From NCBI GenBank assembly GCA_016699425.1, contig CP064975.1, forward strand, positions 987,957 through 1,051,956: a stretch of DNA of 64,000 nt. Direction: 5' to 3'. Within the stretch, counting starts at the first letter, position 1. Each line of letters opens with the position of its first letter. Source of the stretch: Candidatus Moraniibacteriota bacterium (GTDB lineage: Bacteria > Patescibacteriota > Minisyncoccia > Moranbacterales > UBA1568). The notes under the pieces are model-generated. The model did not search any database and was not told where the DNA came from. It saw nothing but the letters and a program-made list of their open reading frames with translations. The position numbers and the translations under genes were made by a program. Of the stretch, positions 1 to 64,000 are shown one piece after another.

Positions 1-425
1 AACCGACTTCGGTCGCCAAACGCATCGCCGAAACCAGTGGCGTCGCCATCCAGAGCTTCAGTATCATCTACAAACTCGTCGAGACGGTGAAGAGCGATCT
101 CGCCGCCCTCCTGCCGCCAGAAATTATCCGGACTGACTTCGGCCGACTCTCCATCCTCGCCATTTTCAAAAGCGGCAAGCGCGACATGATCATCGGTGGC
201 CGCGTCGCCGAAGGGAAGATCGTCCGCGGCACGCTCCTCGAAGTCAAGCGCGATGGAGAAATCATCGGATCCGGAAAAATGGGTAATCTCCAACAGAACA
301 AGAAAAACGCTGATGAAGTCGGTCAAGGCAACGAATGCGGCCTCGTCTTCGACGGCGCGGTGAAGCTCGCGGTCGGTGATACCCTCATCTCCTACCAAGT
401 CGAGGAAAAACGCCGGACTCTGTAG
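1..425 (+). CDS. infB: Translation initiation factor IF-2, C-terminal part (gene begins upstream of the window)
   Basis: The frame is open from the window edge. The translation (...SFSIIYKLVETV...GKIVRGTLLEVKRDGEIIGSGKMGNLQQNKKNADEVGQGNECGLVFDG...) matches the conserved IF-2 C-terminal beta-barrel domain. TAG stop at 423-425. Confidence 0.85.
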   Translation, partial: PTSVAKRIAETSGVAIQSFSIIYKLVETVKSDLAALLPPEIIRTDFGRLSILAIFKSGKRDMIIGGRVAEGKIVRGTLLEVKRDGEIIGSGKMGNLQQNKKNADEVGQGNECGLVFDGAVKLAVGDTLISYQVEEKRRTL

Positions 426-484
426 GTGTTATCAGCGCAAGAAAACAGCGGCTCAGCCGCTGTTTTTACTATTAAGGTGCTATT

Positions 485-1003
485 CTATGGCTTCTCCCAA
501 GCCCACAATGTACGGCCGTTTTCCTCTTTGACGAATCCAAGCGCCCGCATATTATCATCACCGATATCCCTGCCTTGTTTTCCATAAAGCCCGCGGAGAG
601 CTTCCGCATACTCATCTTCGGAAATACCGAATGTCTTTTTCCACTGCACTACATCTCCGACAGAACGAACTGCTCCGTCTCGACGCGTTACCAGGTACAA
701 CAAACTATCAAGTTCTTTGACTGCATCATCATGAAGCGAGGCAGGATCAATATCAGCAACCTTCATCATTCTCAAGTCTTTCTCGTTTATACCTTTGCCA
801 TCCATGACTTCTTTTACAACAAATTTTTTCACACTCTCTCCATCAAACGATAATTTATCCATTAATACCTTCGCATAATCATTGAACTCAGCATCGCTTG
901 ATTGTATCAAGGTACAAATCATTTTGGTCGCTAACTCTGGCGATGGCTGTTCCCCAGGCTTCAACGCTGAAAATGCTTCCTTATAATATCCCTGCTTTTT
1001 CAT
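485..1003 (-). CDS. Hypothetical protein (172 aa)
   Basis: Long ORF with a 4-bp ATGA overlap with the upstream ORF, consistent with an operon. No recognisable motif. Confidence 0.55.
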   Translation of the reverse strand: MKKQGYYKEAFSALKPGEQPSPELATKMICTLIQSSDAEFNDYAKVLMDKLSFDGESVKKFVVKEVMDGKGINEKDLRMMKVADIDPASLHDDAVKELDSLLYLVTRRDGAVRSVGDVVQWKKTFGISEDEYAEALRGLYGKQGRDIGDDNMRALGFVKEENGRTLWAWEKP

Positions 1004-1449
1004 TGCATTGACAATTGTACCGACCTCTTCTCCTGTATTTTCTGCATTTCCCCAACCGAACCCTCCTGCACCACTTCGGCTACTCCTGTTCCTCCTTCAA
1101 GATTCCCGTCCTTGATCTGCCCCAACAGCTTGGCAGCTGCGGCCGCATCAGCCTCTGCCTGTTGTCGGGCTTCTTCCGCGATTCTCGCTTGTTCCTGAGC
1201 TGCCGCTTCCGCCACCTTGCTCTCACCAATAGCCTTGTTCATGTCGCCGGCTTCTTCCCGTGCACTACCCAACATTTCATCCTTGGCTCCTTCCAAGGCC
1301 TTCGCCTGCTTGGCCAGTTCTGCCACCTTGTCATAGTCCCCGGCTGCTACTGCCTCTGCAATCGATTTCTTCTGTGCTGCGATTTCTTCCTCTTTGGCCG
1401 CGTACGACTCCCGTGACGACCCTTCTGTCGACTGCGCTTCAAAATCCAT
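1000..1449 (-). CDS. Hypothetical Ala/Glu-rich coiled-coil protein (149 aa)
   Basis: ORF translationally coupled to 485..1003. Low-complexity AEAAAQEQARIAEEARQQAEADAAAAAK region. Confidence 0.5.
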   Translation of the reverse strand: MDFEAQSTEGSSRESYAAKEEEIAAQKKSIAEAVAAGDYDKVAELAKQAKALEGAKDEMLGSAREEAGDMNKAIGESKVAEAAAQEQARIAEEARQQAEADAAAAAKLLGQIKDGNLEGGTGVAEVVQEGSVGEMQKIQEKRSVQLSMQ

Positions 1450-1668
1450 AGAGCTCGTTTAGATGGTTTAGATCTGCCTTTACATTTTCATTATCCCCCC
1501 CGTCAGACGTACCAGTCAAATAGTTTATTCCAGCACTTTCAATTACACGTCCGATCATCAGTCTCACCGCAATTCTATCCTCCCGCTACTCAAACAATGG
1601 TTGACGGCTTGTCTGCGGCCGCCTATACTCGAACCTCGCATGTATCTACATGTTAGACTGAAAATGCT

Positions 1669-1881
1669 ATGCGATATCCTATCCCCACTCCCGTTTTGGA
1701 AACGCTCCGCGCCTTGGAACAGGCTGGATTCAAGGCGTATATCGTCGGTGGATCGCTGCGCGACCTCCTCATCGGCCGGACGCCCAAGGACTGGGATATT
1801 ACAACTGATGCTCGACCAGAGGAAATCCAGAAAGTGTTCCCTGAGTCAGTCTATGAAAATACTTTTGGGACCGTGGGGTGA
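1669..1881 (+). CDS. cca: CCA-adding tRNA nucleotidyltransferase, N-terminal fragment (head-domain start); stops at a TGA after a GGGG run
   Basis: Contains the GGSLRDLLIGRTPKDWDITT motif of the Pol-beta-like nucleotidyltransferase head. The reading frame ends TVG* at 1879-1881 and continues in the -1 frame. Confidence 0.7.
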   Translation: MRYPIPTPVLETLRALEQAGFKAYIVGGSLRDLLIGRTPKDWDITTDARPEEIQKVFPESVYENTFGTVG

Positions 1882-3242
1882 AAGTTGAACGCTTCAGTCC
1901 GGAACCTCCTGCCAACAACGAAGCGGTCTTTGAAGCCTCTGATAAGTCGTCCGAAAATGCTCCCCTTCAGAAGCCTTCATCCGACACAAAGGAGAAAGAG
2001 ATAATCGAGGTCACGACCTTTCGCGCCGAGACCGGCTATAGCGACCAGCGCCATCCTGATACAGTCTCTTTCGTCACCTCGATTGAGGCTGATCTCGCGC
2101 GCCGCGATTTCACCGTGAACGCTATGGCCGGACGGGTAACAGGAAACATCAACGAGACCGAGATCGATATTATCGATCCGTTTCATGGACAGACTGATAT
2201 CGAGCAGAAGTGCATCCGAGCGGTCGGTAACCCCGATGACCGTTTCACCGAAGACGGCCTGCGACTCCTCCGCGCCATCCGCCTCCCCGTCGAACTGAGC
2301 GATCCAAAGCAAGCGGACCTGACTTGGACGATCGAGGCGAATACCAGACAAGCGCTCCAGAAACACGCCGACATCCTGACTCGCGTCGCATTCGAGCGCA
2401 TCCGCGATGAGTTCTCACGGATAATCCTGTCGGCCCACCCGAGCCAAGGAGTCGCCCTCCTCCAAGAAACTGGTTTACTTCGGCATATCATCCCCGAGCT
2501 GGTAGAGGGTGTCGGCGTCGCCCAGAACCTACACCACATCTATACCGTCTGGGAACATAATCTCCGTGCTCTCGCAACCTGTCCATCGACAAAACTTTCG
2601 GTCCGGCTCGCCACGCTCCTCCACGATGTCGGCAAGCCGCGCACGAAACGAGGCGAGGGGTACCATTCGACGTTCTACAATCACGACCATGTCGGCGGTC
2701 GCATGACGAAGAAGATTCTTGAACGGCTTCGCTACCCGAAGAAGATTATCGACCATGCTGCGATGCTCGTCGACAATCACCTCTTCTACTACAATGTGGG
2801 TGAAGTGACTGAAGCATCCGTCCGGCGACTCATCAAACGTGTCGGCCTGGAAAACATGGATGACCTCATGGCCGTGCGCATCGGTGATCGGCTTGGCTCG
2901 GGTGTCCCCAAGGCCAAACCCTACAAACTCCGTCACCTCGAATACATGGTCGACAAAGTCTCTCAAGATGCAACCTCGGTGAAAATGCTGAAGGTCGATG
3001 GATCAGCGCTCATGGCCGAACTTAATCTCTCACCTGGTCCGAAGATTGGGGCGTTACTTGAGTGTCTCCTCGCCGAAGTCATCGATGACCCCGCGCGGAA
3101 TGTCCGGGAACAGCTTCTTGACCGAGCCCGGCAACTCATGGATAATGACCTCGATGCACTCCGACTCCTCGCCCAAGAACGGATCCATGAGGAGCGCGAG
3201 TCAGAGGATAAAACCATCCGCGGACGCCATCACGTCGCCTGA
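1878..3242 (+). CDS. cca: CCA-adding tRNA nucleotidyltransferase / poly(A) polymerase with HD domain (remainder of the gene in a different frame)
   Basis: EVTTFRAETGYSDQRHPDTVSFVTSIEADLARRDFTVNAMA is the conserved head/neck region. The HD domain reads LLHDVGKP...FYNHDHVG. The start shown is a GTG created by the frame change. Confidence 0.8.
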   Translation: MKVERFSPEPPANNEAVFEASDKSSENAPLQKPSSDTKEKEIIEVTTFRAETGYSDQRHPDTVSFVTSIEADLARRDFTVNAMAGRVTGNINETEIDIIDPFHGQTDIEQKCIRAVGNPDDRFTEDGLRLLRAIRLPVELSDPKQADLTWTIEANTRQALQKHADILTRVAFERIRDEFSRIILSAHPSQGVALLQETGLLRHIIPELVEGVGVAQNLHHIYTVWEHNLRALATCPSTKLSVRLATLLHDVGKPRTKRGEGYHSTFYNHDHVGGRMTKKILERLRYPKKIIDHAAMLVDNHLFYYNVGEVTEASVRRLIKRVGLENMDDLMAVRIGDRLGSGVPKAKPYKLRHLEYMVDKVSQDATSVKMLKVDGSALMAELNLSPGPKIGALLECLLAEVIDDPARNVREQLLDRARQLMDNDLDALRLLAQERIHEERESEDKTIRGRHHVA

Positions 3243-3246
3243 AATC

Positions 3247-3317
3247 GGAGTGTTGTATAGTGGTATTACGCACGCTTCGGGTGCGTGTGACCCGGGTTCG
3301 ATTCCCGGCACTCCGAC
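3247..3317 (+). tRNA. tRNA-Pro (anticodon CGG)
   Basis: Hand-folded cloverleaf. Acceptor CGGAGTG/CACTCCG with C1:G72 and A73, both bacterial tRNA-Pro identity elements. D-loop AGTGGTA. Anticodon stem CACGC/GCGTG with loop TTCGGGT (U33, CGG, G37). T-arm CCGGG-TTCGATT-CCCGG. No encoded CCA. Confidence 0.85.
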
Positions 3318-3337
3318 AAGAAATGTGACAGGGCAAG

Positions 3338-3398
3338 GGTGCGTGTGACCCGGGTTCCCTGCCTGTCGGCAGACAGGGATTCCCAGCACTCCGACAAT
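3338..3398 (+). repeat. Truncated copy of the 3' two-thirds of tRNA-Pro (anticodon loop to 3' end) with a 20-nt hairpin insertion in the T-loop
   Basis: GGGTGCGTGTGACCCGGGTTC...GATTCCCAGCACTCCGACAA repeats tRNA positions about 34-73. It is interrupted by CCTGCCTGTCGGCAGACAGG (6-bp stem CCTGTC/GACAGG, loop GGCA). One G-to-A change lies in the T-stem. Confidence 0.7.
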
Positions 3399-3545
3399 TG
3401 CTATCTAGCCCAAAAGTGAGGAGCATGTGCCGCTTATAGTCTTCACTGACACATCCATCTGTACCCGAAAAGCTGCTCCCCGCGCTTGACGAGACTGTCA
3501 CGAGAAGACGTACACCCACCCCTGAACGCTATTCTCCATTTGGCT

Positions 3546-3851
3546 ATGAAGCTCCTCATCGAACACCCATCGGACACCACCGTGACACTCTTCCGTCGTG
3601 CTGGCTATATATTCCAACGAGAAGAAGGGACCGAAACTAGCTTCATCCGACCGCTCGGAAGCTCGGGTTATCCGCGCTTCCACTGTTATGTGAAATCCAA
3701 GCCTGACTCTATAGAATGTAGTATTCACCTCGATCAGAAGCGCGAAACGTATGGCCGGACCACGCGGCACCACGGTGAGTACGAGGATGCTGGGGCGCTC
3801 GCTGATGAGATACGGCGCATTCAGCCGCTTCTAGGAGTGCGGGAGAGGTAG
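3546..3851 (+). CDS. Hypothetical small protein (about 101 aa) between tRNA-Pro and tRNA-Leu
   Basis: ORF only. No motif and no clear ribosome-binding site. Sits inside a tRNA-flanked segment. Confidence 0.3.
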   Translation: MKLLIEHPSDTTVTLFRRAGYIFQREEGTETSFIRPLGSSGYPRFHCYVKSKPDSIECSIHLDQKRETYGRTTRHHGEYEDAGALADEIRRIQPLLGVRER

Positions 3852-3924
3852 CGACAGACATTCAAGCAACGGCACTATAGGACACCATACCTGGGCGGAA
3901 GAAGTGTCTAGCAGAAATATATTT

Positions 3925-4008
3925 GCCATGGTGGCGGAATTGGTATACGCGCTAGCCTTAGGAGCTAGTGGGAGTAATCCCTTGAGAGTTCGAGTCTCTC
4001 CCATGGCA
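3925..4008 (+). tRNA. tRNA-Leu (anticodon TAG), type II with long variable arm
   Basis: Acceptor GCCATGG/CCATGGC with A73. 3-bp D-stem. Anticodon stem CTAGC/GCTAG with loop CTTAGGA. Variable arm GGGAGTAATCCC. T-arm GAGAG-TTCGAGT-CTCTC. Confidence 0.85.
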
Positions 4009-4072
4009 CAGTGAAAACGAGAGTGAGGTGGGCTAGCCTTTGACGCTGGATGTCTGGAGAACCTGTGAGTAC

Positions 4073-4093
4073 CCTGCCTATCGGCAGATAGGG
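4073..4093. repeat. Second copy of the small hairpin repeat (CCCTGCCTATCGGCAGATAGGG) related to the insert at 3359-3378
   Basis: Same 6-bp stem and GGCA loop. It differs by compensatory changes on both stem arms (G-to-A and C-to-T) that preserve the base pairing. Confidence 0.55.
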
Positions 4094-4110
4094 TGGTTAC
4101 TCTCTTGAAC

Positions 4111-4142
4111 AATAGAGACAGAAGACCCTCCGGAAGGAGGGT
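4111..4142 (-). terminator. Stem-loop terminator-like hairpin downstream of the 961-aa surface protein gene
   Basis: GAAGACCCTCC-GGAA-GGAGGGTCTTC is a perfect 11-bp stem. It lies immediately 3' of the minus-strand ORF ending at 4155. Confidence 0.5.
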
Positions 4143-4154
4143 CTTCTGTCTCCT

Positions 4155-7040
4155 TTAGCGCGACTGACGATTCCGAGATATAGCTGCTTCTGGTACATTG
4201 GGGATGACCGCAAACACGACTCCCGAAGCAAAAAGGATGAGAGCAACAGAGAAGAACACCTTCAGCGAAAAGAGTACCGATCCAGGGAGATAGCTTGCGA
4301 TGAGTGCATAGTACTTCTTCACACCCGTTTGAGTAATATTCAGTATCTCCGGCTGTTCGACTTGGGTACTGCCGCCAAAATAGCTTTCTGTCGTATCGAG
4401 TGAAGAAAGTCCCCAAATATCCTCCATCGCTTGACGAGTGAGCGTACTGGGTCGATAGACGGCGGTCAGAGAAACATTATAGACCGCTTGTCCAATCTTG
4501 TTCGCTGAGAACGCAATCGTATTCGTCGTCCCATCACCATATGGTACACCATCGACACTCCAGGAACGTTCGACTTGTGGCGGAGGAATGTTTGCGAGGA
4601 AATCAGGAGTGAAGAGTGCCCGAACCGGGACCGTACTCCCCGCCATTGTCTCCAGCGTTTCCTTGCTATATTCGGTGTAAGCGCCACCGTCCGTGTCCAG
4701 GTATTGACCAAGTGTCTTGGGCCAGACGCTGCCCATGTCATTCGATACGATACTCACTGATGGCTGGACTATCCGGAAAGTCCGAGAGATGGTCACGGTT
4801 CGTTCCGTCGAGCCGGCCGTGCTCGCCTGGTTCGCTGTGACGGTGATATTGAATGTATCGCCGACATTCCCAATCACCGGGAAGAAGTTGATGTTCCCTT
4901 GACGATCATCGAAGCAACTCGTGGCGGATACCCGCGCATTACAGATGAGCGGCTGACCATTGATGGTCCAATTGTAATTCGAGAGTCCAGCCCCCGGCAC
5001 TTCCAGCCCGATAATCTCATTCTTGATAACACGACAGAGTTTGCCATCCAAACGAGAGAGGGCTTGCTGTTCGGGCGGATCTGCCGGATTCACGATGCCC
5101 GAGCAAATCTCGTTGGCCGCATTGATCGAGACACGGGCCGGATCGCCAGCTGCCGTCACCGTATGGGCGAGGATGCGATCCTGGCTCGCATTGAACTTCA
5201 CAATGACGTCGCTCCGTCCCCGGCGAGTCGTTCCAGTCCCACTAAAATTTTCGGCAGCATCCACGCGGAAGCGCAGATAGCCGATATCGTTCAGGAGATA
5301 GTTCGTGAAAGGACGACCGTTGAACGTATCTGTTCTCTGCATATTCAAGTCGAGCTGCACCTTATTGACACCATTGCCCCGGACCTGGGACAAGAGCCGA
5401 CGACCCGGGAGGTTGTTCAGCGAACTCGTGATATTCACCCAACCAGCTGCTGGATTGGCTGTCCCGTCTGGCGAGAGCTCAACCCGCCAATCATAGTACA
5501 CCTGTTGTATTCCGCGGGCCGAGTTGTCGATGGTGGCCACGGCATTTAATTGGTCACCGTCACCCCGAGTCGTGACATCATTGAGTGGATCCTCGGGTGA
5601 AGCCGTGACTGAGAGATTAAGATTCGTTGATTGACCACCTTCAGCCGGATCGACCAGGTTCCAGCGAGCACACCAGCGCAGATCATGCGCAATAGTTGGG
5701 ATAACTACTTCATAACCAGCAATATTCCGTGTATATGACCCAGTATTGCCGTTATTCGGACAATTATTCTTCGACCAGGCCCACATGATCATATTGGATG
5801 AGTCCCGATACTTGGTCGCGTTCATCGAAGTCCCTTCGACCACCACTCCCACCTTATCGCCCGGCTGATAATTCCAAATAAAGGTGTCCCGGCCGAGCCC
5901 GACTACATTGGCCTCATCTTTATTCCCATTATCAGCTGTGTCTGGATCAGCAGGATTGGTCCGCCAGAACTGTTCTTCGGCAGCGCCGTAGGTGCCGTCC
6001 CCGGCCGTAAAACCTGGGGCCTGGGGGAATATGTGCCGACAAATTGGATTTGCATTGCTTCGGCCGACGCCGCCAGGCCGTGAACAGTACGTTAGACCGA
6101 TACTACAGAATGTCGCCGTGGCGGGATTCGAAACGCAGCATGGTGTTCCGACATTGCAGGCCGGGCTGCCAGACTGGGTACAATACGGCAGGCCCGAGAC
6201 ATAGTCATTCGCTTCGTCGAGATTGAAAGTCTCACCTTCTGCGGTCGCCGTCCCACCGGTCGCTGTTCCGCCCCCGGCACCACTCCCATCACTCGACGAG
6301 CTCGCCGTCCCACCGGTCGCACTGAGTTCCAGTATGCCCGGCGTGACATTGGCGCTCCCCACCATACAAATTGGTTGAGTGCCAGCTGGGCAGCCCCAAT
6401 CAACCTCTCCGACATCGGCATCGACGATCTCGTAATTCTCACCACTAGTATTGTCATGATAGTAGCAGTGATTCGGGACATTGACCCGGTTATCCCCTCC
6501 GAAACGGGCAAAGTAACCATCGTTATCAGTATCCACTCCATAATTCACGTTGGCCAAGTCAAGGTCATTGGAAGCGATTATCCGGTGCGCCTCGATCATG
6601 TAGTCTTCCTCGTCCGCCCAGTTGTCACCATTCAGATCGCAGCGGGCAATATTGAGGTTGCCTTCACATCCCGCCCGCATAAGGAACCACGTGAAGTAAA
6701 GATTACTCGCCTCACTCATAAAACCAGATGGAAAAGCACGGGCGGTAAGTTTTTCCCCCGGCTTCGGGTCCGAGGGTGAGAAGAAGAGTGAAACCTCCGG
6801 TGTTATTTTCTTGGCGTTAGCGACATTCATCGTTTCACCCTGCTCCTGGACGGCACCAGTGTTTACATGATAGCGTCTCTCAATATCCGCTGCCGCTTCA
6901 GAAGGGGAAGGTATCTTGATACTCGGCGATCCCCCAAAGAGCCCGGCTGAGGCAGGCAAGACAGAAACAATAAACAGCTCCAAACTCATCAAGAGACGGG
7001 CGAGCTGCAGGATCTTTTTGTGTTTTCTGAAACTCAACAT
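4155..7040 (-). CDS. Large secreted/cell-surface protein (961 aa); N-terminal signal peptide, Gly/Thr/Asn/Cys-rich ectodomain, C-terminal transmembrane anchor
   Basis: N-terminus MLSFRKHKKILQLARLLMSLELFIVSVLPASAG. Low-complexity TGGTASSSSDGSGAGGGTATGGTATAEGE stretch with multiple Cys. C-terminal hydrophobic segment followed by basic residues. Last gene of the T4SS-like operon. Confidence 0.7.
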   Translation of the reverse strand: MLSFRKHKKILQLARLLMSLELFIVSVLPASAGLFGGSPSIKIPSPSEAAADIERRYHVNTGAVQEQGETMNVANAKKITPEVSLFFSPSDPKPGEKLTARAFPSGFMSEASNLYFTWFLMRAGCEGNLNIARCDLNGDNWADEEDYMIEAHRIIASNDLDLANVNYGVDTDNDGYFARFGGDNRVNVPNHCYYHDNTSGENYEIVDADVGEVDWGCPAGTQPICMVGSANVTPGILELSATGGTASSSSDGSGAGGGTATGGTATAEGETFNLDEANDYVSGLPYCTQSGSPACNVGTPCCVSNPATATFCSIGLTYCSRPGGVGRSNANPICRHIFPQAPGFTAGDGTYGAAEEQFWRTNPADPDTADNGNKDEANVVGLGRDTFIWNYQPGDKVGVVVEGTSMNATKYRDSSNMIMWAWSKNNCPNNGNTGSYTRNIAGYEVVIPTIAHDLRWCARWNLVDPAEGGQSTNLNLSVTASPEDPLNDVTTRGDGDQLNAVATIDNSARGIQQVYYDWRVELSPDGTANPAAGWVNITSSLNNLPGRRLLSQVRGNGVNKVQLDLNMQRTDTFNGRPFTNYLLNDIGYLRFRVDAAENFSGTGTTRRGRSDVIVKFNASQDRILAHTVTAAGDPARVSINAANEICSGIVNPADPPEQQALSRLDGKLCRVIKNEIIGLEVPGAGLSNYNWTINGQPLICNARVSATSCFDDRQGNINFFPVIGNVGDTFNITVTANQASTAGSTERTVTISRTFRIVQPSVSIVSNDMGSVWPKTLGQYLDTDGGAYTEYSKETLETMAGSTVPVRALFTPDFLANIPPPQVERSWSVDGVPYGDGTTNTIAFSANKIGQAVYNVSLTAVYRPSTLTRQAMEDIWGLSSLDTTESYFGGSTQVEQPEILNITQTGVKKYYALIASYLPGSVLFSLKVFFSVALILFASGVVFAVIPNVPEAAISRNRQSR

Positions 7041-7043
7041 ATT

Positions 7044-7724
7044 TCAGCGAAGGATGAGCACCATGACATCGGTCAGAAACAGGAAAAACCACGATGCGCC
7101 ATAACTGTACCAGAGAGATCGAGACTGATAGGCGATGAGTCCGGCAAACGGAGCAAAAATAAGCGATGGGATGGTCGAGGCGTTGATGTCATCGCTGGCA
7201 TAGAACAGGAAACCGATGAGTGCCGCCTGAACAACGACCGACCAAATCCCCCACCTCCGGAGCCACAATAACATTATAAACCCTCGAAAGAATACCTCAA
7301 AGAGCAGCACGATGAATCCATTCAGGAATACCTCGTACAGAACAAAAAAGAGGAATTGCTCCTGGACTACCACCGGGAGCTGATAGTCTTGGAGAAGCGG
7401 AGTGAAATTCCACAAGACAAATAGTGCAGCTAATGCGGCAATGAGCGCCAAAACACTTCCCCCGATGCCGGCCCAGACATTCCCTTTTTGGAAGCCAAGT
7501 GCTGACAGCGGACGACCGAGCAGTACCTTACAGTACGCGAGCGGCATGATGAGAAAAATACCGATCGCTGCAATGATACTTTGAAGCATCGGACTGATAC
7601 GATCATCCCCGCCGAGAAACCACAGAACGAGTAACGAACCAGTGACGACCGTCATCGTTCCGAGGAATTCCTTGTGCCGAGCAACTACCTGTATCCATCG
7701 TTCCATAAAAACTGGAAAGCTCAA
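7044..7724 (-). CDS. CPBP-family-like polytopic membrane protein (degenerate protease motifs)
   Basis: Multi-TM ORF containing the FEVFFRGF motif (ExxxR-like). Its stop is 3 nt from the start of the next gene. Confidence 0.45.
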   Translation of the reverse strand: MSFPVFMERWIQVVARHKEFLGTMTVVTGSLLVLWFLGGDDRISPMLQSIIAAIGIFLIMPLAYCKVLLGRPLSALGFQKGNVWAGIGGSVLALIAALAALFVLWNFTPLLQDYQLPVVVQEQFLFFVLYEVFLNGFIVLLFEVFFRGFIMLLWLRRWGIWSVVVQAALIGFLFYASDDINASTIPSLIFAPFAGLIAYQSRSLWYSYGASWFFLFLTDVMVLILR

Positions 7725-7894
7725 ACCAAATCAAATTAATTGGTTACCGGATCAAATCCGGGAGAACCTGAATTTCTGCCCTCAAAAAATGACCACGGAG
7801 TCTCGGTGCTGTCGCTCATTCCGTATTAGAATGGTTCATCTTTACTTATTATACACTCTCACAGACGCGCCGATCATCTCATGCTTTTTTTCCT

Positions 7895-8800
7895 TTACGC
7901 TGCCCGGCGCATCACAGCATCGTTAGCAGCCGCACGCTGCCTTCCCCTCTCATAGAGTTTTCCTCCTTCTTTTGACATTTGTCTCCCAGCAGCACGTGCG
8001 ACCTCCTGCTCACCTAATTTTGTAGCTATCATGCCCGCTTTCCCGAGTCTGGTTACTTCTCCCACACCTGTCATATCAGCCGCCATAAACGCCGCTCCTG
8101 TCGCGCCATGCCTCACTCGATCAGTCCCAGAAAGTCTTCTACCATCAAGCCGTTTTCCCGTTACTGACTCACCGACCATCTTTGCCGATCCAACCACCGG
8201 CACCCAATCAGCACCTCTCGAAAGGCGGGTCATTCTCGGGTTTTGTGCGACGTCCCCTTGAGCAGAGAGCGTTTCCGCTTCCGTAGACGCGTCAGCCGAA
8301 GCATTTGAGGAAGCCGTCTCCTGGGCGGCTCTACTCTGAACTAACGCGCGTTGTCGCGCCACGCCACGGAGATCACCCGCCATCTTAGGAGTGGCTCGAT
8401 CGAGTGAGTCTAACACCCCTTTGGATTTATCAGCATCCTTCTTTGCTACATGGTACGCATATAGGACACACACCGTTTGGAACGGGATAAGATTTATAAA
8501 AGGGATGAAGTCGAGCAATGAAAGGAAGAAGACGACTAAACGGACCTTCCATTTCCCTCGCCCCCACATGAAGATGAATAGGTACACTGAAATGAAGAAC
8601 CCGAAGACGAGACCGATGAATGGGATGAAATCAAAGATACCATCTTTGGCAAGTGCAAAAGCCAGCGGCATAAGAAACACGGAGAGGTCTCCCTCTTTGA
8701 CCCTTCTCCGGTGCTCAAGAGCAAGGTGTGTCGCGCTCTTCAACTGCTTCCATTTGCTCTGCTGAAGCTGGTCGAGCTCGAGATCAAAATCCTCATCCAT
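7895..8800 (-). CDS. Hypothetical membrane protein (301 aa), T4SS-cluster associated
   Basis: ORF with two to three hydrophobic segments and a charged Ala/Gly/Arg-rich C-terminal tail. Lies 5 nt downstream of the virB4-like gene. Confidence 0.55.
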   Translation of the reverse strand: MDEDFDLELDQLQQSKWKQLKSATHLALEHRRRVKEGDLSVFLMPLAFALAKDGIFDFIPFIGLVFGFFISVYLFIFMWGRGKWKVRLVVFFLSLLDFIPFINLIPFQTVCVLYAYHVAKKDADKSKGVLDSLDRATPKMAGDLRGVARQRALVQSRAAQETASSNASADASTEAETLSAQGDVAQNPRMTRLSRGADWVPVVGSAKMVGESVTGKRLDGRRLSGTDRVRHGATGAAFMAADMTGVGEVTRLGKAGMIATKLGEQEVARAAGRQMSKEGGKLYERGRQRAAANDAVMRRAA

Positions 8801-8805
8801 AGAAC

Positions 8806-11142
8806 CTAAGGATTGTTGGCGTCAAATTCCCGCTTCGCCTCTTCAATTTCCAGGAGCTGGCGCGGGTCAGAAGTGATGATCTGGTCCTCGCTATATGAAG
8901 CGATAACCTTGATCGCCGCGTGCTTCGTCCCAGCGAAGAAGATTCCTTCGCCGACATTCGACTCGAGCAAGAGGAACTTCTCGTGGTCCGTCAGGTAAAA
9001 CGTCTCCGTGATGAAATCAATGGAAGCCGGCGACTGACGGAGGAGGAGCTGCATGGACGAGTTCGTGATAATCGGCTTGCCGTAGCGCGAAGACATGAAG
9101 TCAGAGATGTCCTGTGTGATCGTCGTGAGGCCCGTGTAGTACTTGCGGCAGCGCTTGGCGATACCAAAAAGGAATGAGGCCGCGTCTTCGTTTTGCATCA
9201 TGATCCACGCTTCATCGACGACAATGAGACGCTGGCGAAGCTTCGAGCGGATATCGTTCCAAATGTACTGAAGGATGATATACATGGCGATCGGCCGAAG
9301 CTCTTCCTCCAGGTCGCGGATATTGAACACCACAAGCTGATTGTTGGTGTCGATATTCGTCTGCTCATTGAGGAACCCCGAAAAAATCCCTTCCGTATAC
9401 CGCTGGAGACGTGCCGCGATCAAATCCGCCCCTTCCATATTCTTCAGGACCGCGTACAAGTCTGACATAGTCGGAAAGGAATTGGCCGTCAGTGACTCGT
9501 AATTCGAATCTTCGTGAATGTCACGAATGGCATAGGCTTCTCGGATCGCCTGATCCAGGATAGAGTCCTCTTCGGCCGACAGAGTGCCGAGCATAAGGTG
9601 AAGGAGACCAATGAGGTTGGCGATAGCGTTCCGGAACACGCCGTCCGACTCATCGTCAGCGCCCACCTTCGGCATATCAAACGGATTGAGGTGGATATCC
9701 GAATTCAGCGAAATCTTCAGGAATGCCCCGCCAACTGTCTCGCAGAGATGCTTGTACTCATTTTCAGGGTCGATGATGATGACGCTCGACTCGAACATGA
9801 GCGCCCGCAAGACTTCAAGCTTCACCGTATAACTCTTTCCAGCACCGGACTTCGCAAACACCACCATATTTGCGTTTTCCATCTTGAACCGGTCAAAGAG
9901 GATGAGCGAGTTGTTATGACGGTTGATGCCATAGAGGATTCCTTCGTTCGAAGAGAGATCGGAGGAAACAAAGGGGAAAGTCGTCGACAAAGGCTCAGTG
10001 TTCAGGTTGTTGGCGACATCCAAGGCATCATTCGCGAGCGGACGCGTCGATGCGAAACCCGCATCCATTCGGAGTACGGCCGGTTTAGTATAGACGAGCT
10101 GCGCCTCGAGCATCGCCTCGACAGACTGTTCTTTCTGTGAGAGATCCTTTTCGTCTGCTCCGTATATCATCATGTACAGTCCGAAACGGAAGAACTTCTC
10201 TGTCCCTTGCTGAAGCCGATCGCGCAGTTCTTCGATGTTCTGAAGGGCTGCCTCGAGCACGGGGTCACGGATTTTCCCTTCTTCGACTTCGATATTCATC
10301 TGCGACTGCACCTGGGTTGCTGATTTCCGGAGCTGTTTCAGGATCTCGGCCGTCTCGATCGGATGGATGAAGAGCGCCGTGTCCATCGGAAAGTCGAGAT
10401 TGATGATCGGGGAAAACCAATTGGTCGAGAGGAAACGTGGATACGCGATGACAAACAGCGCGCGTGCAACGACATCGCCGATTTGCATCGACGCCGGAGT
10501 GACCCGGATAGCCGGCGGAGCGATCAGGTCCTTGATTGTCGCCAGGCCCTTCTGGTACAACTGCTCCGTATCCAGTCCTTCATCCAGCTCCAGAATCCGT
10601 GGATTATTCTTGAAGAGTTTGCTGAAAATACCGGCTTTTTCTGACTGTGCACGCACAACACGTTCTTCGGGCGCAACATGTGACACGACTTCTTTGGCCC
10701 AGACCTCACGGTTTGCCTGTGGCTGAAGCAAGGCCTCATAGTCAGGCACCGCGACGGCCTCTCGCATCGGGGCCTCCCGGACGGGGGGGTCAGGCACGAT
10801 GTACGGTTCGAGCTCGGGTACAGCCACTGGCGGTGTGACCGGATCGGCCTCGACTATCACCAATGGTTCCACCTTCGGTCGTGGTTTCGGCGTCGGCTTT
10901 GGTTTCGGTCTTGCCTTCGGTAACGGTTTTGGTTGCGGCTCGGTAACCGTAACAGACGCTTTCGGTTGGCGGACCGGCGCGGCGACCACCTCTACTGGAG
11001 GCACTGGAGACGTCTTTACCACCGGCGCTGGCCGCGATGGCGGAACCGGAGCCTGGCCTGATCCAGGCGTCGTGATATTCATGGGATCTACCACGGATAC
11101 CTTCCTGATTGGCCGGTCAAAAATGATGAGTTCTCGTGCCAT
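8806..11142 (-). CDS. virB4: VirB4/TrbE-family type IV secretion ATPase (778 aa) with a roughly 150-aa Pro-rich N-terminal extension
   Basis: Walker A VFAKSGAGKSYT and Walker B RLIVVDEAWIMM. The middle region (AIRVTPASMQIGD...YPRFLSTNWFSPIINLDFPMDTALFIHP) is typical of Gram-positive-type VirB4 proteins. Confidence 0.85.
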   Translation of the reverse strand: MARELIIFDRPIRKVSVVDPMNITTPGSGQAPVPPSRPAPVVKTSPVPPVEVVAAPVRQPKASVTVTEPQPKPLPKARPKPKPTPKPRPKVEPLVIVEADPVTPPVAVPELEPYIVPDPPVREAPMREAVAVPDYEALLQPQANREVWAKEVVSHVAPEERVVRAQSEKAGIFSKLFKNNPRILELDEGLDTEQLYQKGLATIKDLIAPPAIRVTPASMQIGDVVARALFVIAYPRFLSTNWFSPIINLDFPMDTALFIHPIETAEILKQLRKSATQVQSQMNIEVEEGKIRDPVLEAALQNIEELRDRLQQGTEKFFRFGLYMMIYGADEKDLSQKEQSVEAMLEAQLVYTKPAVLRMDAGFASTRPLANDALDVANNLNTEPLSTTFPFVSSDLSSNEGILYGINRHNNSLILFDRFKMENANMVVFAKSGAGKSYTVKLEVLRALMFESSVIIIDPENEYKHLCETVGGAFLKISLNSDIHLNPFDMPKVGADDESDGVFRNAIANLIGLLHLMLGTLSAEEDSILDQAIREAYAIRDIHEDSNYESLTANSFPTMSDLYAVLKNMEGADLIAARLQRYTEGIFSGFLNEQTNIDTNNQLVVFNIRDLEEELRPIAMYIILQYIWNDIRSKLRQRLIVVDEAWIMMQNEDAASFLFGIAKRCRKYYTGLTTITQDISDFMSSRYGKPIITNSSMQLLLRQSPASIDFITETFYLTDHEKFLLLESNVGEGIFFAGTKHAAIKVIASYSEDQIITSDPRQLLEIEEAKREFDANNP

Positions 11143-11144
11143 AC

Positions 11145-11822
11145 CTATGACTGAAGCTCAATGGCCTCGATATTCTTCACGATCGTTGAGGCAAAAAGCG
11201 ATGGGTTATAGCTGTTGTAGAGTAGTTCGATAAGCTCCTCCGTCTCGAGAACCGCCGCCCGGACACCCATCGGAGAGAGTCCTGCCACCACGTGCTCGAC
11301 GCGCTGCATGAGCTGGGTCCGGTAGGTGTAGAAGAGCTCCGTCTTCAAGCCGACCGTCTTTTTTTGATTGAAGATATCGCCCATCTTCTGAAAAAATCCG
11401 CCCTGGCTGTTCTCGACCGGTGAAAACGGCACCACGACATAGAAGAATTTCGACATGATGTTCGATATCTCCGTCAAATTCTTGATGAAACCTTGATACT
11501 CCCGCATTTGGAAACGCAAAAGCTCATTCATTTGCTGAGCTTCTTTCCCCTTGAGGAGTTCGATATACGGATCGATATTGAAACGCCGCGATTGCACCAC
11601 GATCTGCACAGGAAAATCGAGCGAGTTCAAAAAATTCTGGTATTGGGAGATGATCGCATCTTGTTCCTCGCTTGATTTCAAATCAAAATTGATGGATGAA
11701 ACAAGAAGCACCGCTCGAAGTGCCCCGGTCTTGAGGACGAGCACACCATCGCGAATTTCTTCGACATCGACATAGCGCTGTGTGCTAGCACTCCCTGACT
11801 TTTTCTTCGAAAGAAGTTCCAT
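11145..11822 (-). CDS. VirB4 N-terminal-domain-like protein (225 aa), encoded separately from the ATPase
   Basis: DGVLVLKTGALRAVLLVSSINFDLKSSEEQDAIISQYQNFLNSLDFPVQIVVQSRR matches the conserved start of conjugative VirB4-like ATPases. TAG stop 2 nt before the ATG of 8806..11142. Confidence 0.6.
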   Translation of the reverse strand: MELLSKKKSGSASTQRYVDVEEIRDGVLVLKTGALRAVLLVSSINFDLKSSEEQDAIISQYQNFLNSLDFPVQIVVQSRRFNIDPYIELLKGKEAQQMNELLRFQMREYQGFIKNLTEISNIMSKFFYVVVPFSPVENSQGGFFQKMGDIFNQKKTVGLKTELFYTYRTQLMQRVEHVVAGLSPMGVRAAVLETEELIELLYNSYNPSLFASTIVKNIEAIELQS

Positions 11823-11831
11823 AGATCGAGA

Positions 11832-12224
11832 CTAGTGGCTATCCATGATATTGGCGAGACGACGAAGCTCTTCGGAGGTAATACGTTTTTCCTTGGGTGC
11901 CTCCACGACGCGAGCTGTTTCAACAGGTGCCTGACGGATCCGCGCCGTCGGTCGCTCCCAGACAGCGATTTTGGGACGGAACAAGAATGAAAATCCGTGG
12001 AAGAGAAACACAATGAGCGGTACCCCTTGAGGCCGATAGAAGGCCAGGGCAACAAAGAGGAGAATGAGCGGTATGCCGATGACGAAGAATCCCGTGGTAC
12101 CGATAGTGTTGTAGAGCACGAGGAGGGTGATCATCATGCCGATCATCCACAAGAGCTGCCGCCAGGTCAACGGACCAGCGATCTTGTCCTCGACATCGAT
12201 GAATTGCGGGACACTGAACATCAT
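11832..12224 (-). CDS. PrgI/VirB3-like small membrane protein (130 aa)
   Basis: N-terminus FSVPQFIDVEDKIAGPLTWRQLLWMIGMMITLL followed by two TM helices, as in PrgI-family proteins found upstream of VirB4 in Gram-positive T4SS. Confidence 0.65.
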   Translation of the reverse strand: MMFSVPQFIDVEDKIAGPLTWRQLLWMIGMMITLLVLYNTIGTTGFFVIGIPLILLFVALAFYRPQGVPLIVFLFHGFSFLFRPKIAVWERPTARIRQAPVETARVVEAPKEKRITSEELRRLANIMDSH

Positions 12225-12294
12225 AACGCTTTTGTATTCGAGGATAGCCTGCTTTCCATTTCTGCCAACATGAAAAGAAGTCTCCGCCTCTTTA

Positions 12295-12332
12295 GTATAT
12301 CACTACACTAATGCATCGGTGTAGTGATATAC
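12295..12332. promoter_or_regulatory. Perfect 14-bp inverted repeat GTATATCACTACAC-n10-GTGTAGTGATATAC upstream of the prgI-like gene
   Basis: Seen directly. The spacer TAATGCATCG contains an ATGCAT palindrome. A related half-site AGTATACCACTACA occurs at 16187-16200, upstream of the virB6-like gene. Confidence 0.45.
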
Positions 12333-12348
12333 AATAGCTGTACGAGAT

Positions 12349-13818
12349 TTATATGTCTCCGTTCCCACCATTCCTCGCACGAAGCGGACGGATAGAGTAG
12401 GGACTTTTCGAAAGCGAGGCTTTCGGTTCACGCCGGATTCCCTGAGTCGGCTGTTGCATCTGGCGGAGCGCCTCATTTACGCCTGTTGGGGCCGTATCAA
12501 CTTCACGTTCCGCGGGCAGCACATGGCCGGTGGAGAAATGCAGAGTCTCGCCAGAGACATTTTTTTCTGGCGCCGCTGATTTTCCAAAGAGGGGTTTGAA
12601 TGTCGGTGCCGGTTGAGACTTCACAGCTAACGGGACGGTCGGGGTGGTCGGTTGGATATTCGGTGCTGCCACGGCCGGATTCGCCGGCAACCCGCGAGGG
12701 CGGATAGTTCGGTTCATCGGCTGAGTCTTCACTTGAGCCAATTCCATCGATGCATCATCGGTCCGCGGGAAGATAATCGTCTCATGGGTCGTATCGATCT
12801 CCAATGGGAAATCCTCCTCGACTGATTTCAGAATGAGATTGAGCCGCGCCCGGTCGTCATTGGAGAGGCGTTTGCAATTCACGGACTGGAAGAGGAAATT
12901 CCCCCGCTGAGCGGTCTCATGGAAGCCGATACCAATTTCCTCGCGATAGCTCCGCAGCCAATTGCCCAAGGACGGCCGCACCGGTTCCATCGACGTCTTT
13001 AGTTTGATCTTCTCATTCGTCAGCAATTGCTCCGACAGATGCCGATACTCACTCATCGCCTTGAGCAGCGGTAATCGGATCGTTTTTTGGGCGGGTGCTT
13101 GTTGGCGACCAGTACCTGCAGAAACTCCCTTCTGTTGAGAGTTACTCATAGATGAATACTTTGCTCTGAACTCATTTGGGTTTACTTCTCTTACCCCTTT
13201 CTGCTCAAGTTCAGATAGTTTCTCATACACTCCAGCGACATCATAGACTGTAGTAATGGGACGTGCAAACCATTGGTCATACACGCGTAATACTTCACGA
13301 AGTACCCCTTGCTGATTCTTACTCATAGAGACGATCTCCGGAACACGGGTAAAGAACATGTTCACTGCAGTCCCTTCGCGCTCCATCGATGGGAAGTCTT
13401 TATCGAATTTCTGGACCCAGTCGCGGACCGTTCTTTGTCCAATTTTTTGTTCATTGTGTAATAGAGCATCCCGAAAAGCATTTCGATCCCCTTCCTGATT
13501 ACCATAACCCAAGTACAGAAACCGGCTCTTGATCACCTCATCGATATCCACTTCACTCGTCAACAGATCAACAAATTGTCTTTCAATGATTGCCACTGCC
13601 TGATCTACCGGAAGACTTGGGAAAGCAATGAACAAGAGAGGGTCCTTCATCTGTGTCAACATCTCCTTCGATGATGCAGGTGCCTGTCCTGCCATCACGT
13701 CCCACTGACGCCAAGCGGAATATGCCAAGTTGTCATCATGTCGGGCGCACGCCTCTGAGACCTTCGCGGACCATTGTTTGAAGTCTGTTGGCGGGGTAGT
13801 TGGTGAACTCACAGTCAT
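12349..13818 (-). CDS. Hypothetical protein (489 aa), T4SS-cluster associated
   Basis: Long ORF within the operon. No TM segment and no known motif. Pro/Thr-rich C-terminus. Confidence 0.6.
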   Translation of the reverse strand: MTVSSPTTPPTDFKQWSAKVSEACARHDDNLAYSAWRQWDVMAGQAPASSKEMLTQMKDPLLFIAFPSLPVDQAVAIIERQFVDLLTSEVDIDEVIKSRFLYLGYGNQEGDRNAFRDALLHNEQKIGQRTVRDWVQKFDKDFPSMEREGTAVNMFFTRVPEIVSMSKNQQGVLREVLRVYDQWFARPITTVYDVAGVYEKLSELEQKGVREVNPNEFRAKYSSMSNSQQKGVSAGTGRQQAPAQKTIRLPLLKAMSEYRHLSEQLLTNEKIKLKTSMEPVRPSLGNWLRSYREEIGIGFHETAQRGNFLFQSVNCKRLSNDDRARLNLILKSVEEDFPLEIDTTHETIIFPRTDDASMELAQVKTQPMNRTIRPRGLPANPAVAAPNIQPTTPTVPLAVKSQPAPTFKPLFGKSAAPEKNVSGETLHFSTGHVLPAEREVDTAPTGVNEALRQMQQPTQGIRREPKASLSKSPYSIRPLRARNGGNGDI

Positions 13819-13882
13819 AACATGGGGACTATATTAAACGTTATGTGCAAGACGGGGGGGTACAATACTGTTCATTCGTTAA

Positions 13883-16144
13883 TTATATGAGTCGTGTGGG
13901 CATCGTGTGTCCAGATGGCAGTGTCGGTTTAACAGTTTTCTCAACGTACTCTCGGAACATTGGGTTTGTGTTATACGCGGCCTTAAAGTTCCTATAGTTT
14001 CCACTCGTGGCAGTATTCACTGCCCCCTCATAGGCATCCAGGATCGCACTCTGGACTACTGCATTCGTTCGAGATGCGCTACCCACATCATTATTATTTA
14101 TTTCCATAGCAACTGCTAATCCAGACGCATGCATATCACCATATTTTCGATTGCCTGAAGCTGGGTCAACAACCTGTGTAAAGAGACCCCGGGCATGCAG
14201 GACATCCTGCCGTGTTTGCGCTTTCATTTTCTTGAAATTCCCCGCAACAGTCCCGGCATGGTCAGATGTGCCTGTCCAGGTTCCCGTTGCAACATCTGGT
14301 TCATAGAAGTCCCCAAAAGCAATATCCCCTTTCATCTTCGCATTTTCACCGAAGTTATGCATGTGTTTCATAATTGCCTGTTCGTCCACGCCCACATCCT
14401 CCAGAATTTTTTTCATGGTGTCCTTATAGCTCTCAGTGATATCGACCAATCCGGTGACCGGATCAATACTTGCCGTACCCAACTCATGCGCGAAATCCGC
14501 TGCAACGTTATCCAGACCATTTATCCGAGACAGGAGCGTACTCGCTGCCAGCACTTTTGCTGAATTACGTTCCTCATAACCCTCTTTAAGCGCTCGTCGT
14601 ACTACATTTTCATTAACCTCCCCTCCTCCCTGTTCCTTGATCTCTGCTTCATAATGAGCTTTTTGTTTATTCTGCTCCAAGAACGCATAGTTGGTTGAAT
14701 CCGCGTGTGTAAACTTATTAACAATTGGGATGCTACTAAATGCTTTATTTAATTCATCGTGCATCCGCGCCTTTGCCATATCGATAGGAAGTTGGTCCTC
14801 ATGATGCTGAGCCTCACTACGCTGCTTGAAGGCGGATTTCAACACGGTCGGGCTCAAGTACTTCACCCATTTTTTATCAGATGCAGCGAGCTTCGTCTCA
14901 ATCTTCCTCCCAGCATATTTGGCCGTCCCAGCTGCGCCCTTCCCCACCAATCTCACTGGTGCCATCGCTGCGCCCTGCACCTTCTTCCGTGCCCAATGCG
15001 CCGCCCCATAGCCCATACCGACGACAGCTGCCGAGCCGGCGATGGCGAATTTGTTGGCCAGGCCGATGGTCGCCCAGATGAGAATGATCGGGATCGTATA
15101 GAAAATCACATTGGTGATGAGTGTCGATCCACTAGCGCTGACACTGGCATTGGTCGACACCTGGTCCACTGATCGCCAGACATTGGCCGTCTGGGTCGCC
15201 TCGAGAAATTTCAGCGAGACCACGAGCATGAGCGCGGCCGCCGGACCGAAAAAAGCATAGCTCCAGAACTTACTCCACCATTCCTGTCCGTATTTGTTGA
15301 ATCCTGGCAAGAGCGACCCCGCGAAGCCGATCGGCGAAAAAACGAGGAGGAGGGTGAGTGCGATGAGCCGAACGATGAGCATGACCGAGAGCACCGCGAG
15401 CGAAATACCGAAAAGGAAGGCGAAGATGATCGCTGCAAACGTCGGGATATAATCCGTCGTCAGTGCCGCCGCCGCCGTACCCGAAAACCCGAGCAGGTTG
15501 TTCATCGCGATCACCGCCCCCTGGCCACCCCCCGCACCGATGACGTCATTTATGAAGTAGTACATCGGCACATTGGCCACATCGATGAGAAAGCGCGTGA
15601 TAGGAAAACTGAAATTGATGAGGAGCGCCGTGAGGAGGATGTTCTTGAAGATATTACGGATATTGAAGCTATCTACCTGGAAGATGGTCGCGAAGGCCGA
15701 AAAGAGCAGAATGAAAATGAAGAACAAATTGAAGAAGTCCCGGATAAATTGCCAGAGCGTATAGACGGCGGGGAAATTCAGGATGCCGTTTGGACCAGAG
15801 ACATTGGCCGGATTGACCACCCAGACGAAAAGCGCAGCGGCCGGGGAAGCAATGATGAGGATGATCGCACTGCGAATCAGATTGAGTAACCACAGTGAAA
15901 AGTCCTTCAAACATCCGGTGATATTGCCTATATTGCATCCAGTGGACACATCTCCAGTGGCTATCCCTTGGCCTTCTTTCACACCCGCGTTAGTCGCCCC
16001 ACCCACCGTCGCAGCCTCGACCGGGGTCTGGATAGTCTGATTCGCATGCACCGATGCCGCACAACCAAGAACGCCTTGGAAGACGAGCACGGAAAGGAAT
16101 AGACTCGCAAAAATTTTCTGTGTGTTTTTCTTCACCCCACGCAT
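13883..16144 (-). CDS. VirB6/TrbL-like polytopic membrane protein (about 753 aa from the internal ATG; the ORF extends to a GTG at 16195)
   Basis: Signal peptide MRGVKKNTQKIFASLFLSVLVFQGVLGCAASVHA, then six or more TM helices rich in aromatic and Gly residues, then a long soluble C-terminal domain. Position and topology match VirB6-like subunits. Confidence 0.6.
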   Translation of the reverse strand: MRGVKKNTQKIFASLFLSVLVFQGVLGCAASVHANQTIQTPVEAATVGGATNAGVKEGQGIATGDVSTGCNIGNITGCLKDFSLWLLNLIRSAIILIIASPAAALFVWVVNPANVSGPNGILNFPAVYTLWQFIRDFFNLFFIFILLFSAFATIFQVDSFNIRNIFKNILLTALLINFSFPITRFLIDVANVPMYYFINDVIGAGGGQGAVIAMNNLLGFSGTAAAALTTDYIPTFAAIIFAFLFGISLAVLSVMLIVRLIALTLLLVFSPIGFAGSLLPGFNKYGQEWWSKFWSYAFFGPAAALMLVVSLKFLEATQTANVWRSVDQVSTNASVSASGSTLITNVIFYTIPIILIWATIGLANKFAIAGSAAVVGMGYGAAHWARKKVQGAAMAPVRLVGKGAAGTAKYAGRKIETKLAASDKKWVKYLSPTVLKSAFKQRSEAQHHEDQLPIDMAKARMHDELNKAFSSIPIVNKFTHADSTNYAFLEQNKQKAHYEAEIKEQGGGEVNENVVRRALKEGYEERNSAKVLAASTLLSRINGLDNVAADFAHELGTASIDPVTGLVDITESYKDTMKKILEDVGVDEQAIMKHMHNFGENAKMKGDIAFGDFYEPDVATGTWTGTSDHAGTVAGNFKKMKAQTRQDVLHARGLFTQVVDPASGNRKYGDMHASGLAVAMEINNNDVGSASRTNAVVQSAILDAYEGAVNTATSGNYRNFKAAYNTNPMFREYVEKTVKPTLPSGHTMPTRLI

Positions 16145-16241
16145 AGGTATGCCAAGAGTATGAACAGCTACCGAGATACAAAAATAGTATACCACTACAA
16201 AGGAACTAGTAACTAGTAGTTAGTCGCTGCACCCTCATTTT

Positions 16242-17549
16242 CTAATAAATGTATCCCTTGATCACGCGGCTCGAGCGCGACAATTGCCGCACGCTTTTCT
16301 TCGCCCAGCCGGTGTAGTTCATCTCGGACACGGTGATGGTATCACCGCTCACCTTTTCCACGACCGCGACATGGCCATAGTAGCGGTTTTCAGTCGTCAC
16401 GACGATCGAGCCGACGGTCGGATTCTTGCCGGTCTTGTAGCCATAGGCCCGAGCATTGAAGAGCCAGGTGCCCGCATTGCCGCCCCAGGGGACATAGCGT
16501 TTCTGCGCGACGAACCAGGTGCAGTACCCATACGGGAAGCGATGTCCCTGGCCAATTTTCCCTTCTTTGGGTCGTGAGAAATTCGGGGTGATGTCGGTCG
16601 CTGCCCCCACGCCGGACTGGGTCGCGTATTCCCGGCGAGCCAACCCGGTCGAGGTCGGCGCGGTCAAAGTTGCCTCCTTCACCCCGTCCGGGATGACGAT
16701 TTCCTCACCGGAAGTCAGTTCGCCATTGGCGGGCAAGCCATTGTAGGCGATAATACGGCTCCGGTCCGCTTTGTACTTGGTCGCGATCGTGTCGATCGTG
16801 TCGCCTTGTTTCACCAGATAGTTGAACCCCGCCACTGGCAAGATGAAGATCTGATCGCCGGGCTTGATCGCATCGACATTGTCCAGATCGTTCGCCCAGA
16901 GGATGGTATTGACCGTCACCCCGTTGGCCGAGGCAATGCCCGATACCGTGTCACCCGCCGCCACGGTATAGATCTTTACGCCCCCTTCTTCCTCTGGGTC
17001 CCGTGTGCTGTTCGCACCGATCGCGCCTGCGAGAAACATTTGGTTTTCCGGCGAGAGATAGGCTTCATCGAGTACATTCGTCTCTGACTTGGCCGCGACA
17101 TCGACCGCCAGCGGGGGTGCCGCGAGGGAGACGAGCGAGAGGTTATGCTGTTTGGATTCTTGCGCCGCGCGCCGCGGGATGAGGCGACTTTCGCGAGGCA
17201 GATCAATCCCGAGTGACGTCATAAGACGATCGAGCCGGCCCGCTTCTTGGCCGTAATTGGTCGCCGAAACGAGCATGGCCGAGGAAACGACGATAGAAAA
17301 AGCAGCATATTTACGGAAAAGCGCCACTGGAACATAGCCGGACCTTTCCTTGAACCAAATCAAGAGTTTGGTCTGCCACTGATGGAAAATGGTATTCCAA
17401 TGCGAGAAATCAGCCCAAGCACGCGCTTTTTTCCAGACTAGTCTGACGAAAGATGTAAGGTTCGAGTAGATACGCTCGCCCTTTCTGTCGGGAATATCCC
17501 CTAGCGACGCTGGCCGATAAGCGGGCGCCACATCCGGGATTTCCCCCAA
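16242..17549 (-). CDS. Membrane-anchored peptidoglycan hydrolase with two LysM domains and a C-terminal CHAP domain (functional VirB1 analogue)
   Basis: LysM repeats (YTVAAGDTVSGIASANGVTVNTILWAN; YLVKQGDTIDTIATKYKADRSRIIAYN). CHAP motifs YGYCTWFV and GHVAVVEKV. First gene of the T4SS operon. Confidence 0.8.
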   Translation of the reverse strand: MGEIPDVAPAYRPASLGDIPDRKGERIYSNLTSFVRLVWKKARAWADFSHWNTIFHQWQTKLLIWFKERSGYVPVALFRKYAAFSIVVSSAMLVSATNYGQEAGRLDRLMTSLGIDLPRESRLIPRRAAQESKQHNLSLVSLAAPPLAVDVAAKSETNVLDEAYLSPENQMFLAGAIGANSTRDPEEEGGVKIYTVAAGDTVSGIASANGVTVNTILWANDLDNVDAIKPGDQIFILPVAGFNYLVKQGDTIDTIATKYKADRSRIIAYNGLPANGELTSGEEIVIPDGVKEATLTAPTSTGLARREYATQSGVGAATDITPNFSRPKEGKIGQGHRFPYGYCTWFVAQKRYVPWGGNAGTWLFNARAYGYKTGKNPTVGSIVVTTENRYYGHVAVVEKVSGDTITVSEMNYTGWAKKSVRQLSRSSRVIKGYIY

Positions 17550-17659
17550 GAGTTACGCCTCGTAGAATACTCTGAAACCCTCCCCTGGTCAATTGATTTT
17601 CGGGTGAATATTGTATCTTTTGCTTCAATTGAGCCTTTTTCCTGTCAGGCTCCCTAAGT

Positions 17660-18691
17660 ATGACCCCGTTCTCGCGGGCCTTCCCATGGTACAATTTTCA
17701 TGTCGCCTTATATCATACGCTTGTGCCCCCATTTGAGAACCCCAAGACCGAAATTGAGCGGCTCGCCAAGGAATTCTGTGAACACCTCGAGATCGAGATG
17801 AATCGCTCCCGGCGGACCCTCGAGAGCTATGCCCACACTCTTTCCACCTTCTTCGCGTGGGGCGCGATTGCGACACCCGCGGACCTGACGCTCGAGAAAA
17901 TCCGAGCCTATCGCCTCTACCTCAATCGGAAACAGACACGGCGCGGCACCACGCTCAAGCGAAGCACCCAAGCCTACCACGCGATTGTTCTACGCACCTT
18001 CCTGAAGCATCTGGCAAAAAACGATATTCCCACCCTCGCGGCTGAAAAGATTGAGGTTGGCCGGGTCCCGGAACGTCAGGTCGACTTCCTCGAGTACGAC
18101 GAGGTGGAGCGGCTTTTGGCAGCCCCCACGGGCGACGGTATTCGGGTACGGCGGGATCGTGCCCTCCTCGAGCTCCTCTTTTCCGCTGGTCTCCGCGTCT
18201 CTGAATTGACGGGACTCGATCGGGACCAGGTCAATCTCGCCAAGGAGGAATTCAGTGTCCGTGGCAAAGGATCGAAACTCCGCATTGTCTTCCTCTCGCC
18301 CCGAGCGATAACGGCTATTGCTGACTATCTCGACCACCGAAGCGACATCGATCCTGCGCTCTTTGTCTCACATCCGAAAAAAGGACTCGTGAATAAAAAA
18401 AATGCGACACGCGAGACGCTCCGCCTCACGCCCCGCACCGTCGAACGACTGGTGAAGCACTACGCGAAAAAAGCCGGCATCGTGAAAGACGTCCATCCGC
18501 ATACCCTCCGTCACAGCTTCGCCACCGACCTCCTCCGGAACGGGGCCGATATCCGAAGCGTCCAGGCGATGCTCGGCCACGCCTCCATCACCACGACACA
18601 GATCTACACCCACGTCACCAACGAACGGCTGAAGGAAGTTCACCAATCCTTCCATGGGAAACGAAAGCCGAAGATACTAGATAAGCGATAG
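17660..18691 (+). CDS. Tyrosine recombinase/integrase (XerC/XerD family)
   Basis: C-terminal catalytic region LRHSFATDLLRNGADIRSVQAMLGHASITTTQIYTHV carries the R-H-R-Y signature, and an N-terminal core-binding domain is present. Transcribed divergently from the T4SS operon. Confidence 0.85.
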   Translation: MTPFSRAFPWYNFHVALYHTLVPPFENPKTEIERLAKEFCEHLEIEMNRSRRTLESYAHTLSTFFAWGAIATPADLTLEKIRAYRLYLNRKQTRRGTTLKRSTQAYHAIVLRTFLKHLAKNDIPTLAAEKIEVGRVPERQVDFLEYDEVERLLAAPTGDGIRVRRDRALLELLFSAGLRVSELTGLDRDQVNLAKEEFSVRGKGSKLRIVFLSPRAITAIADYLDHRSDIDPALFVSHPKKGLVNKKNATRETLRLTPRTVERLVKHYAKKAGIVKDVHPHTLRHSFATDLLRNGADIRSVQAMLGHASITTTQIYTHVTNERLKEVHQSFHGKRKPKILDKR

Positions 18692-18828
18692 CCGATAAGG
18701 GATAAGCGATGTGAATCAAACGTAACCCTTCGAATTCCCCTGTTTCCACTCTCACACCTGGTATCAACTATCCTGTGTCAGGTATCTCCCACTCTACATC
18801 TTGCGCAATGGAGCGACGCCGAGCATCA

Positions 18829-18866
18829 TTTTAAAAAAAACGCCGCAAGATATGCATCCTGCGGCT
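18829..18866 (-). terminator. Rho-independent terminator for the minus-strand methyltransferase operon
   Basis: On the minus strand, GCCGCAGGATGCATATCTTGCGGCG is followed by TTTTTTTT (the plus-strand A-run at 18833-18840). Confidence 0.6.
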
Positions 18867-18888
18867 ACAACTACAGTTGACCGATCCG

Positions 18889-19173
18889 CTACTCATTTCG
18901 AAGGACTAAGAGGTGATCTCCGTACGATGCGGAGAAATTCGGCCACGTCTTCACGAGAGTTACCCGAGCGAATACCGCCTCTGCCATCCTAACGAGCTTA
19001 TCCACAGAGTTCTTATACTCGCCATCCGCCAGTACGTCGTTGCGCAAGATATCGACGGCCACAGCGATGATGCACAGCGGCGCCCTATTCTCTATCACTG
19101 CCTTGAGATACGCATAGCCGAGTTCGGCAGCGGCCAATTGCCGACTTTGCTCATCAGCGTAGACACCGATCAC
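18889..19173 (-). CDS. Hypothetical protein (94 aa); possibly the displaced C-terminal part of the upstream methyltransferase
   Basis: ORF with a GTGA start/stop overlap with 19170..19586, in a different frame. A terminator follows its stop. Confidence 0.4.
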   Translation of the reverse strand: MIGVYADEQSRQLAAAELGYAYLKAVIENRAPLCIIAVAVDILRNDVLADGEYKNSVDKLVRMAEAVFARVTLVKTWPNFSASYGDHLLVLRNE

Positions 19174-19586
19174 ACCTCTGCACAGATACCGAAGCCCCCT
19201 TGCTTGATAAGTGTCGCCAGCTTGGTGAAAAGCCTCGGCTGATCGCTGTATGGAAGGTGATGAACGCTTCCGGTACAGAGCACGCCGTCATATCTATCAT
19301 CCGTATTCCAATCTCTCACATCCGCCTGTACATAGCGGATACCTTTGTTTCTTGCGGAGGCGTACGCCACGTACCGAGAATCCAGATCTATCCCCGTGAG
19401 GGAAATGTCCGGCCTCAAAACATGAATCTGCTCCAGAAGGTATCCCGGCCCACACATGAGATCCAACACTTTGCCGTCAGGCGGCACTGCATCTATCACT
19501 CGATACACGACCTCCTGTATAGTCGCGCCCCAAGGCATATGCTTCATTTCCATCCGATAAACATCCGGATCAGGCAGGTCTTTCAC
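19170..19586 (-). CDS. Class I SAM-dependent methyltransferase (138 aa, short)
   Basis: Motif I VLDLMCGPGYL and motif-III-like VLCTGSVHHL. Confidence 0.65.
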   Translation of the reverse strand: MKDLPDPDVYRMEMKHMPWGATIQEVVYRVIDAVPPDGKVLDLMCGPGYLLEQIHVLRPDISLTGIDLDSRYVAYASARNKGIRYVQADVRDWNTDDRYDGVLCTGSVHHLPYSDQPRLFTKLATLIKQGGFGICAEV

Positions 19587-20287
19587 TTGGCTACCCCCTT
19601 CCTGGCGTTGATGATTGCATGCATCCCGGCACGATTACCGATGCTTACTTGCTCAAACCCCGCCTGCTCAAGCATATCGAGCACGGCGCTTTCCGTCACC
19701 CGGATTGCATCATCCTCCCGCTCGTGGTTAAGAAAGAATGCGCACTCCTGCGGATGTGCCCCCCTCACCGCTTCGATCCGTCGGATAATAATCGCCAGTG
19801 TTTCCCGATACGCGTCATCGTCGTTGAGAGAGACTTTGTCTCCGCTCAAGAAGAGTCCGCCCGGCGATAGTCTCTGGAATACCAGGCTGTATACCTCCCT
19901 TTGTTCGTCCGGACACAGGTTATGGATCGTTAGTGCCGAACAGATGATGGGAAACGTCCCAAGCCCAGGAAGGATCTCTCGCATATCACCGAAATGGATA
20001 CCGAACCGCTCTCCGAAACCAGACAGTTCCGCCCCGGCCCTCGCTACCATGCCCACAGATCTATCGATTGTCTCCAGTCTCACCCGCGAGTCGGCCTCAA
20101 GGATGATCCGGCTCGTATAGCCGGTCCCGCACCCGACTTCCAACACCGTCACCGCTTCACCCGGAATCCGACCGAGCTCTTGTGCTAGCGCCTCACGGAA
20201 CCTTGTATGAATTCGATCATAATCCGGATCGATCGCCGTCCACAAATCGTACTGATCCACAATCCCAGAGAAACGATCTTTACTCAC
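19583..20287 (-). CDS. Class I SAM-dependent methyltransferase (234 aa)
   Basis: Motif I VLEVGCGTGYTS. ATGA overlap with the downstream gene. Confidence 0.7.
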   Translation of the reverse strand: MSKDRFSGIVDQYDLWTAIDPDYDRIHTRFREALAQELGRIPGEAVTVLEVGCGTGYTSRIILEADSRVRLETIDRSVGMVARAGAELSGFGERFGIHFGDMREILPGLGTFPIICSALTIHNLCPDEQREVYSLVFQRLSPGGLFLSGDKVSLNDDDAYRETLAIIIRRIEAVRGAHPQECAFFLNHEREDDAIRVTESAVLDMLEQAGFEQVSIGNRAGMHAIINARKGVAK

Positions 20288-20299
20288 AGTATTCCCCTT

Positions 20300-21037
20300 T
20301 CACCAAGAAGTACCCAGGTTGAACAATATTTCGTTACCAGCCATACCACCCCCACCCATGCCATGCTGCAGCATGAGAGACGGTGTCACCAGTGTCGATC
20401 CAACCCGTAATGGCCACGCTATACCCAGACGAACGAAACTTACGGCCTCAGGCGACACCCCGTATGCATGGCCATGCCCACCGAAGGCAAACGTCACAAC
20501 CGAGCTCACACCTCCGATAGGAACATCGCGTGCAAACTCCGCCTTGTAAACGACACCCCCCGGAAGCACGGATTTGTTCTCCGGTATGTCCACTTCCAAC
20601 GACAGCGACGGTGTGAAACCGGCAATCGTCGGAAACGTTACGATGTCCTTCATGCCAAACAGATCACCACGAAGAGAACCCACCGGATGAAGATCGTAGT
20701 AGGCAAGGGAAAGACTATGCCGGACCGATCCCCACGAGACAGTGCATCCTAAGGAGAAATCAATTTCATCCCCGCTGCGGAAATGCAGAGTGTCCCCGAG
20801 ATGCAGCGACGCCCAGACATTCGCGTAGCAGTTCTCGCGACTTACCGTCACGGATGGCTGCAGTGCGGGAGCTGGGATAATCCTCGCCCCATTCATACCA
20901 CCGATATGCTGATTCCGCACATCGACCGACCCGGACCAGCTGAATACCGGACCGTCTCCCGCGAAACAGACGGTGCCCGGAGTGCCGAGCAGTATGGCCA
21001 TCACAGCCAACAAGAACCCAGAACGTGTTTTCATCAC
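20300..21037 (-). CDS. Secreted hypothetical protein (245 aa), Gly/Ser/Val-rich, ends in an aromatic residue
   Basis: Signal peptide MMKTRSGFLLAVMAILLGTPGTVCFA. Alternating hydrophobic pattern. C-terminal ...LGTSW. Confidence 0.6.
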   Translation of the reverse strand: MMKTRSGFLLAVMAILLGTPGTVCFAGDGPVFSWSGSVDVRNQHIGGMNGARIIPAPALQPSVTVSRENCYANVWASLHLGDTLHFRSGDEIDFSLGCTVSWGSVRHSLSLAYYDLHPVGSLRGDLFGMKDIVTFPTIAGFTPSLSLEVDIPENKSVLPGGVVYKAEFARDVPIGGVSSVVTFAFGGHGHAYGVSPEAVSFVRLGIAWPLRVGSTLVTPSLMLQHGMGGGGMAGNEILFNLGTSW

Positions 21038-21140
21038 AAACCCCTTTCAGATCAGTTGTTCAGGTACTCTGCGGGAAAAACCGCATCGGATCAGACTACT
21101 CCCGTATTGTATTTATGTCAACTATTTCAGACGACAACTA

Positions 21141-21169
21141 TTGATTTATCCGGAAAAACGTACTATACT
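21141..21169 (+). promoter_or_regulatory. Sigma70-like promoter (TTGATT-n17-TATACT) for the TrmB-family regulator
   Basis: Near-consensus -35 and -10 boxes with a 17-nt spacer, about 15 nt upstream of the ATG at 21184. Confidence 0.45.
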
Positions 21170-21183
21170 AGGGAAACAACGTT

Positions 21184-21948
21184 ATGAATCAGCAGACGCT
21201 CGCTCAGCTCGAAGAACTCCATCTGTCCCCCAATGAGGCCCGGGTCTATTTGGCATTGTTCGAGACCGGGCAGACGTCGGCCGGAGAAATCATTCGCAAA
21301 ACGCAGCTCCACCGGAGCGTCGTCTATGAGACACTCGACAAGCTCCTCGAGAAAAAACTTGTTGCCAAGCTCACTCGTCAGCATATCGCCCATTTCCAGG
21401 CGCTTGACCCCGATCGACTCCTGCAAAATATCCATCGACAGGAGACCATCGCCCAAGATCTGGTCCGCGACCTCAAGGTACTCGCCAAGACCAACCAACC
21501 AGAAATCACCATCTATGAGGGCGTGGAATCCTACAAGCGTTTCTGGCTCGAATCCATGGAGCGTTTGCCGAAAGGATCGACGGACTACGTCGCAGGATCT
21601 ATCGGCGCCCCATGGTACGAGGTGATGGGCAAGAAGTCTATCGATCAGTATTTCCGTACCGCCAAGAAAAGAAATATCGGCTGGAAGATGATCGTTTTCG
21701 ATATGGACGACTACGAACAGACCTTCTTCAACAGGTATCCCGACTTCCGCTGGGAGTGCCGGCTCATCGATCGGCCCATGGCCAAAGAAGGGAATTTCAA
21801 CATTTTTGGGACCGAGAGCGTCATTCTCCATTCCGCCACCGAGCCCATGATCATCGAAGTGAAGAATCAGAGTCTCGTGAAAGTCTTCCAAAATCTCTTC
21901 GACATCCTCTGGGAGAACGGCAAGGATATCAAGAGCTGGAAAAAGTAG
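21184..21948 (+). CDS. TrmB-family transcriptional regulator (archaeal-type HTH sugar regulator)
   Basis: N-terminal HTH LSPNEARVYLALFETGQTSAGEIIRKTQLHRSVVYETLDKLLEKKLVAK is the TrmB signature. Confidence 0.75.
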   Translation: MNQQTLAQLEELHLSPNEARVYLALFETGQTSAGEIIRKTQLHRSVVYETLDKLLEKKLVAKLTRQHIAHFQALDPDRLLQNIHRQETIAQDLVRDLKVLAKTNQPEITIYEGVESYKRFWLESMERLPKGSTDYVAGSIGAPWYEVMGKKSIDQYFRTAKKRNIGWKMIVFDMDDYEQTFFNRYPDFRWECRLIDRPMAKEGNFNIFGTESVILHSATEPMIIEVKNQSLVKVFQNLFDILWENGKDIKSWKK

Positions 21949-21959
21949 CGCTGAGACAT

Positions 21960-21997
21960 AAAAAAACCGAGACCAATGAAGGCTTCGGTTTTTTTAT
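21960..21997 (+). terminator. Bidirectional rho-independent terminator between trmB-like (+) and pcrA (-)
   Basis: AAAAAAACCGAGACC-AATGAA-GGCTTCGGTTTTTTT is a hairpin flanked by an A-run and a T-run. Confidence 0.6.
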
Positions 21998-22034
21998 TGT
22001 AAAATTTTGTATGAAGACCCTACAGAGATAGGCT

Positions 22035-24260
22035 CTAGACTTTCCGGAGTGGAGCTACTCCAAGCATCATTTTCTTCACGCCCGCGCGCTTGAACGCGAC
22101 TGAGACGAGACTGCCGTCAAGTGCGATGACGAGGCCATTGCCAAACTGCTGATGCTCAACCATGTCGCCCGGCCGCAGGTCCTTAGCTGGCGAGATTGGT
22201 TCACCGCTCGTTTCAGCGCTCTGAACTGGAGCGGTGAAGCGGCGGATCGGGGCCGCATAACTTTTTCGTTTCGGTTTAGCGAATGACAAATTCATGCCAT
22301 TGGATTCACGCTTCGTGACGAGTACTTCAGGGATCTCTTCGAGGAAACGTGACGGCGGATTCATCTGAGTCGATCCGAAGATTGTCCGCATATCCGCGTG
22401 AATAAGATAGGCTTTCTCCTTGGCTCGGGTCAGCGCCACATACATGAGCCGGCGTTCTTCTTCAAGTTCCGCCCCCGACAAGGCACTCCGCGAATGAGGG
22501 AAGATCCCTTCCTCGAGCCCGACGATGAAGACGACCGGGAACTCAAGCCCTTTGGCGGAGTGAACGGTCATGAGATGGATGGCATCAGCGCGCTGATCAA
22601 TCGTGTCCGTGTCCGAGGCAAGCGCCACCTCCTCGAGGAACCGACTCATCGCTTCACGAATCGGCACGCCATCGAACTTCTGCGCAACCGAAAAAAGCTC
22701 CTGGACGTTTTCCTCGCGCGCCTCGCCTTCGGGTGTCCCATCACGGAGACTCTCCAGATAGCCGCTCTCGCGCGTGATGACATCGAGGAGTGCTCGCAGC
22801 GTCAGGCCGGCTTCATGGAGGAGGCTGTCCTGCCAATGGGCAAAGAGTTCCATGAAGGTTTCGATTGTTGCAATCTTCCGATCAGGGAGAATGCCTTCAG
22901 ACTTGAGTATCGGAATGATAGCGAGGAAATCGATCTCACGTGCCCGAGCCGTATCGGTCCAGGCCTTCAAGGTGGTCGGACCAATCCCGCGCTTCGGCTC
23001 ATTGACGATCCGTTCGAGTGCGAGGACGTCCCGCGGGTTAGCGAGAAAGCGTACATAGGCGACGACATCCTTCACTTCCTTGCGCTGATAAAATTTCAGG
23101 CCGCCGACAATTTTGTACGGCAATGACTCGCGAAGAAAAGCCTCTTCGATACTGCGCGACTGAGCATTGGTCCGGTACAAGACGGCAAACGAATGGTACG
23201 GGATATGCCGTTCCCGAACGATTTGCTTGATCTCTCGAGCGACGAATCCGGCTTCATCCTCCTCACTTTCAGCTGGATACAACGCGATGTTTTCACCCGA
23301 TGATTTGTCCGTCCACAGTTTTTTGTGGCGCTGATTGACATTGTTGCCGATGACCGCCGTCGCCGCATCGAGGATGATCTGCGTCGAGCGGTAATTCTGA
23401 TCGAGCGTGATGACCGCTGCCTCGGGATAGTCGGTCTCAAAGGAGAGGATGTTGCGGATATCAGCCTGCCGCCAAGAGTAGATGGATTGGTAATCGTCGC
23501 CAATCACAAAGAGGTTCTGGTACTTCGCCGCGAGGAGCTTGACCAACTGGTACTGGAGCGGGTTCGTATCCTGATACTCATCAACCAGGATGTAGCGGAA
23601 AGTCTCTTGATAATGCTCGAGCACATCCGGGTGCTCGGCAAAGAGGCGCACCGTGAGGAGGATGAGGTCATCGAAATCGAGCGCATTCGCCGCGACGAGT
23701 CCTGCCTGATAGCGCTCGTAAACCTTGCCCACGAGTTCCTCAAAGTAGCCATCTGCCAGGCTCAGGAAACGCTCGGTCGAAAGCTCCCGGCTCTTCGCAT
23801 TCGAGATTGCTTCCAGGATTGAGCGCGGCTTCACTTGGTCCGGATTCATTTCAAGCGCCTTCATCGATTTCTTCACGAGTGAAAGCTGTTCATCCGCGTC
23901 AACGATATTGAAATCTTTGCCATAGCCCAGCCGATCGATATCGCGACGAAGGATGCGGGCCGAGATATTGTGAAACGTTCCGATGAATTGCGGCATCCGG
24001 AAATGCTTTCCTTCGTTTTCCGCTGCCCGCTCCAACATGTGGGCTATTCGTTCGCGCATCTCCTGAGCCGCCTTATTGGTGAACGTCACCGCGAGAATCG
24101 CTTCTGGCGCAACGTGTTTCCCAGCCAGGAGATAGGCGATCCGGTGGGTCAGGGTTTTCGTCTTGCCACTCCCCGCCCCAGCCAAGATCAAAACCGGCCC
24201 ATCGACGGTCTCGACTGCGCGTTTCTGCTCCGGATTCAGCCCCGTTTCCCAAAATGACAT
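22035..24260 (-). CDS. pcrA: ATP-dependent DNA helicase PcrA/UvrD
   Basis: LNPEQKRAVETVDGPVLILAGAGSGKTKTLTHRIAYLL (motifs Q and I) and a full UvrD-like helicase body. Start set at MSFWETG (the ORF extends to 24278). Confidence 0.88.
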   Translation of the reverse strand: MSFWETGLNPEQKRAVETVDGPVLILAGAGSGKTKTLTHRIAYLLAGKHVAPEAILAVTFTNKAAQEMRERIAHMLERAAENEGKHFRMPQFIGTFHNISARILRRDIDRLGYGKDFNIVDADEQLSLVKKSMKALEMNPDQVKPRSILEAISNAKSRELSTERFLSLADGYFEELVGKVYERYQAGLVAANALDFDDLILLTVRLFAEHPDVLEHYQETFRYILVDEYQDTNPLQYQLVKLLAAKYQNLFVIGDDYQSIYSWRQADIRNILSFETDYPEAAVITLDQNYRSTQIILDAATAVIGNNVNQRHKKLWTDKSSGENIALYPAESEEDEAGFVAREIKQIVRERHIPYHSFAVLYRTNAQSRSIEEAFLRESLPYKIVGGLKFYQRKEVKDVVAYVRFLANPRDVLALERIVNEPKRGIGPTTLKAWTDTARAREIDFLAIIPILKSEGILPDRKIATIETFMELFAHWQDSLLHEAGLTLRALLDVITRESGYLESLRDGTPEGEAREENVQELFSVAQKFDGVPIREAMSRFLEEVALASDTDTIDQRADAIHLMTVHSAKGLEFPVVFIVGLEEGIFPHSRSALSGAELEEERRLMYVALTRAKEKAYLIHADMRTIFGSTQMNPPSRFLEEIPEVLVTKRESNGMNLSFAKPKRKSYAAPIRRFTAPVQSAETSGEPISPAKDLRPGDMVEHQQFGNGLVIALDGSLVSVAFKRAGVKKMMLGVAPLRKV

Positions 24261-24358
24261 AGGACTGTATTGTAGCATTTCTGTATCGGATCTTCATTCC
24301 ACGTGACAAGCACCTTCGACCAAGAGAAGGGTCTACCCGAGGCTCTCCTATGCTATAA

Positions 24359-26002
24359 TTGTGGACTATGCAAGAACGCCTCCGCAAATTATTCGAACAA
24401 ATCGAGGAACACCCGCTCACGCTTGGCTCATGGGCGCTGACCCTCCTCGCCATCATCATCGGTCGAATCTGGATCGAAAATACTTTTGAATCATTGCAGT
24501 TTGCCTTCGCCGACCAGTTCTTCTATCAGTTTTCACACCACCTTTTTACGTTCACAACGATTTTCCTCGCTACACTGCCGATTGTCGCCTGGGCAGGGAA
24601 AATTGAACTCCGGAAAGCAGCCAATCTTCTCCTCGTCGGCTTCCTCCTCATCTGGACCCCCCCCATTATCGACGAAATCATCTCGCACGGCGCTGGTCTT
24701 TGGAGCTTCTACGCCTTTGACAGCCTAACTGGCCTCGTACAGCGCTACTTTACCTTCTTCGGTGACCGACCCGATATTGGTGTCACTTATGGCCCACGCA
24801 TCGACACCGCACTTTCAATCATTTTCCTCACGCTCTATACCTACATCAAGACGCGACGAGTGGGGCGTGCTGCCATAGCTGGTTGGCTCATCTATACTCA
24901 GACATTCCTGTTTGCCGCACTTCCTTCAATCGCTACCTTCCTTCTCATCGGACCAAACATCGGCTTCTTGTCCGTCACTGAGCACGACATTGCCCTACTC
25001 ATCCTTGCCCCTGCACCACTCTTCGGCCTCGACCCGCCGACCATACCGAGTGTTATCTCCATCAAGATGAGCCTCATTTATACTACGCTAATCATCCCCC
25101 TCATCGGCGTGCTTGTATTTACTTTTTTCCGAACCACCTTCTGGGCGCTTATCCATAATGCCCGATTCCCCCAGCTCCTCTACCATACTGGATTATTTCT
25201 TGTTGGCGCCGGGCTCGCTTCTCTCTACGGAGAGTCGAACTGGATTCCTAATTTCTTTCACTTTGCCGGAGTTTTGGCGCTCATCACCGCCGTCAGTTGC
25301 GCCTGGCTAGCCTCAGTCGTAGTAAATGACCTCCGGGATGTCGCTATCGACCGGATAACCAACACTCATCGACCATTGGTCACGGGCGCTATCACTGTCC
25401 CCACCTACAAAACGATTGGGATTCTTCTCTTTGCCGTCTCAATCTTCTTGGCCGGTCTGGTTTCCACTCAAGCTGCACTCCTGCTCGTCCTGTACCAAGC
25501 CCTCGCTTTCCTCTACTCAGCTGACCCGCTCCGCCTGAAACGCATCCCATTGATTGCGACCGCCATCGCTGCCATGGCCAGCCTCCTCATCCTCTTCGCT
25601 GGTTTTATCGTTTTCTCGACTGAGAAAAATATCTCCACTCTCCCTGTCTCTATCCCCATTCTCCTCTTTTTCGCTTACCTCGCTATCATCCCCATCAAGG
25701 ACTTCAAAGACATCGTGGGTGATGCAGCCGATGGAGTCCGCACCCTCCCTGTCATCCTCGGCGAAGGGCGAGCCAAGCGTTTCATCGGTGCCGCCGTTTT
25801 CCTTGTTTTCGTCGTTAGTCCATTCGTCTTGTCGATCCGATCACTCTTCCCGCTTGGACTTTTCTTCGGGACACTCGGCTATTGGCTCCTCCAACTCGCC
25901 TCCATGGATCATCGCTACCTCAGCTATCGAAAACTCCCGGGTTGGTTCATGCTCCTCGCGGCCGGCTATGGCACTTTCCTTGCCCTGGCGCTCGGAAAAT
26001 AA
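24359..26002 (+). CDS. UbiA-family prenyltransferase with a long N-terminal multi-TM extension (547 aa)
   Basis: C-terminal half carries NDLRDVAIDRITNTHRPLVTG (NDxxDxxxD). About ten predicted TM helices. Confidence 0.7.
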   Translation: MWTMQERLRKLFEQIEEHPLTLGSWALTLLAIIIGRIWIENTFESLQFAFADQFFYQFSHHLFTFTTIFLATLPIVAWAGKIELRKAANLLLVGFLLIWTPPIIDEIISHGAGLWSFYAFDSLTGLVQRYFTFFGDRPDIGVTYGPRIDTALSIIFLTLYTYIKTRRVGRAAIAGWLIYTQTFLFAALPSIATFLLIGPNIGFLSVTEHDIALLILAPAPLFGLDPPTIPSVISIKMSLIYTTLIIPLIGVLVFTFFRTTFWALIHNARFPQLLYHTGLFLVGAGLASLYGESNWIPNFFHFAGVLALITAVSCAWLASVVVNDLRDVAIDRITNTHRPLVTGAITVPTYKTIGILLFAVSIFLAGLVSTQAALLLVLYQALAFLYSADPLRLKRIPLIATAIAAMASLLILFAGFIVFSTEKNISTLPVSIPILLFFAYLAIIPIKDFKDIVGDAADGVRTLPVILGEGRAKRFIGAAVFLVFVVSPFVLSIRSLFPLGLFFGTLGYWLLQLASMDHRYLSYRKLPGWFMLLAAGYGTFLALALGK

Positions 26003-26041
26003 ACGGATCGATTCGCACACAGGGCGAAGCACCGCATAGAC

Positions 26042-26857
26042 CTATTCTGTCTGATCCAATTTCGAACGAAGTGCTTCCCAGTCCGAAACTGAGAGCGCCT
26101 GCGCCCGAATGTCCAGCCTGAGTCCAGAAGTGGCGAGGACGGCTTCGACGGCTGGCTTCTCGATTTTCAAGATCGACGCGAGATTGTTCGCGAGTGTTTT
26201 CCGACGGGCCGCGAAACCAGCCCGCGCGATGCGAAAGAATTTTCTATCCTCTTCCGAGTCAAAGCTCCGCTTCGGGACCAGCTGAACGACGGCACTGTCG
26301 ACTTTCGGCACCGGATCAAACGCCTCCTTCGGCACGATGAACGCAATATAAGCATCACTGTAGTACTGCGCCATGAGCGACAGCAGGCTCATCGCACCCG
26401 GTTCCGCCGTCAGCCGCTCGGCCACCTCTTTCTGGACCATGAGCGTCAGACTTTGCGGTCGCGACTGGAGCGACAAGAGCGTCCGGATGATCGGCGCCGT
26501 GATGTAGTAGGGAATATTGGCGACGACTTTGTACTGCCCAGATTCATACCCCGCGTGCGTCAATATCTCATGCAGATTTGCATCGAGGATATTGCCCTCC
26601 AATATCGATACTCCCTCGCTCGCTTTGAAATGCGTCTCGAGCCGCTCGACCAATTGATGATCGAGTTCCATCGCCACCACCTGCTTCGCCCGACTATCCA
26701 GTACCTTGGTCAGTACCCCCGTGCCCGGACCAATTTCGAAGACTCGGTCCTCTGGGCCGATCTCAGCCACCGCCAAAATCCGCTCGATGATGCTCTCATC
26801 TTTCAAGAAATTCTGCCCAAGTGATTTTTTTGCCTTTACTAACATACGACGATACAA
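26042..26857 (-). CDS. rsmA: 16S rRNA (adenine1518/1519-N6)-dimethyltransferase
   Basis: KKSLGQNFLKDESIIERIL...VFEIGPGTGVLT is the KsgA/Dim1 signature. Confidence 0.88.
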   Translation of the reverse strand: MYRRMLVKAKKSLGQNFLKDESIIERILAVAEIGPEDRVFEIGPGTGVLTKVLDSRAKQVVAMELDHQLVERLETHFKASEGVSILEGNILDANLHEILTHAGYESGQYKVVANIPYYITAPIIRTLLSLQSRPQSLTLMVQKEVAERLTAEPGAMSLLSLMAQYYSDAYIAFIVPKEAFDPVPKVDSAVVQLVPKRSFDSEEDRKFFRIARAGFAARRKTLANNLASILKIEKPAVEAVLATSGLRLDIRAQALSVSDWEALRSKLDQTE

Positions 26858-26868
26858 TTGTAGCTATT

Positions 26869-27645
26869 ATGCATGATATTTCGTTTCCGCACTACAAAAA
26901 CGTATCTCCCGCCACGAACTTTCTTATTCTCGTCGGTGCCCTATTCATCAACTACGTCTCGGTTTGGTTACTATCCAAATCCCCCATCCTCGCCGCGCTC
27001 CCCATCGCACTCACTTGTCTCTCCCTCCTCCTGTACGCTCGGAGCTGGAAACTCACCCTGGTCGCCCTCCTCTTTGCGGTGGTCGGTGCGGGACAAGAAG
27101 CTTTTTTTATTGCTAATGGGCTCTGGAACTACCAAACTGTCTCCTTTCTCCTGATTCCTCTCTACCTTCCTTTCACCTGGGCGAACATATCCATTCTCAT
27201 CGTCGGCCTATTCCAAGGGCTGCTCCAACTCAGGACAGCACTGCACCTATACCACGCGCCACCTCATTTCCTTCGAGCATTTCTCGCGACAGGATTCGCT
27301 GCTCTAGCTGTGATTCTCGCTATTTATCATTGGGCTGACACACCGGGCCGATTGGTTATCTTCTTCCTTTGCGTAGATCTGGCCTATGTATTTGTCATGC
27401 GCAGCGTCCCCTTGGCCATCGTCGGTCTCATCGCTATGGCCGCCGGATCGGTTGCTGATCTCGTCGCGGTACCGCTCGGACTCTGGAGTTACCCTGCAGG
27501 CGGGCACTTCTCCGGAATCCCTGGCTATATCTTTCTCGGCTGGGACATCGTCGGCCTCTTCGCGGCCGGACTCTATCTAACTATCGATCTCTGGAGCCAG
27601 ACAGGAGATCCAACTCCTGATCTACTGTCTCCATCATCACTCTGA
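26869..27645 (+). CDS. Hypothetical polytopic membrane protein (258 aa)
   Basis: ORF with about seven hydrophobic helices. Start set at the ATG at 26869 (the ORF opens at 26821). Confidence 0.55.
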   Translation: MHDISFPHYKNVSPATNFLILVGALFINYVSVWLLSKSPILAALPIALTCLSLLLYARSWKLTLVALLFAVVGAGQEAFFIANGLWNYQTVSFLLIPLYLPFTWANISILIVGLFQGLLQLRTALHLYHAPPHFLRAFLATGFAALAVILAIYHWADTPGRLVIFFLCVDLAYVFVMRSVPLAIVGLIAMAAGSVADLVAVPLGLWSYPAGGHFSGIPGYIFLGWDIVGLFAAGLYLTIDLWSQTGDPTPDLLSPSSL

Positions 27646-27728
27646 TCTCCCCTCAAGCCCATATCAGTTATTGTTCTGCACCAGATGAATCATTGTTTTT
27701 TGACTCAACGCGAGCAATGAGCCGGGCT

Positions 27729-28622
27729 TTACAAATTCAGGTGAGCTCGTTTCCTAGCCACGACAATACGATACTCAAAGTTCGGGCTTATTCCGAGCAA
27801 AGGAGCAAAGACGCCAACCGAATAAAAGTATTGTACTTCAGACCACTCTGCTTCACCTCTCAGAAAGCGCATGATCGATCCTGGCAACTTGTGGGCTAAT
27901 ACATGAAGCACCGACGGGGCAATTTTCCATGAGAAATTTTCATTTCGGATTATCTCAAATCCACGCTGCTGCATATACTGGAGAAACTGACTTGGGTTCG
28001 CCCATGATTCAACGCTAAACGTTTGCCGTACTCTCTGGTCTGCAAATGCCCCAAAGATATCAATCCATTTATTCCTTGGTGAAAAAAAACCATCCACGAC
28101 AACAAGTGTCCCCCCTGGTTTCAATATCCGGTACGCCTCCTCCAAGACTCGTGTTTTCTGTGTGCCTTGGCCATAACACATCGCATCAACAAAATAAATC
28201 GCATCGAAGTAGCAATCAGGGAAGCCGGTAGATTCAAAATCATTTCTTGAAAAGACTAAACTTTCTGCATAGGGCTTGTCTTTTTTTAACTGGTTAGCTA
28301 GTTCCACCTGTTTTTGTGATAGGGTAATGCCATGAATCGTAAAATTTTTATGTGTAAATCTCTCGGCCAATAGATGCCCCAAATGACCCACTCCACATCC
28401 AGCATCAAGAACGACTTGGGGCGATTGAAAATCAAGCGCAAGCTGATCCACAACCTGCGTGCTTAAATTACCAGTCATCCGCGCATTATCCAATACTTCC
28501 CAAAAATGTCTGGCGAAACCAAAATGATACCCTCCTCCATCTCTTCCCGACCAGTACTCATAGAGGTCGAGGTATTTATCGTAGTGCGATCCGATTAGCT
28601 CCTGCTTATTCGATTGATTCAT
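27729..28622 (-). CDS. Class I SAM-dependent methyltransferase (297 aa); low-GC gene
   Basis: Motif I VLDAGCGVGHLG and motif post-I FTIHGITLS. Resembles small-molecule/lipid C- or O-methyltransferases. Noticeably AT-richer than its neighbours. Confidence 0.7.
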   Translation of the reverse strand: MNQSNKQELIGSHYDKYLDLYEYWSGRDGGGYHFGFARHFWEVLDNARMTGNLSTQVVDQLALDFQSPQVVLDAGCGVGHLGHLLAERFTHKNFTIHGITLSQKQVELANQLKKDKPYAESLVFSRNDFESTGFPDCYFDAIYFVDAMCYGQGTQKTRVLEEAYRILKPGGTLVVVDGFFSPRNKWIDIFGAFADQRVRQTFSVESWANPSQFLQYMQQRGFEIIRNENFSWKIAPSVLHVLAHKLPGSIMRFLRGEAEWSEVQYFYSVGVFAPLLGISPNFEYRIVVARKRAHLNL

Positions 28623-28687
28623 ACTTTTCGTTTGTCTATCCCATTTATCGGATGAATGCGTTCTGATTAGAACATTCCGTGTCTGGG

Positions 28688-29632
28688 CTAATTCACAATC
28701 TCTTCCATCTTCACATTGATGACACCCGCACCGAGGGAGGCGATCTGCTCAAATGCCACCCGGTCGAGGTCGATGATGCGGCCGGGGGCAAACGGTCCGC
28801 GATCGTTGATCTTCACGATGACGCTCTTGCCATTATCGACATTTGTCACCCGCACATAGCTCCCCATGGGAAGCCAGGGATTGGCCGCGGCCATCGTTCC
28901 GGTCCACGCATACCATGACGCCGCACCGCGATGTGCCTTGCCTGTCTTCACGTACGTGCCCTGCGTCACGATCTCGGTCACTGGCTCTTTCGTGACTTCA
29001 GTTGAGACAGCCTTTCGATTCACTTCCTTCCCATTATGATAGCTCACTCGATAGACCATTGTCTTCACGCCATTCTCTCCCTTCTGTTTCACGATTTTCT
29101 TCCGCCAAGAGAGTGAGCTGTCTTCTTCTGTCTTTGTCACAAACGAAATCTTCGTTTCTTTCCTCTCCTCACGGATCTCGACCCGGGTGACGCTGATCTC
29201 TCCTCCATCCGGCACCGCCACGTCTCGGGCGGGTACTACAATATCGTCTGCATCGAGCACTATCCCCGCTTCAGCGATGATGTCTGCGCTTGTTGGTGCA
29301 ATCGCTAAAACTCCCTCTTCCTTTCCATCGGCGAGAATGCGAACCGCCCGCGCCGGTTGCCAGATAATATTCGTCCCAGCGGAAAGCATCGCATCAGCTG
29401 ATGGATATACCTGGTCGTTCTCTGCGACATGAAGCCCAGCCCGGCGCAGCGCCTCAGCCACGGTGAGACCAGCATCGAAGGTGATCGGAAACAACATACC
29501 TGACAGCGTGACCGTCGCAGTCATCGGCTGACCGAGGAGAAAGGCCTCGCGCGAATCACCAAAGGGCGGCGTCACCGTCCGGTACAGGAAGTAACCACCA
29601 ATCACGAAGATAGCCAGCAGAGTAATTTTCAT
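28688..29632 (-). CDS. Cell-wall-binding protein with N-terminal TM, G5-like middle domain and C-terminal RlpA-like double-psi beta-barrel domain
   Basis: HRGAASWYAWTGTMAAANPWLPMGSYVRVTNVDNGKSVIVKINDRGPF is the RlpA/DPBB signature. Confidence 0.7.
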   Translation of the reverse strand: MKITLLAIFVIGGYFLYRTVTPPFGDSREAFLLGQPMTATVTLSGMLFPITFDAGLTVAEALRRAGLHVAENDQVYPSADAMLSAGTNIIWQPARAVRILADGKEEGVLAIAPTSADIIAEAGIVLDADDIVVPARDVAVPDGGEISVTRVEIREERKETKISFVTKTEEDSSLSWRKKIVKQKGENGVKTMVYRVSYHNGKEVNRKAVSTEVTKEPVTEIVTQGTYVKTGKAHRGAASWYAWTGTMAAANPWLPMGSYVRVTNVDNGKSVIVKINDRGPFAPGRIIDLDRVAFEQIASLGAGVINVKMEEIVN

Positions 29633-29643
29633 TTTTGAGAAAA

Positions 29644-31170
29644 TCAGTCACGGAAGCGATACTGAAGTGCTTCTGCTATATGAGCATCAGCAATGCTGTC
29701 CGCGCCCGCCAGATCAGCGATGGTGCGCGCGGTCTTCAGGATCCGGGTATAGGCCCGGGGCGACAAGTGATAGTGCTCCACAGCCTGCCGGAGGAGTGTC
29801 TGTCCAGCCACATCCAGCTCACAGTGTGCCTCAATGAGCTTATTATCGAGCTCGGCGTTTGACTGCTTGCCGGTCCCCTCGAGTCGCCCCCGACCGCGTT
29901 CACGCGCCGCCTGTACCCGACTTCGCACCACCTCGCTCGTCTCACCTATTGAACGATCGCGAAGTTCGTCGAAGGAAAGTCGCGGCACATCGACATGCAG
30001 ATCGATGCGATCGAGGATCGGCCCAGAAACCTTCTGTCGATACTTCTCGATCTGATAGGCACTACAGCCGCAGACACGTTCCGGATCGCCATGGTGTCCG
30101 CAGGGGCACGGATTCATCGCCGCGACGAGCATAAACCTCGCCGGGAAGGTCAGTGTCCCCTTCGCTCGTGACACCGTGACGATACCGTCTTCCAATGGCT
30201 GACGGAGACTTTCAAGGAGCGCACGCGGAAACTCAGCAAATTCATCCAAAAATAGCACCCCTCGATGCGCCAAACTGATTTCTCCTGGCTTCGGCAGCGT
30301 CCCGCCACCGACAAGCGAAACACCGCTCGCGGTGTGATGTGGGGCTCGGAAGGGCCGACTCTCGACAAGCGCCTCACCCCGCGCCAAACGACCGGCAACC
30401 GAAAAAATCTGGGTTACCTCGAGGCATTCTTCGAACGTAAGCTCGGGCAAAATTGTCGGGAGAGCTTTCGCGAGAAGCGTCTTGCCGCTTCCAGGCGGGC
30501 CAATCATAAGCACATTATGGCCGCCGGCGGCAGCGATCTCAAGCGCTCGTTTCACATGTTCCTGCCCACGGATGACCGAGAAGTCAGACGAGCTTGATCC
30601 CTGGCGCTTATCTTGGGGCCGTGTCTCAAGCATCGGCTGAAGAAGCACGCGTCCCTCCAGGTGTGCGACGAGCCCCGCAAGTGTCGAGCTAGCGAAAATA
30701 CGCAAGCCCGGAACCAGCGCCGCTTCGTGAGCGTTCGCTTCAGGGACAAAGATCTCCTCGAAGCCACACCGCTGCGCGAACAAGACGAGCGGCAGTACGC
30801 CCGAGACCGGTCGAATCCGTCCATCCAGCGCAAGTTCGCCGATAAAAAATCGCTTGGCGTAGGGAAAGGCAAGCTGCTTGGTCGCCAAGAGAAACGCCAG
30901 CGCCATGGGGAGGTCATAGGCTGAGGAGCCCTTGGGGAGGTCAGCTGGAGCGAGATTGACCGTCACGCGGCCGCTTTGATGCGGCGGACGGAAACCCGTG
31001 TTCTTGATCGCAGCGCTGACCCGATCCCGTGCCTCTTTCACAGCAGCATCCGGCAAACCGACCACATTAAACTGGTGCAGACCCTTGGTCAGGACGTCGG
31101 CCTCAATCTCGACCAAAACCCCGTCGAGTCCAACTGTGGCACCAGAATACACTTTAGCGGACATAGGCAA
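29644..31170 (-). CDS. YifB/ComM-family Mg-chelatase-like AAA+ ATPase
   Basis: N-terminus SGATVGLDGVLVEIEADVLTKGLHQFNVVGLPDAAVKEARDRVSAAI and AAA+ core VLMIGPPGSGKTLLAK. Confidence 0.85.
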   Translation of the reverse strand: MPMSAKVYSGATVGLDGVLVEIEADVLTKGLHQFNVVGLPDAAVKEARDRVSAAIKNTGFRPPHQSGRVTVNLAPADLPKGSSAYDLPMALAFLLATKQLAFPYAKRFFIGELALDGRIRPVSGVLPLVLFAQRCGFEEIFVPEANAHEAALVPGLRIFASSTLAGLVAHLEGRVLLQPMLETRPQDKRQGSSSSDFSVIRGQEHVKRALEIAAAGGHNVLMIGPPGSGKTLLAKALPTILPELTFEECLEVTQIFSVAGRLARGEALVESRPFRAPHHTASGVSLVGGGTLPKPGEISLAHRGVLFLDEFAEFPRALLESLRQPLEDGIVTVSRAKGTLTFPARFMLVAAMNPCPCGHHGDPERVCGCSAYQIEKYRQKVSGPILDRIDLHVDVPRLSFDELRDRSIGETSEVVRSRVQAARERGRGRLEGTGKQSNAELDNKLIEAHCELDVAGQTLLRQAVEHYHLSPRAYTRILKTARTIADLAGADSIADAHIAEALQYRFRD

Positions 31171-31582
31171 AGACTTTAGGCATCATCCCGAGAGTAGTAA
31201 CGAGGAGCAGCGCGACCCCGAGAAAAAGCATCATATCAGCCAAATTGAAACTTGGGAAGAACGGGAGGGCGATGTAGTCCGTGACACAACCATGGACACT
31301 CCGGTCAATCGCATTTACGGCCCCCCCGATGAATATGGTCATCCACGCGAGACAATCGATCAATGCAGACCGAGTCCAAGCCTGATAGCCCGCGATACAA
31401 AGGAGGAGCGTGATACTGAGCCACAGAATGGACGACGGGATAGCGAGCCCGAGTCCGATACCAGTATTACAGACCATGTGGGGCCAAGCGATAAGTCCAG
31501 AACGTAGCTCCCAGTCTACCACAGCCAAAAAAACAAAAAACCCGAGGAAGGAATACACCGTCTTCGGGTGAGAAATGATCAT
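31154..31582 (-). CDS. lspA: Lipoprotein signal peptidase II
   Basis: VCNTGIGLG and GGAVNAIDR...VTDYI motifs. Four TM helices. Confidence 0.8.
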   Translation of the reverse strand: MIISHPKTVYSFLGFFVFLAVVDWELRSGLIAWPHMVCNTGIGLGLAIPSSILWLSITLLLCIAGYQAWTRSALIDCLAWMTIFIGGAVNAIDRSVHGCVTDYIALPFFPSFNLADMMLFLGVALLLVTTLGMMPKVFAYVR

Positions 31583-31597
31583 ACTGATTGGCTGCTT

Positions 31598-31954
31598 CTA
31601 AGCGTCGACGAGCGTTCGGGCCGCCGGATAGGCTTCCAAGCGTTCAACTGGGATATCCTGTCCGGTCTTCTCACACACGCCATACGTTCCCGCATCCATC
31701 TTGGCAAGCGCAGCGCTCACTTCCTTAAGTTCGGTCTCGAGTGTTCCTTCAACAGCGAGCTTATCGGCGTAGTCCTCGACTTCAGTCGCATTCTCATCCG
31801 TATCCGTCCCGATATTCTCGAACTGCGTCTCATATTCCCCCGCCACACCCGTAGGCTTGGCTAGTCGCCCAAGCTCACTCTCAAGGCGCTCCTTTTCAGC
31901 CAGCAATTTTTCTTTCAGACGGTCGATAGTGGTTGTGTCCAAGGCCATAAGCAT
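31598..31954 (-). CDS. DksA/TraR-family regulator (Gram-positive YteA-like, incomplete zinc finger)
   Basis: Coiled-coil N-terminus and C-terminal GTYGVCEKTGQDIPVERLEAYPAA. Confidence 0.6.
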   Translation of the reverse strand: MLMALDTTTIDRLKEKLLAEKERLESELGRLAKPTGVAGEYETQFENIGTDTDENATEVEDYADKLAVEGTLETELKEVSAALAKMDAGTYGVCEKTGQDIPVERLEAYPAARTLVDA

Positions 31955-31998
31955 TCTATTTAAGATAGTTCTAGTATAGATGATCGAAGAAACCCTGT

Positions 31999-32379
31999 CT
32001 ACGAAAGAAAAACGTGATCCAAATGCCTGATTTCCGGTTCGCAGTCCGGAGCGAATGTAACCGCCACCACATCAAACGAATACTCACGCTCTTCGAGTCG
32101 GCGCTCCTTCAAGTACACACTTGCCGCCTTTTCCATTTTGCGAAGTTTGGCCCGAGTGACCTGCCATTCCGGCAGGCGCTCTTCTCGCCCGGCGAGGATG
32201 AAGGCCGCTTTGACCTCGACAAAGACTATTTCCCCTTGCTTCTCAGCCACGATATCGATCTCGCCCAACCTGAGCCCCCGCGTATTGGCGTAATTCCGCT
32301 CCCGAATGCGATAGCCATTAGCCTCGAGATACTCAGCCGCAGCGTCTTCCCCGGCTTGGCCAATATTCTGAGTTTCCAT
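31999..32379 (-). CDS. YraN-family (UPF0102) endonuclease
   Basis: GEDAAAEYLEANGYRIRERNYANTRGLRLGEIDIVAEKQGEIVFVEVKA. Start set at METQ (the ORF extends to 32586). Confidence 0.75.
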   Translation of the reverse strand: METQNIGQAGEDAAAEYLEANGYRIRERNYANTRGLRLGEIDIVAEKQGEIVFVEVKAAFILAGREERLPEWQVTRAKLRKMEKAASVYLKERRLEEREYSFDVVAVTFAPDCEPEIRHLDHVFLS

Positions 32380-33061
32380 TTGTGACTGAATCAAAGCTAT
32401 TTCAGTACAACATAGCGAAAAATACCTCATTTGGCAAACAAAAAACGGCCTATCAAGCCATTCTCTCCATTTTCTCCCCTCTTTCTCTCCCGACACCAGT
32501 ATTGTTGGTGCCGGGCGCTTGCCCGTAGACGCCGAATATATAAATATGTGGCCGTAACAAGCGCCCAGCGTGCGTGTGCCCAACATGTAGGCCGATAATG
32601 AAACGCTCGGGTGAGAAGCATTTGATTATACAAGCTTGCATGTGGTTTGATGCCCACGCGGTTTTAGGATATTTTCTGGTATTATCCTGATCTTTCACCG
32701 TTCTTTGGCTGTGCCTTAACAACTTTTAAAGGTACATGAGTACTTAACGTACTTCTTCTTTTTTGCTTTGTGTTTTTGTTTCAAAGTCGAGATATATTAT
32801 ATTTCCTCGAATTTGTGTGTTTGTTTTAGCGGCGCGCTCCAGACCAGATTAGGAGCTGTTGGTGACGATGCACCGAACGGTTAAACAGTGAAAGACTTCT
32901 CGGCCTCAAAAAAACTTGCGGAAGAGAGGTCTTTCGCTGTTCAGATCATATTTTCAAGTAACTTTTTCACTTCGACAAATCAATTATAGCAGAAAAATAT
33001 GCTCGAGTCAATTCACTCAGTGAATAATACCTTGCTTGCGCAATAATTCTTTTACTTGGAA

Positions 33062-33098
33062 ATAAAAAGACTCATCCTGTGATGAGCCTAACAAAAAA
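33062..33098 (-). terminator. Rho-independent terminator of gene 33128..34348
   Basis: On the minus strand, GGCTCATCACAGGATGAGTC is followed by TTTTTATTT. Confidence 0.55.
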
Positions 33099-33127
33099 AT
33101 AAGTGTTTGACTTTCAGAAAAGCATCT

Positions 33128-34348
33128 CTACAAACCTGTTTTATCCAGTACAGCGCGGAGTGAGTCCTTGCTGGTCCCGATAATCCACTGCCGCCCCCTG
33201 ACCGCATAGTCGACCGAGAGGCCGAGTGAGGCATCAACATTCGTAAAACGGACGGGGCGCTCCAAATACGTGCCATCCCGGAAGATAAGATTGTTCTTGG
33301 GCGCCGTCGTGACATCGAGGAACAGCGGTTCGATCGCCTGAGCGAGTTTTGACTCATTCAAGAGTAGTTTGGCAGCAAAGGCCGGCTCATCCTTCACATA
33401 GACGAGGAGAGCCAGGCGGGGACGGCCATTATCTATGGTGACATAAAGGGAGAAGGGCTCATCAAGGGTACCCAATAATTCCGCCGGCAGATTGAGCTTC
33501 GCCAGATAGGCGAACCTAGTGAAAGCGAGCGGGTTCAGCTTCTGATCACGGATGAGAAATTCAATGGCACCAGGAAGATTGTCCTTTTTGATGGTCTGAG
33601 CCGCCTGCAAAAGCCCGTTCTTGATCTGCTCGGACGTTACCGTTTCGATATCAAAGGTAAGGATATTCGGCTGTTCGACCAGGTATTTCGCCTGAGAGAC
33701 CGGCTCCGACTTAAGTTGATTGGTCTGGACAGCTGGGGATTCAACTCGGACATCGGGCTGATTCGGGTCATCCTCCAGAGAGGAGCGCCACCAAAGATAG
33801 GCTCCAGCGATAACGACAACCACGAGGAGACTACCTGCCAGAAGCGCGACAAGGTGCAATTTCCGGTCTCGAAAAAGCGGTGCAAACCCTTGAGTCAGAC
33901 GGAGGAGAGAGGCCAGCGACTCGCGGACCGAGGGGGCGACGACTGATCGGTGGGTCGTACTGAACGCGACGGAGGTGGTTTCAGGGTGTACCGGAGATAT
34001 ACTCGGTGCTTCGGGAACCACCGGAGACTTCGGGACAATCAGGGGTGGATCAAATGTCGGTGCCTCGTCGTCCGGAATTTGGTCCGTGGCAGGTGCCTCT
34101 TGGAGAAACGGACTTTCTTCAGCCGTCTGATGAGATGGTTTTTCCTCAGTCGCAACGCCCGGCGCAGTGAAAAATGGGACTCCCATGACTGCCTCCGGAC
34201 GAAAGGCGACCAACGGCTCGGCGTGCTTTTGCATTTCCGTCGGGACCTCCCGACCCGCGAGGTCATCCTCCATAGTCCGAACCAGAGCGCTCAAACTGTT
34301 TGGTGCAGCCGCTGACACCGTTGATTTTTGTGTTTTGAACCAATTCAT
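33128..34348 (-). CDS. Hypothetical membrane-anchored protein (406 aa)
   Basis: Long ORF with a single TM helix (LHLVALLAGSLLVVVVIAGAYLWW) and a Pro-rich N-terminal region. Confidence 0.6.
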   Translation of the reverse strand: MNWFKTQKSTVSAAAPNSLSALVRTMEDDLAGREVPTEMQKHAEPLVAFRPEAVMGVPFFTAPGVATEEKPSHQTAEESPFLQEAPATDQIPDDEAPTFDPPLIVPKSPVVPEAPSISPVHPETTSVAFSTTHRSVVAPSVRESLASLLRLTQGFAPLFRDRKLHLVALLAGSLLVVVVIAGAYLWWRSSLEDDPNQPDVRVESPAVQTNQLKSEPVSQAKYLVEQPNILTFDIETVTSEQIKNGLLQAAQTIKKDNLPGAIEFLIRDQKLNPLAFTRFAYLAKLNLPAELLGTLDEPFSLYVTIDNGRPRLALLVYVKDEPAFAAKLLLNESKLAQAIEPLFLDVTTAPKNNLIFRDGTYLERPVRFTNVDASLGLSVDYAVRGRQWIIGTSKDSLRAVLDKTGL

Positions 34349-34436
34349 AGCAATACAAAAGAGAGGCTATTCCTCTCTCAGTATACCACCACACAATAAA
34401 GTTGGTGGAGAGTATCGTACTATCTATTTTCTGCGG

Positions 34437-36578
34437 CTACTCTTTTCCCTCTTCGCCGAGTTCCTGACGGACCATTTTCGCCTTGGCCAGCTTGTGCGAC
34501 AGATTGATCCGGCCCTGAGCATCGATCTCCTTGACGACGACGGCGATGATGTCGCCGACTTTGACGACATCTTCCACTTTTTCGACACGGTAATCGGCCA
34601 GTTCTGAGATATGAATCAGTCCTTCCTGATTCGGGAGTACCTCGGCAAAGGCGCCGAAGTTCATGATTCGGGTGACGCGACCCTGAAACAGCTCCCCGAC
34701 GACCACTTCGCGGGTGATATTCCGTACCCATTCGACAGCTTTCTTAGCACTTGTCTCATCGACAGATGTGATGAAGACGGAACCATCATCCTCGATATCG
34801 ATTGAGACGCCGGTTTCATCGATAATCTGGTTGATCATCTTGCCGCCAGGGCCGATGACATCGCGAATCTTCTCGGGATTGATGTGGAGCGTGATGATCC
34901 GTGGTGCATAGGGTGACATCTCTTTCCGTGGCTCTGGGATAGCCGCGAGCATGACCGCCATGATTTCAAGCCGGGCTTCCTTTGCCTGTTTGATGGCCAA
35001 CCCCAGCGTATCAGCGGTGAGTCCATCAATCTTCACATCCATCTGCATCGCGGTGATCCCGTCTTTCGTGCCTGCCACCTTGAAATCCATATCGCCATAG
35101 TGATCCTCAAGTCCCTGAATATCGGTCAGGACTTTGAAACTCCCATCGGTACCGGCGATGACACCCATCGCGATTCCCGACACTGGTTTCTTGATCGGCA
35201 CCCCCGCATCCATGAGGGAAAGCGTCGACCCACAGGTTGAAGCCATCGACGATGAACCATTGGATGACAGGACTTCCGAAACGAGGTGAATGGTATACGG
35301 GAATTCTTCTTTCGAAGGCAGCACGGGCATGAGCGCTTTCTCGGCGAGAGCACCGTGCCCCACTTCGCGACGACCTGGGCCACGCATCGGTTTGACTTCA
35401 CCAACCGAATACGCCGGAAAATTGTAGAAATGCATATAACGCTTTTTCTCATCCGTTTCCATGGTGTCGACCACCATCTCATCACCCGGCGCGCCAAGCG
35501 TCGTCACTGTCAGGACTTGCGTTTCGCCACGTGAGAAAAGCCCCGTGCCATGCGTCCGTGGCAGAACACCCACTTGGGAAGCGAGCGGGCGAATCTCGGT
35601 CAGCTTCCGGCCATCCGGGCGACGGTCATGCTCGAGGACATTGGTGTGCAGTGCCGCGTCTGATAGTTCTTCCATAATGAGCGAGAGAACTTCAGTCTGA
35701 TGAGCTTCTTCAGGAAAATTGGCGGCTGCATACTCGGTCGCTGCCGCCTCAATGGCTGCAACTTTCTGTGCCATCGCCGCCTTCGGCTGCAAGAACAACG
35801 CCTCGCCCAAACCGAGCGAACTGATATATTCCTTCATCTTCACCTCAAATTCCGGCGTGCCGACGAGGAGTGCCGCCGCTTTCTTCTCGCGACCCGCCTC
35901 CTTCTTCACTGCTTCGATGAAATCCGTGATTTTCTGGATCGCCTCATGTCCATAGCGGAAAGCTTCTGTCATTTTCTCTTCTGTAATCTCTTGCGCTCCG
36001 CATTCGATCATATTGATCTTTGTCTTCGTCCCGGCGACGAGGAGGTCAAGCGTACTCACGCCACGTTCTTCACTCGAAGGGTTCAGCACAAATCCACCCC
36101 CGTTCACGATACCGACACGCACCGCGCCGATCGGGCCGTTCCACGGGATGTCAGAGAGTGTCAACGCGGCCGAAGCAGCGATCATCGCGACAACGTCCGG
36201 ATCATTTTCACCATCAATGGAAAGTACCGTTGTCACGACCTGGACTTCATTGCGCATCCGGCTATCAAAGAGTGGTCGGATCGTCCGATCCACGGCTCGA
36301 CCCGAGAGGATCGCATCGTCCGATGGCCGGCCTTCGCGTTTGATGAAGCGAGAACCCTTGATCTTGCCCGCGGCATAGTACCGCTCCTCGAAATCCACCA
36401 TGAGTGGGAAATAGCCGATGATTTTTGACATCGAACTGCTCATGACGGCCGTCGCGAGGACGACGGTATCGCCGTACTGCACCGTCACTGCCCCGTTCGC
36501 CTGACCAGCGAGTAATCCTGTGGATATGCGTAATTCACGCCCACCGAGCTGGAGAGACCATTTTCTGGCTCCTTGCAT
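34437..36578 (-). CDS. pnp: Polyribonucleotide nucleotidyltransferase (PNPase)
   Basis: Two RNase PH-like domains ([15 protein letters not shown]...; [15 protein letters not shown]), plus KH and S1 domains. Confidence 0.9.
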
Positions 36579-36851
36579 AGAGTTGAACCGCCCCAGGGTT
36601 CATAAACACGCGGCTTATTCCAACCAACAACCCACAACCGACAACCCACGACCGAGAGCGAGTATAACGATACGGGCTTCCCTTGGTAAGTTGTATGTTG
36701 TAGGTCGTAGGTGAGGGCAAGCCGTGTACCTATAAACCCCCTGGACGAAATTACTAAGTTAACGCCTCCACAGTAGCTTTTTTTTAAGCCTTTGTCAAAA
36801 GGAAAAACGAGTTCCTTCCGAAACTTGTCTCTCAACTAACTTCGTTCCTCA

Positions 36852-36902
36852 TTAAATAAGCAATTGCTTCTTGTTCTCGGAAAGATTCATGAAATCATCC
36901 AT
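36852..36902 (-). pseudogene. Relic of the 3' end of an NYN/LabA-like gene (encodes ...DDFMNLSENKKQLLI*); diverged direct repeat of 38281-38331
   Basis: Translation on the minus strand matches the C-terminus of 38281..38778 (ADDFMNLSDNKKRFLI*). About 79% nucleotide identity, with differences mostly at third codon positions. Confidence 0.6.
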
Positions 36903-36910
36903 CAACAACA

Positions 36911-36945
36911 AAAAAAAGAGACCCTCACGCACCACGTGAAGGTCT
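36911..36945 (-). terminator. Rho-independent terminator of gene 36971..37315
   Basis: On the minus strand, AGACCTTCACGtggtgCGTGAGGGTCT is followed by TTTTTTTT. Confidence 0.65.
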
Positions 36946-36970
36946 AATAGATAACTTTCTTTTTATTCCT

Positions 36971-37315
36971 TTATTCCTCTAGTCTTAGTAGTCTTAACGG
37001 ATGATGCCACAAAATTTCATGGCATATCGCATTCGTGATCCCTCCCCCCTTTGACTCCTCAAGGACATAAAGTGCGAGATCCCACATAAATATGTCTATG
37101 CTTCTATTATATCTCTCTAGATGACTCGCCATAGGCCCCCAGCCGACAAGCTTTCTCAATATTTTCATTACTTCTTGAGGATTCGTACCTCCCTCATCTT
37201 TTACCACCTTCTCTATCTGGTTGATAGAAAGGCCTAATTCTTCGAGTTGACGTTCCTTCGTTTCACCTGTCGCCCTGCAATACTTACAGCCACATCCTAC
37301 AATCCATTCGCTCAT
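36971..37315 (-). CDS. Hypothetical Cys-containing small protein (114 aa), low-GC
   Basis: Strong ribosome-binding site AAGGAG 7 nt upstream of the ATG at 37315. GCGCKYC motif. AT-rich codon usage unlike neighbouring genes. Confidence 0.6.
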   Translation of the reverse strand: MSEWIVGCGCKYCRATGETKERQLEELGLSINQIEKVVKDEGGTNPQEVMKILRKLVGWGPMASHLERYNRSIDIFMWDLALYVLEESKGGGITNAICHEILWHHPLRLLRLEE

Positions 37316-37453
37316 GTCTTTCTCCTTTTTAAAGTACCAAACTTGCACCCTTGCAAACTTTCTATCCTAGTGTATTCTATCATTTATGAGTGGCATATAT
37401 GACTCTGTGGTGTCTATTATCACCACTAATTACGAACACAATTGAGGCAATCT

Positions 37454-38230
37454 ATGTATCAGGGAATTTTTCAGGAGCTTGGTCTGGCCAAAAATGAGGG
37501 ACGTATATACGAAACTCTCCTCAGGGAAGGAGAGTTATCGGTGGGGAAAATCGCCGAGAAGTCGCATATCCACCGTCGCAACGTCTACGACTCGATGTCG
37601 CGCCTCGTTGAAAAAGGCCTTGTCTTTGAGATTCTTGAACGACGGGAAAGCAGCTACCAGGCAGTAGAACCTAATAAGCTCATGGAACTTGTCCGAGAAA
37701 AAGAAACAAAGCTCGCCGAAATCCTTCCGGACCTTGAGTCCCTGTACCATGGCGAACCGCGACGCGACGCGATCTTCGTCTACCGCGGATTGGAGGGGTG
37801 GAAGAACTACATGCGCGATATCCTGCGCCTCGGGAAGTCTTTTGATCTCCTGGGTGCCCGGGGTGCTCTCCGAGATCCGAAACTCGGCCCTCTCTTCAAA
37901 CAGTTCAAGAAAGATATGGAAAAGAAAGAAATCCGATCCCGCCTTCTCTACCACGAAGAAGCCGCCAGGATACCGGGAGTAGCAGGACATTTCGGTGCAT
38001 CCTCGACGTACAAGATACTCCCTGAACAGTATGCCCACCTCGCTTCGGCAGCCATTCTCGAGGACCGAGTGATGATATTTTCGGCCGTACCAGGGGTAGA
38101 GCGGGTCGCGGAAGAGACGACCATCACCATTCTCATAAACAAAGACATCGCCGACACGTTCCGTATGTGGTTCCAGTTTATGTGGGACAAGTTGCCGGTA
38201 ACGAAAGTTGAAAAGATAAAAGCCTCCTAG
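37454..38230 (+). CDS. TrmB-family transcriptional regulator (second paralogue)
   Basis: HTH LGLAKNEGRIYETLLREGELSVGKIAEKSHIHRRNVYDSMSRLVEKGLV. GAGG ribosome-binding site 6 nt before the ATG at 37454. Confidence 0.75.
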   Translation: MYQGIFQELGLAKNEGRIYETLLREGELSVGKIAEKSHIHRRNVYDSMSRLVEKGLVFEILERRESSYQAVEPNKLMELVREKETKLAEILPDLESLYHGEPRRDAIFVYRGLEGWKNYMRDILRLGKSFDLLGARGALRDPKLGPLFKQFKKDMEKKEIRSRLLYHEEAARIPGVAGHFGASSTYKILPEQYAHLASAAILEDRVMIFSAVPGVERVAEETTITILINKDIADTFRMWFQFMWDKLPVTKVEKIKAS

Positions 38231-38280
38231 GAGGCTTTTATAGAACAATCGACTTCGGACTGCCCATCAAATTAAGCAAG

Positions 38281-38778
38281 CTAAATCAGAAATCGTTTCT
38301 TGTTGTCGGAGAGGTTCATGAAGTCGTCTGCTTTCTCGAGGAGCTTGGCCGAGGCTGACTCGGCAAAGGCAATGACCTCGACCCGACAGCCGAAGGTATT
38401 TTGGAGGTACTCCACCAGGTGGACATAGTCTCCATCCCCCGAGACGAGCACGATGACATCGACTTTTGCGGCCATTTTGATTGCATCGATCGCGATACCG
38501 ACATCCCAGTCACCCTTGCGCGAGCCGTCAGGGAAGATCTGCAAGTCCTTGGTCATCACATCATACCCGCTCTTGGTCAACGCCTCAAAGAACTTCTCCT
38601 CCATACCCTCCGTCGTCTTAATGCCATAGGCCAGGGCACGAATGAGCTTGCGTTCATTGGTCCCCGCCTCCAGGACGGCCTTGAAATTTACTTTTTTGCT
38701 ATACAGCACTCGCGCGCTGTAGTAGAGGTTTTGGATATCCACGAGCACCCCTACCCGCTGGTCACTAAACTTCGCCAT
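38281..38778 (-). CDS. NYN-domain (LabA-like/DUF88) protein
   Basis: VGVLVDIQNLYYSAR...DVIVLVSGDGDYVHLVEYLQ is the NYN nuclease-fold signature. Confidence 0.7.
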   Translation of the reverse strand: MAKFSDQRVGVLVDIQNLYYSARVLYSKKVNFKAVLEAGTNERKLIRALAYGIKTTEGMEEKFFEALTKSGYDVMTKDLQIFPDGSRKGDWDVGIAIDAIKMAAKVDVIVLVSGDGDYVHLVEYLQNTFGCRVEVIAFAESASAKLLEKADDFMNLSDNKKRFLI

Positions 38779-38840
38779 AATAAATGTTTCACCGGTTTAA
38801 AATGCCTCAACAGAAACCGCCACTCGCGTGGCGGAAAAGT

Positions 38841-39104
38841 TTACAACCCGAGTTTCTTCACGAGCGCCTTGTAGGCCTTCTCGTTCACCTTCGCGAGGTA
38901 TGTGAGGAGCTTCTTGCGCTTGGCCACCATCTTCAGCAAGCCGCGGCGAGAATGAAAGTCTTGCTTATTCTTCTTCAAATGGGTGGTGAGTCGCTTGATC
39001 TGCTCCGTGAAAAGAGCGATCTGATACTCGGGAGAACCCGTGTCCGAATCATGTCGTTTCACATCACCCGTTACCTTTTCCTTTTGCTTGTGCGAGAGCG
39101 CCAT
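38841..39104 (-). CDS. rpsO: 30S ribosomal protein S15
   Basis: MALSHKQKEKVTGDVKRHDSDTGSPEYQIALFTEQIKRLTTHLKKNKQDFHSRRGLLKMV... Confidence 0.9.
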   Translation of the reverse strand: MALSHKQKEKVTGDVKRHDSDTGSPEYQIALFTEQIKRLTTHLKKNKQDFHSRRGLLKMVAKRKKLLTYLAKVNEKAYKALVKKLGL

Positions 39105-39275
39105 AGCGTCTTTGTCAGCGATGGACTCGCCGCAGCAGTTACCCGCCGGACCAATCCACGCTCGATGTATAAAAATTACCTTGTGAGAATAACCTACTTT
39201 CAACATTCTAGCAAGTACCACCCCTGTTTATTTGTCGCTTGGGGAGGAGTGCTACCACCCCAAGCGATGTTTCCT

Positions 39276-39518
39276 TTAACTCACATCAGACTTACTGATC
39301 CTATCGGGCTCGTGGATACCCGCTTTCTGCTCATCCGGAACCTGGAGTGAAGAATCTTGCTCTTCACGAATCGCCGCATTACATGGCCGGACGGTCACTT
39401 GCGAACCAACTGGCACGATAGTTACTGGGAAACCACTTTCATCTATCGGCTTATTCATACCCTCTACCTCCATGAGAAAAGGTACCCTCTTCATACTAAA
39501 GGACCAGTCTTTCGTCAA
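39276..39518 (-). CDS. Hypothetical small protein (80 aa) between rpsO and ispG
   Basis: ORF only. No motif. Confidence 0.25.
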   Translation of the reverse strand: MTKDWSFSMKRVPFLMEVEGMNKPIDESGFPVTIVPVGSQVTVRPCNAAIREEQDSSLQVPDEQKAGIHEPDRISKSDVS

Positions 39519-39546
39519 GTCGCGCGTCTCTTGAGTTGAACTCTAC

Positions 39547-40728
39547 CTAAGCACGTGGTTCGATCCACATTCCCTTAGCCTTTATGAGCAGAACGAGCTC
39601 GTCCACCGCCCGCTCTGATGGTACATCTCGCTTCACCAGTTCTTTCTTGTGATACAGGTTCACTTTATTTCTCGCACCACCAACATAACCGAAATCGGCA
39701 TCTGCCATTTCTCCAAGTCCATTCACGATACATCCCATGATAGCAATGCGTACTCCTTTCAAATGACCCATCCGTTCCTTGATCACATTGGTCACCGTTT
39801 CAAGATCATACAACGTTCGGCCACACGATGGGCAAGAAATAAACTCTGTGCGAGTGATCCTGCGGCGGGCAGCTTGCAAGATCCCGTAACATGTAGGGAT
39901 CTCCTTCACTGGGTCCTCGGTTAGTGAAACACGGATCGTGTCCCCCACGCCATCCAGGAGGAGAGTGCCAATACCGAGTGTCGACTTCGCCCGTCCCTCC
40001 TCTCCATTTCCAGCCTCAGTCACTCCCAAATGGATTGGGTAGTCCATCCCTTCTTTCTCTAAAGTTGCAACGAGAAGTCGGTTGGCCTCGATCATAATCA
40101 AAGGATCAGAGGCCTTCATCGCGACAACAATATCATCAAAGCCATGCTTCCTGAAGATCCTCATGTACTCCATCGCCGACTCCACCATACCAATCGGAGT
40201 ATCCCCGAAACGAGAGAGGACTCGGTCCGAGAGTGAACCATGATTCGATCCGATACGGATGGCTTTCTTAGCCGACTTGGCAGCCTCGATAAACGGGAGA
40301 AGGCTCTTCTCAATTCGCGCGACCTCCTCAGAATAGCTCGCATCATCAAAAGTAAACTCCCGAAATATTTTCCCATCCAAGAAATTCCCAGGGTTCAGGC
40401 GGACCTTGTCTGCCCATTTGAGCGCTTCGAAAGCAGCCGCAGGGAGAAAATGCACATCAGCAATAAGTGGGACACGTACTCCATCCTGCAGAAGCTTTTC
40501 CCGGATTGGACCGAGTGCCTGGGCATGTTTCGGGGTTGGTGTCGTCAATCGGATGAGTTCACAACCCGCACTGACACATGCCTTGATCTGAACAACCGTC
40601 GTCTCGATATCAAGCGTATCGGTATTTGTCATCGTCTGCACACGGATTGGATTATCCCCACCAATCCCGACCGATCCGACCATCACCACACGTGTTTTTC
40701 GGCGCGGCTTGAGTACTGAATTATCCAT
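39547..40728 (-). CDS. ispG: 4-hydroxy-3-methylbut-2-enyl diphosphate synthase (flavodoxin)
   Basis: IRVQTMTNTDT...ACVSAGCELIRLT and the C-terminal FISCPSCGRT iron-sulfur cluster motif. Confidence 0.9.
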   Translation of the reverse strand: MDNSVLKPRRKTRVVMVGSVGIGGDNPIRVQTMTNTDTLDIETTVVQIKACVSAGCELIRLTTPTPKHAQALGPIREKLLQDGVRVPLIADVHFLPAAAFEALKWADKVRLNPGNFLDGKIFREFTFDDASYSEEVARIEKSLLPFIEAAKSAKKAIRIGSNHGSLSDRVLSRFGDTPIGMVESAMEYMRIFRKHGFDDIVVAMKASDPLIMIEANRLLVATLEKEGMDYPIHLGVTEAGNGEEGRAKSTLGIGTLLLDGVGDTIRVSLTEDPVKEIPTCYGILQAARRRITRTEFISCPSCGRTLYDLETVTNVIKERMGHLKGVRIAIMGCIVNGLGEMADADFGYVGGARNKVNLYHKKELVKRDVPSERAVDELVLLIKAKGMWIEPRA

Positions 40729-40743
40729 TGTCGTCTTTCTGGG

Positions 40744-43203
40744 TTACAACAAAGTGAAGGCTCCGACACGGTCGCCGGCCTGGGGTCGCATGACACGTAC
40801 ACCCTGCGTGACCCGCGAAAGAAGCGGGACTGAAGCAAACGGCACCCGGATAATGATGCCCTTTTCCGAGGTCACGAGCATGTCGATTTCTTGGTCGGCA
40901 GGACTGGTAATATAGGCGGAAACGAGCTTGCCGGTTTTTGTGGTCACATTCATGGTCTTGATGCCGGAGCCGCCGCGCTTCTGGATCTTGTAGTGCTTCA
41001 GATCACTGCGCTTGCCATAGCCATTTTCGGAGAGGATGAGCAGCTCGCGATCCTTTGCCCCCTTTTCGACAACATCCATCGCAACTACCTGATCCCCGGT
41101 CCGAAGCTTGATACCGCGCACACCAGCTGCATTCCGGCCCATCGCTCGGACATCGCTCTCCTTGAAACGAATCGCTTGACCTCCTTGAGTCGTGATCATG
41201 ACTTCATCCGTGCCAGTCGTCGGTGCGACCCAATTCAGTGTATCGCCCTTTTCCAAGTTGATGGCGATGAGACCCGAGCGACGAACATTGGAGAAATCTT
41301 CGAGCTTGGATTTCTTCACCGTGCCATCCGTCGTCGCCATAAAGAGAAATTTCGAAGCATCATTCTTACCGAACGCGATCATCGCCGTTATCTTTTCTTC
41401 GTTTGAAAGTTGGAGAAAATTCACCACAGCCTGACCCTTGGCCGTGCGCGATGACTCTGGGATCTCGTACGCCTTCGTCTGGAAAATCTTGCCAGTATTG
41501 GTGAAGAACATAAGACTGTCATGTGTCTCGATCGAGAGCACCTTGGCGATCTTATCCTCTTCCTTCGTCGTCGCGCCGATCACTCCTTTGCCGCCGCGCT
41601 TCTGCACCCGATAGACAGTCGGATTCATGCGCTTGATGTACCCGTCGTCCGAGAGCGTCACGATGGCTTCTTCATTCGGGATGAGGTCCTCCTGGCGGAA
41701 CTCACCGATGCCGTTCTTCATGACTCGGGTCCGCCGCTCATCGCCAAATTTGTCGCGCACTTCGATGAGCTCCGTTTTCACGAGCGCGAGGATTTTTTTC
41801 TTGTGCCGAAGGAGGTCTTCGAGGTAGGCAATCAGTTTCAATTTTTCCGCCAGTTCGTCTTCGATTTTCTTGCGCTCGAGTCCGGCCAAGGTCTGAAGTC
41901 GCATCTCGAGAATCGCCGCTGCCTGCTTGTCGGACAGCTTGAATTTTTTCATCAGATTCGCATGCGCTTCTTCCTTCGTCGGCGACTGCTTGATCGTCTT
42001 GATGATTTCGTCGATGTGATCAAGTGCTTTCTTCAGACCTTCGAGGATATGGGCGCGGTCCTTGGCCTTTTGTAATTCGTATTCGCTGCGCCGCGTCACC
42101 ACGCGTTCGCGATGGACGATGTAGTGTTCGAGGATAGACTTCAGGTTGAGGATCTGTGGATCGACACCATCGACCAAAGCCAGCATGTTCACATTGAAAT
42201 TCTTTTGTAGGTCGGTCTGCGAGTACAGCTTGTTCAAAACCTTTTGCGGAAAAGCATCTTTCTTCAGATCGATAACGATACGAACGCCGTCCTTGTCACT
42301 CTCATCGCGCAAGTCCCGGATGCCCTGAATTTTGTCCTCCTTCACGAGGTCAGCAATCTTCTCGATAAGTGTTGCTTTGTTCGTCGCATAGGTCATCTCG
42401 GACACGATGATCTGGAACGCACCCGCCTTCGTCTCGACGATTTCCGCCACAGCGCGCGAGATAATCGGTCCGCGGCCCGTGACATACGTCTCGCGGATAT
42501 CCCGGGTGCTGTAGATGATACCGCCAGTCGGAAAGTCCGGCCCCTTGATGAACTGCATCAGGTCATCAACGTCACACTCTGGATTGTCGATCTGGAAGCA
42601 GATCGCGTCGACGAGTTCATTCAAATTGTGTGGGGCGATATTCGACGCCATACCGACCGCGATGCCGACGGTGCCATTGAGGAGGAGCTGTGGCAGCTTG
42701 GCTGGCAGCACGACTGGCTCCTCGTGCACACCATCAAAGTTCGGGATGAAGTCTACCGTATCCTTGTCGATATCGACGAGCATCTCTTCGGCAATCGCTT
42801 TCAGCTTGGCCTCGGTGTAGCGATACGCCGCCGCCCGGTCACCATCCATCGATCCGAAGTTTCCCTGGCCCCAGATCAGCGGATAGCGAAGGGAAAAATC
42901 TTGCGCCATGCGGACCATAGTGTCATACACCGCGGTGTCGCCATGCGGGTGGTATTTGCCGAGCACTTCACCGACGACCGTTGCCGACTTGCGAAATTTC
43001 GCCGATGAGCGCAACCCCGTCGACCACATCGAGTAGAGGATGCGCCGATGCACCGGCTTCAGACCGTCCCGGACATCGGGCAGTGCCCGACCGACGATGA
43101 CCGACATCGCGTAGTCGAGGTAGGACTGCTTCACCTCTTCGGTGATATTGCGCGCTTCGATGCGTCCCGAGTGAAATACGTTTTTTTCAGTCTTGTCAGC
43201 CAT
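40744..43203 (-). CDS. gyrA: DNA gyrase subunit A
   Basis: [15 protein letters not shown]...[37 protein letters not shown] and C-terminal beta-pinwheel repeats. Confidence 0.92.
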
Positions 43204-43207
43204 AGAT

Positions 43208-43612
43208 TTAGCGTAGCGGCATTGTAGGATCAGCTGTCTCCTGTTGTGGCCGATCGTCTTTCGGGATCACTCCTTCTTCGTCTGGATTGATACGAGTCCG
43301 ATTCTCCACTTGTTCACGGAGAAACTCCTCTCCCGACTTCGGCATACTCGTATCAGGCGCTTTGTCACCCGAGAGGAGCTCGTCCAAAGAGAAGTCTGAG
43401 GGCTTGGGCAGGATGCCAGCAGCCGACGCGGTCACGTCTTCGGTTTTCGCGACCGTACTCTTGAAATTTTCGGAGACCGTCAGCGACCACACAATGATGA
43501 CGAAAAACATGGATGCGAACACACAGCCGACCACATAGCGCTGGCGGATATGCTCCGGCTTCGTCTTCACTTCCTCGATCCAGTTTTGGAGATTCCAACG
43601 CATAACGGACAA
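43208..43612 (-). CDS. Hypothetical membrane-anchored protein (134 aa)
   Basis: ORF 4 nt downstream of gyrA. One TM helix. Confidence 0.5.
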
Positions 43613-43613
43613 G

Positions 43614-44273
43614 TTAGTTTTTTGCGAGGAGGACGACTTCCAGGTTCTTGCCTTCCAGGTCCTTTTTCTTCACATTCCACTTGGGCAATGTCTCTTTGGG
43701 GCAATTCCCCATCACCTTACAAAAGGGCTTTTCGTCTGGCAAGGTCGTCGTCATGCCAGCGATCTTGTAGTGCATCGGGATGACCGCCTTCGGTTCGATC
43801 CGACGGACGAGATCGTCGATCATGTTCACTGGCAATGTATCACCATCCCCCGCCGGGACAAAGAGAATATCAACGCCTGAGAGCCGTTCGATTGTCTCCG
43901 GTGCCGGTTCCGCCCCGAGCGCCCCGAGGAAACACAGACGCATTTCTTCTGTTTCAAACAAAAATATCGTATTTTGGCCGCGCTCTGCCCCACCCTGGGC
44001 GTCTCGAGCACTCGGAAACCCGAGTACGGCCACCCCCCTAGCCGAATACTCGCCCGGCACAAAGATCTTGACCGGATCCCCTTTCACGACCGACAGCTCC
44101 TCGGCCTCGGGCGACTGATGAGAAAGCAAGACAATATCTGCCTCGCCCTGGGGAGCGCGCAGCCCCAACCCTTTGGCCGGTACATCCGTCACGATGACCA
44201 CGTCCTCGGTCGCCCGGCCATTTGGCTTGGTCGTGATTTTGAAGCAATAATCGCCGTAATACTGGATATTCAT
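43614..44273 (-). CDS. MBL-fold metal-dependent hydrolase-like protein (UPF0173-like, His motif degenerate)
   Basis: MNIQYYGDYCFKITT...VVIVTD resembles the N-terminus of the MxIxYxGHSxFxI hydrolases, but HxHxDH is absent. Confidence 0.45.
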   Translation of the reverse strand: MNIQYYGDYCFKITTKPNGRATEDVVIVTDVPAKGLGLRAPQGEADIVLLSHQSPEAEELSVVKGDPVKIFVPGEYSARGVAVLGFPSARDAQGGAERGQNTIFLFETEEMRLCFLGALGAEPAPETIERLSGVDILFVPAGDGDTLPVNMIDDLVRRIEPKAVIPMHYKIAGMTTTLPDEKPFCKVMGNCPKETLPKWNVKKKDLEGKNLEVVLLAKN

Positions 44274-44550
44274 CCCGTTAGAAACAAGGGTTTACCCCTG
44301 CCTCGTTTAATCATTCGTTAATACCATTCGCTCAATTGACTTTTACTGTAATCCCACACAGCATCTAACGGGATTCATAACAAAAATAGGGCGGTCAGGC
44401 CAATTCGAATATGCTTCATGGTAGCAAGAAATAGCCCCGCCGACAAGGTGTCGCACCAGTAATTATTGGCTCATACTAAGCCATAAATCTAGTATTTTTG
44501 GTATACTAGCAAGCCGCCTCTGGGGTGATCCTCGAGTGATCTCCCACGAA

Positions 44551-44579
44551 TTGACAAATAGTGACGGAATGGTTATAGT
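44551..44579 (+). promoter_or_regulatory. Consensus sigma70-type promoter TTGACA-n17-TATAGT
   Basis: Perfect -35 box, 17-nt spacer and near-consensus -10 box, 70 nt upstream of the ATG at 44650 (GAGGAG ribosome-binding site at 44636). Confidence 0.45.
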
Positions 44580-44649
44580 GGTATGTCGTCACAAACTCGT
44601 GCCGACCTCCGCCTCGGAGTATCGCAACCGTACCTTGAGGAGCACTACC

Positions 44650-44913
44650 ATGGAGCTCACACCTAAAAGACTACGCGAGATCAGCTACGAACTCTCCAAA
44701 CTGGAAGTCTGTGGAGAAGTCGGGAGAGTCGCTCGAGAGGAAGGTATTAAGCCCGAATGCGTTCGGTTCACCCGGCGCCAACTCATGACCAAGCCTGTAT
44801 GTATCGACGGTCTTGATATTGATGTACTTGGGATCTCCCGGGATGAGTACGCCACTTTCAAGCGGAAAGCAGCTGCCGATGCCGGCTATTCCGATCTCTA
44901 CTCAGATGAGTAG
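44650..44913 (+). CDS. Hypothetical small protein (87 aa)
   Basis: ORF with a GAGGAG ribosome-binding site, downstream of the consensus promoter. The longer ORF from 44536 would start upstream of the predicted -10 box. Confidence 0.5.
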   Translation: MELTPKRLREISYELSKLEVCGEVGRVAREEGIKPECVRFTRRQLMTKPVCIDGLDIDVLGISRDEYATFKRKAAADAGYSDLYSDE

Positions 44914-45003
44914 CCACCCCCTCCCTAGTCTTGATACAGGGTAATTACCTTTCTCCCCCCTGGGGACTTTGAGGCAGAACAAGAACCTCTATCTCACTCG
45001 GGC

Positions 45004-45040
45004 CCGTCGGACGCATACGCTGTATGTTCCGACGGTTTTC
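45004..45040 (+). terminator. Rho-independent terminator
   Basis: CCGTCGGAC-n15-GTCCGACGG followed by TTTT. Confidence 0.55.
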
Positions 45041-45345
45041 ATTATTTATTCGATTATACTCGCCATCAAATCCATACCGTGGTTTGATGCCTTGCCAGGC
45101 AAGCCTTCCTCTGTTACACTAGCCCCACGTTAATCTCAGCAGTAATCCAATTGAATACGGGATGCTTGAATCCTGATTGAGAAGTGATTTTCTCCTGTTT
45201 TTCTTCTCTTTTGGCCCCTGTTTTGATTCTTTGCACCCCAGATTCCCGGGGTTTTAATTTTTTACGGGATCCCCCCTGTCCCACCCAGCTTTTACCTTGT
45301 CGCTTCTCTACAAGCAACTCGCTAAGAGCTCCACGCTATACTCCT

Positions 45346-46470
45346 ATGTCGAACATGACCGATCTGAAGTTGAAAAGTAACATGACCGAGCTCGAACAGC
45401 TCTACGAAGCCCACTCGGCCGCGATACCGGATATCGGTGATGTCATCCCGGGTACCGTCATTCATGTCGGTTCCAGCTCAGCCTTGGTCGATCTCGGCTC
45501 TCTCGGGACCGGTATTGTCTTAGGTAAAGAGATGAAGGACGGCCTCGGTGGCGGCGTGAAACTGCACCTCGGCGACATCGTGCAGGCGACGCTCATGAGC
45601 TATGAGAATGAGGATGGCATGATCGAGCTGTCGATCCGTGAAGCGTCATACGACAAGAGTTGGGAAGACATCGAAACCAAACTCCAGAAGAAAGAAGTCG
45701 TCGAGACCAAGGTGAGCGACGCCAATAAGGGTGGCCTCATGATCGAAGTCAACGGCATCCCCGGTTTCCTCCCGGTGTCACAGCTCGCGAGCGAGCACTA
45801 CCCACGCGTCGAGGATGGCGACAAGAACAAGATTCTTGACCTCTTGAAAAAGCTCATCGGCGAAACATTGACGGTCCGTATCCTAGATGCCGATCGTGAA
45901 GGCGAAAAACTGATCGTGTCTGAGAAAGCCGCGCAAAGTGAGAAAGAGAAGGAATTCCTCAATCTCCTCCACGTCGGTGACACAATCGAAGGAACAGTCT
46001 CCGGCGTCGTGGACTTTGGTGCCTTCGTGAAGTTTGCCCTTCCTGGTGAACACGCCGACAAGCGACTCGAAGGTCTCGTCCATATTTCTGAGCTCGCTTG
46101 GCAACTCATCGATGATCCGCGCGAGATCGTGAAAACAGGTGACGCCGTCTCGGCCAAGATAATCGGTATCGATGACAACCGGATCTCGCTGTCCATGAAA
46201 GCGCTAAAGGCTGATCCATGGGAACATGTCGGCGAGCGCTACAAGGTAGGCGATGAAGTCCCCGGCACTGTCGACAAGATGAATCACTTCGGTGCTTTCG
46301 TCTATCTCGATAAAGACATTCACGGTCTGGCCCATGTCTCGGAATTTTCCGATGTCTACCCCGGCCGCAAAATGGAAGAAGTCTTCGAAGTTGGTAAGCC
46401 CTACAGTTGGAAGATTCTTTCGATCGAGCCACGAACGCACCGCCTCGGACTTCTCCCAGTGAAGAAATAA
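45346..46470 (+). CDS. rpsA: Ribosomal protein S1-like protein with four S1 RNA-binding domains
   Basis: Repeated GxV.G.V..V..fGaFV S1 signatures (GDVIPGTVIHVGSSSALVDLG; GDTIEGTVSGVVDFGAFVKF; GDEVPGTVDKMNHFGAFVYL). Start uncertain (ATG at 45346). Confidence 0.7.
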   Translation: MSNMTDLKLKSNMTELEQLYEAHSAAIPDIGDVIPGTVIHVGSSSALVDLGSLGTGIVLGKEMKDGLGGGVKLHLGDIVQATLMSYENEDGMIELSIREASYDKSWEDIETKLQKKEVVETKVSDANKGGLMIEVNGIPGFLPVSQLASEHYPRVEDGDKNKILDLLKKLIGETLTVRILDADREGEKLIVSEKAAQSEKEKEFLNLLHVGDTIEGTVSGVVDFGAFVKFALPGEHADKRLEGLVHISELAWQLIDDPREIVKTGDAVSAKIIGIDDNRISLSMKALKADPWEHVGERYKVGDEVPGTVDKMNHFGAFVYLDKDIHGLAHVSEFSDVYPGRKMEEVFEVGKPYSWKILSIEPRTHRLGLLPVKK

Positions 46471-46535
46471 CGCCGAAGTGCCCCGAGTCTAATCGAAGGG
46501 CGCTTTCGTGACTCGCCTCTGTTCAAACAAAATCC

Positions 46536-47099
46536 ATGAAGAACATTTTCATTATTTCCGGCGCGGCTGGATCAGGAAAAGATTCTATCATCGATAACCT
46601 TCGTTCGAAGTTGCCAATCGAACGCATCATCACCACGACGACCCGAACGATGCGGCCAGGCGAATCAGAAGGCAATCCGTATTACTTCGTCTCACGAGAA
46701 GACTTTCAACGAAGAATCGTGGCCGGGGACTTCATCGAGTATTCCACCAACGAAAATGGCGGCTTCTACGGTGTCACTCGGACTGAGCTCGAGCGAATCG
46801 AGAAACTAGGGGGCATTGCTGTCTGGCGCATCGATTGGAAAGGCGTCGAGACCATCAAGAAGCTGCACCCGGAAATCCTAGCCATTTATATTTCTGCTCC
46901 TATCGAGATACTAGAGGCTAGGCTGCGTGCGCGCGACACTGGAAAAAGCGAGACATACTTCCAGGAACGTATGGATTATACTCGTGAATGGCTCAATCAT
47001 CTCGATATCTATGACTACCAAGTCGAAAACGAAGAAGGGAAACTTGATGAAGCGACCGGCAGAGTCAAAAGCATCATCGAGCAGCATCTCGAAAAGTAG
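46536..47099 (+). CDS. gmk: Guanylate kinase
   Basis: P-loop ISGAAGSGKDS and TTTRTMRPGESEGNPYYFVSREDF. Confidence 0.8.
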   Translation: MKNIFIISGAAGSGKDSIIDNLRSKLPIERIITTTTRTMRPGESEGNPYYFVSREDFQRRIVAGDFIEYSTNENGGFYGVTRTELERIEKLGGIAVWRIDWKGVETIKKLHPEILAIYISAPIEILEARLRARDTGKSETYFQERMDYTREWLNHLDIYDYQVENEEGKLDEATGRVKSIIEQHLEK

Positions 47100-47124
47100 C
47101 GGCCTTGCTGAGACGCACGCTGGG

Positions 47125-47838
47125 TTGGTTTTCGTTCGTCGTTTTCAGAACACACTCGCAAAAAACAATCTTCTTCCCCGCGGCTCAAAGATCATCATCG
47201 CCGTCTCGGGCGGACCGGACAGTGTAGCCCTCTTCACCATCCTGGTACGACTCCGCGACAAACACAACTTCACGCTCCGAGCTGTGCATGTGAACTATGG
47301 GCTCCGCGGCCGCGATTCAGACCGGGATGAAAAGCTTGTGAAAAAACTGTGCGAAGAATGGTCCGTGCCACTCTCCCTCCTTCATCCAAATGAACGTCCG
47401 AAAAATAATATCGAGGAGCGACTGCGGATCATTCGCTATCGATTTTTCGAACGGATCCGCAAACAGTATGGCTTCAATTTCGTCGTGACGGCCCACACCA
47501 TGAGCGATCTCGCCGAGACATTTCTCTTAAATCTCTTGCGTGGTTCAGGGATGGCTGGGCTCTCGCCGTTTGAGCGAACCCATTCCAACCTTGCCCGGCC
47601 GCTCCTTGCTTTCAATCGCACGGAAATTAAAGCTTTCATCGAGACGGAAAGAATTCCTTCGAGAGTCGACCGAAGTAACTTCTCCCGACGCTTCACCCGA
47701 AATCGTATCCGTCACGAACTCTTGCCACTTCTCGAAACCTTCAATCCAAACATTATCGCTACTCTCAGAAAAACTGCCCATATTCTCAGTCAAAAGCATA
47801 AAAACACGCCGTCCGCGACTGAAGGAGTATTGGGTTGA
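47125..47838 (+). CDS. tilS: tRNA(Ile)-lysidine synthetase (short form); start codon uncertain (TTG at 47125 proposed)
   Basis: PP-loop IIIAVSGGPDSVAL. Located upstream of ftsH, the conserved tilS-ftsH synteny. The ORF frame overlaps the gmk 3' end, so a non-ATG start after 47099 is likely. Confidence 0.7.
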   Translation: MVFVRRFQNTLAKNNLLPRGSKIIIAVSGGPDSVALFTILVRLRDKHNFTLRAVHVNYGLRGRDSDRDEKLVKKLCEEWSVPLSLLHPNERPKNNIEERLRIIRYRFFERIRKQYGFNFVVTAHTMSDLAETFLLNLLRGSGMAGLSPFERTHSNLARPLLAFNRTEIKAFIETERIPSRVDRSNFSRRFTRNRIRHELLPLLETFNPNIIATLRKTAHILSQKHKNTPSATEGVLG

Positions 47839-47942
47839 AAAATGAGTTATCCTATGGTAGGCTGAAGCTTGCTTTTATCACTCTATAATAAACACAGCGG
47901 TCATAATTCTTGATTCTTTCCTCCTAATTCCTTTTCAATACT

Positions 47943-49796
47943 ATGGATAAGTTGATGAAAAATATCGGGCTTGTGGTGTTTCTGTTCCTCATGCTTTCGG
48001 GAATCATGATCCTCTATTCATCGCCGGAAAAACGTTCCGCTGATGTCTCACTCTCGGAGCTCGTGACCCAGATCAATGCCGGCGAAATCAAGGAGATCGT
48101 CGTCACCGGCAATGCGCTTGAAATCGTGAAACAGGATGGTTCGAAAGAGAAGGCCAGCAAAGAATCGGAAAGTTCCTTTACCGAAACGCTCGCCAACTAC
48201 CAGATCGACAAGGACAAATTTAAAGCAGTCTCCGTCACCGTGAAAGAGGATACTGGCTTCGGCTACTGGATGCTCACGCTCCTCCCCTTCATCCTCCCCT
48301 TCATCCTCATCTCAGCCTTTATCTGGTTCATGATGCGCCAGGCGCAGCGCGGCAATGCTCAGGCCCTCAACTTCGGCATGAGTCGGGCTCGCGTCGTTGA
48401 CCCCAAGGATAAGAAGAAGCGCATCACGTTCAAGGATGTCGCTGGAGCAATAGAGGCCAAACAGGAACTCATGGAGGTCGTCGAGTTCCTCCGTATGCCG
48501 AAGAAATTCCTCGCGATGGGGGCCAAGATCCCGAAAGGAGTCCTCCTCCTTGGGCCCCCAGGAACCGGTAAGACCCTCATGGCCAAAGCGGTCGCTGGTG
48601 AAGCGGGTGTGCCTTTTTTCAATATCAGTGGATCGGAATTCGTTGAGATGTTCGTCGGCGTCGGAGCGAGCCGCGTCCGCGACCTTTTCAAGCAGGCAAA
48701 GAAGAATGCACCCGCCATCGTTTTCATCGATGAGATTGATGCTGTCGGCCGCCATCGCGGTGCCGGCCTGGGCGGTGGACATGATGAACGCGAACAGACG
48801 CTCAACCAAATCCTTGTCGAAATGGACGGATTCGAAACAGATCAGAGCGTGATCGTCATCGCTTCCACAAACCGCCCCGATGTCCTCGATCCAGCATTGC
48901 TGCGTCCCGGACGCTTCGACCGCCGCGTCACCATGGACCTCCCGGATATCAATGAGCGTGAGGCAATTCTGAAAATCCACACGAAGAACAAGCCTCTCGG
49001 GAGCGATGTGAATGTGCGCCGTCTCGCTGAACGCACCCCCGGCTTCTCGGGAGCTGATCTCGCCAACCTCGTCAACGAAGGAGCGATCCTCGCGACCCGC
49101 CGGAATATGAAAGAAATTGGCATGCAGGAGCTGGCTGAATCGATTGAAAAAGTGATCCTCGGCCCAGAGCGTCGGAGCCGCGCCATCAATGAAGAAGAAA
49201 AGAAAATTATCGCCTATCACGAAGGCGGGCATGCCCTCGTCGGAGCGAGCCTCGAAAACGCTGACCCGGTCCACAAGGTCTCCATCATCTCACGCGGACA
49301 CGCCGGCGGATACACGCTGGCCGTCCCGTCCGAAGACAAGACGCTCCACACCGACCGCTACTTCATCGATGAACTCGCCGTCCTCCTCGGTGGGTACGCA
49401 AGCGAGAAACTCGTTTTCGGTGATGTCACCACTGGCCCGTCGAACGATCTCGAGCGCGCGACCCAGATGGCCCGCAATATGGTAACTCGCTACGGCATGA
49501 GCCAACTTGGTGCCAGGACGTTCGGAAAAAAAGAGGAGCTTATCTTCCTCGGCCGCGAGATGCACGAAGAACGCAATTACTCAGAAGAAACGGCTCGCTC
49601 CATTGATTCCGAAGTCTCTCGCCTCATCGCCGATGCTTTTGATCAAGCAACAGCAATTCTCGCTGCGAAACGCATCATCCTCGATCGGATTGCAACCACA
49701 CTCCTAGAGAAAGAGACGCTCGAAAAAGACGAATTCGATGCACTTATCAAGGATGCTATACCCGCCCCGGCCCTAGCCACAGTCACGACACTGTAG
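47943..49796 (+). CDS. ftsH: ATP-dependent zinc metalloprotease FtsH
   Basis: Two N-terminal TM helices, AAA+ module [25 protein letters not shown] and zinc motif HEGGHAL. Confidence 0.92.
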
Positions 49797-49823
49797 GAAT
49801 TTCCACTCCATTTTTCCTGTTCT

Positions 49824-50708
49824 ATGCCTGAAATGGCACCACTCACGAGCATTACCGTCAGTGCATTTCGTGTCGCCTGGCGAAGGCGTTTCTTGTGGCG
49901 ACTCGCTCTCCCGGTGAGTGTCCTCATCGGAATTAACTCACATGTGGCCAGGGAGATACAGCATACCCTCCTGGATTCGACCGACCGATCACACTGGCTC
50001 TCCCTTCTCACTGATTCGGCGACGCTCACGCTCTTCGGTTTCGTGGTTCTCGTTTCTCTCCTGCAGTCAGCAATCCGTGGACCCATCATCCTCTGCCTCG
50101 AACATGGTTACCCACACGATGCCAATGTGAAACGGAAGGGAGTCTCTCGATCCGAGATGCTTCGGGCAATTTTTGTTTCTGCTACTTTTGACGTCTTGTA
50201 TTGGTTTACTCTCCTCATTGTCGCAACCGTTATCGCGGTTCCCTGTTTCATCGCTTGGCAATTCAATCCATCTGTTCTCACCGGAATTCTTGAATTTGGT
50301 GCACTGATTCTGTTTACTCTGGGAGTCTACCTCACTTTCATCAAAGAACTCGCCTGTCTCTACGCTCTCCTCGGAAACGTTCGTCTCTCTTCAGCTGTTG
50401 ACCTCGGTTTCCGACTCTACCGCCGTCAGGCTTTCAATACACTTCTTTTTTTCTCCTATGTGGTACTACTCGCCATCCTCTTCGCAGTGTTCGTCGGAAG
50501 TCTCATTTCAGCCGTGGGGCTGGCACGATTCCAAGCAGGATGGCTTGTTGTTATCGCCTCTTCTCTCCCTTTTGGTCTCTATACTATCTTTGACCAGTCG
50601 CTACGGTTGAGCTTCTTCCATTCAGTCGCTACGACACCGAAGAAACCGGTTTTGAAAGAGGTCGCACTTGAGCCAAGTGAAAGCCAATCTGGTGTCGCAC
50701 CGAGCTAA
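49824..50708 (+). CDS. Hypothetical polytopic membrane protein (294 aa)
   Basis: ORF with about six TM helices. Confidence 0.55.
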   Translation: MPEMAPLTSITVSAFRVAWRRRFLWRLALPVSVLIGINSHVAREIQHTLLDSTDRSHWLSLLTDSATLTLFGFVVLVSLLQSAIRGPIILCLEHGYPHDANVKRKGVSRSEMLRAIFVSATFDVLYWFTLLIVATVIAVPCFIAWQFNPSVLTGILEFGALILFTLGVYLTFIKELACLYALLGNVRLSSAVDLGFRLYRRQAFNTLLFFSYVVLLAILFAVFVGSLISAVGLARFQAGWLVVIASSLPFGLYTIFDQSLRLSFFHSVATTPKKPVLKEVALEPSESQSGVAPS

Positions 50709-50806
50709 ATTTGCCAGGAGCGAAAATTATGCTACAGTACCCACATTGTTTCAAATTACGTACGGGGCCTTGGTGATTTCAATAGTCCACCACAGCCAGC
50801 ATCATC

Positions 50807-50880
50807 GGACAATTAGCTCAGTTGGTTAGAGCGTCACATTGACATTGTGAAGGTCACTGGTTCGAATCCAGTATTGTCCA
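50807..50880 (+). tRNA. tRNA-Val (anticodon GAC)
   Basis: Acceptor GGACAAT/ATTGTCC with A73. D-arm GCTC-AGTTGGTTA-GAGC. Anticodon stem TCACA/TGTGA with loop TTGACAT. T-arm ACTGG-TTCGAAT-CCAGT. Confidence 0.85.
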
Positions 50881-50885
50881 CTAAA

Positions 50886-50921
50886 TAAAGAACCTCCCTT
50901 CGGGCGGTTCTTTATTTTTAC
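50886..50921 (+). terminator. Rho-independent terminator after tRNA-Val
   Basis: AAAGAACCtcccttcgggcGGTTCTTT followed by ATTTTTA. Confidence 0.55.
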
Positions 50922-50952
50922 TTCTCGCAGTTCTGTTTCGAGCCAATTTAAT

Positions 50953-52029
50953 TTATGGGTCCGGATCAGGAGTTGAATTAAAATTCACGAGCGATTGCTG
51001 GACGCCCGTATATTTTCCAGCACTCGATGCACTCCCGCTCCACCCACCCAGCTGTTGATTCGAATTGCGCATAAATTGCGATCCCGGACCAAGCTGCCGT
51101 TGAAGGTCAGTTCGTGCTTCGTTAATCTTTGAATCTACCTTTCCCAGTTCTCGACTGATGTTCTGAGAAACCATTTCGAAGCCCTTTTGGTACATGTTAT
51201 TGAGCGCCTGATTAGCAAAGGCTCCAGCCGCAGCAGCAATTAATTCACCCCATTCAGTTGAATTTCCCACCAGTTTGAGAACTTCTGTTTGAGTTGTCTC
51301 AGTGACACCGGCAATAATGGACCCGGGTGATACAGTTTTCCCATTGATCTCCACCCCGGTAAAGCCCTTTCCGGCAATCGCCTTCGTCTTGGCGATTTCC
51401 TGCTGTTGATTGATTTTCTTCTGTGTTTCTTCCTTGATCATGAGACTCATTCCGAGCGGGTTATTGCAATCCACTGAAACCACAGCATTCAGTACCCGCC
51501 AGTCCCCTTCTCCGAGCGAGACCATCGCATTTGGCGTGTACTGATCAAGATTGAATTTGCAGCGGTCAGCAGCAAAGGCCGCGTTCACCTCAGCATTCAT
51601 GTAGTTCAAATAGCTCATGCCTAGCTGTTGCAGGCTGCCCCCCGCCACGACATAGTTGAGTGCAGAACTCTTTCCATCCGTTACCGTCGTAAGAAGATCG
51701 TTCATGTATATCATTCCTTCATCCAAAGCAATACCATAGATATATTCCTTGTAATCTGTAATAAAGGCTGCCTTTTTGGACGACCCGCCCGAAACGAGCT
51801 TATTCGCTGTATCGCGCGCCAGTCCAATTGCTACACGCTTGGCAATACCTTTAAGCAGGGCCAACAATTGCTCCCTTAGTGTTGTAATTGCCTGACCTAA
51901 TAGTTCAGCAGGAATTGCATCCCATGCATATGCAGGACGCGGCATAACACTTACAAAAACAACCACAGGTATCATTATTGATACGATTACTTTCCTTGAC
52001 CGATAGTAATGATTCATGGACGACAGCAT
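50953..52029 (-). CDS. Secreted hypothetical protein (358 aa)
   Basis: N-terminal signal/TM segment. Lower GC than the genome average. Confidence 0.55.
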   Translation of the reverse strand: MLSSMNHYYRSRKVIVSIMIPVVVFVSVMPRPAYAWDAIPAELLGQAITTLREQLLALLKGIAKRVAIGLARDTANKLVSGGSSKKAAFITDYKEYIYGIALDEGMIYMNDLLTTVTDGKSSALNYVVAGGSLQQLGMSYLNYMNAEVNAAFAADRCKFNLDQYTPNAMVSLGEGDWRVLNAVVSVDCNNPLGMSLMIKEETQKKINQQQEIAKTKAIAGKGFTGVEINGKTVSPGSIIAGVTETTQTEVLKLVGNSTEWGELIAAAAGAFANQALNNMYQKGFEMVSQNISRELGKVDSKINEARTDLQRQLGPGSQFMRNSNQQLGGWSGSASSAGKYTGVQQSLVNFNSTPDPDP

Positions 52030-52040
52030 ATACCTCTCCC

Positions 52041-53021
52041 CTATAAATCAAGTGATAACCCTTGGATGCCGTACTGGCTAAGCTTAGTCTGTGTTTCCTG
52101 CATAAAGCCCTGCAGAGAAACAACCACCCCAATAATTTTTGAAAATGCCATCATCTGTGCCAACGGGTCCTCGGGCGTCACAGAGCCCTGAATGCTCTGC
52201 TTTATATTCGAAATATAAGAAAGTAATTTAACAGCCTTCATATGCGTATCAACCATGCTTTCCGGAACATCTAGCTGATTGATCTCTTCAAGCGCATTCT
52301 TCGCTCGTCTTTCTGACTCATCGAGAAAACTAAAGTCTCCCGAAACCAGACTCGTCAGCATTGTATTGCTCGAGGTTGTGATGAAGTTTTGCAATTGCGC
52401 CTCATTCCGTACAGGAGTAGGGAGATTTGAAAGGAGGATATATGCTGAGAGAGTAAGATACTGAACCGTATCCTCTCTATTCTGCTCTTTCTCTTCTTCG
52501 TCAGTTAAGTTGTCAGAAAGTTTCTTAATTTTCAAAAACGAACTATCAATCTCAGGCAATACCACTTCTTCCTGACTCGTTGCCATCACATTATTGATAA
52601 CGGTGGAAAAGTCCTCGTTTGTAATTTCAGAACTATTTCCTTTCTCTTCGAGGAGAGCAGCAAATTCATTAGTAGCTTTTGTAGTAAGATTAGGCGTTTG
52701 TGTATCCGATACACCAACCGCCTCAATGGCTTCCTCCGGTATAACTCGGTCTCCAGGCGCTGGTTTCAGTGGATCAAACCCTCCTTCAATTTCGACACCA
52801 TCACTATACCCATCCCCATCTGTATCTGCGACATTCGGATCGGTTCCATAAATTTTCTCTTCTTCATTTGACAAACCATCTGTATCAACATCATCAAAAA
52901 CAACTGTATCAGTTGTTGATACTTCATCCGCCGCGACATACAACGCTGAACTCACGAGACACAAAAAAGCAAACACTAAAATACTCCAGCGAAGATTGGT
53001 TTTTGTTTGTGATACACCCAT
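52041..53021 (-). CDS. Secreted protein with calcium-binding thrombospondin-type-3-like Asp-rich repeats
   Basis: Signal peptide, then DDVDTDGLSNEEEKIYGTDPNVADTDGDGYSDGVEIEGGFDP. Confidence 0.6.
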   Translation of the reverse strand: MGVSQTKTNLRWSILVFAFLCLVSSALYVAADEVSTTDTVVFDDVDTDGLSNEEEKIYGTDPNVADTDGDGYSDGVEIEGGFDPLKPAPGDRVIPEEAIEAVGVSDTQTPNLTTKATNEFAALLEEKGNSSEITNEDFSTVINNVMATSQEEVVLPEIDSSFLKIKKLSDNLTDEEEKEQNREDTVQYLTLSAYILLSNLPTPVRNEAQLQNFITTSSNTMLTSLVSGDFSFLDESERRAKNALEEINQLDVPESMVDTHMKAVKLLSYISNIKQSIQGSVTPEDPLAQMMAFSKIIGVVVSLQGFMQETQTKLSQYGIQGLSLDL

Positions 53022-53130
53022 ACAGGATGAATTATATCACAATAGTAAATTTGCAACAGAGAAATTTTCATATCGTAATTCACTCATCAAACAACAACCT
53101 TTCCATAATTTGGATGAAACATGGCATAAA

Positions 53131-53146
53131 CCCCCCCCCCCCCCCC
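53131..53146. repeat. Homopolymeric C16 tract (G16 on the minus strand) about 110 bp upstream of the start of gene 52041..53021
   Basis: Counted directly: 16 consecutive C. Confidence 0.9.
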
Positions 53147-53413
53147 GCCAAACATGACTCATACCCAATACCCCTTAACCAGTGGACCGGATGTAAACCC
53201 CTGCAGGCTTCCACCTGCAACATCGACACGCTCTGCCGTTCTTGAGAGTAGCGCCCATTCTTCATTTCAAAGCCTTTCACTCTAAGTTATTGTTGGATAA
53301 CAAATATTAATAAATTTTGTTACTCTCGCTCGATGTCCCAATGACATCACTTATCCATCACACCCTCCTTGATACTCTAATTTTGGATTGTTCTAGAGAT
53401 AAGTGGGGGGTAT

Positions 53414-54751
53414 TTATGAATTTATAGATTCAGAATTGTTCAAAGCTACATTATGACTAACTATATTACATTTGTCAATAGTATAAATACTCCATGCTAA
53501 CATTGCTGCTATAAATGATCCTTGGTATATGTCCCAGGCATAGTGGTCAATTGACAATATAAGTATAAGGAAAATTGTAGGTATTTGAATATTATTCCAT
53601 GTTTCACGTGGAACTTTTCGAAAATATTTTCGTAAAATCATTAAAAGGAGAATTGTTGGTAAGATACCAAGCTCACTAAGAACAATAAATGGTACAAAAT
53701 GTATTGGTTCGTAATTCCACCATTCCAGAGGCATGTTGTCATAACTCAATCGGTAGGTACCGATTCCAGAGCCAAACAATGTTGGAGCATAATTTCCTAC
53801 TTGACTTATAGCCTGACTCAATCTGGTCTTAGTAGATACGGATATATCTATATACGATAGAAGTGTAAATGCCACAATCGAAGCAAGTAAAACTGTAGTG
53901 ACTATCACATGTTTCACGTGGAACATAGAAATAAGTTTTTTTTTGTACATGAACAGTATCATGAGCATAAGAAATATAATCATGAGTTTTGATTGAGTCA
54001 ACAATATTGACATGGTAGTAAATAGGACTATGGGATACAGAAATAGATGTTTCACGTGGAACAAATATCGGCGAAATAAGTATATAAAAATGAGTACAAA
54101 CATAGCATAGACTGCGAAAACATTAGGATGAGGAAATGTACCGTAACCACGTAATACTAGATGTCCAAATATATGTGCTTTCGCAACATTCAATGCACCA
54201 AGCGACAGAATTGATTCATTTAATGCTTTGACTCCAATAGATGATCCATGTATAACCTGGTAACCCGAGATAAACAACTGGAATAATGTACTGAAGGAAA
54301 ATATATATACAAGATCTATAATAAATTTCGTTCCACGTGAAACAAATTGATTTTGTATTAATACTATCGCTCCAAAAATAAGTGAAAAATGTAGCGCGCT
54401 ACTAATTGAGAGTCGTACATCAATTGAGGCAAAAATATTCATGGTTAAAAATATCAACAATAGTATCCATAAAATATTACGTTCCACGTGGAACTCATTT
54501 TTTACCTGATTAATAATAGATGTAACTATTGACTTTTCTTCTCTTTTCTTGTTTATAATGTGTATAAGAAGTGCAATAGCGAGAATAATCTCTCCAATAT
54601 ATATAGATATATCCATATATTCGCTGAAAGCCGCATGAAATCCACTCCGACTAGGATCAAGTATGATACGCCAAGAAAACGGAATTTGCCCGATATAGGC
54701 ATAAACCAATACTTGCTCAATATCTTTGAGTGAAACCGGGATAGTTTTCAT
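53414..54751 (-). CDS. O-antigen ligase/polymerase-like polytopic membrane protein (445 aa), about 33% GC, with five in-frame copies of a 14-bp palindrome
   Basis: Ten or more TM helices and a large periplasmic-type loop, similar in architecture to the Wzy_C/O-antigen ligase family. Strongly AT-rich relative to its flanks. Confidence 0.55.
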   Translation of the reverse strand: MKTIPVSLKDIEQVLVYAYIGQIPFSWRIILDPSRSGFHAAFSEYMDISIYIGEIILAIALLIHIINKKREEKSIVTSIINQVKNEFHVERNILWILLLIFLTMNIFASIDVRLSISSALHFSLIFGAIVLIQNQFVSRGTKFIIDLVYIFSFSTLFQLFISGYQVIHGSSIGVKALNESILSLGALNVAKAHIFGHLVLRGYGTFPHPNVFAVYAMFVLIFIYLFRRYLFHVKHLFLYPIVLFTTMSILLTQSKLMIIFLMLMILFMYKKKLISMFHVKHVIVTTVLLASIVAFTLLSYIDISVSTKTRLSQAISQVGNYAPTLFGSGIGTYRLSYDNMPLEWWNYEPIHFVPFIVLSELGILPTILLLMILRKYFRKVPRETWNNIQIPTIFLILILSIDHYAWDIYQGSFIAAMLAWSIYTIDKCNIVSHNVALNNSESINS

Positions 54752-54860
54752 ATTTCAGCCCTCCAGTATAGCGTACACATAATAATTATCCAGTTCAGGT
54801 CATTGACGTATCAGGAATTATCGATATGATTGTAAGGTGCTCCGCGGTTTTTTTCGATAA

Positions 54861-54932
54861 GGGCCATTAGCTCATTTGGTAGAGCACTTCCATGGCATGG
54901 AAGGGGTGACCGGTTCGAATCCGGTATGGTCC
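54861..54932 (+). tRNA. tRNA-Ala (anticodon GGC)
   Basis: Acceptor GGGCCAT/ATGGTCC with the G3:U70 Ala identity pair. Anticodon stem CTTCC/GGAAG with loop ATGGCAT. T-arm ACCGG-TTCGAAT-CCGGT. Confidence 0.85.
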
Positions 54933-55164
54933 ACCCCATTAAATTACGTCTCTTAGCTATTCAGGATTTTTACAGCCTCTTTACAGCCATTGAGGCTGGT
55001 ATTTTTAGATAATCAGAATTAATATATTCAGTTCAGTATGAAAAGTCCAACTACAAGCAAAATTATTGGATAATATCCTCACTTATCTACTAGTTATCCA
55101 CAGTTCCTCTGATACAATACGCTTATCTTGCCATCGTAGCGGTTTCCCAGTATAGTACACCTTC

Positions 55165-55236
55165 GCCCCTGTAGCTCAATGGATAGAGCTATCCCGTCCT
55201 AAGGGAGAGATCTAGGTTCGATTCCTGGTGGGGGCA
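55165..55236 (+). tRNA. tRNA-Arg (anticodon CCT)
   Basis: Acceptor GCCCCTG/TGGGGGC (two G:U pairs) with A73. D-arm GCTC-AATGGATA-GAGC. Anticodon loop GTCCTAA. T-arm CTAGG-TTCGATT-CCTGG. Confidence 0.75.
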
Positions 55237-55238
55237 CT

Positions 55239-55577
55239 ATGCATGACCGAATTACTCAACTCAACGACCTCATCCGAGATATCCTGGGCGAGATTTTGAC
55301 TCGCGAAGTTTCTTTTAAGACAGGCGTAATTATCACGCTTACTAAGGTAGTGACGGCGCGCAATCTCCGTTCAACCCATATTTTACTCAGTGTCCTCCCA
55401 GTTGAAGACCGAGGATACGTCATGAAGACGATCCAGCACGAACAGCGACATATCGAATGGCTTTTCCATAAAAAACTTTCTACTCGACCACTTCCCAAGT
55501 TGGTATTCGGATTGGATACTACTGAGGAGAAGGCAGATGAGGTCGAGCGACTTCTTCGATCAATTAAAAACGAGTAG
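55239..55577 (+). CDS. rbfA: Ribosome-binding factor A
   Basis: RITQLNDLIRDILGEILTREV...VIITLTKVVTARNLRSTHILLSV...PKLVFGLD is the RbfA KH-like signature. Confidence 0.8.
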   Translation: MHDRITQLNDLIRDILGEILTREVSFKTGVIITLTKVVTARNLRSTHILLSVLPVEDRGYVMKTIQHEQRHIEWLFHKKLSTRPLPKLVFGLDTTEEKADEVERLLRSIKNE

Positions 55578-55590
55578 AGCAGTACATTGT

Positions 55591-56553
55591 ATGCGCTATT
55601 TTGGAAAGGAATTTAAGACTCTTCGTTTCGTCCTCGAACGAGCTGAAGCGGTTCTTCTCGTCGCTCATAAACGACCTGATCCAGATACGGTCGGCGCCAA
55701 TTTAGCATTGAAGTACTACTTGGAGGAACAGGGGAAGCACGTCTCGATTGCCTGTTACGATCCATTTCCGGAAAATTTAAGCACGCTTTTTCATGCTGAT
55801 TTTTTCCATCCGGATCAACTCGATCTCGCATCATTCGATGCTGTGATTGCAGCCGACAGTGTCGATCGGGGATTCCATCTCTTCCGTGATCGTTTTGATG
55901 AACGCCAAGTGATCACTCTCATTGATCATCACCCCGATATCGATCTTACGGCTGATATCGTAATGATTGATCCAAAGTATTCGTCATCAAGCGAACTCGT
56001 CTATCTCTTTTTCATGCACATCCAGGCGCATATCAGCAAAGATATTGCGACCGCTCTTCTTACAGGAATACTTTTTGATACCGGTAACTTTAAGCACTCT
56101 TCTGTTTCACCCCAGGTCATGGACATCGCTTCTCACCTCATGAAGCTTGGTGCGCCACTGACGAAAATTTCAAATACTATTTTTACGAACAAAAATATTT
56201 CCGCGATGAAACTTTGGGGGCTGGCATTTGAAAAAGTGAAGTTCATTCCACAAACTGGACTACTCGTTACCGCCGTCACACGCTCTGATATCGACGAGTG
56301 CGAAGCGACGCCAGATGATGTCTACCAAGTCGCCTCTATCCTTTCTACAGTACCGGAAGCCAGGTTCGCTCTCGTCCTCTCGGAACGCGATGAGACCACG
56401 GTCAGAGGTAGTCTCCGCTCATCCGAATATCACGGTGTCGATGTGTCAGCGATCGCCCACAGGCTCGGGGGTGGCGGGCACAAGCTCGCGAGTGGCTTTG
56501 AAGTGAAGGGGAAAATTGTCGAGTCAGCTGAAGGTTGGCACATCATGTCATGA
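55591..56553 (+). CDS. nrnA: DHH-family phosphoesterase (NrnA-like oligoribonuclease/pAp phosphatase)
   Basis: DHH motif LIDHHPDID and DHHA1 motif LGGGGHKLASGF. Confidence 0.8.
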   Translation: MRYFGKEFKTLRFVLERAEAVLLVAHKRPDPDTVGANLALKYYLEEQGKHVSIACYDPFPENLSTLFHADFFHPDQLDLASFDAVIAADSVDRGFHLFRDRFDERQVITLIDHHPDIDLTADIVMIDPKYSSSSELVYLFFMHIQAHISKDIATALLTGILFDTGNFKHSSVSPQVMDIASHLMKLGAPLTKISNTIFTNKNISAMKLWGLAFEKVKFIPQTGLLVTAVTRSDIDECEATPDDVYQVASILSTVPEARFALVLSERDETTVRGSLRSSEYHGVDVSAIAHRLGGGGHKLASGFEVKGKIVESAEGWHIMS

Positions 56554-56620
56554 TGGAAACGCAGGAATCAAAAAGGGGGATGTTGTAGAGTAGAACATTT
56601 TTCCGATTACCCTAAAACTT

Positions 56621-57211
56621 ATGGACGACAAAACACAACAACTGAAGATATTGAATGCTCGCATGGCTATCGAGTGTCCCTGCAGCCTGCGCGACTCAGC
56701 CACCCAGGCCGTACCAGGGGACGGGAGTGCTGACGCCAAGATTTTGTTTGTCGGTGAAGCGCCCGGGAAAAACGAGGACATCCAGGGGATACCTTTTGTC
56801 GGTGCGGCAGGGAAATTTCTCAATGAAATGCTTGCCACTATCGGACTTCGGCGCGAAGACATCTATATCACCAATGTTGTAAAGTATCGACCGCCCGAGA
56901 ATCGTGACCCCAGCCCCGAAGAAATTGACGCTTGCATGCCCTGGCTTCACGAACAGATACGGATCATCCAGCCGTCCGTAATCGTCACCCTTGGCCGGCA
57001 TGCCATGGAACACTTCATCCCCGGTAAGAAAATATCTGAAGTCCACGGCCAGGCGTTCCAACGCACCTTCCCAGATATCGGCCCCCAAGTCTTTTTCGCC
57101 CTCTATCATCCAGCGGCAGCACTCTACAATGGCAGCATGCGCCAAACACTCATCACGGACTTCAAAAATATTCCCAAGGTTGTAGAAAAAATACAAGAGC
57201 GGAGAAAATAA
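56621..57211 (+). CDS. Uracil-DNA glycosylase, family 4
   Basis: ILFVGEAPGKNEDIQGIPFVGAAGKFL and HPAAALYN motifs. Confidence 0.8.
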   Translation: MDDKTQQLKILNARMAIECPCSLRDSATQAVPGDGSADAKILFVGEAPGKNEDIQGIPFVGAAGKFLNEMLATIGLRREDIYITNVVKYRPPENRDPSPEEIDACMPWLHEQIRIIQPSVIVTLGRHAMEHFIPGKKISEVHGQAFQRTFPDIGPQVFFALYHPAAALYNGSMRQTLITDFKNIPKVVEKIQERRK

Positions 57212-57254
57212 ATCCCGAGCATGCCGGGATCTTTTCTGCGGATTAATTGGACCG

Positions 57255-58448
57255 TTACGGCTTTCGCAGAAGCGTGAAGAAGACGACTTCGGCGGCTGTA
57301 CCGAAGCGCTGTGGCGGACCCCAACTCCCGGCACCGCTCGTCGTGTAAACGAGAGCCTCGCCCGACGGAACAGAAAAGTGCCTCAACCCGAAATCATACC
57401 CCTTGTAGACAAACCAGGTCACCCAGCTAAACGGCCACATCTGACCCTCGTGTGTGTGCCCATGTAATGTCAGGTCTGCCCCACCCTCGACGAGTTGGCC
57501 GATATTTCGCGGTACATGTTTCAGCGCAATCGTCGGCAAATCTGGATTCACCATGAGATGCATCATGACCATCTCCGTCGCTTCTGCTGTCCGTGTCGTA
57601 ACGAAATCCAATCCAACAATCTGCAGACCATCCTCCACAACTCGCTTATCATTGATGACATGGAAGCCTGCAGATTCGAGCGCTTGGAGAAAACCAACCG
57701 TATCGCCATACTCTTCATGATTGCCCGAAACAAAGTACGCTGGGATACGCGCGGTGAGCGACTGGAACGGAGCGGTCACGAGATCAGCCGGAATCGGTGG
57801 GCCATCAAAATAATCACCGCCCATGAGGATAAGAGCTGGGTCCTCGGATTCGATCAAATCGGCGATATCCTGGGCCGTTTGCTGGCGATGAATATTGCCG
57901 AAGTGTGAATCAGCAAAGAACGCAATCTTTTTACCTACCCACTGATCGGGAAGGTTGGGAAGAGCAACAGACATATGTCTTGGGTGGATCTGAAAACCGT
58001 TCCAGAGCGCGAAGCCATTCAAGCCGACTGCCCCCATGAAAAAAATTAATGCAATCCAGGGGGATAATGTCCCGCCGAGTGAATCAACAATAAGCGACAG
58101 GAGCGAAAGAACTACTGCCGCGAGGAAGAGAAAATGAACCGTCCCGAGCCACATTGCCGCATAGAAATATACCGTGCGTGTCACGTCACCTGGAACGAGG
58201 CGTGTCAGGATATTTGAAACGAGAAAAGAGAAGGAGAGCACAATAACGAGCGTGAAAACAACGGTTCGCGAATGCCCAATGAGCGGCCAATAACTGTCCA
58301 ACACTCGCCAGACCACCCAGTGGACAAAGGTGATCAGCGTCTGAATCACGATGAGGAATGCAGCGATACCCATAAGTATTTTTGTCTTTCTATTGTAGCA
58401 AACAGAAGTGCTAGAGGTAGGAATCGCCAACTCCAAGTTGGTCCGCAT
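57255..58448 (-). CDS. Membrane-anchored calcineurin-like metallophosphoesterase
   Basis: N-terminal multi-TM region. GDYFDG, GNHEEYGD and LHGHTHEGQ motifs. Confidence 0.8.
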   Translation of the reverse strand: MRTNLELAIPTSSTSVCYNRKTKILMGIAAFLIVIQTLITFVHWVVWRVLDSYWPLIGHSRTVVFTLVIVLSFSFLVSNILTRLVPGDVTRTVYFYAAMWLGTVHFLFLAAVVLSLLSLIVDSLGGTLSPWIALIFFMGAVGLNGFALWNGFQIHPRHMSVALPNLPDQWVGKKIAFFADSHFGNIHRQQTAQDIADLIESEDPALILMGGDYFDGPPIPADLVTAPFQSLTARIPAYFVSGNHEEYGDTVGFLQALESAGFHVINDKRVVEDGLQIVGLDFVTTRTAEATEMVMMHLMVNPDLPTIALKHVPRNIGQLVEGGADLTLHGHTHEGQMWPFSWVTWFVYKGYDFGLRHFSVPSGEALVYTTSGAGSWGPPQRFGTAAEVVFFTLLRKP

Positions 58449-58475
58449 TGAGCGGAAACCTCATCTGTAAATTCG

Positions 58476-58558
58476 TACCGCGGGTGGGAATCGAACCCAC
58501 ATGACCTTACGATCCGCGGATTTTAAGTCCGCTGCGTATACCATTCCGCCACCGCGGC
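58476..58558 (-). tRNA. tRNA-Leu (anticodon TAA), type II
   Basis: Read on the minus strand: acceptor GCCGCGG/CCGCGGT with A73. 3-bp D-stem. Anticodon stem GCGGA/TCCGC with loop CTTAAAA. Long variable arm. T-arm GTGGG-TTCGATT-CCCAC. Confidence 0.8.
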
Positions 58559-58579
58559 ATTTGTCACCTTGGATGTGTA

Positions 58580-58653
58580 TGGAGGCCAGAAGGAGAGTCG
58601 AACTCCTGTACGAGGTTTTGCAGACCTCTTCCTAACCGCTCGGACATCTGGCC
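58580..58653 (-). tRNA. tRNA-Cys (anticodon GCA), with genomically encoded 3' CCA
   Basis: Read on the minus strand: acceptor GGCCAGA/TCTGGCC, discriminator U, CCA. Anticodon stem GAGGT/ACCTC with loop CTGCAAA. T-arm AGGAG-TTCGACT-CTCCT. Confidence 0.8.
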
Positions 58654-58809
58654 AGATTGGAACATTGGCAGCCTAGCAAAGCCCAATGCGAGCGTCAATC
58701 AAAGAAAAGACACCCCCTACATGAGACGCACTCACACTCGATAAATATTAAAACAGCTTCGGAACTCAATAAATGGGAAAGTGGGGGGGTCCTCAACACA
58801 CTCCTTCAG

Positions 58810-59361
58810 CTAATCAATGATTTTTGCCTCAAGATGCTGGCGGCCAAAGGCGAAGGCTTGTGCCTTGGTCTCCATATAGATGTCGAACTTGTTGCCCCGG
58901 ATAGCACCGCCACGATCCTCACAGCGGAATTCTCCTAAGCCCTCGATTGCGATCTTGGCACCGAATGGATAGCTCGCGGGACAAGCAAGTGTGCGCCCCT
59001 CAGTCACTTTCAGTCCTGATGCCGTAACACCATCACTCTTGCCACACTCATCCGACGCGGCGGTATAGGCTGATGCATTGATGGTGAAGTATTTGCCAGT
59101 TTCAAGCTTATCCCAGAGATGGACCTGCTTTTCTTTCCAGCGAGCAAGCTTTTTCTCGTCACCCGTGAGTTCACCCTTGACTGTTACTGCCACCTTATCC
59201 GGTTCGGTTCCAAAGGTCCAGATAAGCATGAGTGGATCCGCAGCAATATCATAGCGCGACGGCATAAGCGGCAACTCCAAACTGGCCGCTGAGGCAGAAG
59301 CCACAGGAATAAACGCTGTCAACACGATAATGGTAGAAATCAAAGCGGGGAGGAATTGCAT
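58810..59361 (-). CDS. 3D-domain (MltA-like) peptidoglycan-active lipoprotein/secreted protein
   Basis: Signal peptide. INASAYTAASDECGKSDGVTASGLKV...ACP...GAKIAIEGLGEFRCEDRGGAIRGNKFDIYM is the 3D-domain signature. Confidence 0.75.
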   Translation of the reverse strand: MQFLPALISTIIVLTAFIPVASASAASLELPLMPSRYDIAADPLMLIWTFGTEPDKVAVTVKGELTGDEKKLARWKEKQVHLWDKLETGKYFTINASAYTAASDECGKSDGVTASGLKVTEGRTLACPASYPFGAKIAIEGLGEFRCEDRGGAIRGNKFDIYMETKAQAFAFGRQHLEAKIID

Positions 59362-59553
59362 AGTATACCTTTACATATGAACTGGCGGCGTAGATCCGAT
59401 CCAGTAAGACCAACATCGGCCAGGTCGGTTTTTTGAGCGCGACTAAACATACTAGCATATTTCTGTATCTGTGTCAATACTAATGATGAGTGCTCCGAGA
59501 TCCTCTACTATCGCAGCTATTCAATAGCTTGCCATGGCTTGAATATGCCCTAT

Positions 59554-59590
59554 TGACAAATTCGTGAGTATTTGTCACAATTCTTCAGCG
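59554..59590 (+). promoter_or_regulatory. Promoter-like element overlapping an inverted repeat TTGACAAAT-n8-ATTTGTCAA upstream of gene 59635
   Basis: A TTGACA -35 box and a CACAAT -10-like box 17 nt apart. The -35 box forms one arm of a 9-bp palindrome. Confidence 0.35.
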
Positions 59591-59634
59591 GCTATCAGCC
59601 ACAACTCGTCCACTAACAACTTGGAGAAGAATAA

Positions 59635-59961
59635 ATGCCTAATAACGCACAAAAACGACTCTTGATAATCCTCGCAAAAGATGGTGACCCCCACTCTCAG
59701 GGGGCCCAGGTATGGCCGATCCAAACAATCTGCCATCATCTGCAAAGTCATTTCCCAGACCACTCGTACACCTTCAGTGCTGTTTGCCACTCCTTAGCGC
59801 AACTCATCACCCTACGCTGGGTGTCGACAGTAGATCACGAGGAAGCATCACGGTACCGGCTAACAGAGCAGGGACACGCTGAGGCGATGCGCCTCCGGGA
59901 GGAGCAGGCGAGTCTCGATTACGTTGAGCTTGCTCCCGATGCTGCCGGTGACTCTCACTAG
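59635..59961 (+). CDS. Hypothetical small protein (108 aa), possible winged-helix regulator
   Basis: ORF only. A palindromic operator-like site lies upstream. Confidence 0.45.
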   Translation: MPNNAQKRLLIILAKDGDPHSQGAQVWPIQTICHHLQSHFPDHSYTFSAVCHSLAQLITLRWVSTVDHEEASRYRLTEQGHAEAMRLREEQASLDYVELAPDAAGDSH

Positions 59962-60022
59962 GGGTCTATTAGCAACAAAAAAGGGTACCCGCAAACGTGT
60001 ACCCTTTCACTTTTTCCTGAAT

Positions 60023-60409
60023 TTACTTGATGACTTCTCGGAGGATCTTCACGACTTTCTGTGGTGTGGTCAGCGCTTTTACTAGATAGAAGTGGGTCTC
60101 GAATTGTCCGACCTTTTTGAAAGATTCTTGATCGTCCGCGTTCGAGAGGATGACGACCGGGATACGGCAGAGTTTTGGATCCGTCGACAGCTCCGCCAAA
60201 ACTTCAAAACCGTTCATCTTCGGCATTTGGAGGTCGAGGATGATAGCGTCTGGGGCGTGTTCGCGGATGGCGCGCAGCCCCTCCTCGCCATCTTTGGCCA
60301 AGACCGCATCGAAGTTCTCACGGTTCAAATTGAGGAGATAGATCTCTCGGAGATCAGCATCATCATCGATGACGCAGACCTTGGGACGGATAAATGGATG
60401 CTCTTCCAT
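60023..60409 (-). CDS. Single-domain response regulator (CheY-like receiver)
   Basis: KVCVIDDDADLREIY...PDAIILDLQMPKMNGFEVL has the phospho-acceptor Asp context. Start set at MEEHPF. Confidence 0.75.
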   Translation of the reverse strand: MEEHPFIRPKVCVIDDDADLREIYLLNLNRENFDAVLAKDGEEGLRAIREHAPDAIILDLQMPKMNGFEVLAELSTDPKLCRIPVVILSNADDQESFKKVGQFETHFYLVKALTTPQKVVKILREVIK

Positions 60410-60494
60410 AGTGATTCCAGTATACACCACACGCCCGCCCCAGTGTAGCGGTTGTCCTAGGCGCACCCGAGGCTCCGCGATATACTGTGACCAT

Positions 60495-60887
60495 ATGACA
60501 TGGAATCCCCTCAACCCAGAAGAAGAACACGTCATTGTCGCTCATGGGACGGAAGCGCCCTTTTCAGGTGAATACGACACCCTCTTTGCCCCAGGCACCT
60601 ATCTCTGCCGGCGTTGCAATGCCCCGCTCTATGCGGCCCAGACGAAATTTGATGCTGGTTGCGGTTGGCCGGCCTTTGATGCTGATTTCCCTGGCGCCGT
60701 GAAGCGGATCATGGATACGGATGGCCAACGGACCGAGATCCGCTGCACTCACTGCGATGGTCATCTGGGACATGTCTTCCTCGGCGAGCATCTGACCGAC
60801 CAGGACACGCGCCACTGCGTGAACTCACGCTCGCTCCGTTTCATTCCCGAAGGCAAAGAGCTACCACCCGTGCTTGAAAAAGAATAA
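60495..60887 (+). CDS. msrB: Peptide-methionine (R)-S-oxide reductase MsrB
   Basis: CRRCNAPLYAAQTKFDAGCGWPAF...RTEIRCTHCDGHLGHVFLGE (two CxxC pairs and the catalytic Cys). Confidence 0.85.
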   Translation: MTWNPLNPEEEHVIVAHGTEAPFSGEYDTLFAPGTYLCRRCNAPLYAAQTKFDAGCGWPAFDADFPGAVKRIMDTDGQRTEIRCTHCDGHLGHVFLGEHLTDQDTRHCVNSRSLRFIPEGKELPPVLEKE

Positions 60888-60889
60888 TT

Positions 60890-61438
60890 ATGAGAATCAA
60901 AAAAGCGATATTGGCTGGCGGCTGCTTCTGGTGCACCGAGGCGATCTACAAACGGCTCAGAGGTGTCCTAACCGTCACGCCCGGTTATGCCGGCGGCACG
61001 ACCGAAAACCCGACCTATGAGGAGGTTTCGAGCGGGACAACCGGCCACGCCGAGGCCATCCAGATCGAATATGATGCAGACATGATTTCCTACGAAAAGC
61101 TACTCACTATTTTTTTCGCCACCCACGATCCGACGACTTTGAATCAGCAGGGGGCCGATGTCGGAACACAGTATCGTTCCGTGATTTTCTCCACAGACGA
61201 AACAGAGAAAGAGGCTGCCGAAAGCATTGTGAGAAAACTAGAGGCTGAGGGAATCTACCCCGACCCAATCGTTACCGAGATTGCGCCGTTCACTTATTTC
61301 TATCCAGCTGAAAATTATCATCGCGACTACTACGATCGCAATCGGTCCCAAGGATACTGTCATATCGTCATCAGTCCCAAAATCGCCAAGCTCATGAAGG
61401 AATACCCCGCCGACTTGAAGAACGAATTCAGAAAATAG
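60890..61438 (+). CDS. msrA: Peptide-methionine (S)-S-oxide reductase MsrA
   Basis: AILAGGCFWCTEAIY (GCFWC active site). Confidence 0.88.
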   Translation: MRIKKAILAGGCFWCTEAIYKRLRGVLTVTPGYAGGTTENPTYEEVSSGTTGHAEAIQIEYDADMISYEKLLTIFFATHDPTTLNQQGADVGTQYRSVIFSTDETEKEAAESIVRKLEAEGIYPDPIVTEIAPFTYFYPAENYHRDYYDRNRSQGYCHIVISPKIAKLMKEYPADLKNEFRK

Positions 61439-61511
61439 TGTACAATACTGAGCGAGAAAAAGACGGCTCCAAAAGAAAAGATAGGCCGTCTTTTTTGTTT
61501 TTGAAATCACG

Positions 61512-62150
61512 TTAGGTCTCTCGGTCCGTCTTCCGCCACTCGGGAACAGAGCCAATTTTCTTTTCGATCTCAGATGCCACGCGGAGAGAACGTTCGTTCA
61601 TGGGCGGAACGAGCCGGTAGTGCCGCGACAGATCCAATGCTTCGGCGATGTCGATGAGGCTGCCCTCGCTCGTCACCCACTCCGTTCCGAAACGCTTCAG
61701 ATTGAATGGTCGTGAATATTCGCGCAACGTCTTCCGTCCGGTCGTCGTCAGATAGTATTCGTGGAAATAGGAGAGGGCCAGCTCACGCACCGTCCGGTAG
61801 ATCGGATCGCGGTACCGCAAGACGCCATGATTCGTTTTGGATAGCGCGCCCCAGTAACCGTTCCGCCGGAAAAGTGTCACCACGTGATCGAAGTCATAAC
61901 GGAGTGACCGCAGATCGAGGATGAAGGGCTCTGCTCCGTGATACCAGAGTGCGAGTGCCGCTAGGCAAGCCGCCTCGATGCAGTGCGCCTTGCCCTCGCG
62001 CAGTATCACCCGCGGTGAGTAAAATGTCGGCCCCGCCTTTTCAAAATTGAAGGGGAGGGTATCGAGATAATCCTGGATCTTCGCTGGGGTCGAGAGCCGC
62101 CGGAAAAACGCTTCTTCTTTTCTCGTCAGCCCGAAAATATTTTTTTGCAT
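61512..62150 (-). CDS. Hypothetical protein (212 aa), possible transglutaminase-like cysteine protease fold
   Basis: GKAHCIEAACLAALALWYHG motif. Otherwise unassigned. Confidence 0.45.
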   Translation of the reverse strand: MQKNIFGLTRKEEAFFRRLSTPAKIQDYLDTLPFNFEKAGPTFYSPRVILREGKAHCIEAACLAALALWYHGAEPFILDLRSLRYDFDHVVTLFRRNGYWGALSKTNHGVLRYRDPIYRTVRELALSYFHEYYLTTTGRKTLREYSRPFNLKRFGTEWVTSEGSLIDIAEALDLSRHYRLVPPMNERSLRVASEIEKKIGSVPEWRKTDRET

Positions 62151-62268
62151 ACATCCAGTATAGCGGGAAAAGAAAAATGTAGAGTCTGCCGGGGTAGGGT
62201 CTTAGCCTCTTCCGCTCGGGCCGCGTCGATGCTATGGTAAGAGTCATTCACATCACGCGACTCCTGCC

Positions 62269-62877
62269 ATGCCAAACCCGACGCACCCTCACATCCGACC
62301 AGACTATGCTCCCGCACGAGGCATCTTGCAGGGCGGCGGAGTCGTAGTGCTCCCGACCGATACCGTCTACGGCATCGTGGCGAGTGCGCTCATCCCCGAG
62401 ACCGTCGAGCGAGTCTTCCAATTACGGCAACGGGATACTCACAAGGCTGTGATCGTCCTCATCAGCAACGAGGGAGAACTGAAACGGTTTTCGATCCCTC
62501 TCGATGAACAGGCAGGCACATTCCTCCGATCCGTCTGGCCGGGGAGAGTCAGCGTGGTCCTCCCCACGACCGAACCGGCGCGCTGGACGCACTTACACCG
62601 GGGCACTGACAGCATCGCCTTCCGCATACCCGCCGATCCAGCACTCCGTGCGTTCTTGAGACGAACCGGACCGCTCATCGCGCCATCAGCCAATACCGCC
62701 GGTGAACCAGCCGCGACAAGCATCGATACCGCCAGAAAATACTTTGACGACCGGGTCGATCTCTACATCGACGGCGGCACGCTTGAAAGTGCACCATCGA
62801 CCCTGGTCCGCTGGACACCTGGGGGAATCGAAATCCTCCGCCAAGGCGCGGTTCAGATCGATGAATCCCTGATCTGA
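62269..62877 (+). CDS. tsaC: L-threonylcarbamoyladenylate synthase (YrdC/TsaC family)
   Basis: GGVVVLPTDTVYGIVASAL...KAVIVLISN...LIAPSANTAGEPAATS. Confidence 0.85.
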   Translation: MPNPTHPHIRPDYAPARGILQGGGVVVLPTDTVYGIVASALIPETVERVFQLRQRDTHKAVIVLISNEGELKRFSIPLDEQAGTFLRSVWPGRVSVVLPTTEPARWTHLHRGTDSIAFRIPADPALRAFLRRTGPLIAPSANTAGEPAATSIDTARKYFDDRVDLYIDGGTLESAPSTLVRWTPGGIEILRQGAVQIDESLI

Positions 62878-63204
62878 AATGTCTAGACGAGCCCGGCTTC
62901 ACTAAAGAAAACCCTTCGTAAGGGATCTGCCATTTCAAAAATCAAAAACAGCCTCACATGAAGCTGTTTTTGTAACTCTCGGCTGACTGGTAGTACGGTT
63001 AGGACTAATTTCGTATAAAAATGAAGACGGCTCGCTTGCGACGGGCCGTCGATGCTTTCAATGAAGCAACTCTGTTGTCTTCGGGTGGATGAAGTACTCT
63101 CCGACAAGGGACCCGGAGCACTTTGATGCACCGGCTGTGTCATCGATTTCCTCAAACTTTCTTGTGAGGCTGGAGTGTAGATCGATACAGGGTTTCCACT
63201 AAAC

Positions 63205-63501
63205 CTATTCGATGATGATCTCTCCGCTGGAGATCATTTCATTGATCCGGCGGAATGCATACTCCATGTCGACACATCCGACACCCTTGTTCTCCGCCTG
63301 GAGACTATGAAAGAACTCCTTTCCAAATGCTCGTTCCATCGAGTCCCTCGGAGGCAAGAAGTCGAGACGCCCCTCCATGAAACCCTCGGAGTTACTCGGT
63401 GTGGCACAAACGCAGTACCCCTTACCTTCGAACAACGTCATCGCGCCATGGAACGACCACATCAATTGGTGGTACGCCCCATTAGAGATCTTGATCATCA
63501 T
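63205..63501 (-). CDS. Hypothetical protein (98 aa)
   Basis: ORF only. Confidence 0.35.
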   Translation of the reverse strand: MMIKISNGAYHQLMWSFHGAMTLFEGKGYCVCATPSNSEGFMEGRLDFLPPRDSMERAFGKEFFHSLQAENKGVGCVDMEYAFRRINEMISSGEIIIE

Positions 63502-63706
63502 TATTCTCCACCCCGAGATACCGCTCGGGAAAGTCGGTTGGGCAGTCTGCCAAAGTTGGTAATGAACTACAAGGGAATGATTTCCCTTTCAGAAACTTCT
63601 TTCGCAAGAATCTTCTGAAAGGGAGGGAAATCGTAGATTCACGATTTCCCGGACCAAAAGTTATGGTCTCGTCCGAGGATTATGGATCGCCGCGGATCCA
63701 CTTTTA

Positions 63707-63991
63707 TCACCAGAGATCCTCAAGCTTCTTCACACCCTGCATCTTGAGGAAACCTTCCAGGGTGCACCCATATTTTTCTACAGCCTCGTGCTTATGGGAG
63801 GCTTCGAAATTACTCCACATCTGGAGGAAGAAGCGCTCTTCTTCGATGTTGTTGAATTTCGGGTACAAAAACCACTTGGTTTCGCCCGAGTCGAGATAGA
63901 CCTCGAATGCCGGGATAAACGTTTTACCAAGATTGATCCAGATATAATGGATCGCTGAGCGGCATGGCGAGAGAGGTGCGTAGAGAGACAC
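63707..63991 (-). CDS. Hypothetical protein (94 aa or longer; may extend beyond the window end)
   Basis: ORF only. The reading frame is open towards the window edge. Confidence 0.35.
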   Translation of the reverse strand: MSLYAPLSPCRSAIHYIWINLGKTFIPAFEVYLDSGETKWFLYPKFNNIEEERFFLQMWSNFEASHKHEAVEKYGCTLEGFLKMQGVKKLEDLW

Positions 63992-64000
63992 TATGTCTTC

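Follow-up and report, generated by a model that had tools for sequence, protein, structure and literature searches.

Homopolymeric tracts occupy promoter spacers in Neisseria meningitidis, where porA carries poly-G and both opc and fetA carry poly-C, and in Bordetella pertussis, where fim2 and fim3 carry poly-C. The poly(G) tract of Moraxella catarrhalis uspA1 lies in the 5' untranslated leader, and changes in its length alter the mRNA level in a graded manner. Simple repeats act as upstream rheostats in Helicobacter pylori sabA (poly-T by the -35), N. meningitidis nadA (TAAA, ~100 bp upstream) and Haemophilus influenzae hmw (7-bp repeats). Campylobacter jejuni and H. pylori possess tens of poly-G/C tracts per genome, most of them intragenic and located in accessory loci. 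Contingency tracts often sit upstream of secreted-protein operons, and a G/C run of around 16 nt is of a length known to be prone to slippage. The literature that we searched contained no report of homopolymer phase variation in a CPR bacterium, the nearest case being a Gracilibacterium with a coding repeat of 9-mer units (PMC6851277).

Here we describe a long G/C homopolymer in the chromosome CP064975, a circular metagenome-assembled genome (MAG) of 1,217,328 bp from activated sludge, which belongs to the Patescibacteria (order Moranbacterales, family UBA1568). The window, by which we mean the whole 64-kb stretch of DNA that was analysed, contains exactly 16 consecutive C residues on the plus strand at 53131-53146. 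All three genes around the tract are encoded on the minus strand, so that the run reads G16 in the sense direction; GC skew identifies this sense strand as the leading strand. Between the tract and the ATG of ORF 52041-53021 are 109 nt (53022-53130). No other homopolymer of at least 10 nt is present in the window, where the next longest runs for each base are C8, G7, A8 and T9. The tract is far above chance expectation: the number of C runs of at least 16 nt expected per window is 6e-5 for an iid model, 3e-5 for a first-order Markov model and 6e-6 by extrapolating the decay of the observed run lengths. Besides the tract, TRF detected no second multi-copy simple repeat in the 64 kb. With 16 uninterrupted residues, the run exceeds the minimum of ~8-9 G/C residues for high-frequency slippage, and because a run of ~16 nt is expected to slip, the population is probably heterogeneous in tract length. 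The reading that we favour, with a probability of about 0.5, is that the repeat is genuine and unstable, is specific to this lineage and has slight regulatory consequences or none. The features that bear on this assessment are collected in Table 1.

Table 1. Positions of the G16 tract and of the genes, promoter-like blocks and predicted ParB-binding sites around it
Feature	Position in window	Strand	Basis
G16 homopolymer (C16 on plus)	53131-53146	-	direct count, repeat scan, run expectation
Proximal promoter-like block: -35-like TTGCAA (53051-53056), N14, TRTG-extended -10 TGTGATATAAT (53031-53041)	53031-53056	-	14/14 upstream regions
Distal promoter-like element: TTGACA-N17-CATAAT, 11/12 to consensus	53450-53478	-	promoter scan; 11/13 species
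392-bp spacer, membrane-protein gene to TSP3 gene	53022-53413	-	alignments, Rfam, ORF and fold tests
326-aa protein: signal-like N-terminus, two bacterial TSP3 repeats, all-helical C-terminal domain	52041-53021	-	Pfam, AF2 model
358-aa protein: N-terminal hydrophobic segment, no family match	50953-52029	-	family search, synteny
445-aa polytopic membrane-protein gene, 33% GC, upstream of spacer, bears four predicted parS sites	53414-54751	-	ORF, family search, composition
Four predicted chromosomal parS (ParB-binding) sites	53600-53615, 53910-53925, 54048-54063, 54329-54344	.	match to TGTTNCACGTGAAACA

The gene downstream of the tract encodes QQR78488.1 (IPJ68_05435), which matches the Pfam family TSP3_bac (E 8.5e-13) through two repeats of the Asp-rich, calcium-binding type at residues ~43-87. 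An AF2 model of this protein (pLDDT 71) has an N-terminal hydrophobic helix at residues 7-37, which fits a signal peptide or an anchor, and a C-terminal helical domain for which no PDB fold match was found at E ≤0.001. The homologues number 636, nearly all being 320-340 aa long and, where labelled, from Moranbacteria; the family is widely conserved and single-copy, has many invariant columns in the homologue alignment and includes as the best match a protein of 74% identity. Across the Moranbacterales, the TSP3 gene thus belongs to the conserved, single-copy core and is syntenic; it is not a variable accessory antigen. Since the gene for the 358-aa protein starts 11 nt past the TSP3 stop, the two are probably co-transcribed. 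Neither the 358-aa nor the 445-aa protein has a significant match to a Pfam or NCBIfam family. Four other species have the same order of RbfA-DHH, tRNAs, membrane protein, spacer, TSP3 protein, ~350-aa protein, tRNA-Val, 294-aa protein and FtsH. The three-gene cluster at 50953-54751 (polytopic membrane protein, TSP3 protein and ~350-aa protein) is itself conserved across the Moranbacterales (L001-L013). A difference in the length of the membrane-protein gene between relatives L001/L002 and L003 was considered as a sign of phase variation and was discarded, as the DNA is identical and the gene calls differ.

The composition of this region is distinct, with a GC content of 33% in the membrane-protein gene and 42% in both the TSP3 gene and the spacer, as compared with 52% for the window. 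The same dip is seen in two of the four species with this gene order, L001 and L004, whose membrane-protein gene is 33-35% GC. As synteny and GC dip are shared with relatives, the low-GC 'island' is ancestral and does not represent an acquired or variable surface island; a foreign island was rejected because gene order and low GC are conserved in other species. A sequence-only reading of this DNA had placed a C16/G16 run ~110 bp upstream of a gene for a secreted protein with thrombospondin-type, Asp-rich calcium-binding repeats, within a low-GC island of surface-related genes. The position is borne out by the exact count and the 109-nt distance, and the nature of the protein by the TSP3_bac match and the hydrophobic N-terminal helix of the AF2 model. 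The low GC content (33-42%, against 52%) also stands. The region is not a mobile or variable surface island, as order and composition are conserved in other species.

An alignment of the regions upstream of the TSP3 gene from the window and 13 related species (14 sequences) contained just two conserved blocks, one proximal and one distal to the gene. The consensus of the proximal block, cTGTTGCAA-N10-TGTGATATA(A/C)T, is found right before the ATG, and its -10 is separated from the ATG by 6-10 nt in 13 of the 14 sequences (9 nt in the window). No Shine-Dalgarno sequence was seen before the TSP3 ATG, which, together with this short distance, implies a leaderless or near-leaderless TSP3 mRNA; the corresponding transcription start is predicted near 53022-53024. 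The distal element, a near-perfect match to a sigma-70-type promoter, lies within the final codons of the gene for the membrane protein and is aimed into the spacer. In 11 of 13 species it takes the form TTGACA-N16-18-nAnnnT, with (C/T)ATAAT as the -10, and lies 17-69 nt before the stop codon, where the protein tail is unconserved; equivalents occur in L004-L013 and L085, in which the spacer is 200-640 nt long and unconserved. Transcription from the distal element is predicted to start at ~53443 and may produce a long leader or an sRNA. We infer from these sequence patterns that both conserved blocks function as promoters. A perfect 8-bp inverted repeat, TTGTGATA / TATCACAA (53035-53042 and 53007-53014), brackets the proximal -10 and the first codons; it may act as an operator or may have arisen by coincidence from the constraints on promoter and coding sequence.

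Between these two blocks the spacer is devoid of detectable conservation, its interior showing no similarity between any pair of the 13 species. Rfam families were found neither in the window nor in nine relatives, and an RNA gene in the spacer was rejected on the basis of this result, a fold z-score of -1.1 and the lack of pairwise conservation. Searches for a conserved small peptide in the spacer found none. The possibility that the spacer is a gene remnant or a repeat from elsewhere was likewise dismissed, since blastn and tblastx comparisons with the window and the related loci recovered the promoter block alone. Either side of the tract is an imperfect direct repeat, AAACATGGCATAAACCC (53117-53133) and AAACATGACTCATACCC (53150-53166), whose copies are identical at 13 of 17 positions and lie 33 nt apart. 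This repeat might record a local duplication, with the run having grown from its ACCC end, or might have arisen by chance.

The G16 tract is situated in this unconserved interior, on the upstream side of the proximal -35-like hexamer and 74 nt away from it. Relative to the predicted proximal start the tract is at about -107 to -122, and relative to the predicted distal one at about +298 to +313. Thus, if the distal promoter is active, the tract would be transcribed at ~+300 of a long leader; no conserved element adjoins the tract in the relatives compared. The distances to the proximal -35 (74 nt) and to the distal element (~300 nt) exclude a change in promoter spacing. The proposal that the tract sits in the promoter and alters its spacing is consequently not upheld, as neither conserved block (53031-53056 and 53450-53478) spans it. 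A role as the spacer of some other -35/-10 pair was also rejected: a promoter scan gave no promoter across the tract, and the arrangement TTTGGC-G16-TTTATG, which is apparent by eye, is without the invariant -10 bases. Placement of the tract within an ORF or within an N-terminal extension of the TSP3 protein was discounted because all three minus-strand frames stop before the TSP3 ATG, and the ORFs that do cross the tract are all of ≤66 aa and unconserved. Frameshift switching is excluded, as no ORF or frame joins the tract to the TSP3 gene.

As in porA, opc, fetA, fim2 and fim3, a G/C homopolymer of more than 10 nt is found upstream of a surface-protein gene and is expected to slip; in those genes, however, the tract forms the -35/-10 spacer or abuts an activator site, whereas 74 nt separate the present tract from the -35-like hexamer downstream of it. 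The arrangement would resemble uspA1 if the distal promoter (53450-53478) is active, with G16 positioned ~110 nt ahead of the start codon as part of a long leader that is not translated, but the leader is a predicted one and a second conserved, apparently leaderless promoter downstream of the tract would bypass it. As in sabA, nadA and hmw, the core promoter is preceded by a simple repeat that could shift the phasing of upstream DNA. Those repeats act through identified upstream elements (UP-like DNA, IHF or NadR sites, a second promoter), whereas no upstream site is conserved here. Finally, the organism has in common with C. jejuni and H. pylori a small genome, dependence on a host and a G/C tract close to genes for surface structures. 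Unlike the repertoires of these species, there is a single tract in this 64-kb window and there are none in ~545 kb of related loci.

This last comparison draws on a set of 86 related loci (~545 kb), in which no run of G or C exceeds 8 nt and no TSP3 homologue is preceded by a tract. The absence of the tract from all 86 loci indicates that it is lineage-specific and not a conserved regulatory device of the operon. Exact-protein look-ups with the TSP3 protein, P0001 and the membrane protein returned no sequence from the same species, and the flank pattern AACATGGCATAAA-N4-34-GCCAAACATGACTC had zero matches in the JGI metagenomes. A scan of genome contigs yielded 80 loci, the best of them 74% identical, and the source genome was not one of these.

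An artefact of assembly or polishing, such that the organism has no long tract or one whose true length is substantially off 16, appears to us distinctly improbable. Nanopore errors shorten homopolymers and are not known to create them, and HiSeq X uses four-colour chemistry, so that the poly-G artefact of two-colour instruments should not apply to the Illumina data for this MAG. The genes around the tract are intact and free of frameshifts, and the flanks are syntenic with relatives and show no chimeric junction. Nor is the tract a mis-join, since both flanking genes have the ancestral order and orientation and the spacer, at 392 bp, is of a size seen in relatives, where it measures 203-641 bp. 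Concern arises instead from how the sequence was obtained. CP064975 corresponds to MAG EsbW_18-Q3-R4-48_MAXAC.278_cln (Singleton et al. 2021, PMC8012365, Supplementary Data 3), and was produced by CANU assembly of Nanopore reads, followed by Racon, two rounds of Medaka and a final Racon step with PCR-free HiSeq X reads (PMC8012365), at a coverage of just 9.8x Illumina and 18.4x Nanopore (PMC8012365 Supplementary Data 3). By arithmetic from this coverage, ~7 Illumina reads could span the tract with anchors, and PMC9262707 describes Nanopore reads of that period as giving wrong homopolymer sizes. The figure of 16 is therefore approximate and not secure, given a low-coverage Nanopore assembly with ~10x Illumina polishing; a long tract in the organism is credible, while the exact count is soft.

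For a genuine tract, we favour a course of events in which the poly(G:C) run arose in a fast-evolving, sequence-unconstrained spacer of a conserved chromosomal locus beside the parS cluster and in which units would be gained and lost by slipped-strand mispairing. Changes in length would most likely leave the TSP3 operon largely or wholly unaffected, and would at most have a graded effect via the long leader or the geometry of upstream DNA; the proximal promoter, being located downstream of the tract, would bypass it. An on/off antigen switch is unlikely. Both the hypermutability of the tract and its lack of a strong effect are what we infer for this locus. Set against neutrality is the absence of any other long G/C tract from the 64-kb window and the ~545 kb of related loci, which makes a neutral 16-mer improbable and means that its persistence may need selection; the tract is, in addition, upstream of a secreted-protein operon. 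A tentative alternative, on balance doubtful, is that the length of the G-tract tunes expression of the operon of the TSP3 and 358-aa proteins. If transcription begins at the distal promoter, the tract could act within a ~420-nt leader by way of RNA structure, RNA stability or premature termination; otherwise, tuning could arise from a change in the helical phase of upstream DNA relative to the proximal promoter. A tract that is well past the slippage threshold and exceptional against a background that avoids G/C runs is consistent with such a contingency element, as are a conserved distal promoter that would make it part of the transcribed leader and a product that is a secreted or surface protein. 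According to PMC8012365, moreover, CPR bacteria are thought to live as symbionts attached to surfaces, and this MAG has a relatively high total polymorphic rate of 0.0043 (PMC8012365 Supplementary Data 3). However, the tract is outside every conserved element, no relative has one at this locus, and the gene that would be tuned belongs to the conserved core and is not accessory. The conserved leaderless-type promoter downstream of the tract would be unaffected, no other simple repeat accompanies it in the window, and precedent for homopolymer phase variation in CPR bacteria was, as stated above, lacking from the literature searched. The boldest form of this alternative, namely that the tract is the first simple-repeat contingency element in a CPR bacterium, a hypermutable G-tract in the leader between two promoters that exerts heritable, reversible and graded control of a conserved calcium-binding surface-protein operon, is in our view unlikely. 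Runs of G15 or longer can form a three-tetrad quadruplex, a length that G16 exceeds, and so the tract could also be a structural element, either as an intramolecular G-quadruplex or paired with the C6 block at 53401-53406, and would then cause transcription or replication to pause or form a boundary beside the ParB/parS zone. The spacer begins with a C6+CATAAA segment whose complement, G6+TTTATG, is found at the tract (duplex of -29.3 kcal/mol), and the nearest parS site is ~450 bp away. Yet the complementarity is marginal, with 4.4% of shuffles as good, the whole-spacer fold is no better than shuffles, and relatives that share the parS cluster have no equivalent; we regard a structural role as very unlikely. 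The pairing segments are located on the minus strand within 53396-53417 (C6+CATAAA) and 53121-53146 (G6+TTTATG).

The chromosomal parS consensus is the 16-bp palindrome TGTTNCACGTGAAACA (PMC7022226), and two of the four sites match it at 16/16 positions and two at 15/16, where 0.04 sites would be expected. Inside the 445-aa gene these sites are read in three codon contexts (FHVKH twice, VPRET and VSRGT), and most close relatives (L001-L013) have 3-4 copies of a 14-mer core of parS in their orthologue of this gene. The occurrence of three codon contexts and the recurrence in orthologous genes point to a constraint at the level of DNA, and the predicted parS cluster, located in the lowest-GC gene of the region, is probably the centromere of the chromosome. 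We found no evidence of a functional link between G16 and the parS sites. The second-longest homopolymer of the window, a T9 run at 53936-53944 (A9 on the coding strand, encoding KKK), is inside the same membrane-protein gene between two parS sites.

Two further observations concern other parts of the window. A 10-nt repeat (TATCCACAGT-like, ~3 copies) is found at 55074-55105 between tRNA-Ala and tRNA-Arg and includes, at 55094, a perfect DnaA box, TTATCCACA. An oriC near the locus was considered and rejected, as there is one perfect DnaA box alone and no GC-skew turn in the window; because of the absence of this turn, 55074-55105 is probably not oriC. At the other end of the window, a TraG/VirB4-like P-loop ATPase (8806-11142) lies within the region 4155-16195 among very large ORFs without a Pfam match, of 961 aa (4155-7040), 489 aa (12349-13818) and 770 aa (13883-16195); from its gene content, this region may encode a type-IV-secretion-like or pilus-like apparatus.

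Slippage-based contingency regulation has so far been documented mainly in host-adapted pathogens. If, as is more likely, the tract is an unstable neutral repeat, it can serve as a strain marker and as a reminder to check homopolymer lengths at the level of reads in low-coverage long-read MAGs. The predicted parS sites and the two conserved promoter-like elements are annotation landmarks in a CPR genome. If instead the tract varies and tunes the operon, contingency regulation would be extended to the CPR/Patescibacteria and population heterogeneity would be generated in a 1.2-Mb symbiont genome. The conserved TSP3 operon would then also emerge as a candidate factor for interaction with the host, possibly for attachment to host cells, in these uncultured organisms.

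Follow-up and report, generated by a model that had tools for sequence, protein, structure and literature searches.

A probable parS centromere array inside a Wzy/O-antigen-ligase-like gene of a Candidatus Moraniibacteriota bacterium

A reading frame for a Wzy/O-antigen-ligase-like membrane protein in a Candidatus Moraniibacteriota (CPR/Patescibacteria) MAG very probably has a chromosomal ParB-loading centromere array embedded in it. The frame lies in the window, by which we mean the whole 64-kb stretch of DNA analysed here, taken from a contig of 1,217,328 bp. It contains five palindromes which, judged by their sequence, are canonical chromosomal parS sites conforming to the 16-bp pan-bacterial consensus TGTTNCACGTGNAACA, with the CACGTG core intact.

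The five sites and their match to parS

The motif GTTYCACGTGRAAC occurs five times in the 64-kb window, at 53601, 53911, 54049, 54330 and 54481, against a chance expectation of 0.00 from 100 dinucleotide-preserving shuffles of the window. All five copies are contained in one minus-strand ORF of 445 aa (53414..54751), as the initial annotation had reported; it was also correct that the 54330 copy has the inverse orientation and that the 54481 copy is a perfect palindrome. Counting across the window placed the motif nowhere outside the gene, and no further TGTTNCACGTGNAACA site with two or fewer mismatches was found in the remaining 62.7 kb. The array spans around 0.9 kb and sits wholly within the ORF. 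Extended to 16 bp, the five sites have 0, 0, 1, 1 and 2 mismatches to TGTTNCACGTGNAACA. The host gene and the sites, numbered along the gene, are as follows.

Host gene: 53414..54751, minus strand; 445-aa polytopic membrane protein with ~12 TM helices, of the Wzy_C/O-antigen-ligase-like superfamily by remote homology.
parS site 1: 54480..54495; plus strand CGTTCCACGTGGAACT, gene strand AGTTCCACGTGGAACG; 14-bp core a perfect palindrome, mismatches at outer positions 1 and 16 only; encodes E-F-H-V-E-R (residues 86-91) in the K/R-rich TM2-TM3 loop, at a helix junction of the AF2 model.
parS site 2: 54329..54344; plus strand CGTTCCACGTGAAACA, gene strand TGTTTCACGTGGAACG; one outer mismatch, inverse orientation; in the other frame, encodes F-V-S-R-G-T (residues 136-141) at the TM4/TM5 junction.
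parS site 3: 54048..54063; plus strand TGTTTCACGTGGAACA, gene strand TGTTCCACGTGAAACA; identical to the B. subtilis parS; encodes L-F-H-V-K-H (residues 230-235) in the TM6-TM7 loop.
parS site 4: 53910..53925; plus strand TGTTTCACGTGGAACA, gene strand TGTTCCACGTGAAACA; exact consensus; encodes M-F-H-V-K-H (residues 276-281) in the TM8-TM9 loop.
parS site 5: 53600..53615; plus strand TGTTTCACGTGGAACT, gene strand AGTTCCACGTGAAACA; one outer mismatch; in the second frame, encodes K-V-P-R-E-T (residues 379-384) in the TM10-TM11 loop.

The gene-strand sequence of the sites at 53910 and 54048, TGTTCCACGTGAAACA, is exactly that of a parS carried by the parB gene of B. subtilis (PMC4333373). The commonest form among the orthologues described below is TGTTCCACGTGGAACA, the perfect palindrome of parS2/parS3 and the form bound best by P. 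aeruginosa ParB (PMC4368675). For the same protein the CACGTG core is important for binding, and parS with one or two mismatches are still bound at lower affinity (PMC4368675). The three window sites that deviate from the consensus do so at the outermost positions only. A position table and logo were built from 76 orthologous sites. The conserved unit proved to be exactly 16 bp, not the 14 bp originally described, with an abrupt fall to AT-rich background at positions 0 and 17. Conservation reaches 99% or more at positions 2-4, 6-11 and 13-15; T at position 1 and A at position 16 are each found in 88% of sites, and positions 5 and 12 hold Y and R only.

Host gene, protein topology and selection on the DNA

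The host gene is real, to judge from 42 invariant columns among 30 homologues of its protein, from conserved loop motifs (WQIPFSWR, RGYGTFPHPN, GSGIGTYRLSYD..WWNYEPxHF and DHYxWDIYQG) and from a GGAGGG ribosome-binding site 7 nt upstream of the ATG. The AlphaFold2 model of the protein has around 12 transmembrane helices (pLDDT 83.5, pTM 0.86). A Pfam search of the protein returned no family even at E<=1, and the PF04932 model was not matched. Sequence searches of the phmmer type did match remote homologues with PF04932 (Wzy_C, O-antigen ligase) at E 1e-15 to 1e-4. Profile-profile comparison of 30 family members with 25 PF04932-annotated CPR proteins gave a probability of 100% (E 9.7e-60 over 403 columns), and the motifs RxYGTFPHPN and DHY are common to the two profiles. 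The description O-antigen-ligase-like thus fails at the level of a direct Pfam match but is acceptable as a superfamily assignment by remote homology (E ~1e-59); the function itself is putative.

The gene has a GC content of 32.9%, in line with the 33% first noted, against 50.6% in its flanks and ~51-52% in the genome. Recent horizontal transfer was considered as the source of the low GC and rejected, since all 13 syntenic orthologues are AT-rich relative to their flanks (27-38% against 44-52% GC). The AT-richness of this syntenic gene has therefore been maintained and does not point to recent transfer. The wzy genes of enterobacteria are typically low in GC.

These orthologues come from a scan of a genome collection, which yielded 80 related loci ranked by similarity; the ranking may slightly favour parS-bearing genes. 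Loci L001-L013 are the 13 syntenic orthologues, and together with the window gene 14 genes were compared. Their gene order is S1, Gmk, TilS, FtsH, two hypothetical genes, a TSP3-repeat protein, the Wzy-like gene, RbfA, DHH and UDG. The neighbouring genes at the nearer loci are mostly 75-95% identical to those of the window; the Wzy-like gene evolves fast, with 28-56% protein identity among the syntenic orthologues. Each of the 13 carries 5-7 parS, all of them intragenic. The five window positions (residues ~88, 139, 232, 278 and 382) are occupied by parS in 14/14 genes, site 1 thus having its counterpart in 13/13 orthologues. The intragenic arrangement is ancestral to a Moraniibacteriota clade.

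Across the 14 genes, parS columns have a mean pairwise nucleotide identity of 0.90 and the remaining columns one of 0.49; at third codon positions the values are 0.91 and 0.375. When 16-nt windows of the gene are ranked by conservation, parS sites take the first four places, above the protein motifs of the family, with site 4 at the top (mean pairwise identity 0.948). Codon choice inside the sites runs counter to the gene's own AT bias: histidine is encoded by CAC in 45/45 cases inside versus 37/121 outside (p=3e-18), arginine by CGT in 26/26 versus 26/151 (p=5e-17) and phenylalanine by TTC in 44/46 versus 127/500. Nor is the reading frame fixed. The initial annotation placed every copy in one codon phase encoding FHV(E/K), which is correct only for 53911 (FHVK), 54049 (FHVK) and 54481 (FHVE); the copies at 53601 (VPRET) and 54330 (VSRGT) are shifted by one base. 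With two frames used in the window and three across the orthologues, the case for a DNA-level function, which had been argued from nucleotide conservation beyond the needs of the peptide, becomes stronger than a single phase would have made it. At position 139-141 most orthologues encode V(S/P)RGT, and L010, L011 and L013 use the third frame to encode CSTWN; here the DNA site has been kept and the peptide changed. Nucleotide and third-position identity, fixed codons and independence of frame together show that selection acts on the DNA. We conclude from these comparisons that the five orthologous positions are under strong purifying selection as DNA, whatever the frame.

The same data bear on the idea that FHVxH or VPRET turns are functional peptide motifs and that the likeness at the DNA level is a by-product. 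The peptides are indeed conserved in 30/30 aligned homologues, but the same nucleotides encode them, and at homologous positions one DNA word read in three frames gives unrelated peptides. The choice among synonymous codons is fixed despite the gene's strong AT bias, with third positions 91% identical. The residue alternations seen in the family (E/K, P/S, E/G, H/Q after the motif and L/M/V before it) are products of degenerate or outer parS positions; the first three are chemically radical, yet just what parS degeneracy predicts. A protein-level repeat is effectively refuted by the frame changes, the codon statistics and the third-position identity, and we consider functional peptide motifs extremely unlikely.

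Selection might alternatively act on the transcript, the sites forming mRNA hairpins for transcription attenuation, RNase cleavage or translational pauses that aid membrane insertion. A 6-bp stem is possible at each site, every site comes after a TM helix, and the 54481 copy with its T-run was flagged as terminator-like on both strands. The orthologous sites, however, show no covariation: the sequence is kept rather than the pairing, and no compensatory changes were seen. Furthermore, 18/76 sites are TGTTCCACGTGAAACA, which has a C·A mismatch at positions 5/12, the bases of the loop do not vary, and these sites also occur in non-coding arrays. The RNA hairpin was rejected on the lack of covariation and on the 18/76 sites that do not pair at 5 and 12; such a role is scarcely credible.

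The gene copies hold 76 sites in 18.9 kb, and the 265 kb of flanking sequence a single weak one with 2 mismatches. This density is relevant to the suggestion that the palindromes are mobile or recombinogenic, either as REP/MITE/RPE-like in-frame insertions or as shufflon-type recombinase sites. In-frame insertion of palindromes can be tolerated, as the palindromic elements of Rickettsia show, and a tyrosine recombinase gene is present in the window at 17660-18691. That gene is 35 kb away from the array, however. The similarity between sites covers 16 bp and no more, and neither common flanking sequence nor target duplications accompany it; copies are absent from the rest of the 64 kb and, bar the one weak site, from the flanks; and the sites occupy orthologous positions in collinear gene order with no inversions (13/13 orthologues). 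A mobile element or duplication was rejected because flank similarity and other copies are lacking and positions are fixed across orthologues, and we regard this origin as exceedingly improbable.

The CACGTG core is a type II recognition sequence, and Eco72I has been used for scoring parS mutants (PMC4368675), so the sites could be a restriction-modification target, or else a DNA-uptake signal. Signals of these kinds are either scattered over the genome or avoided in it, and are not restricted to a single gene at fixed positions with conservation over 16 bp; this explanation almost certainly does not apply. The possibilities raised at the outset thus fared unevenly. Restriction-modification, DNA uptake, a recombination hotspot and palindromic insertions are rejected by the data, and the motif was not recognised as parS; a binding site for a nucleoid protein and tolerance in loops of the membrane protein, both also proposed, pointed the right way.

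In the AF2 model 5/5 sites map to helix-helix junctions (residues 86-88, 140, 231-234, 276-278 and 379-381) in K/R-rich loops, settling in favour of loops the question of loops versus TM helices that had been raised. The site-bearing loops are the even-numbered ones, short and flanked by lysine and arginine (NKKRE, FRRY, YKKK, LRKYFRK), and they alternate with long loops that hold the family motifs. From the positive-inside rule, the parS-bearing loops, which lie between TM2 and TM11, are predicted to face the cytoplasm. Two of the three parS frames give basic, polar peptides that fit such loops, a simple explanation for how many sites can be accommodated in a polytopic membrane protein. The K/R-rich loops tolerate the peptides that parS encodes, namely (L/M)FHV(E/K)(H/Q), V(P/S)R(E/G)T or C(S/F)TWN.

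Distribution in other CPR classes and in metagenomes

Beyond the syntenic set, two more distant positional orthologues (L042 and L059) have FtsH at ~74% and the Wzy-like protein at 23-24% identity. They keep sites at the same loops in other frames, as CFTWN, VPHGT, FHVEQ and VSRGT. Wzy-like ORFs in loci labelled Doudnabacteria, Paceibacterota, Saccharibacteria and others carry 3-7 parS, some at recurrent and some at lineage-specific positions, and among distant Wzy-like genes of other CPR classes the number ranges from 3 to 11. In this similarity-ranked sample ~30/80 related loci have parS clusters. No alternative repeated motif was found in the Wzy-like loci without parS.

At four loci (L033, L036, L049 and L069) the sites run on into downstream DNA. 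In L045, assigned to Paceibacterota, an eight-site non-coding parS array lies directly downstream of the gene and 8 kb from dnaA; no remnant of Wzy-like coding sequence was found beneath it. Three other loci (L019, L020 and L043) have variant sites with a CATATG or CACATG core.

These loci help to weigh a reading in which a different sequence-specific protein recognises the sites, either a ParB paralogue (a Noc-like tether or a KorB-like regulator) or a transcription factor on the Wzy-like gene, and the array is regulatory. The variant cores could mean drifted specificity, there is no parB near the array, and all sites are inside a single gene that would be a possible regulated target. Most copies, on the other hand, match canonical parS at all 14 specified positions, and at L045 and L069 the sites continue as non-coding arrays beyond the gene, which is centromere-like and unlike an operator. 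We know of no other reader of the parS sequence. Given the exact identity to parS, a different DNA-binding reader is unparsimonious, and in our judgement very unlikely.

A second scan, of metagenomes, used as its sole criterion two parS 120-150 bp apart; it gave 120 loci and is less biased than the 80-locus sample. Most of the arrays among these 120 loci are intergenic, and ~45/120 have parB within the same short locus. Low-GC loci with at least 7 sites in one long ORF were limited to L148 (7), L166 (11) and L198 (11), and all three ORFs are Wzy-like (E 1e-98 to 1e-118), with parB absent from their vicinity. Another locus, L108, has a 347-codon open frame across a 1-kb contig of 64% GC, which is probably spurious. 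We conclude that the arrangement recurs in Wzy-like genes of other CPR classes.

Proposed mechanism and relation to known systems

ParB recognises parS, binds CTP, closes as a clamp and slides onto the flanks (PMC8367383). The resulting ParB-parS partition complex marks the chromosome for segregation and loads SMC (PMC4333373; PMC7083940). In the centromere proposed here, ParB dimers would bind each parS via their helix-turn-helix domains, take up CTP, close and slide onto the adjoining DNA. The partition complex built in this way would be used by ParA and/or SMC for chromosome segregation and organisation, with five loading sites in 0.9 kb giving a strong single nucleation zone. By analogy with known systems we infer that a ParB binding these sites would be encoded in the host genome and that the array would lie near the replication origin. 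Searches by tblastn, with Spo0J/Soj queries, and with a ParB HMM turned up neither ParB nor ParA in the 64-kb window, nor, at any of the 80 related loci, within ~10 kb of the gene, an absence that counts against the centromere reading; a database search with a consensus ParB returned non-CPR proteins only and no CPR-labelled match. The 64-kb window also lacks dnaA, any cluster of DnaA boxes and a switch in GC skew, which places oriC outside it. The GC skew is negative throughout the window and flattens toward the right end; oriC is probably to the right.

The chromosomal parS/ParB (Spo0J) systems of B. subtilis, P. aeruginosa and C. glutamicum resemble the present one in having several copies of the TGTTNCACGTGNAACA palindrome with its CACGTG core. 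In P. aeruginosa 9/10 parS are intragenic (PMC4368675), and C. glutamicum has ten parS in 35 kb, nine of them intergenic (PMC7083940). In these three species the sites occupy a number of genes or intergenic regions spread through 16-35 kb or more, usually near parAB and oriC. Here, in contrast, 5-7 sites (up to 11 in relatives) lie in one ORF, one per predicted cytoplasmic loop, with positions kept below 30% protein identity and no parB within ~10 kb. The non-coding parS arrays next to parB in metagenome loci such as L097, L122 and L150 likewise have many close canonical sites, up to 15-17, but are intergenic or in short spurious ORFs, whereas the array described here overlies functional coding sequence.

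Two other kinds of DNA element are comparable in that they constrain or insert peptide at permissive positions of proteins. The uptake sequences of Neisseria and Haemophilus are genome-wide and high-copy, and Rickettsia palindromic elements are mobile in-frame insertions of 100-150 bp; the present sites, unlike either, form a single-locus, putatively protein-binding array at orthologous positions and without mobility. Noc is a ParB paralogue that tethers DNA to the membrane. Its NBS sites are 16-bp palindromes of the ATTTCCCGGGAAAT type, dispersed and absent from the terminus region, and it contacts the membrane via its own amphipathic helix. The ParB family, a 16-bp palindrome and a link between chromosomal site and membrane are thus shared with Noc, but the NBS sequence differs from the sites here, and membrane contact comes from the amphipathic helix of Noc and not from the product of the host gene.

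A full-text search of the literature on parS/ParB in CPR bacteria or together with O-antigen ligase gave nothing relevant to this arrangement, and a conserved parS array within one membrane-protein gene is apparently new to the literature. A single intragenic parS is already ordinary, and dense parS arrays are also common. What is unusual is that a single fast-evolving ORF carries the whole array, one site to each predicted cytoplasmic loop, and that the array keeps its positions but not its frames, recurs in the same superfamily across CPR classes and is unlinked to parB.

It is conceivable, though in our view rather unlikely, that the coupling of centromere and gene is itself functional and not a frozen accident in compact genomes. 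In one version, co-transcriptional translation and membrane insertion (transertion) of the Wzy-like protein would tether the ParB-parS complex to the membrane, and in these tiny cells would replace the polar anchor proteins of other bacteria. In the other, occupancy by ParB would gate expression of the surface-glycan enzyme, tying envelope synthesis to chromosome replication and segregation. Either version, if true, would explain why the array lies in or beside one gene family across CPR classes, why parB is unlinked and why the low GC is conserved.

The probable chromosomal centromere of an uncultured CPR lineage has thus been located from sequence alone. In it a putative multi-site protein-binding array and a coding sequence would share one stretch of DNA and co-evolve there, even as identity between the proteins drops below 30%. 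For annotation, where CPR Wzy-like proteins contain FHV(E/K)(H/Q), V(P/S)R(E/G)T or C(S/F)TWN, these peptides should be taken as probable parS read-through and not as catalytic motifs. ParB-based labelling of CPR chromosomes could use the sites as handles. That parS arrays are recurrently linked to one membrane-protein family while parB is unlinked poses a testable question on the positioning and segregation of chromosomes in ultra-small bacteria.

Surroundings of the Wzy-like gene in the window

The Wzy-like gene is adjoined by a pair of genes spanning 50953-53021, and a further conserved protein is encoded nearer the end of the window:

50953-52029, secreted-looking protein of 358 aa with no Pfam match
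52041-53021, secreted-looking TSP3-repeat protein, adjoining the Wzy-like gene
61512-62150, minus strand, ORF of 212 aa encoding a strongly conserved unknown protein

Each of the 12 orthologous loci with a covered downstream flank has this pair beside its Wzy-like gene. Identities across these loci are 30-86% for the TSP3-repeat and 358-aa proteins, compared with 83-95% for FtsH; evolution faster than that of the housekeeping neighbours is common to both genes and the Wzy-like gene, and all three also have reduced GC. The 212-aa ORF, for which no Pfam match was obtained at E<=1e-3, retains 78-90% identity across the orthologous loci. Several of the MAGs that supply these loci (L002, L004-L006, L010, L011 and L013) carry the record label ‘uncultured Bdellovibrionales’. 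Their synteny and housekeeping proteins (75-95% identical) clearly place them in Moraniibacteriota, so that this series of TPA assemblies appears to have been given the wrong taxon.

Within the Wzy-like gene, the parS at 54481-54494 is a perfect palindrome followed by a T-rich run, and the consensus scan called it terminator-like on both strands. This call is probably incidental.

A block of large genes near the window start

A block of large minus-strand genes, several of whose large ORFs are without a Pfam match, lies beyond two tRNA genes:

3246-4009, tRNA-Pro and tRNA-Leu
4155-18691, the whole block
8806-11142, minus strand, TraG/VirB4-like P-loop ATPase
16242-17549, minus strand, LysM+CHAP cell-wall hydrolase
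17660-18691, tyrosine recombinase, after the hydrolase

One possible reading of the block is a conjugative or integrative element; another is a CPR type IV secretion-like apparatus.

Variant and dense parS sites in other loci

In three related loci from the genome collection the Wzy-like ORF contains, alongside one canonical parS, the variant palindrome TGTTTCATATGAAACA (or TGTTTCACATGAAACA):

L019, 10786 and 11086
L043, 11023
L020, 10807

These variants may be decaying sites, or may reflect a shift in ParB specificity within that lineage.

At the other extreme, P0056, a PF04932 protein of 594 aa, contains 14 parS-type peptides, and two Wzy-like ORFs of 751 aa (L166 2298-4550 and L198 10714-12966) hold 11 parS sites each. 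Very dense arrays also occur outside Wzy-like genes, on three metagenome contigs: 15 sites in 1 kb (L097 1044-2012), 14 in 0.85 kb (L122 1306-2157) and 17 in 8 kb (L150 1234-9401).

Proximity to dnaA in other CPR lineages

A Paceibacterota MAG (L045) has eight parS-like sites (TGTTTNACGTGAAACA) at 11825-12281, spaced 35-93 bp apart. This array is truly non-coding and sits directly downstream of the Wzy-like gene, with dnaA 8 kb beyond it. The Wzy-like gene is only 3-5 kb from dnaA in ten loci of other CPR lineages (L038, L046, L048, L052, L058, L062, L073, L075, L076 and L077); in these ten genes neither parS nor any other repeated motif occurs. It seems that the Wzy-like family is origin-linked in parts of the CPR even where parS is not embedded in the gene.
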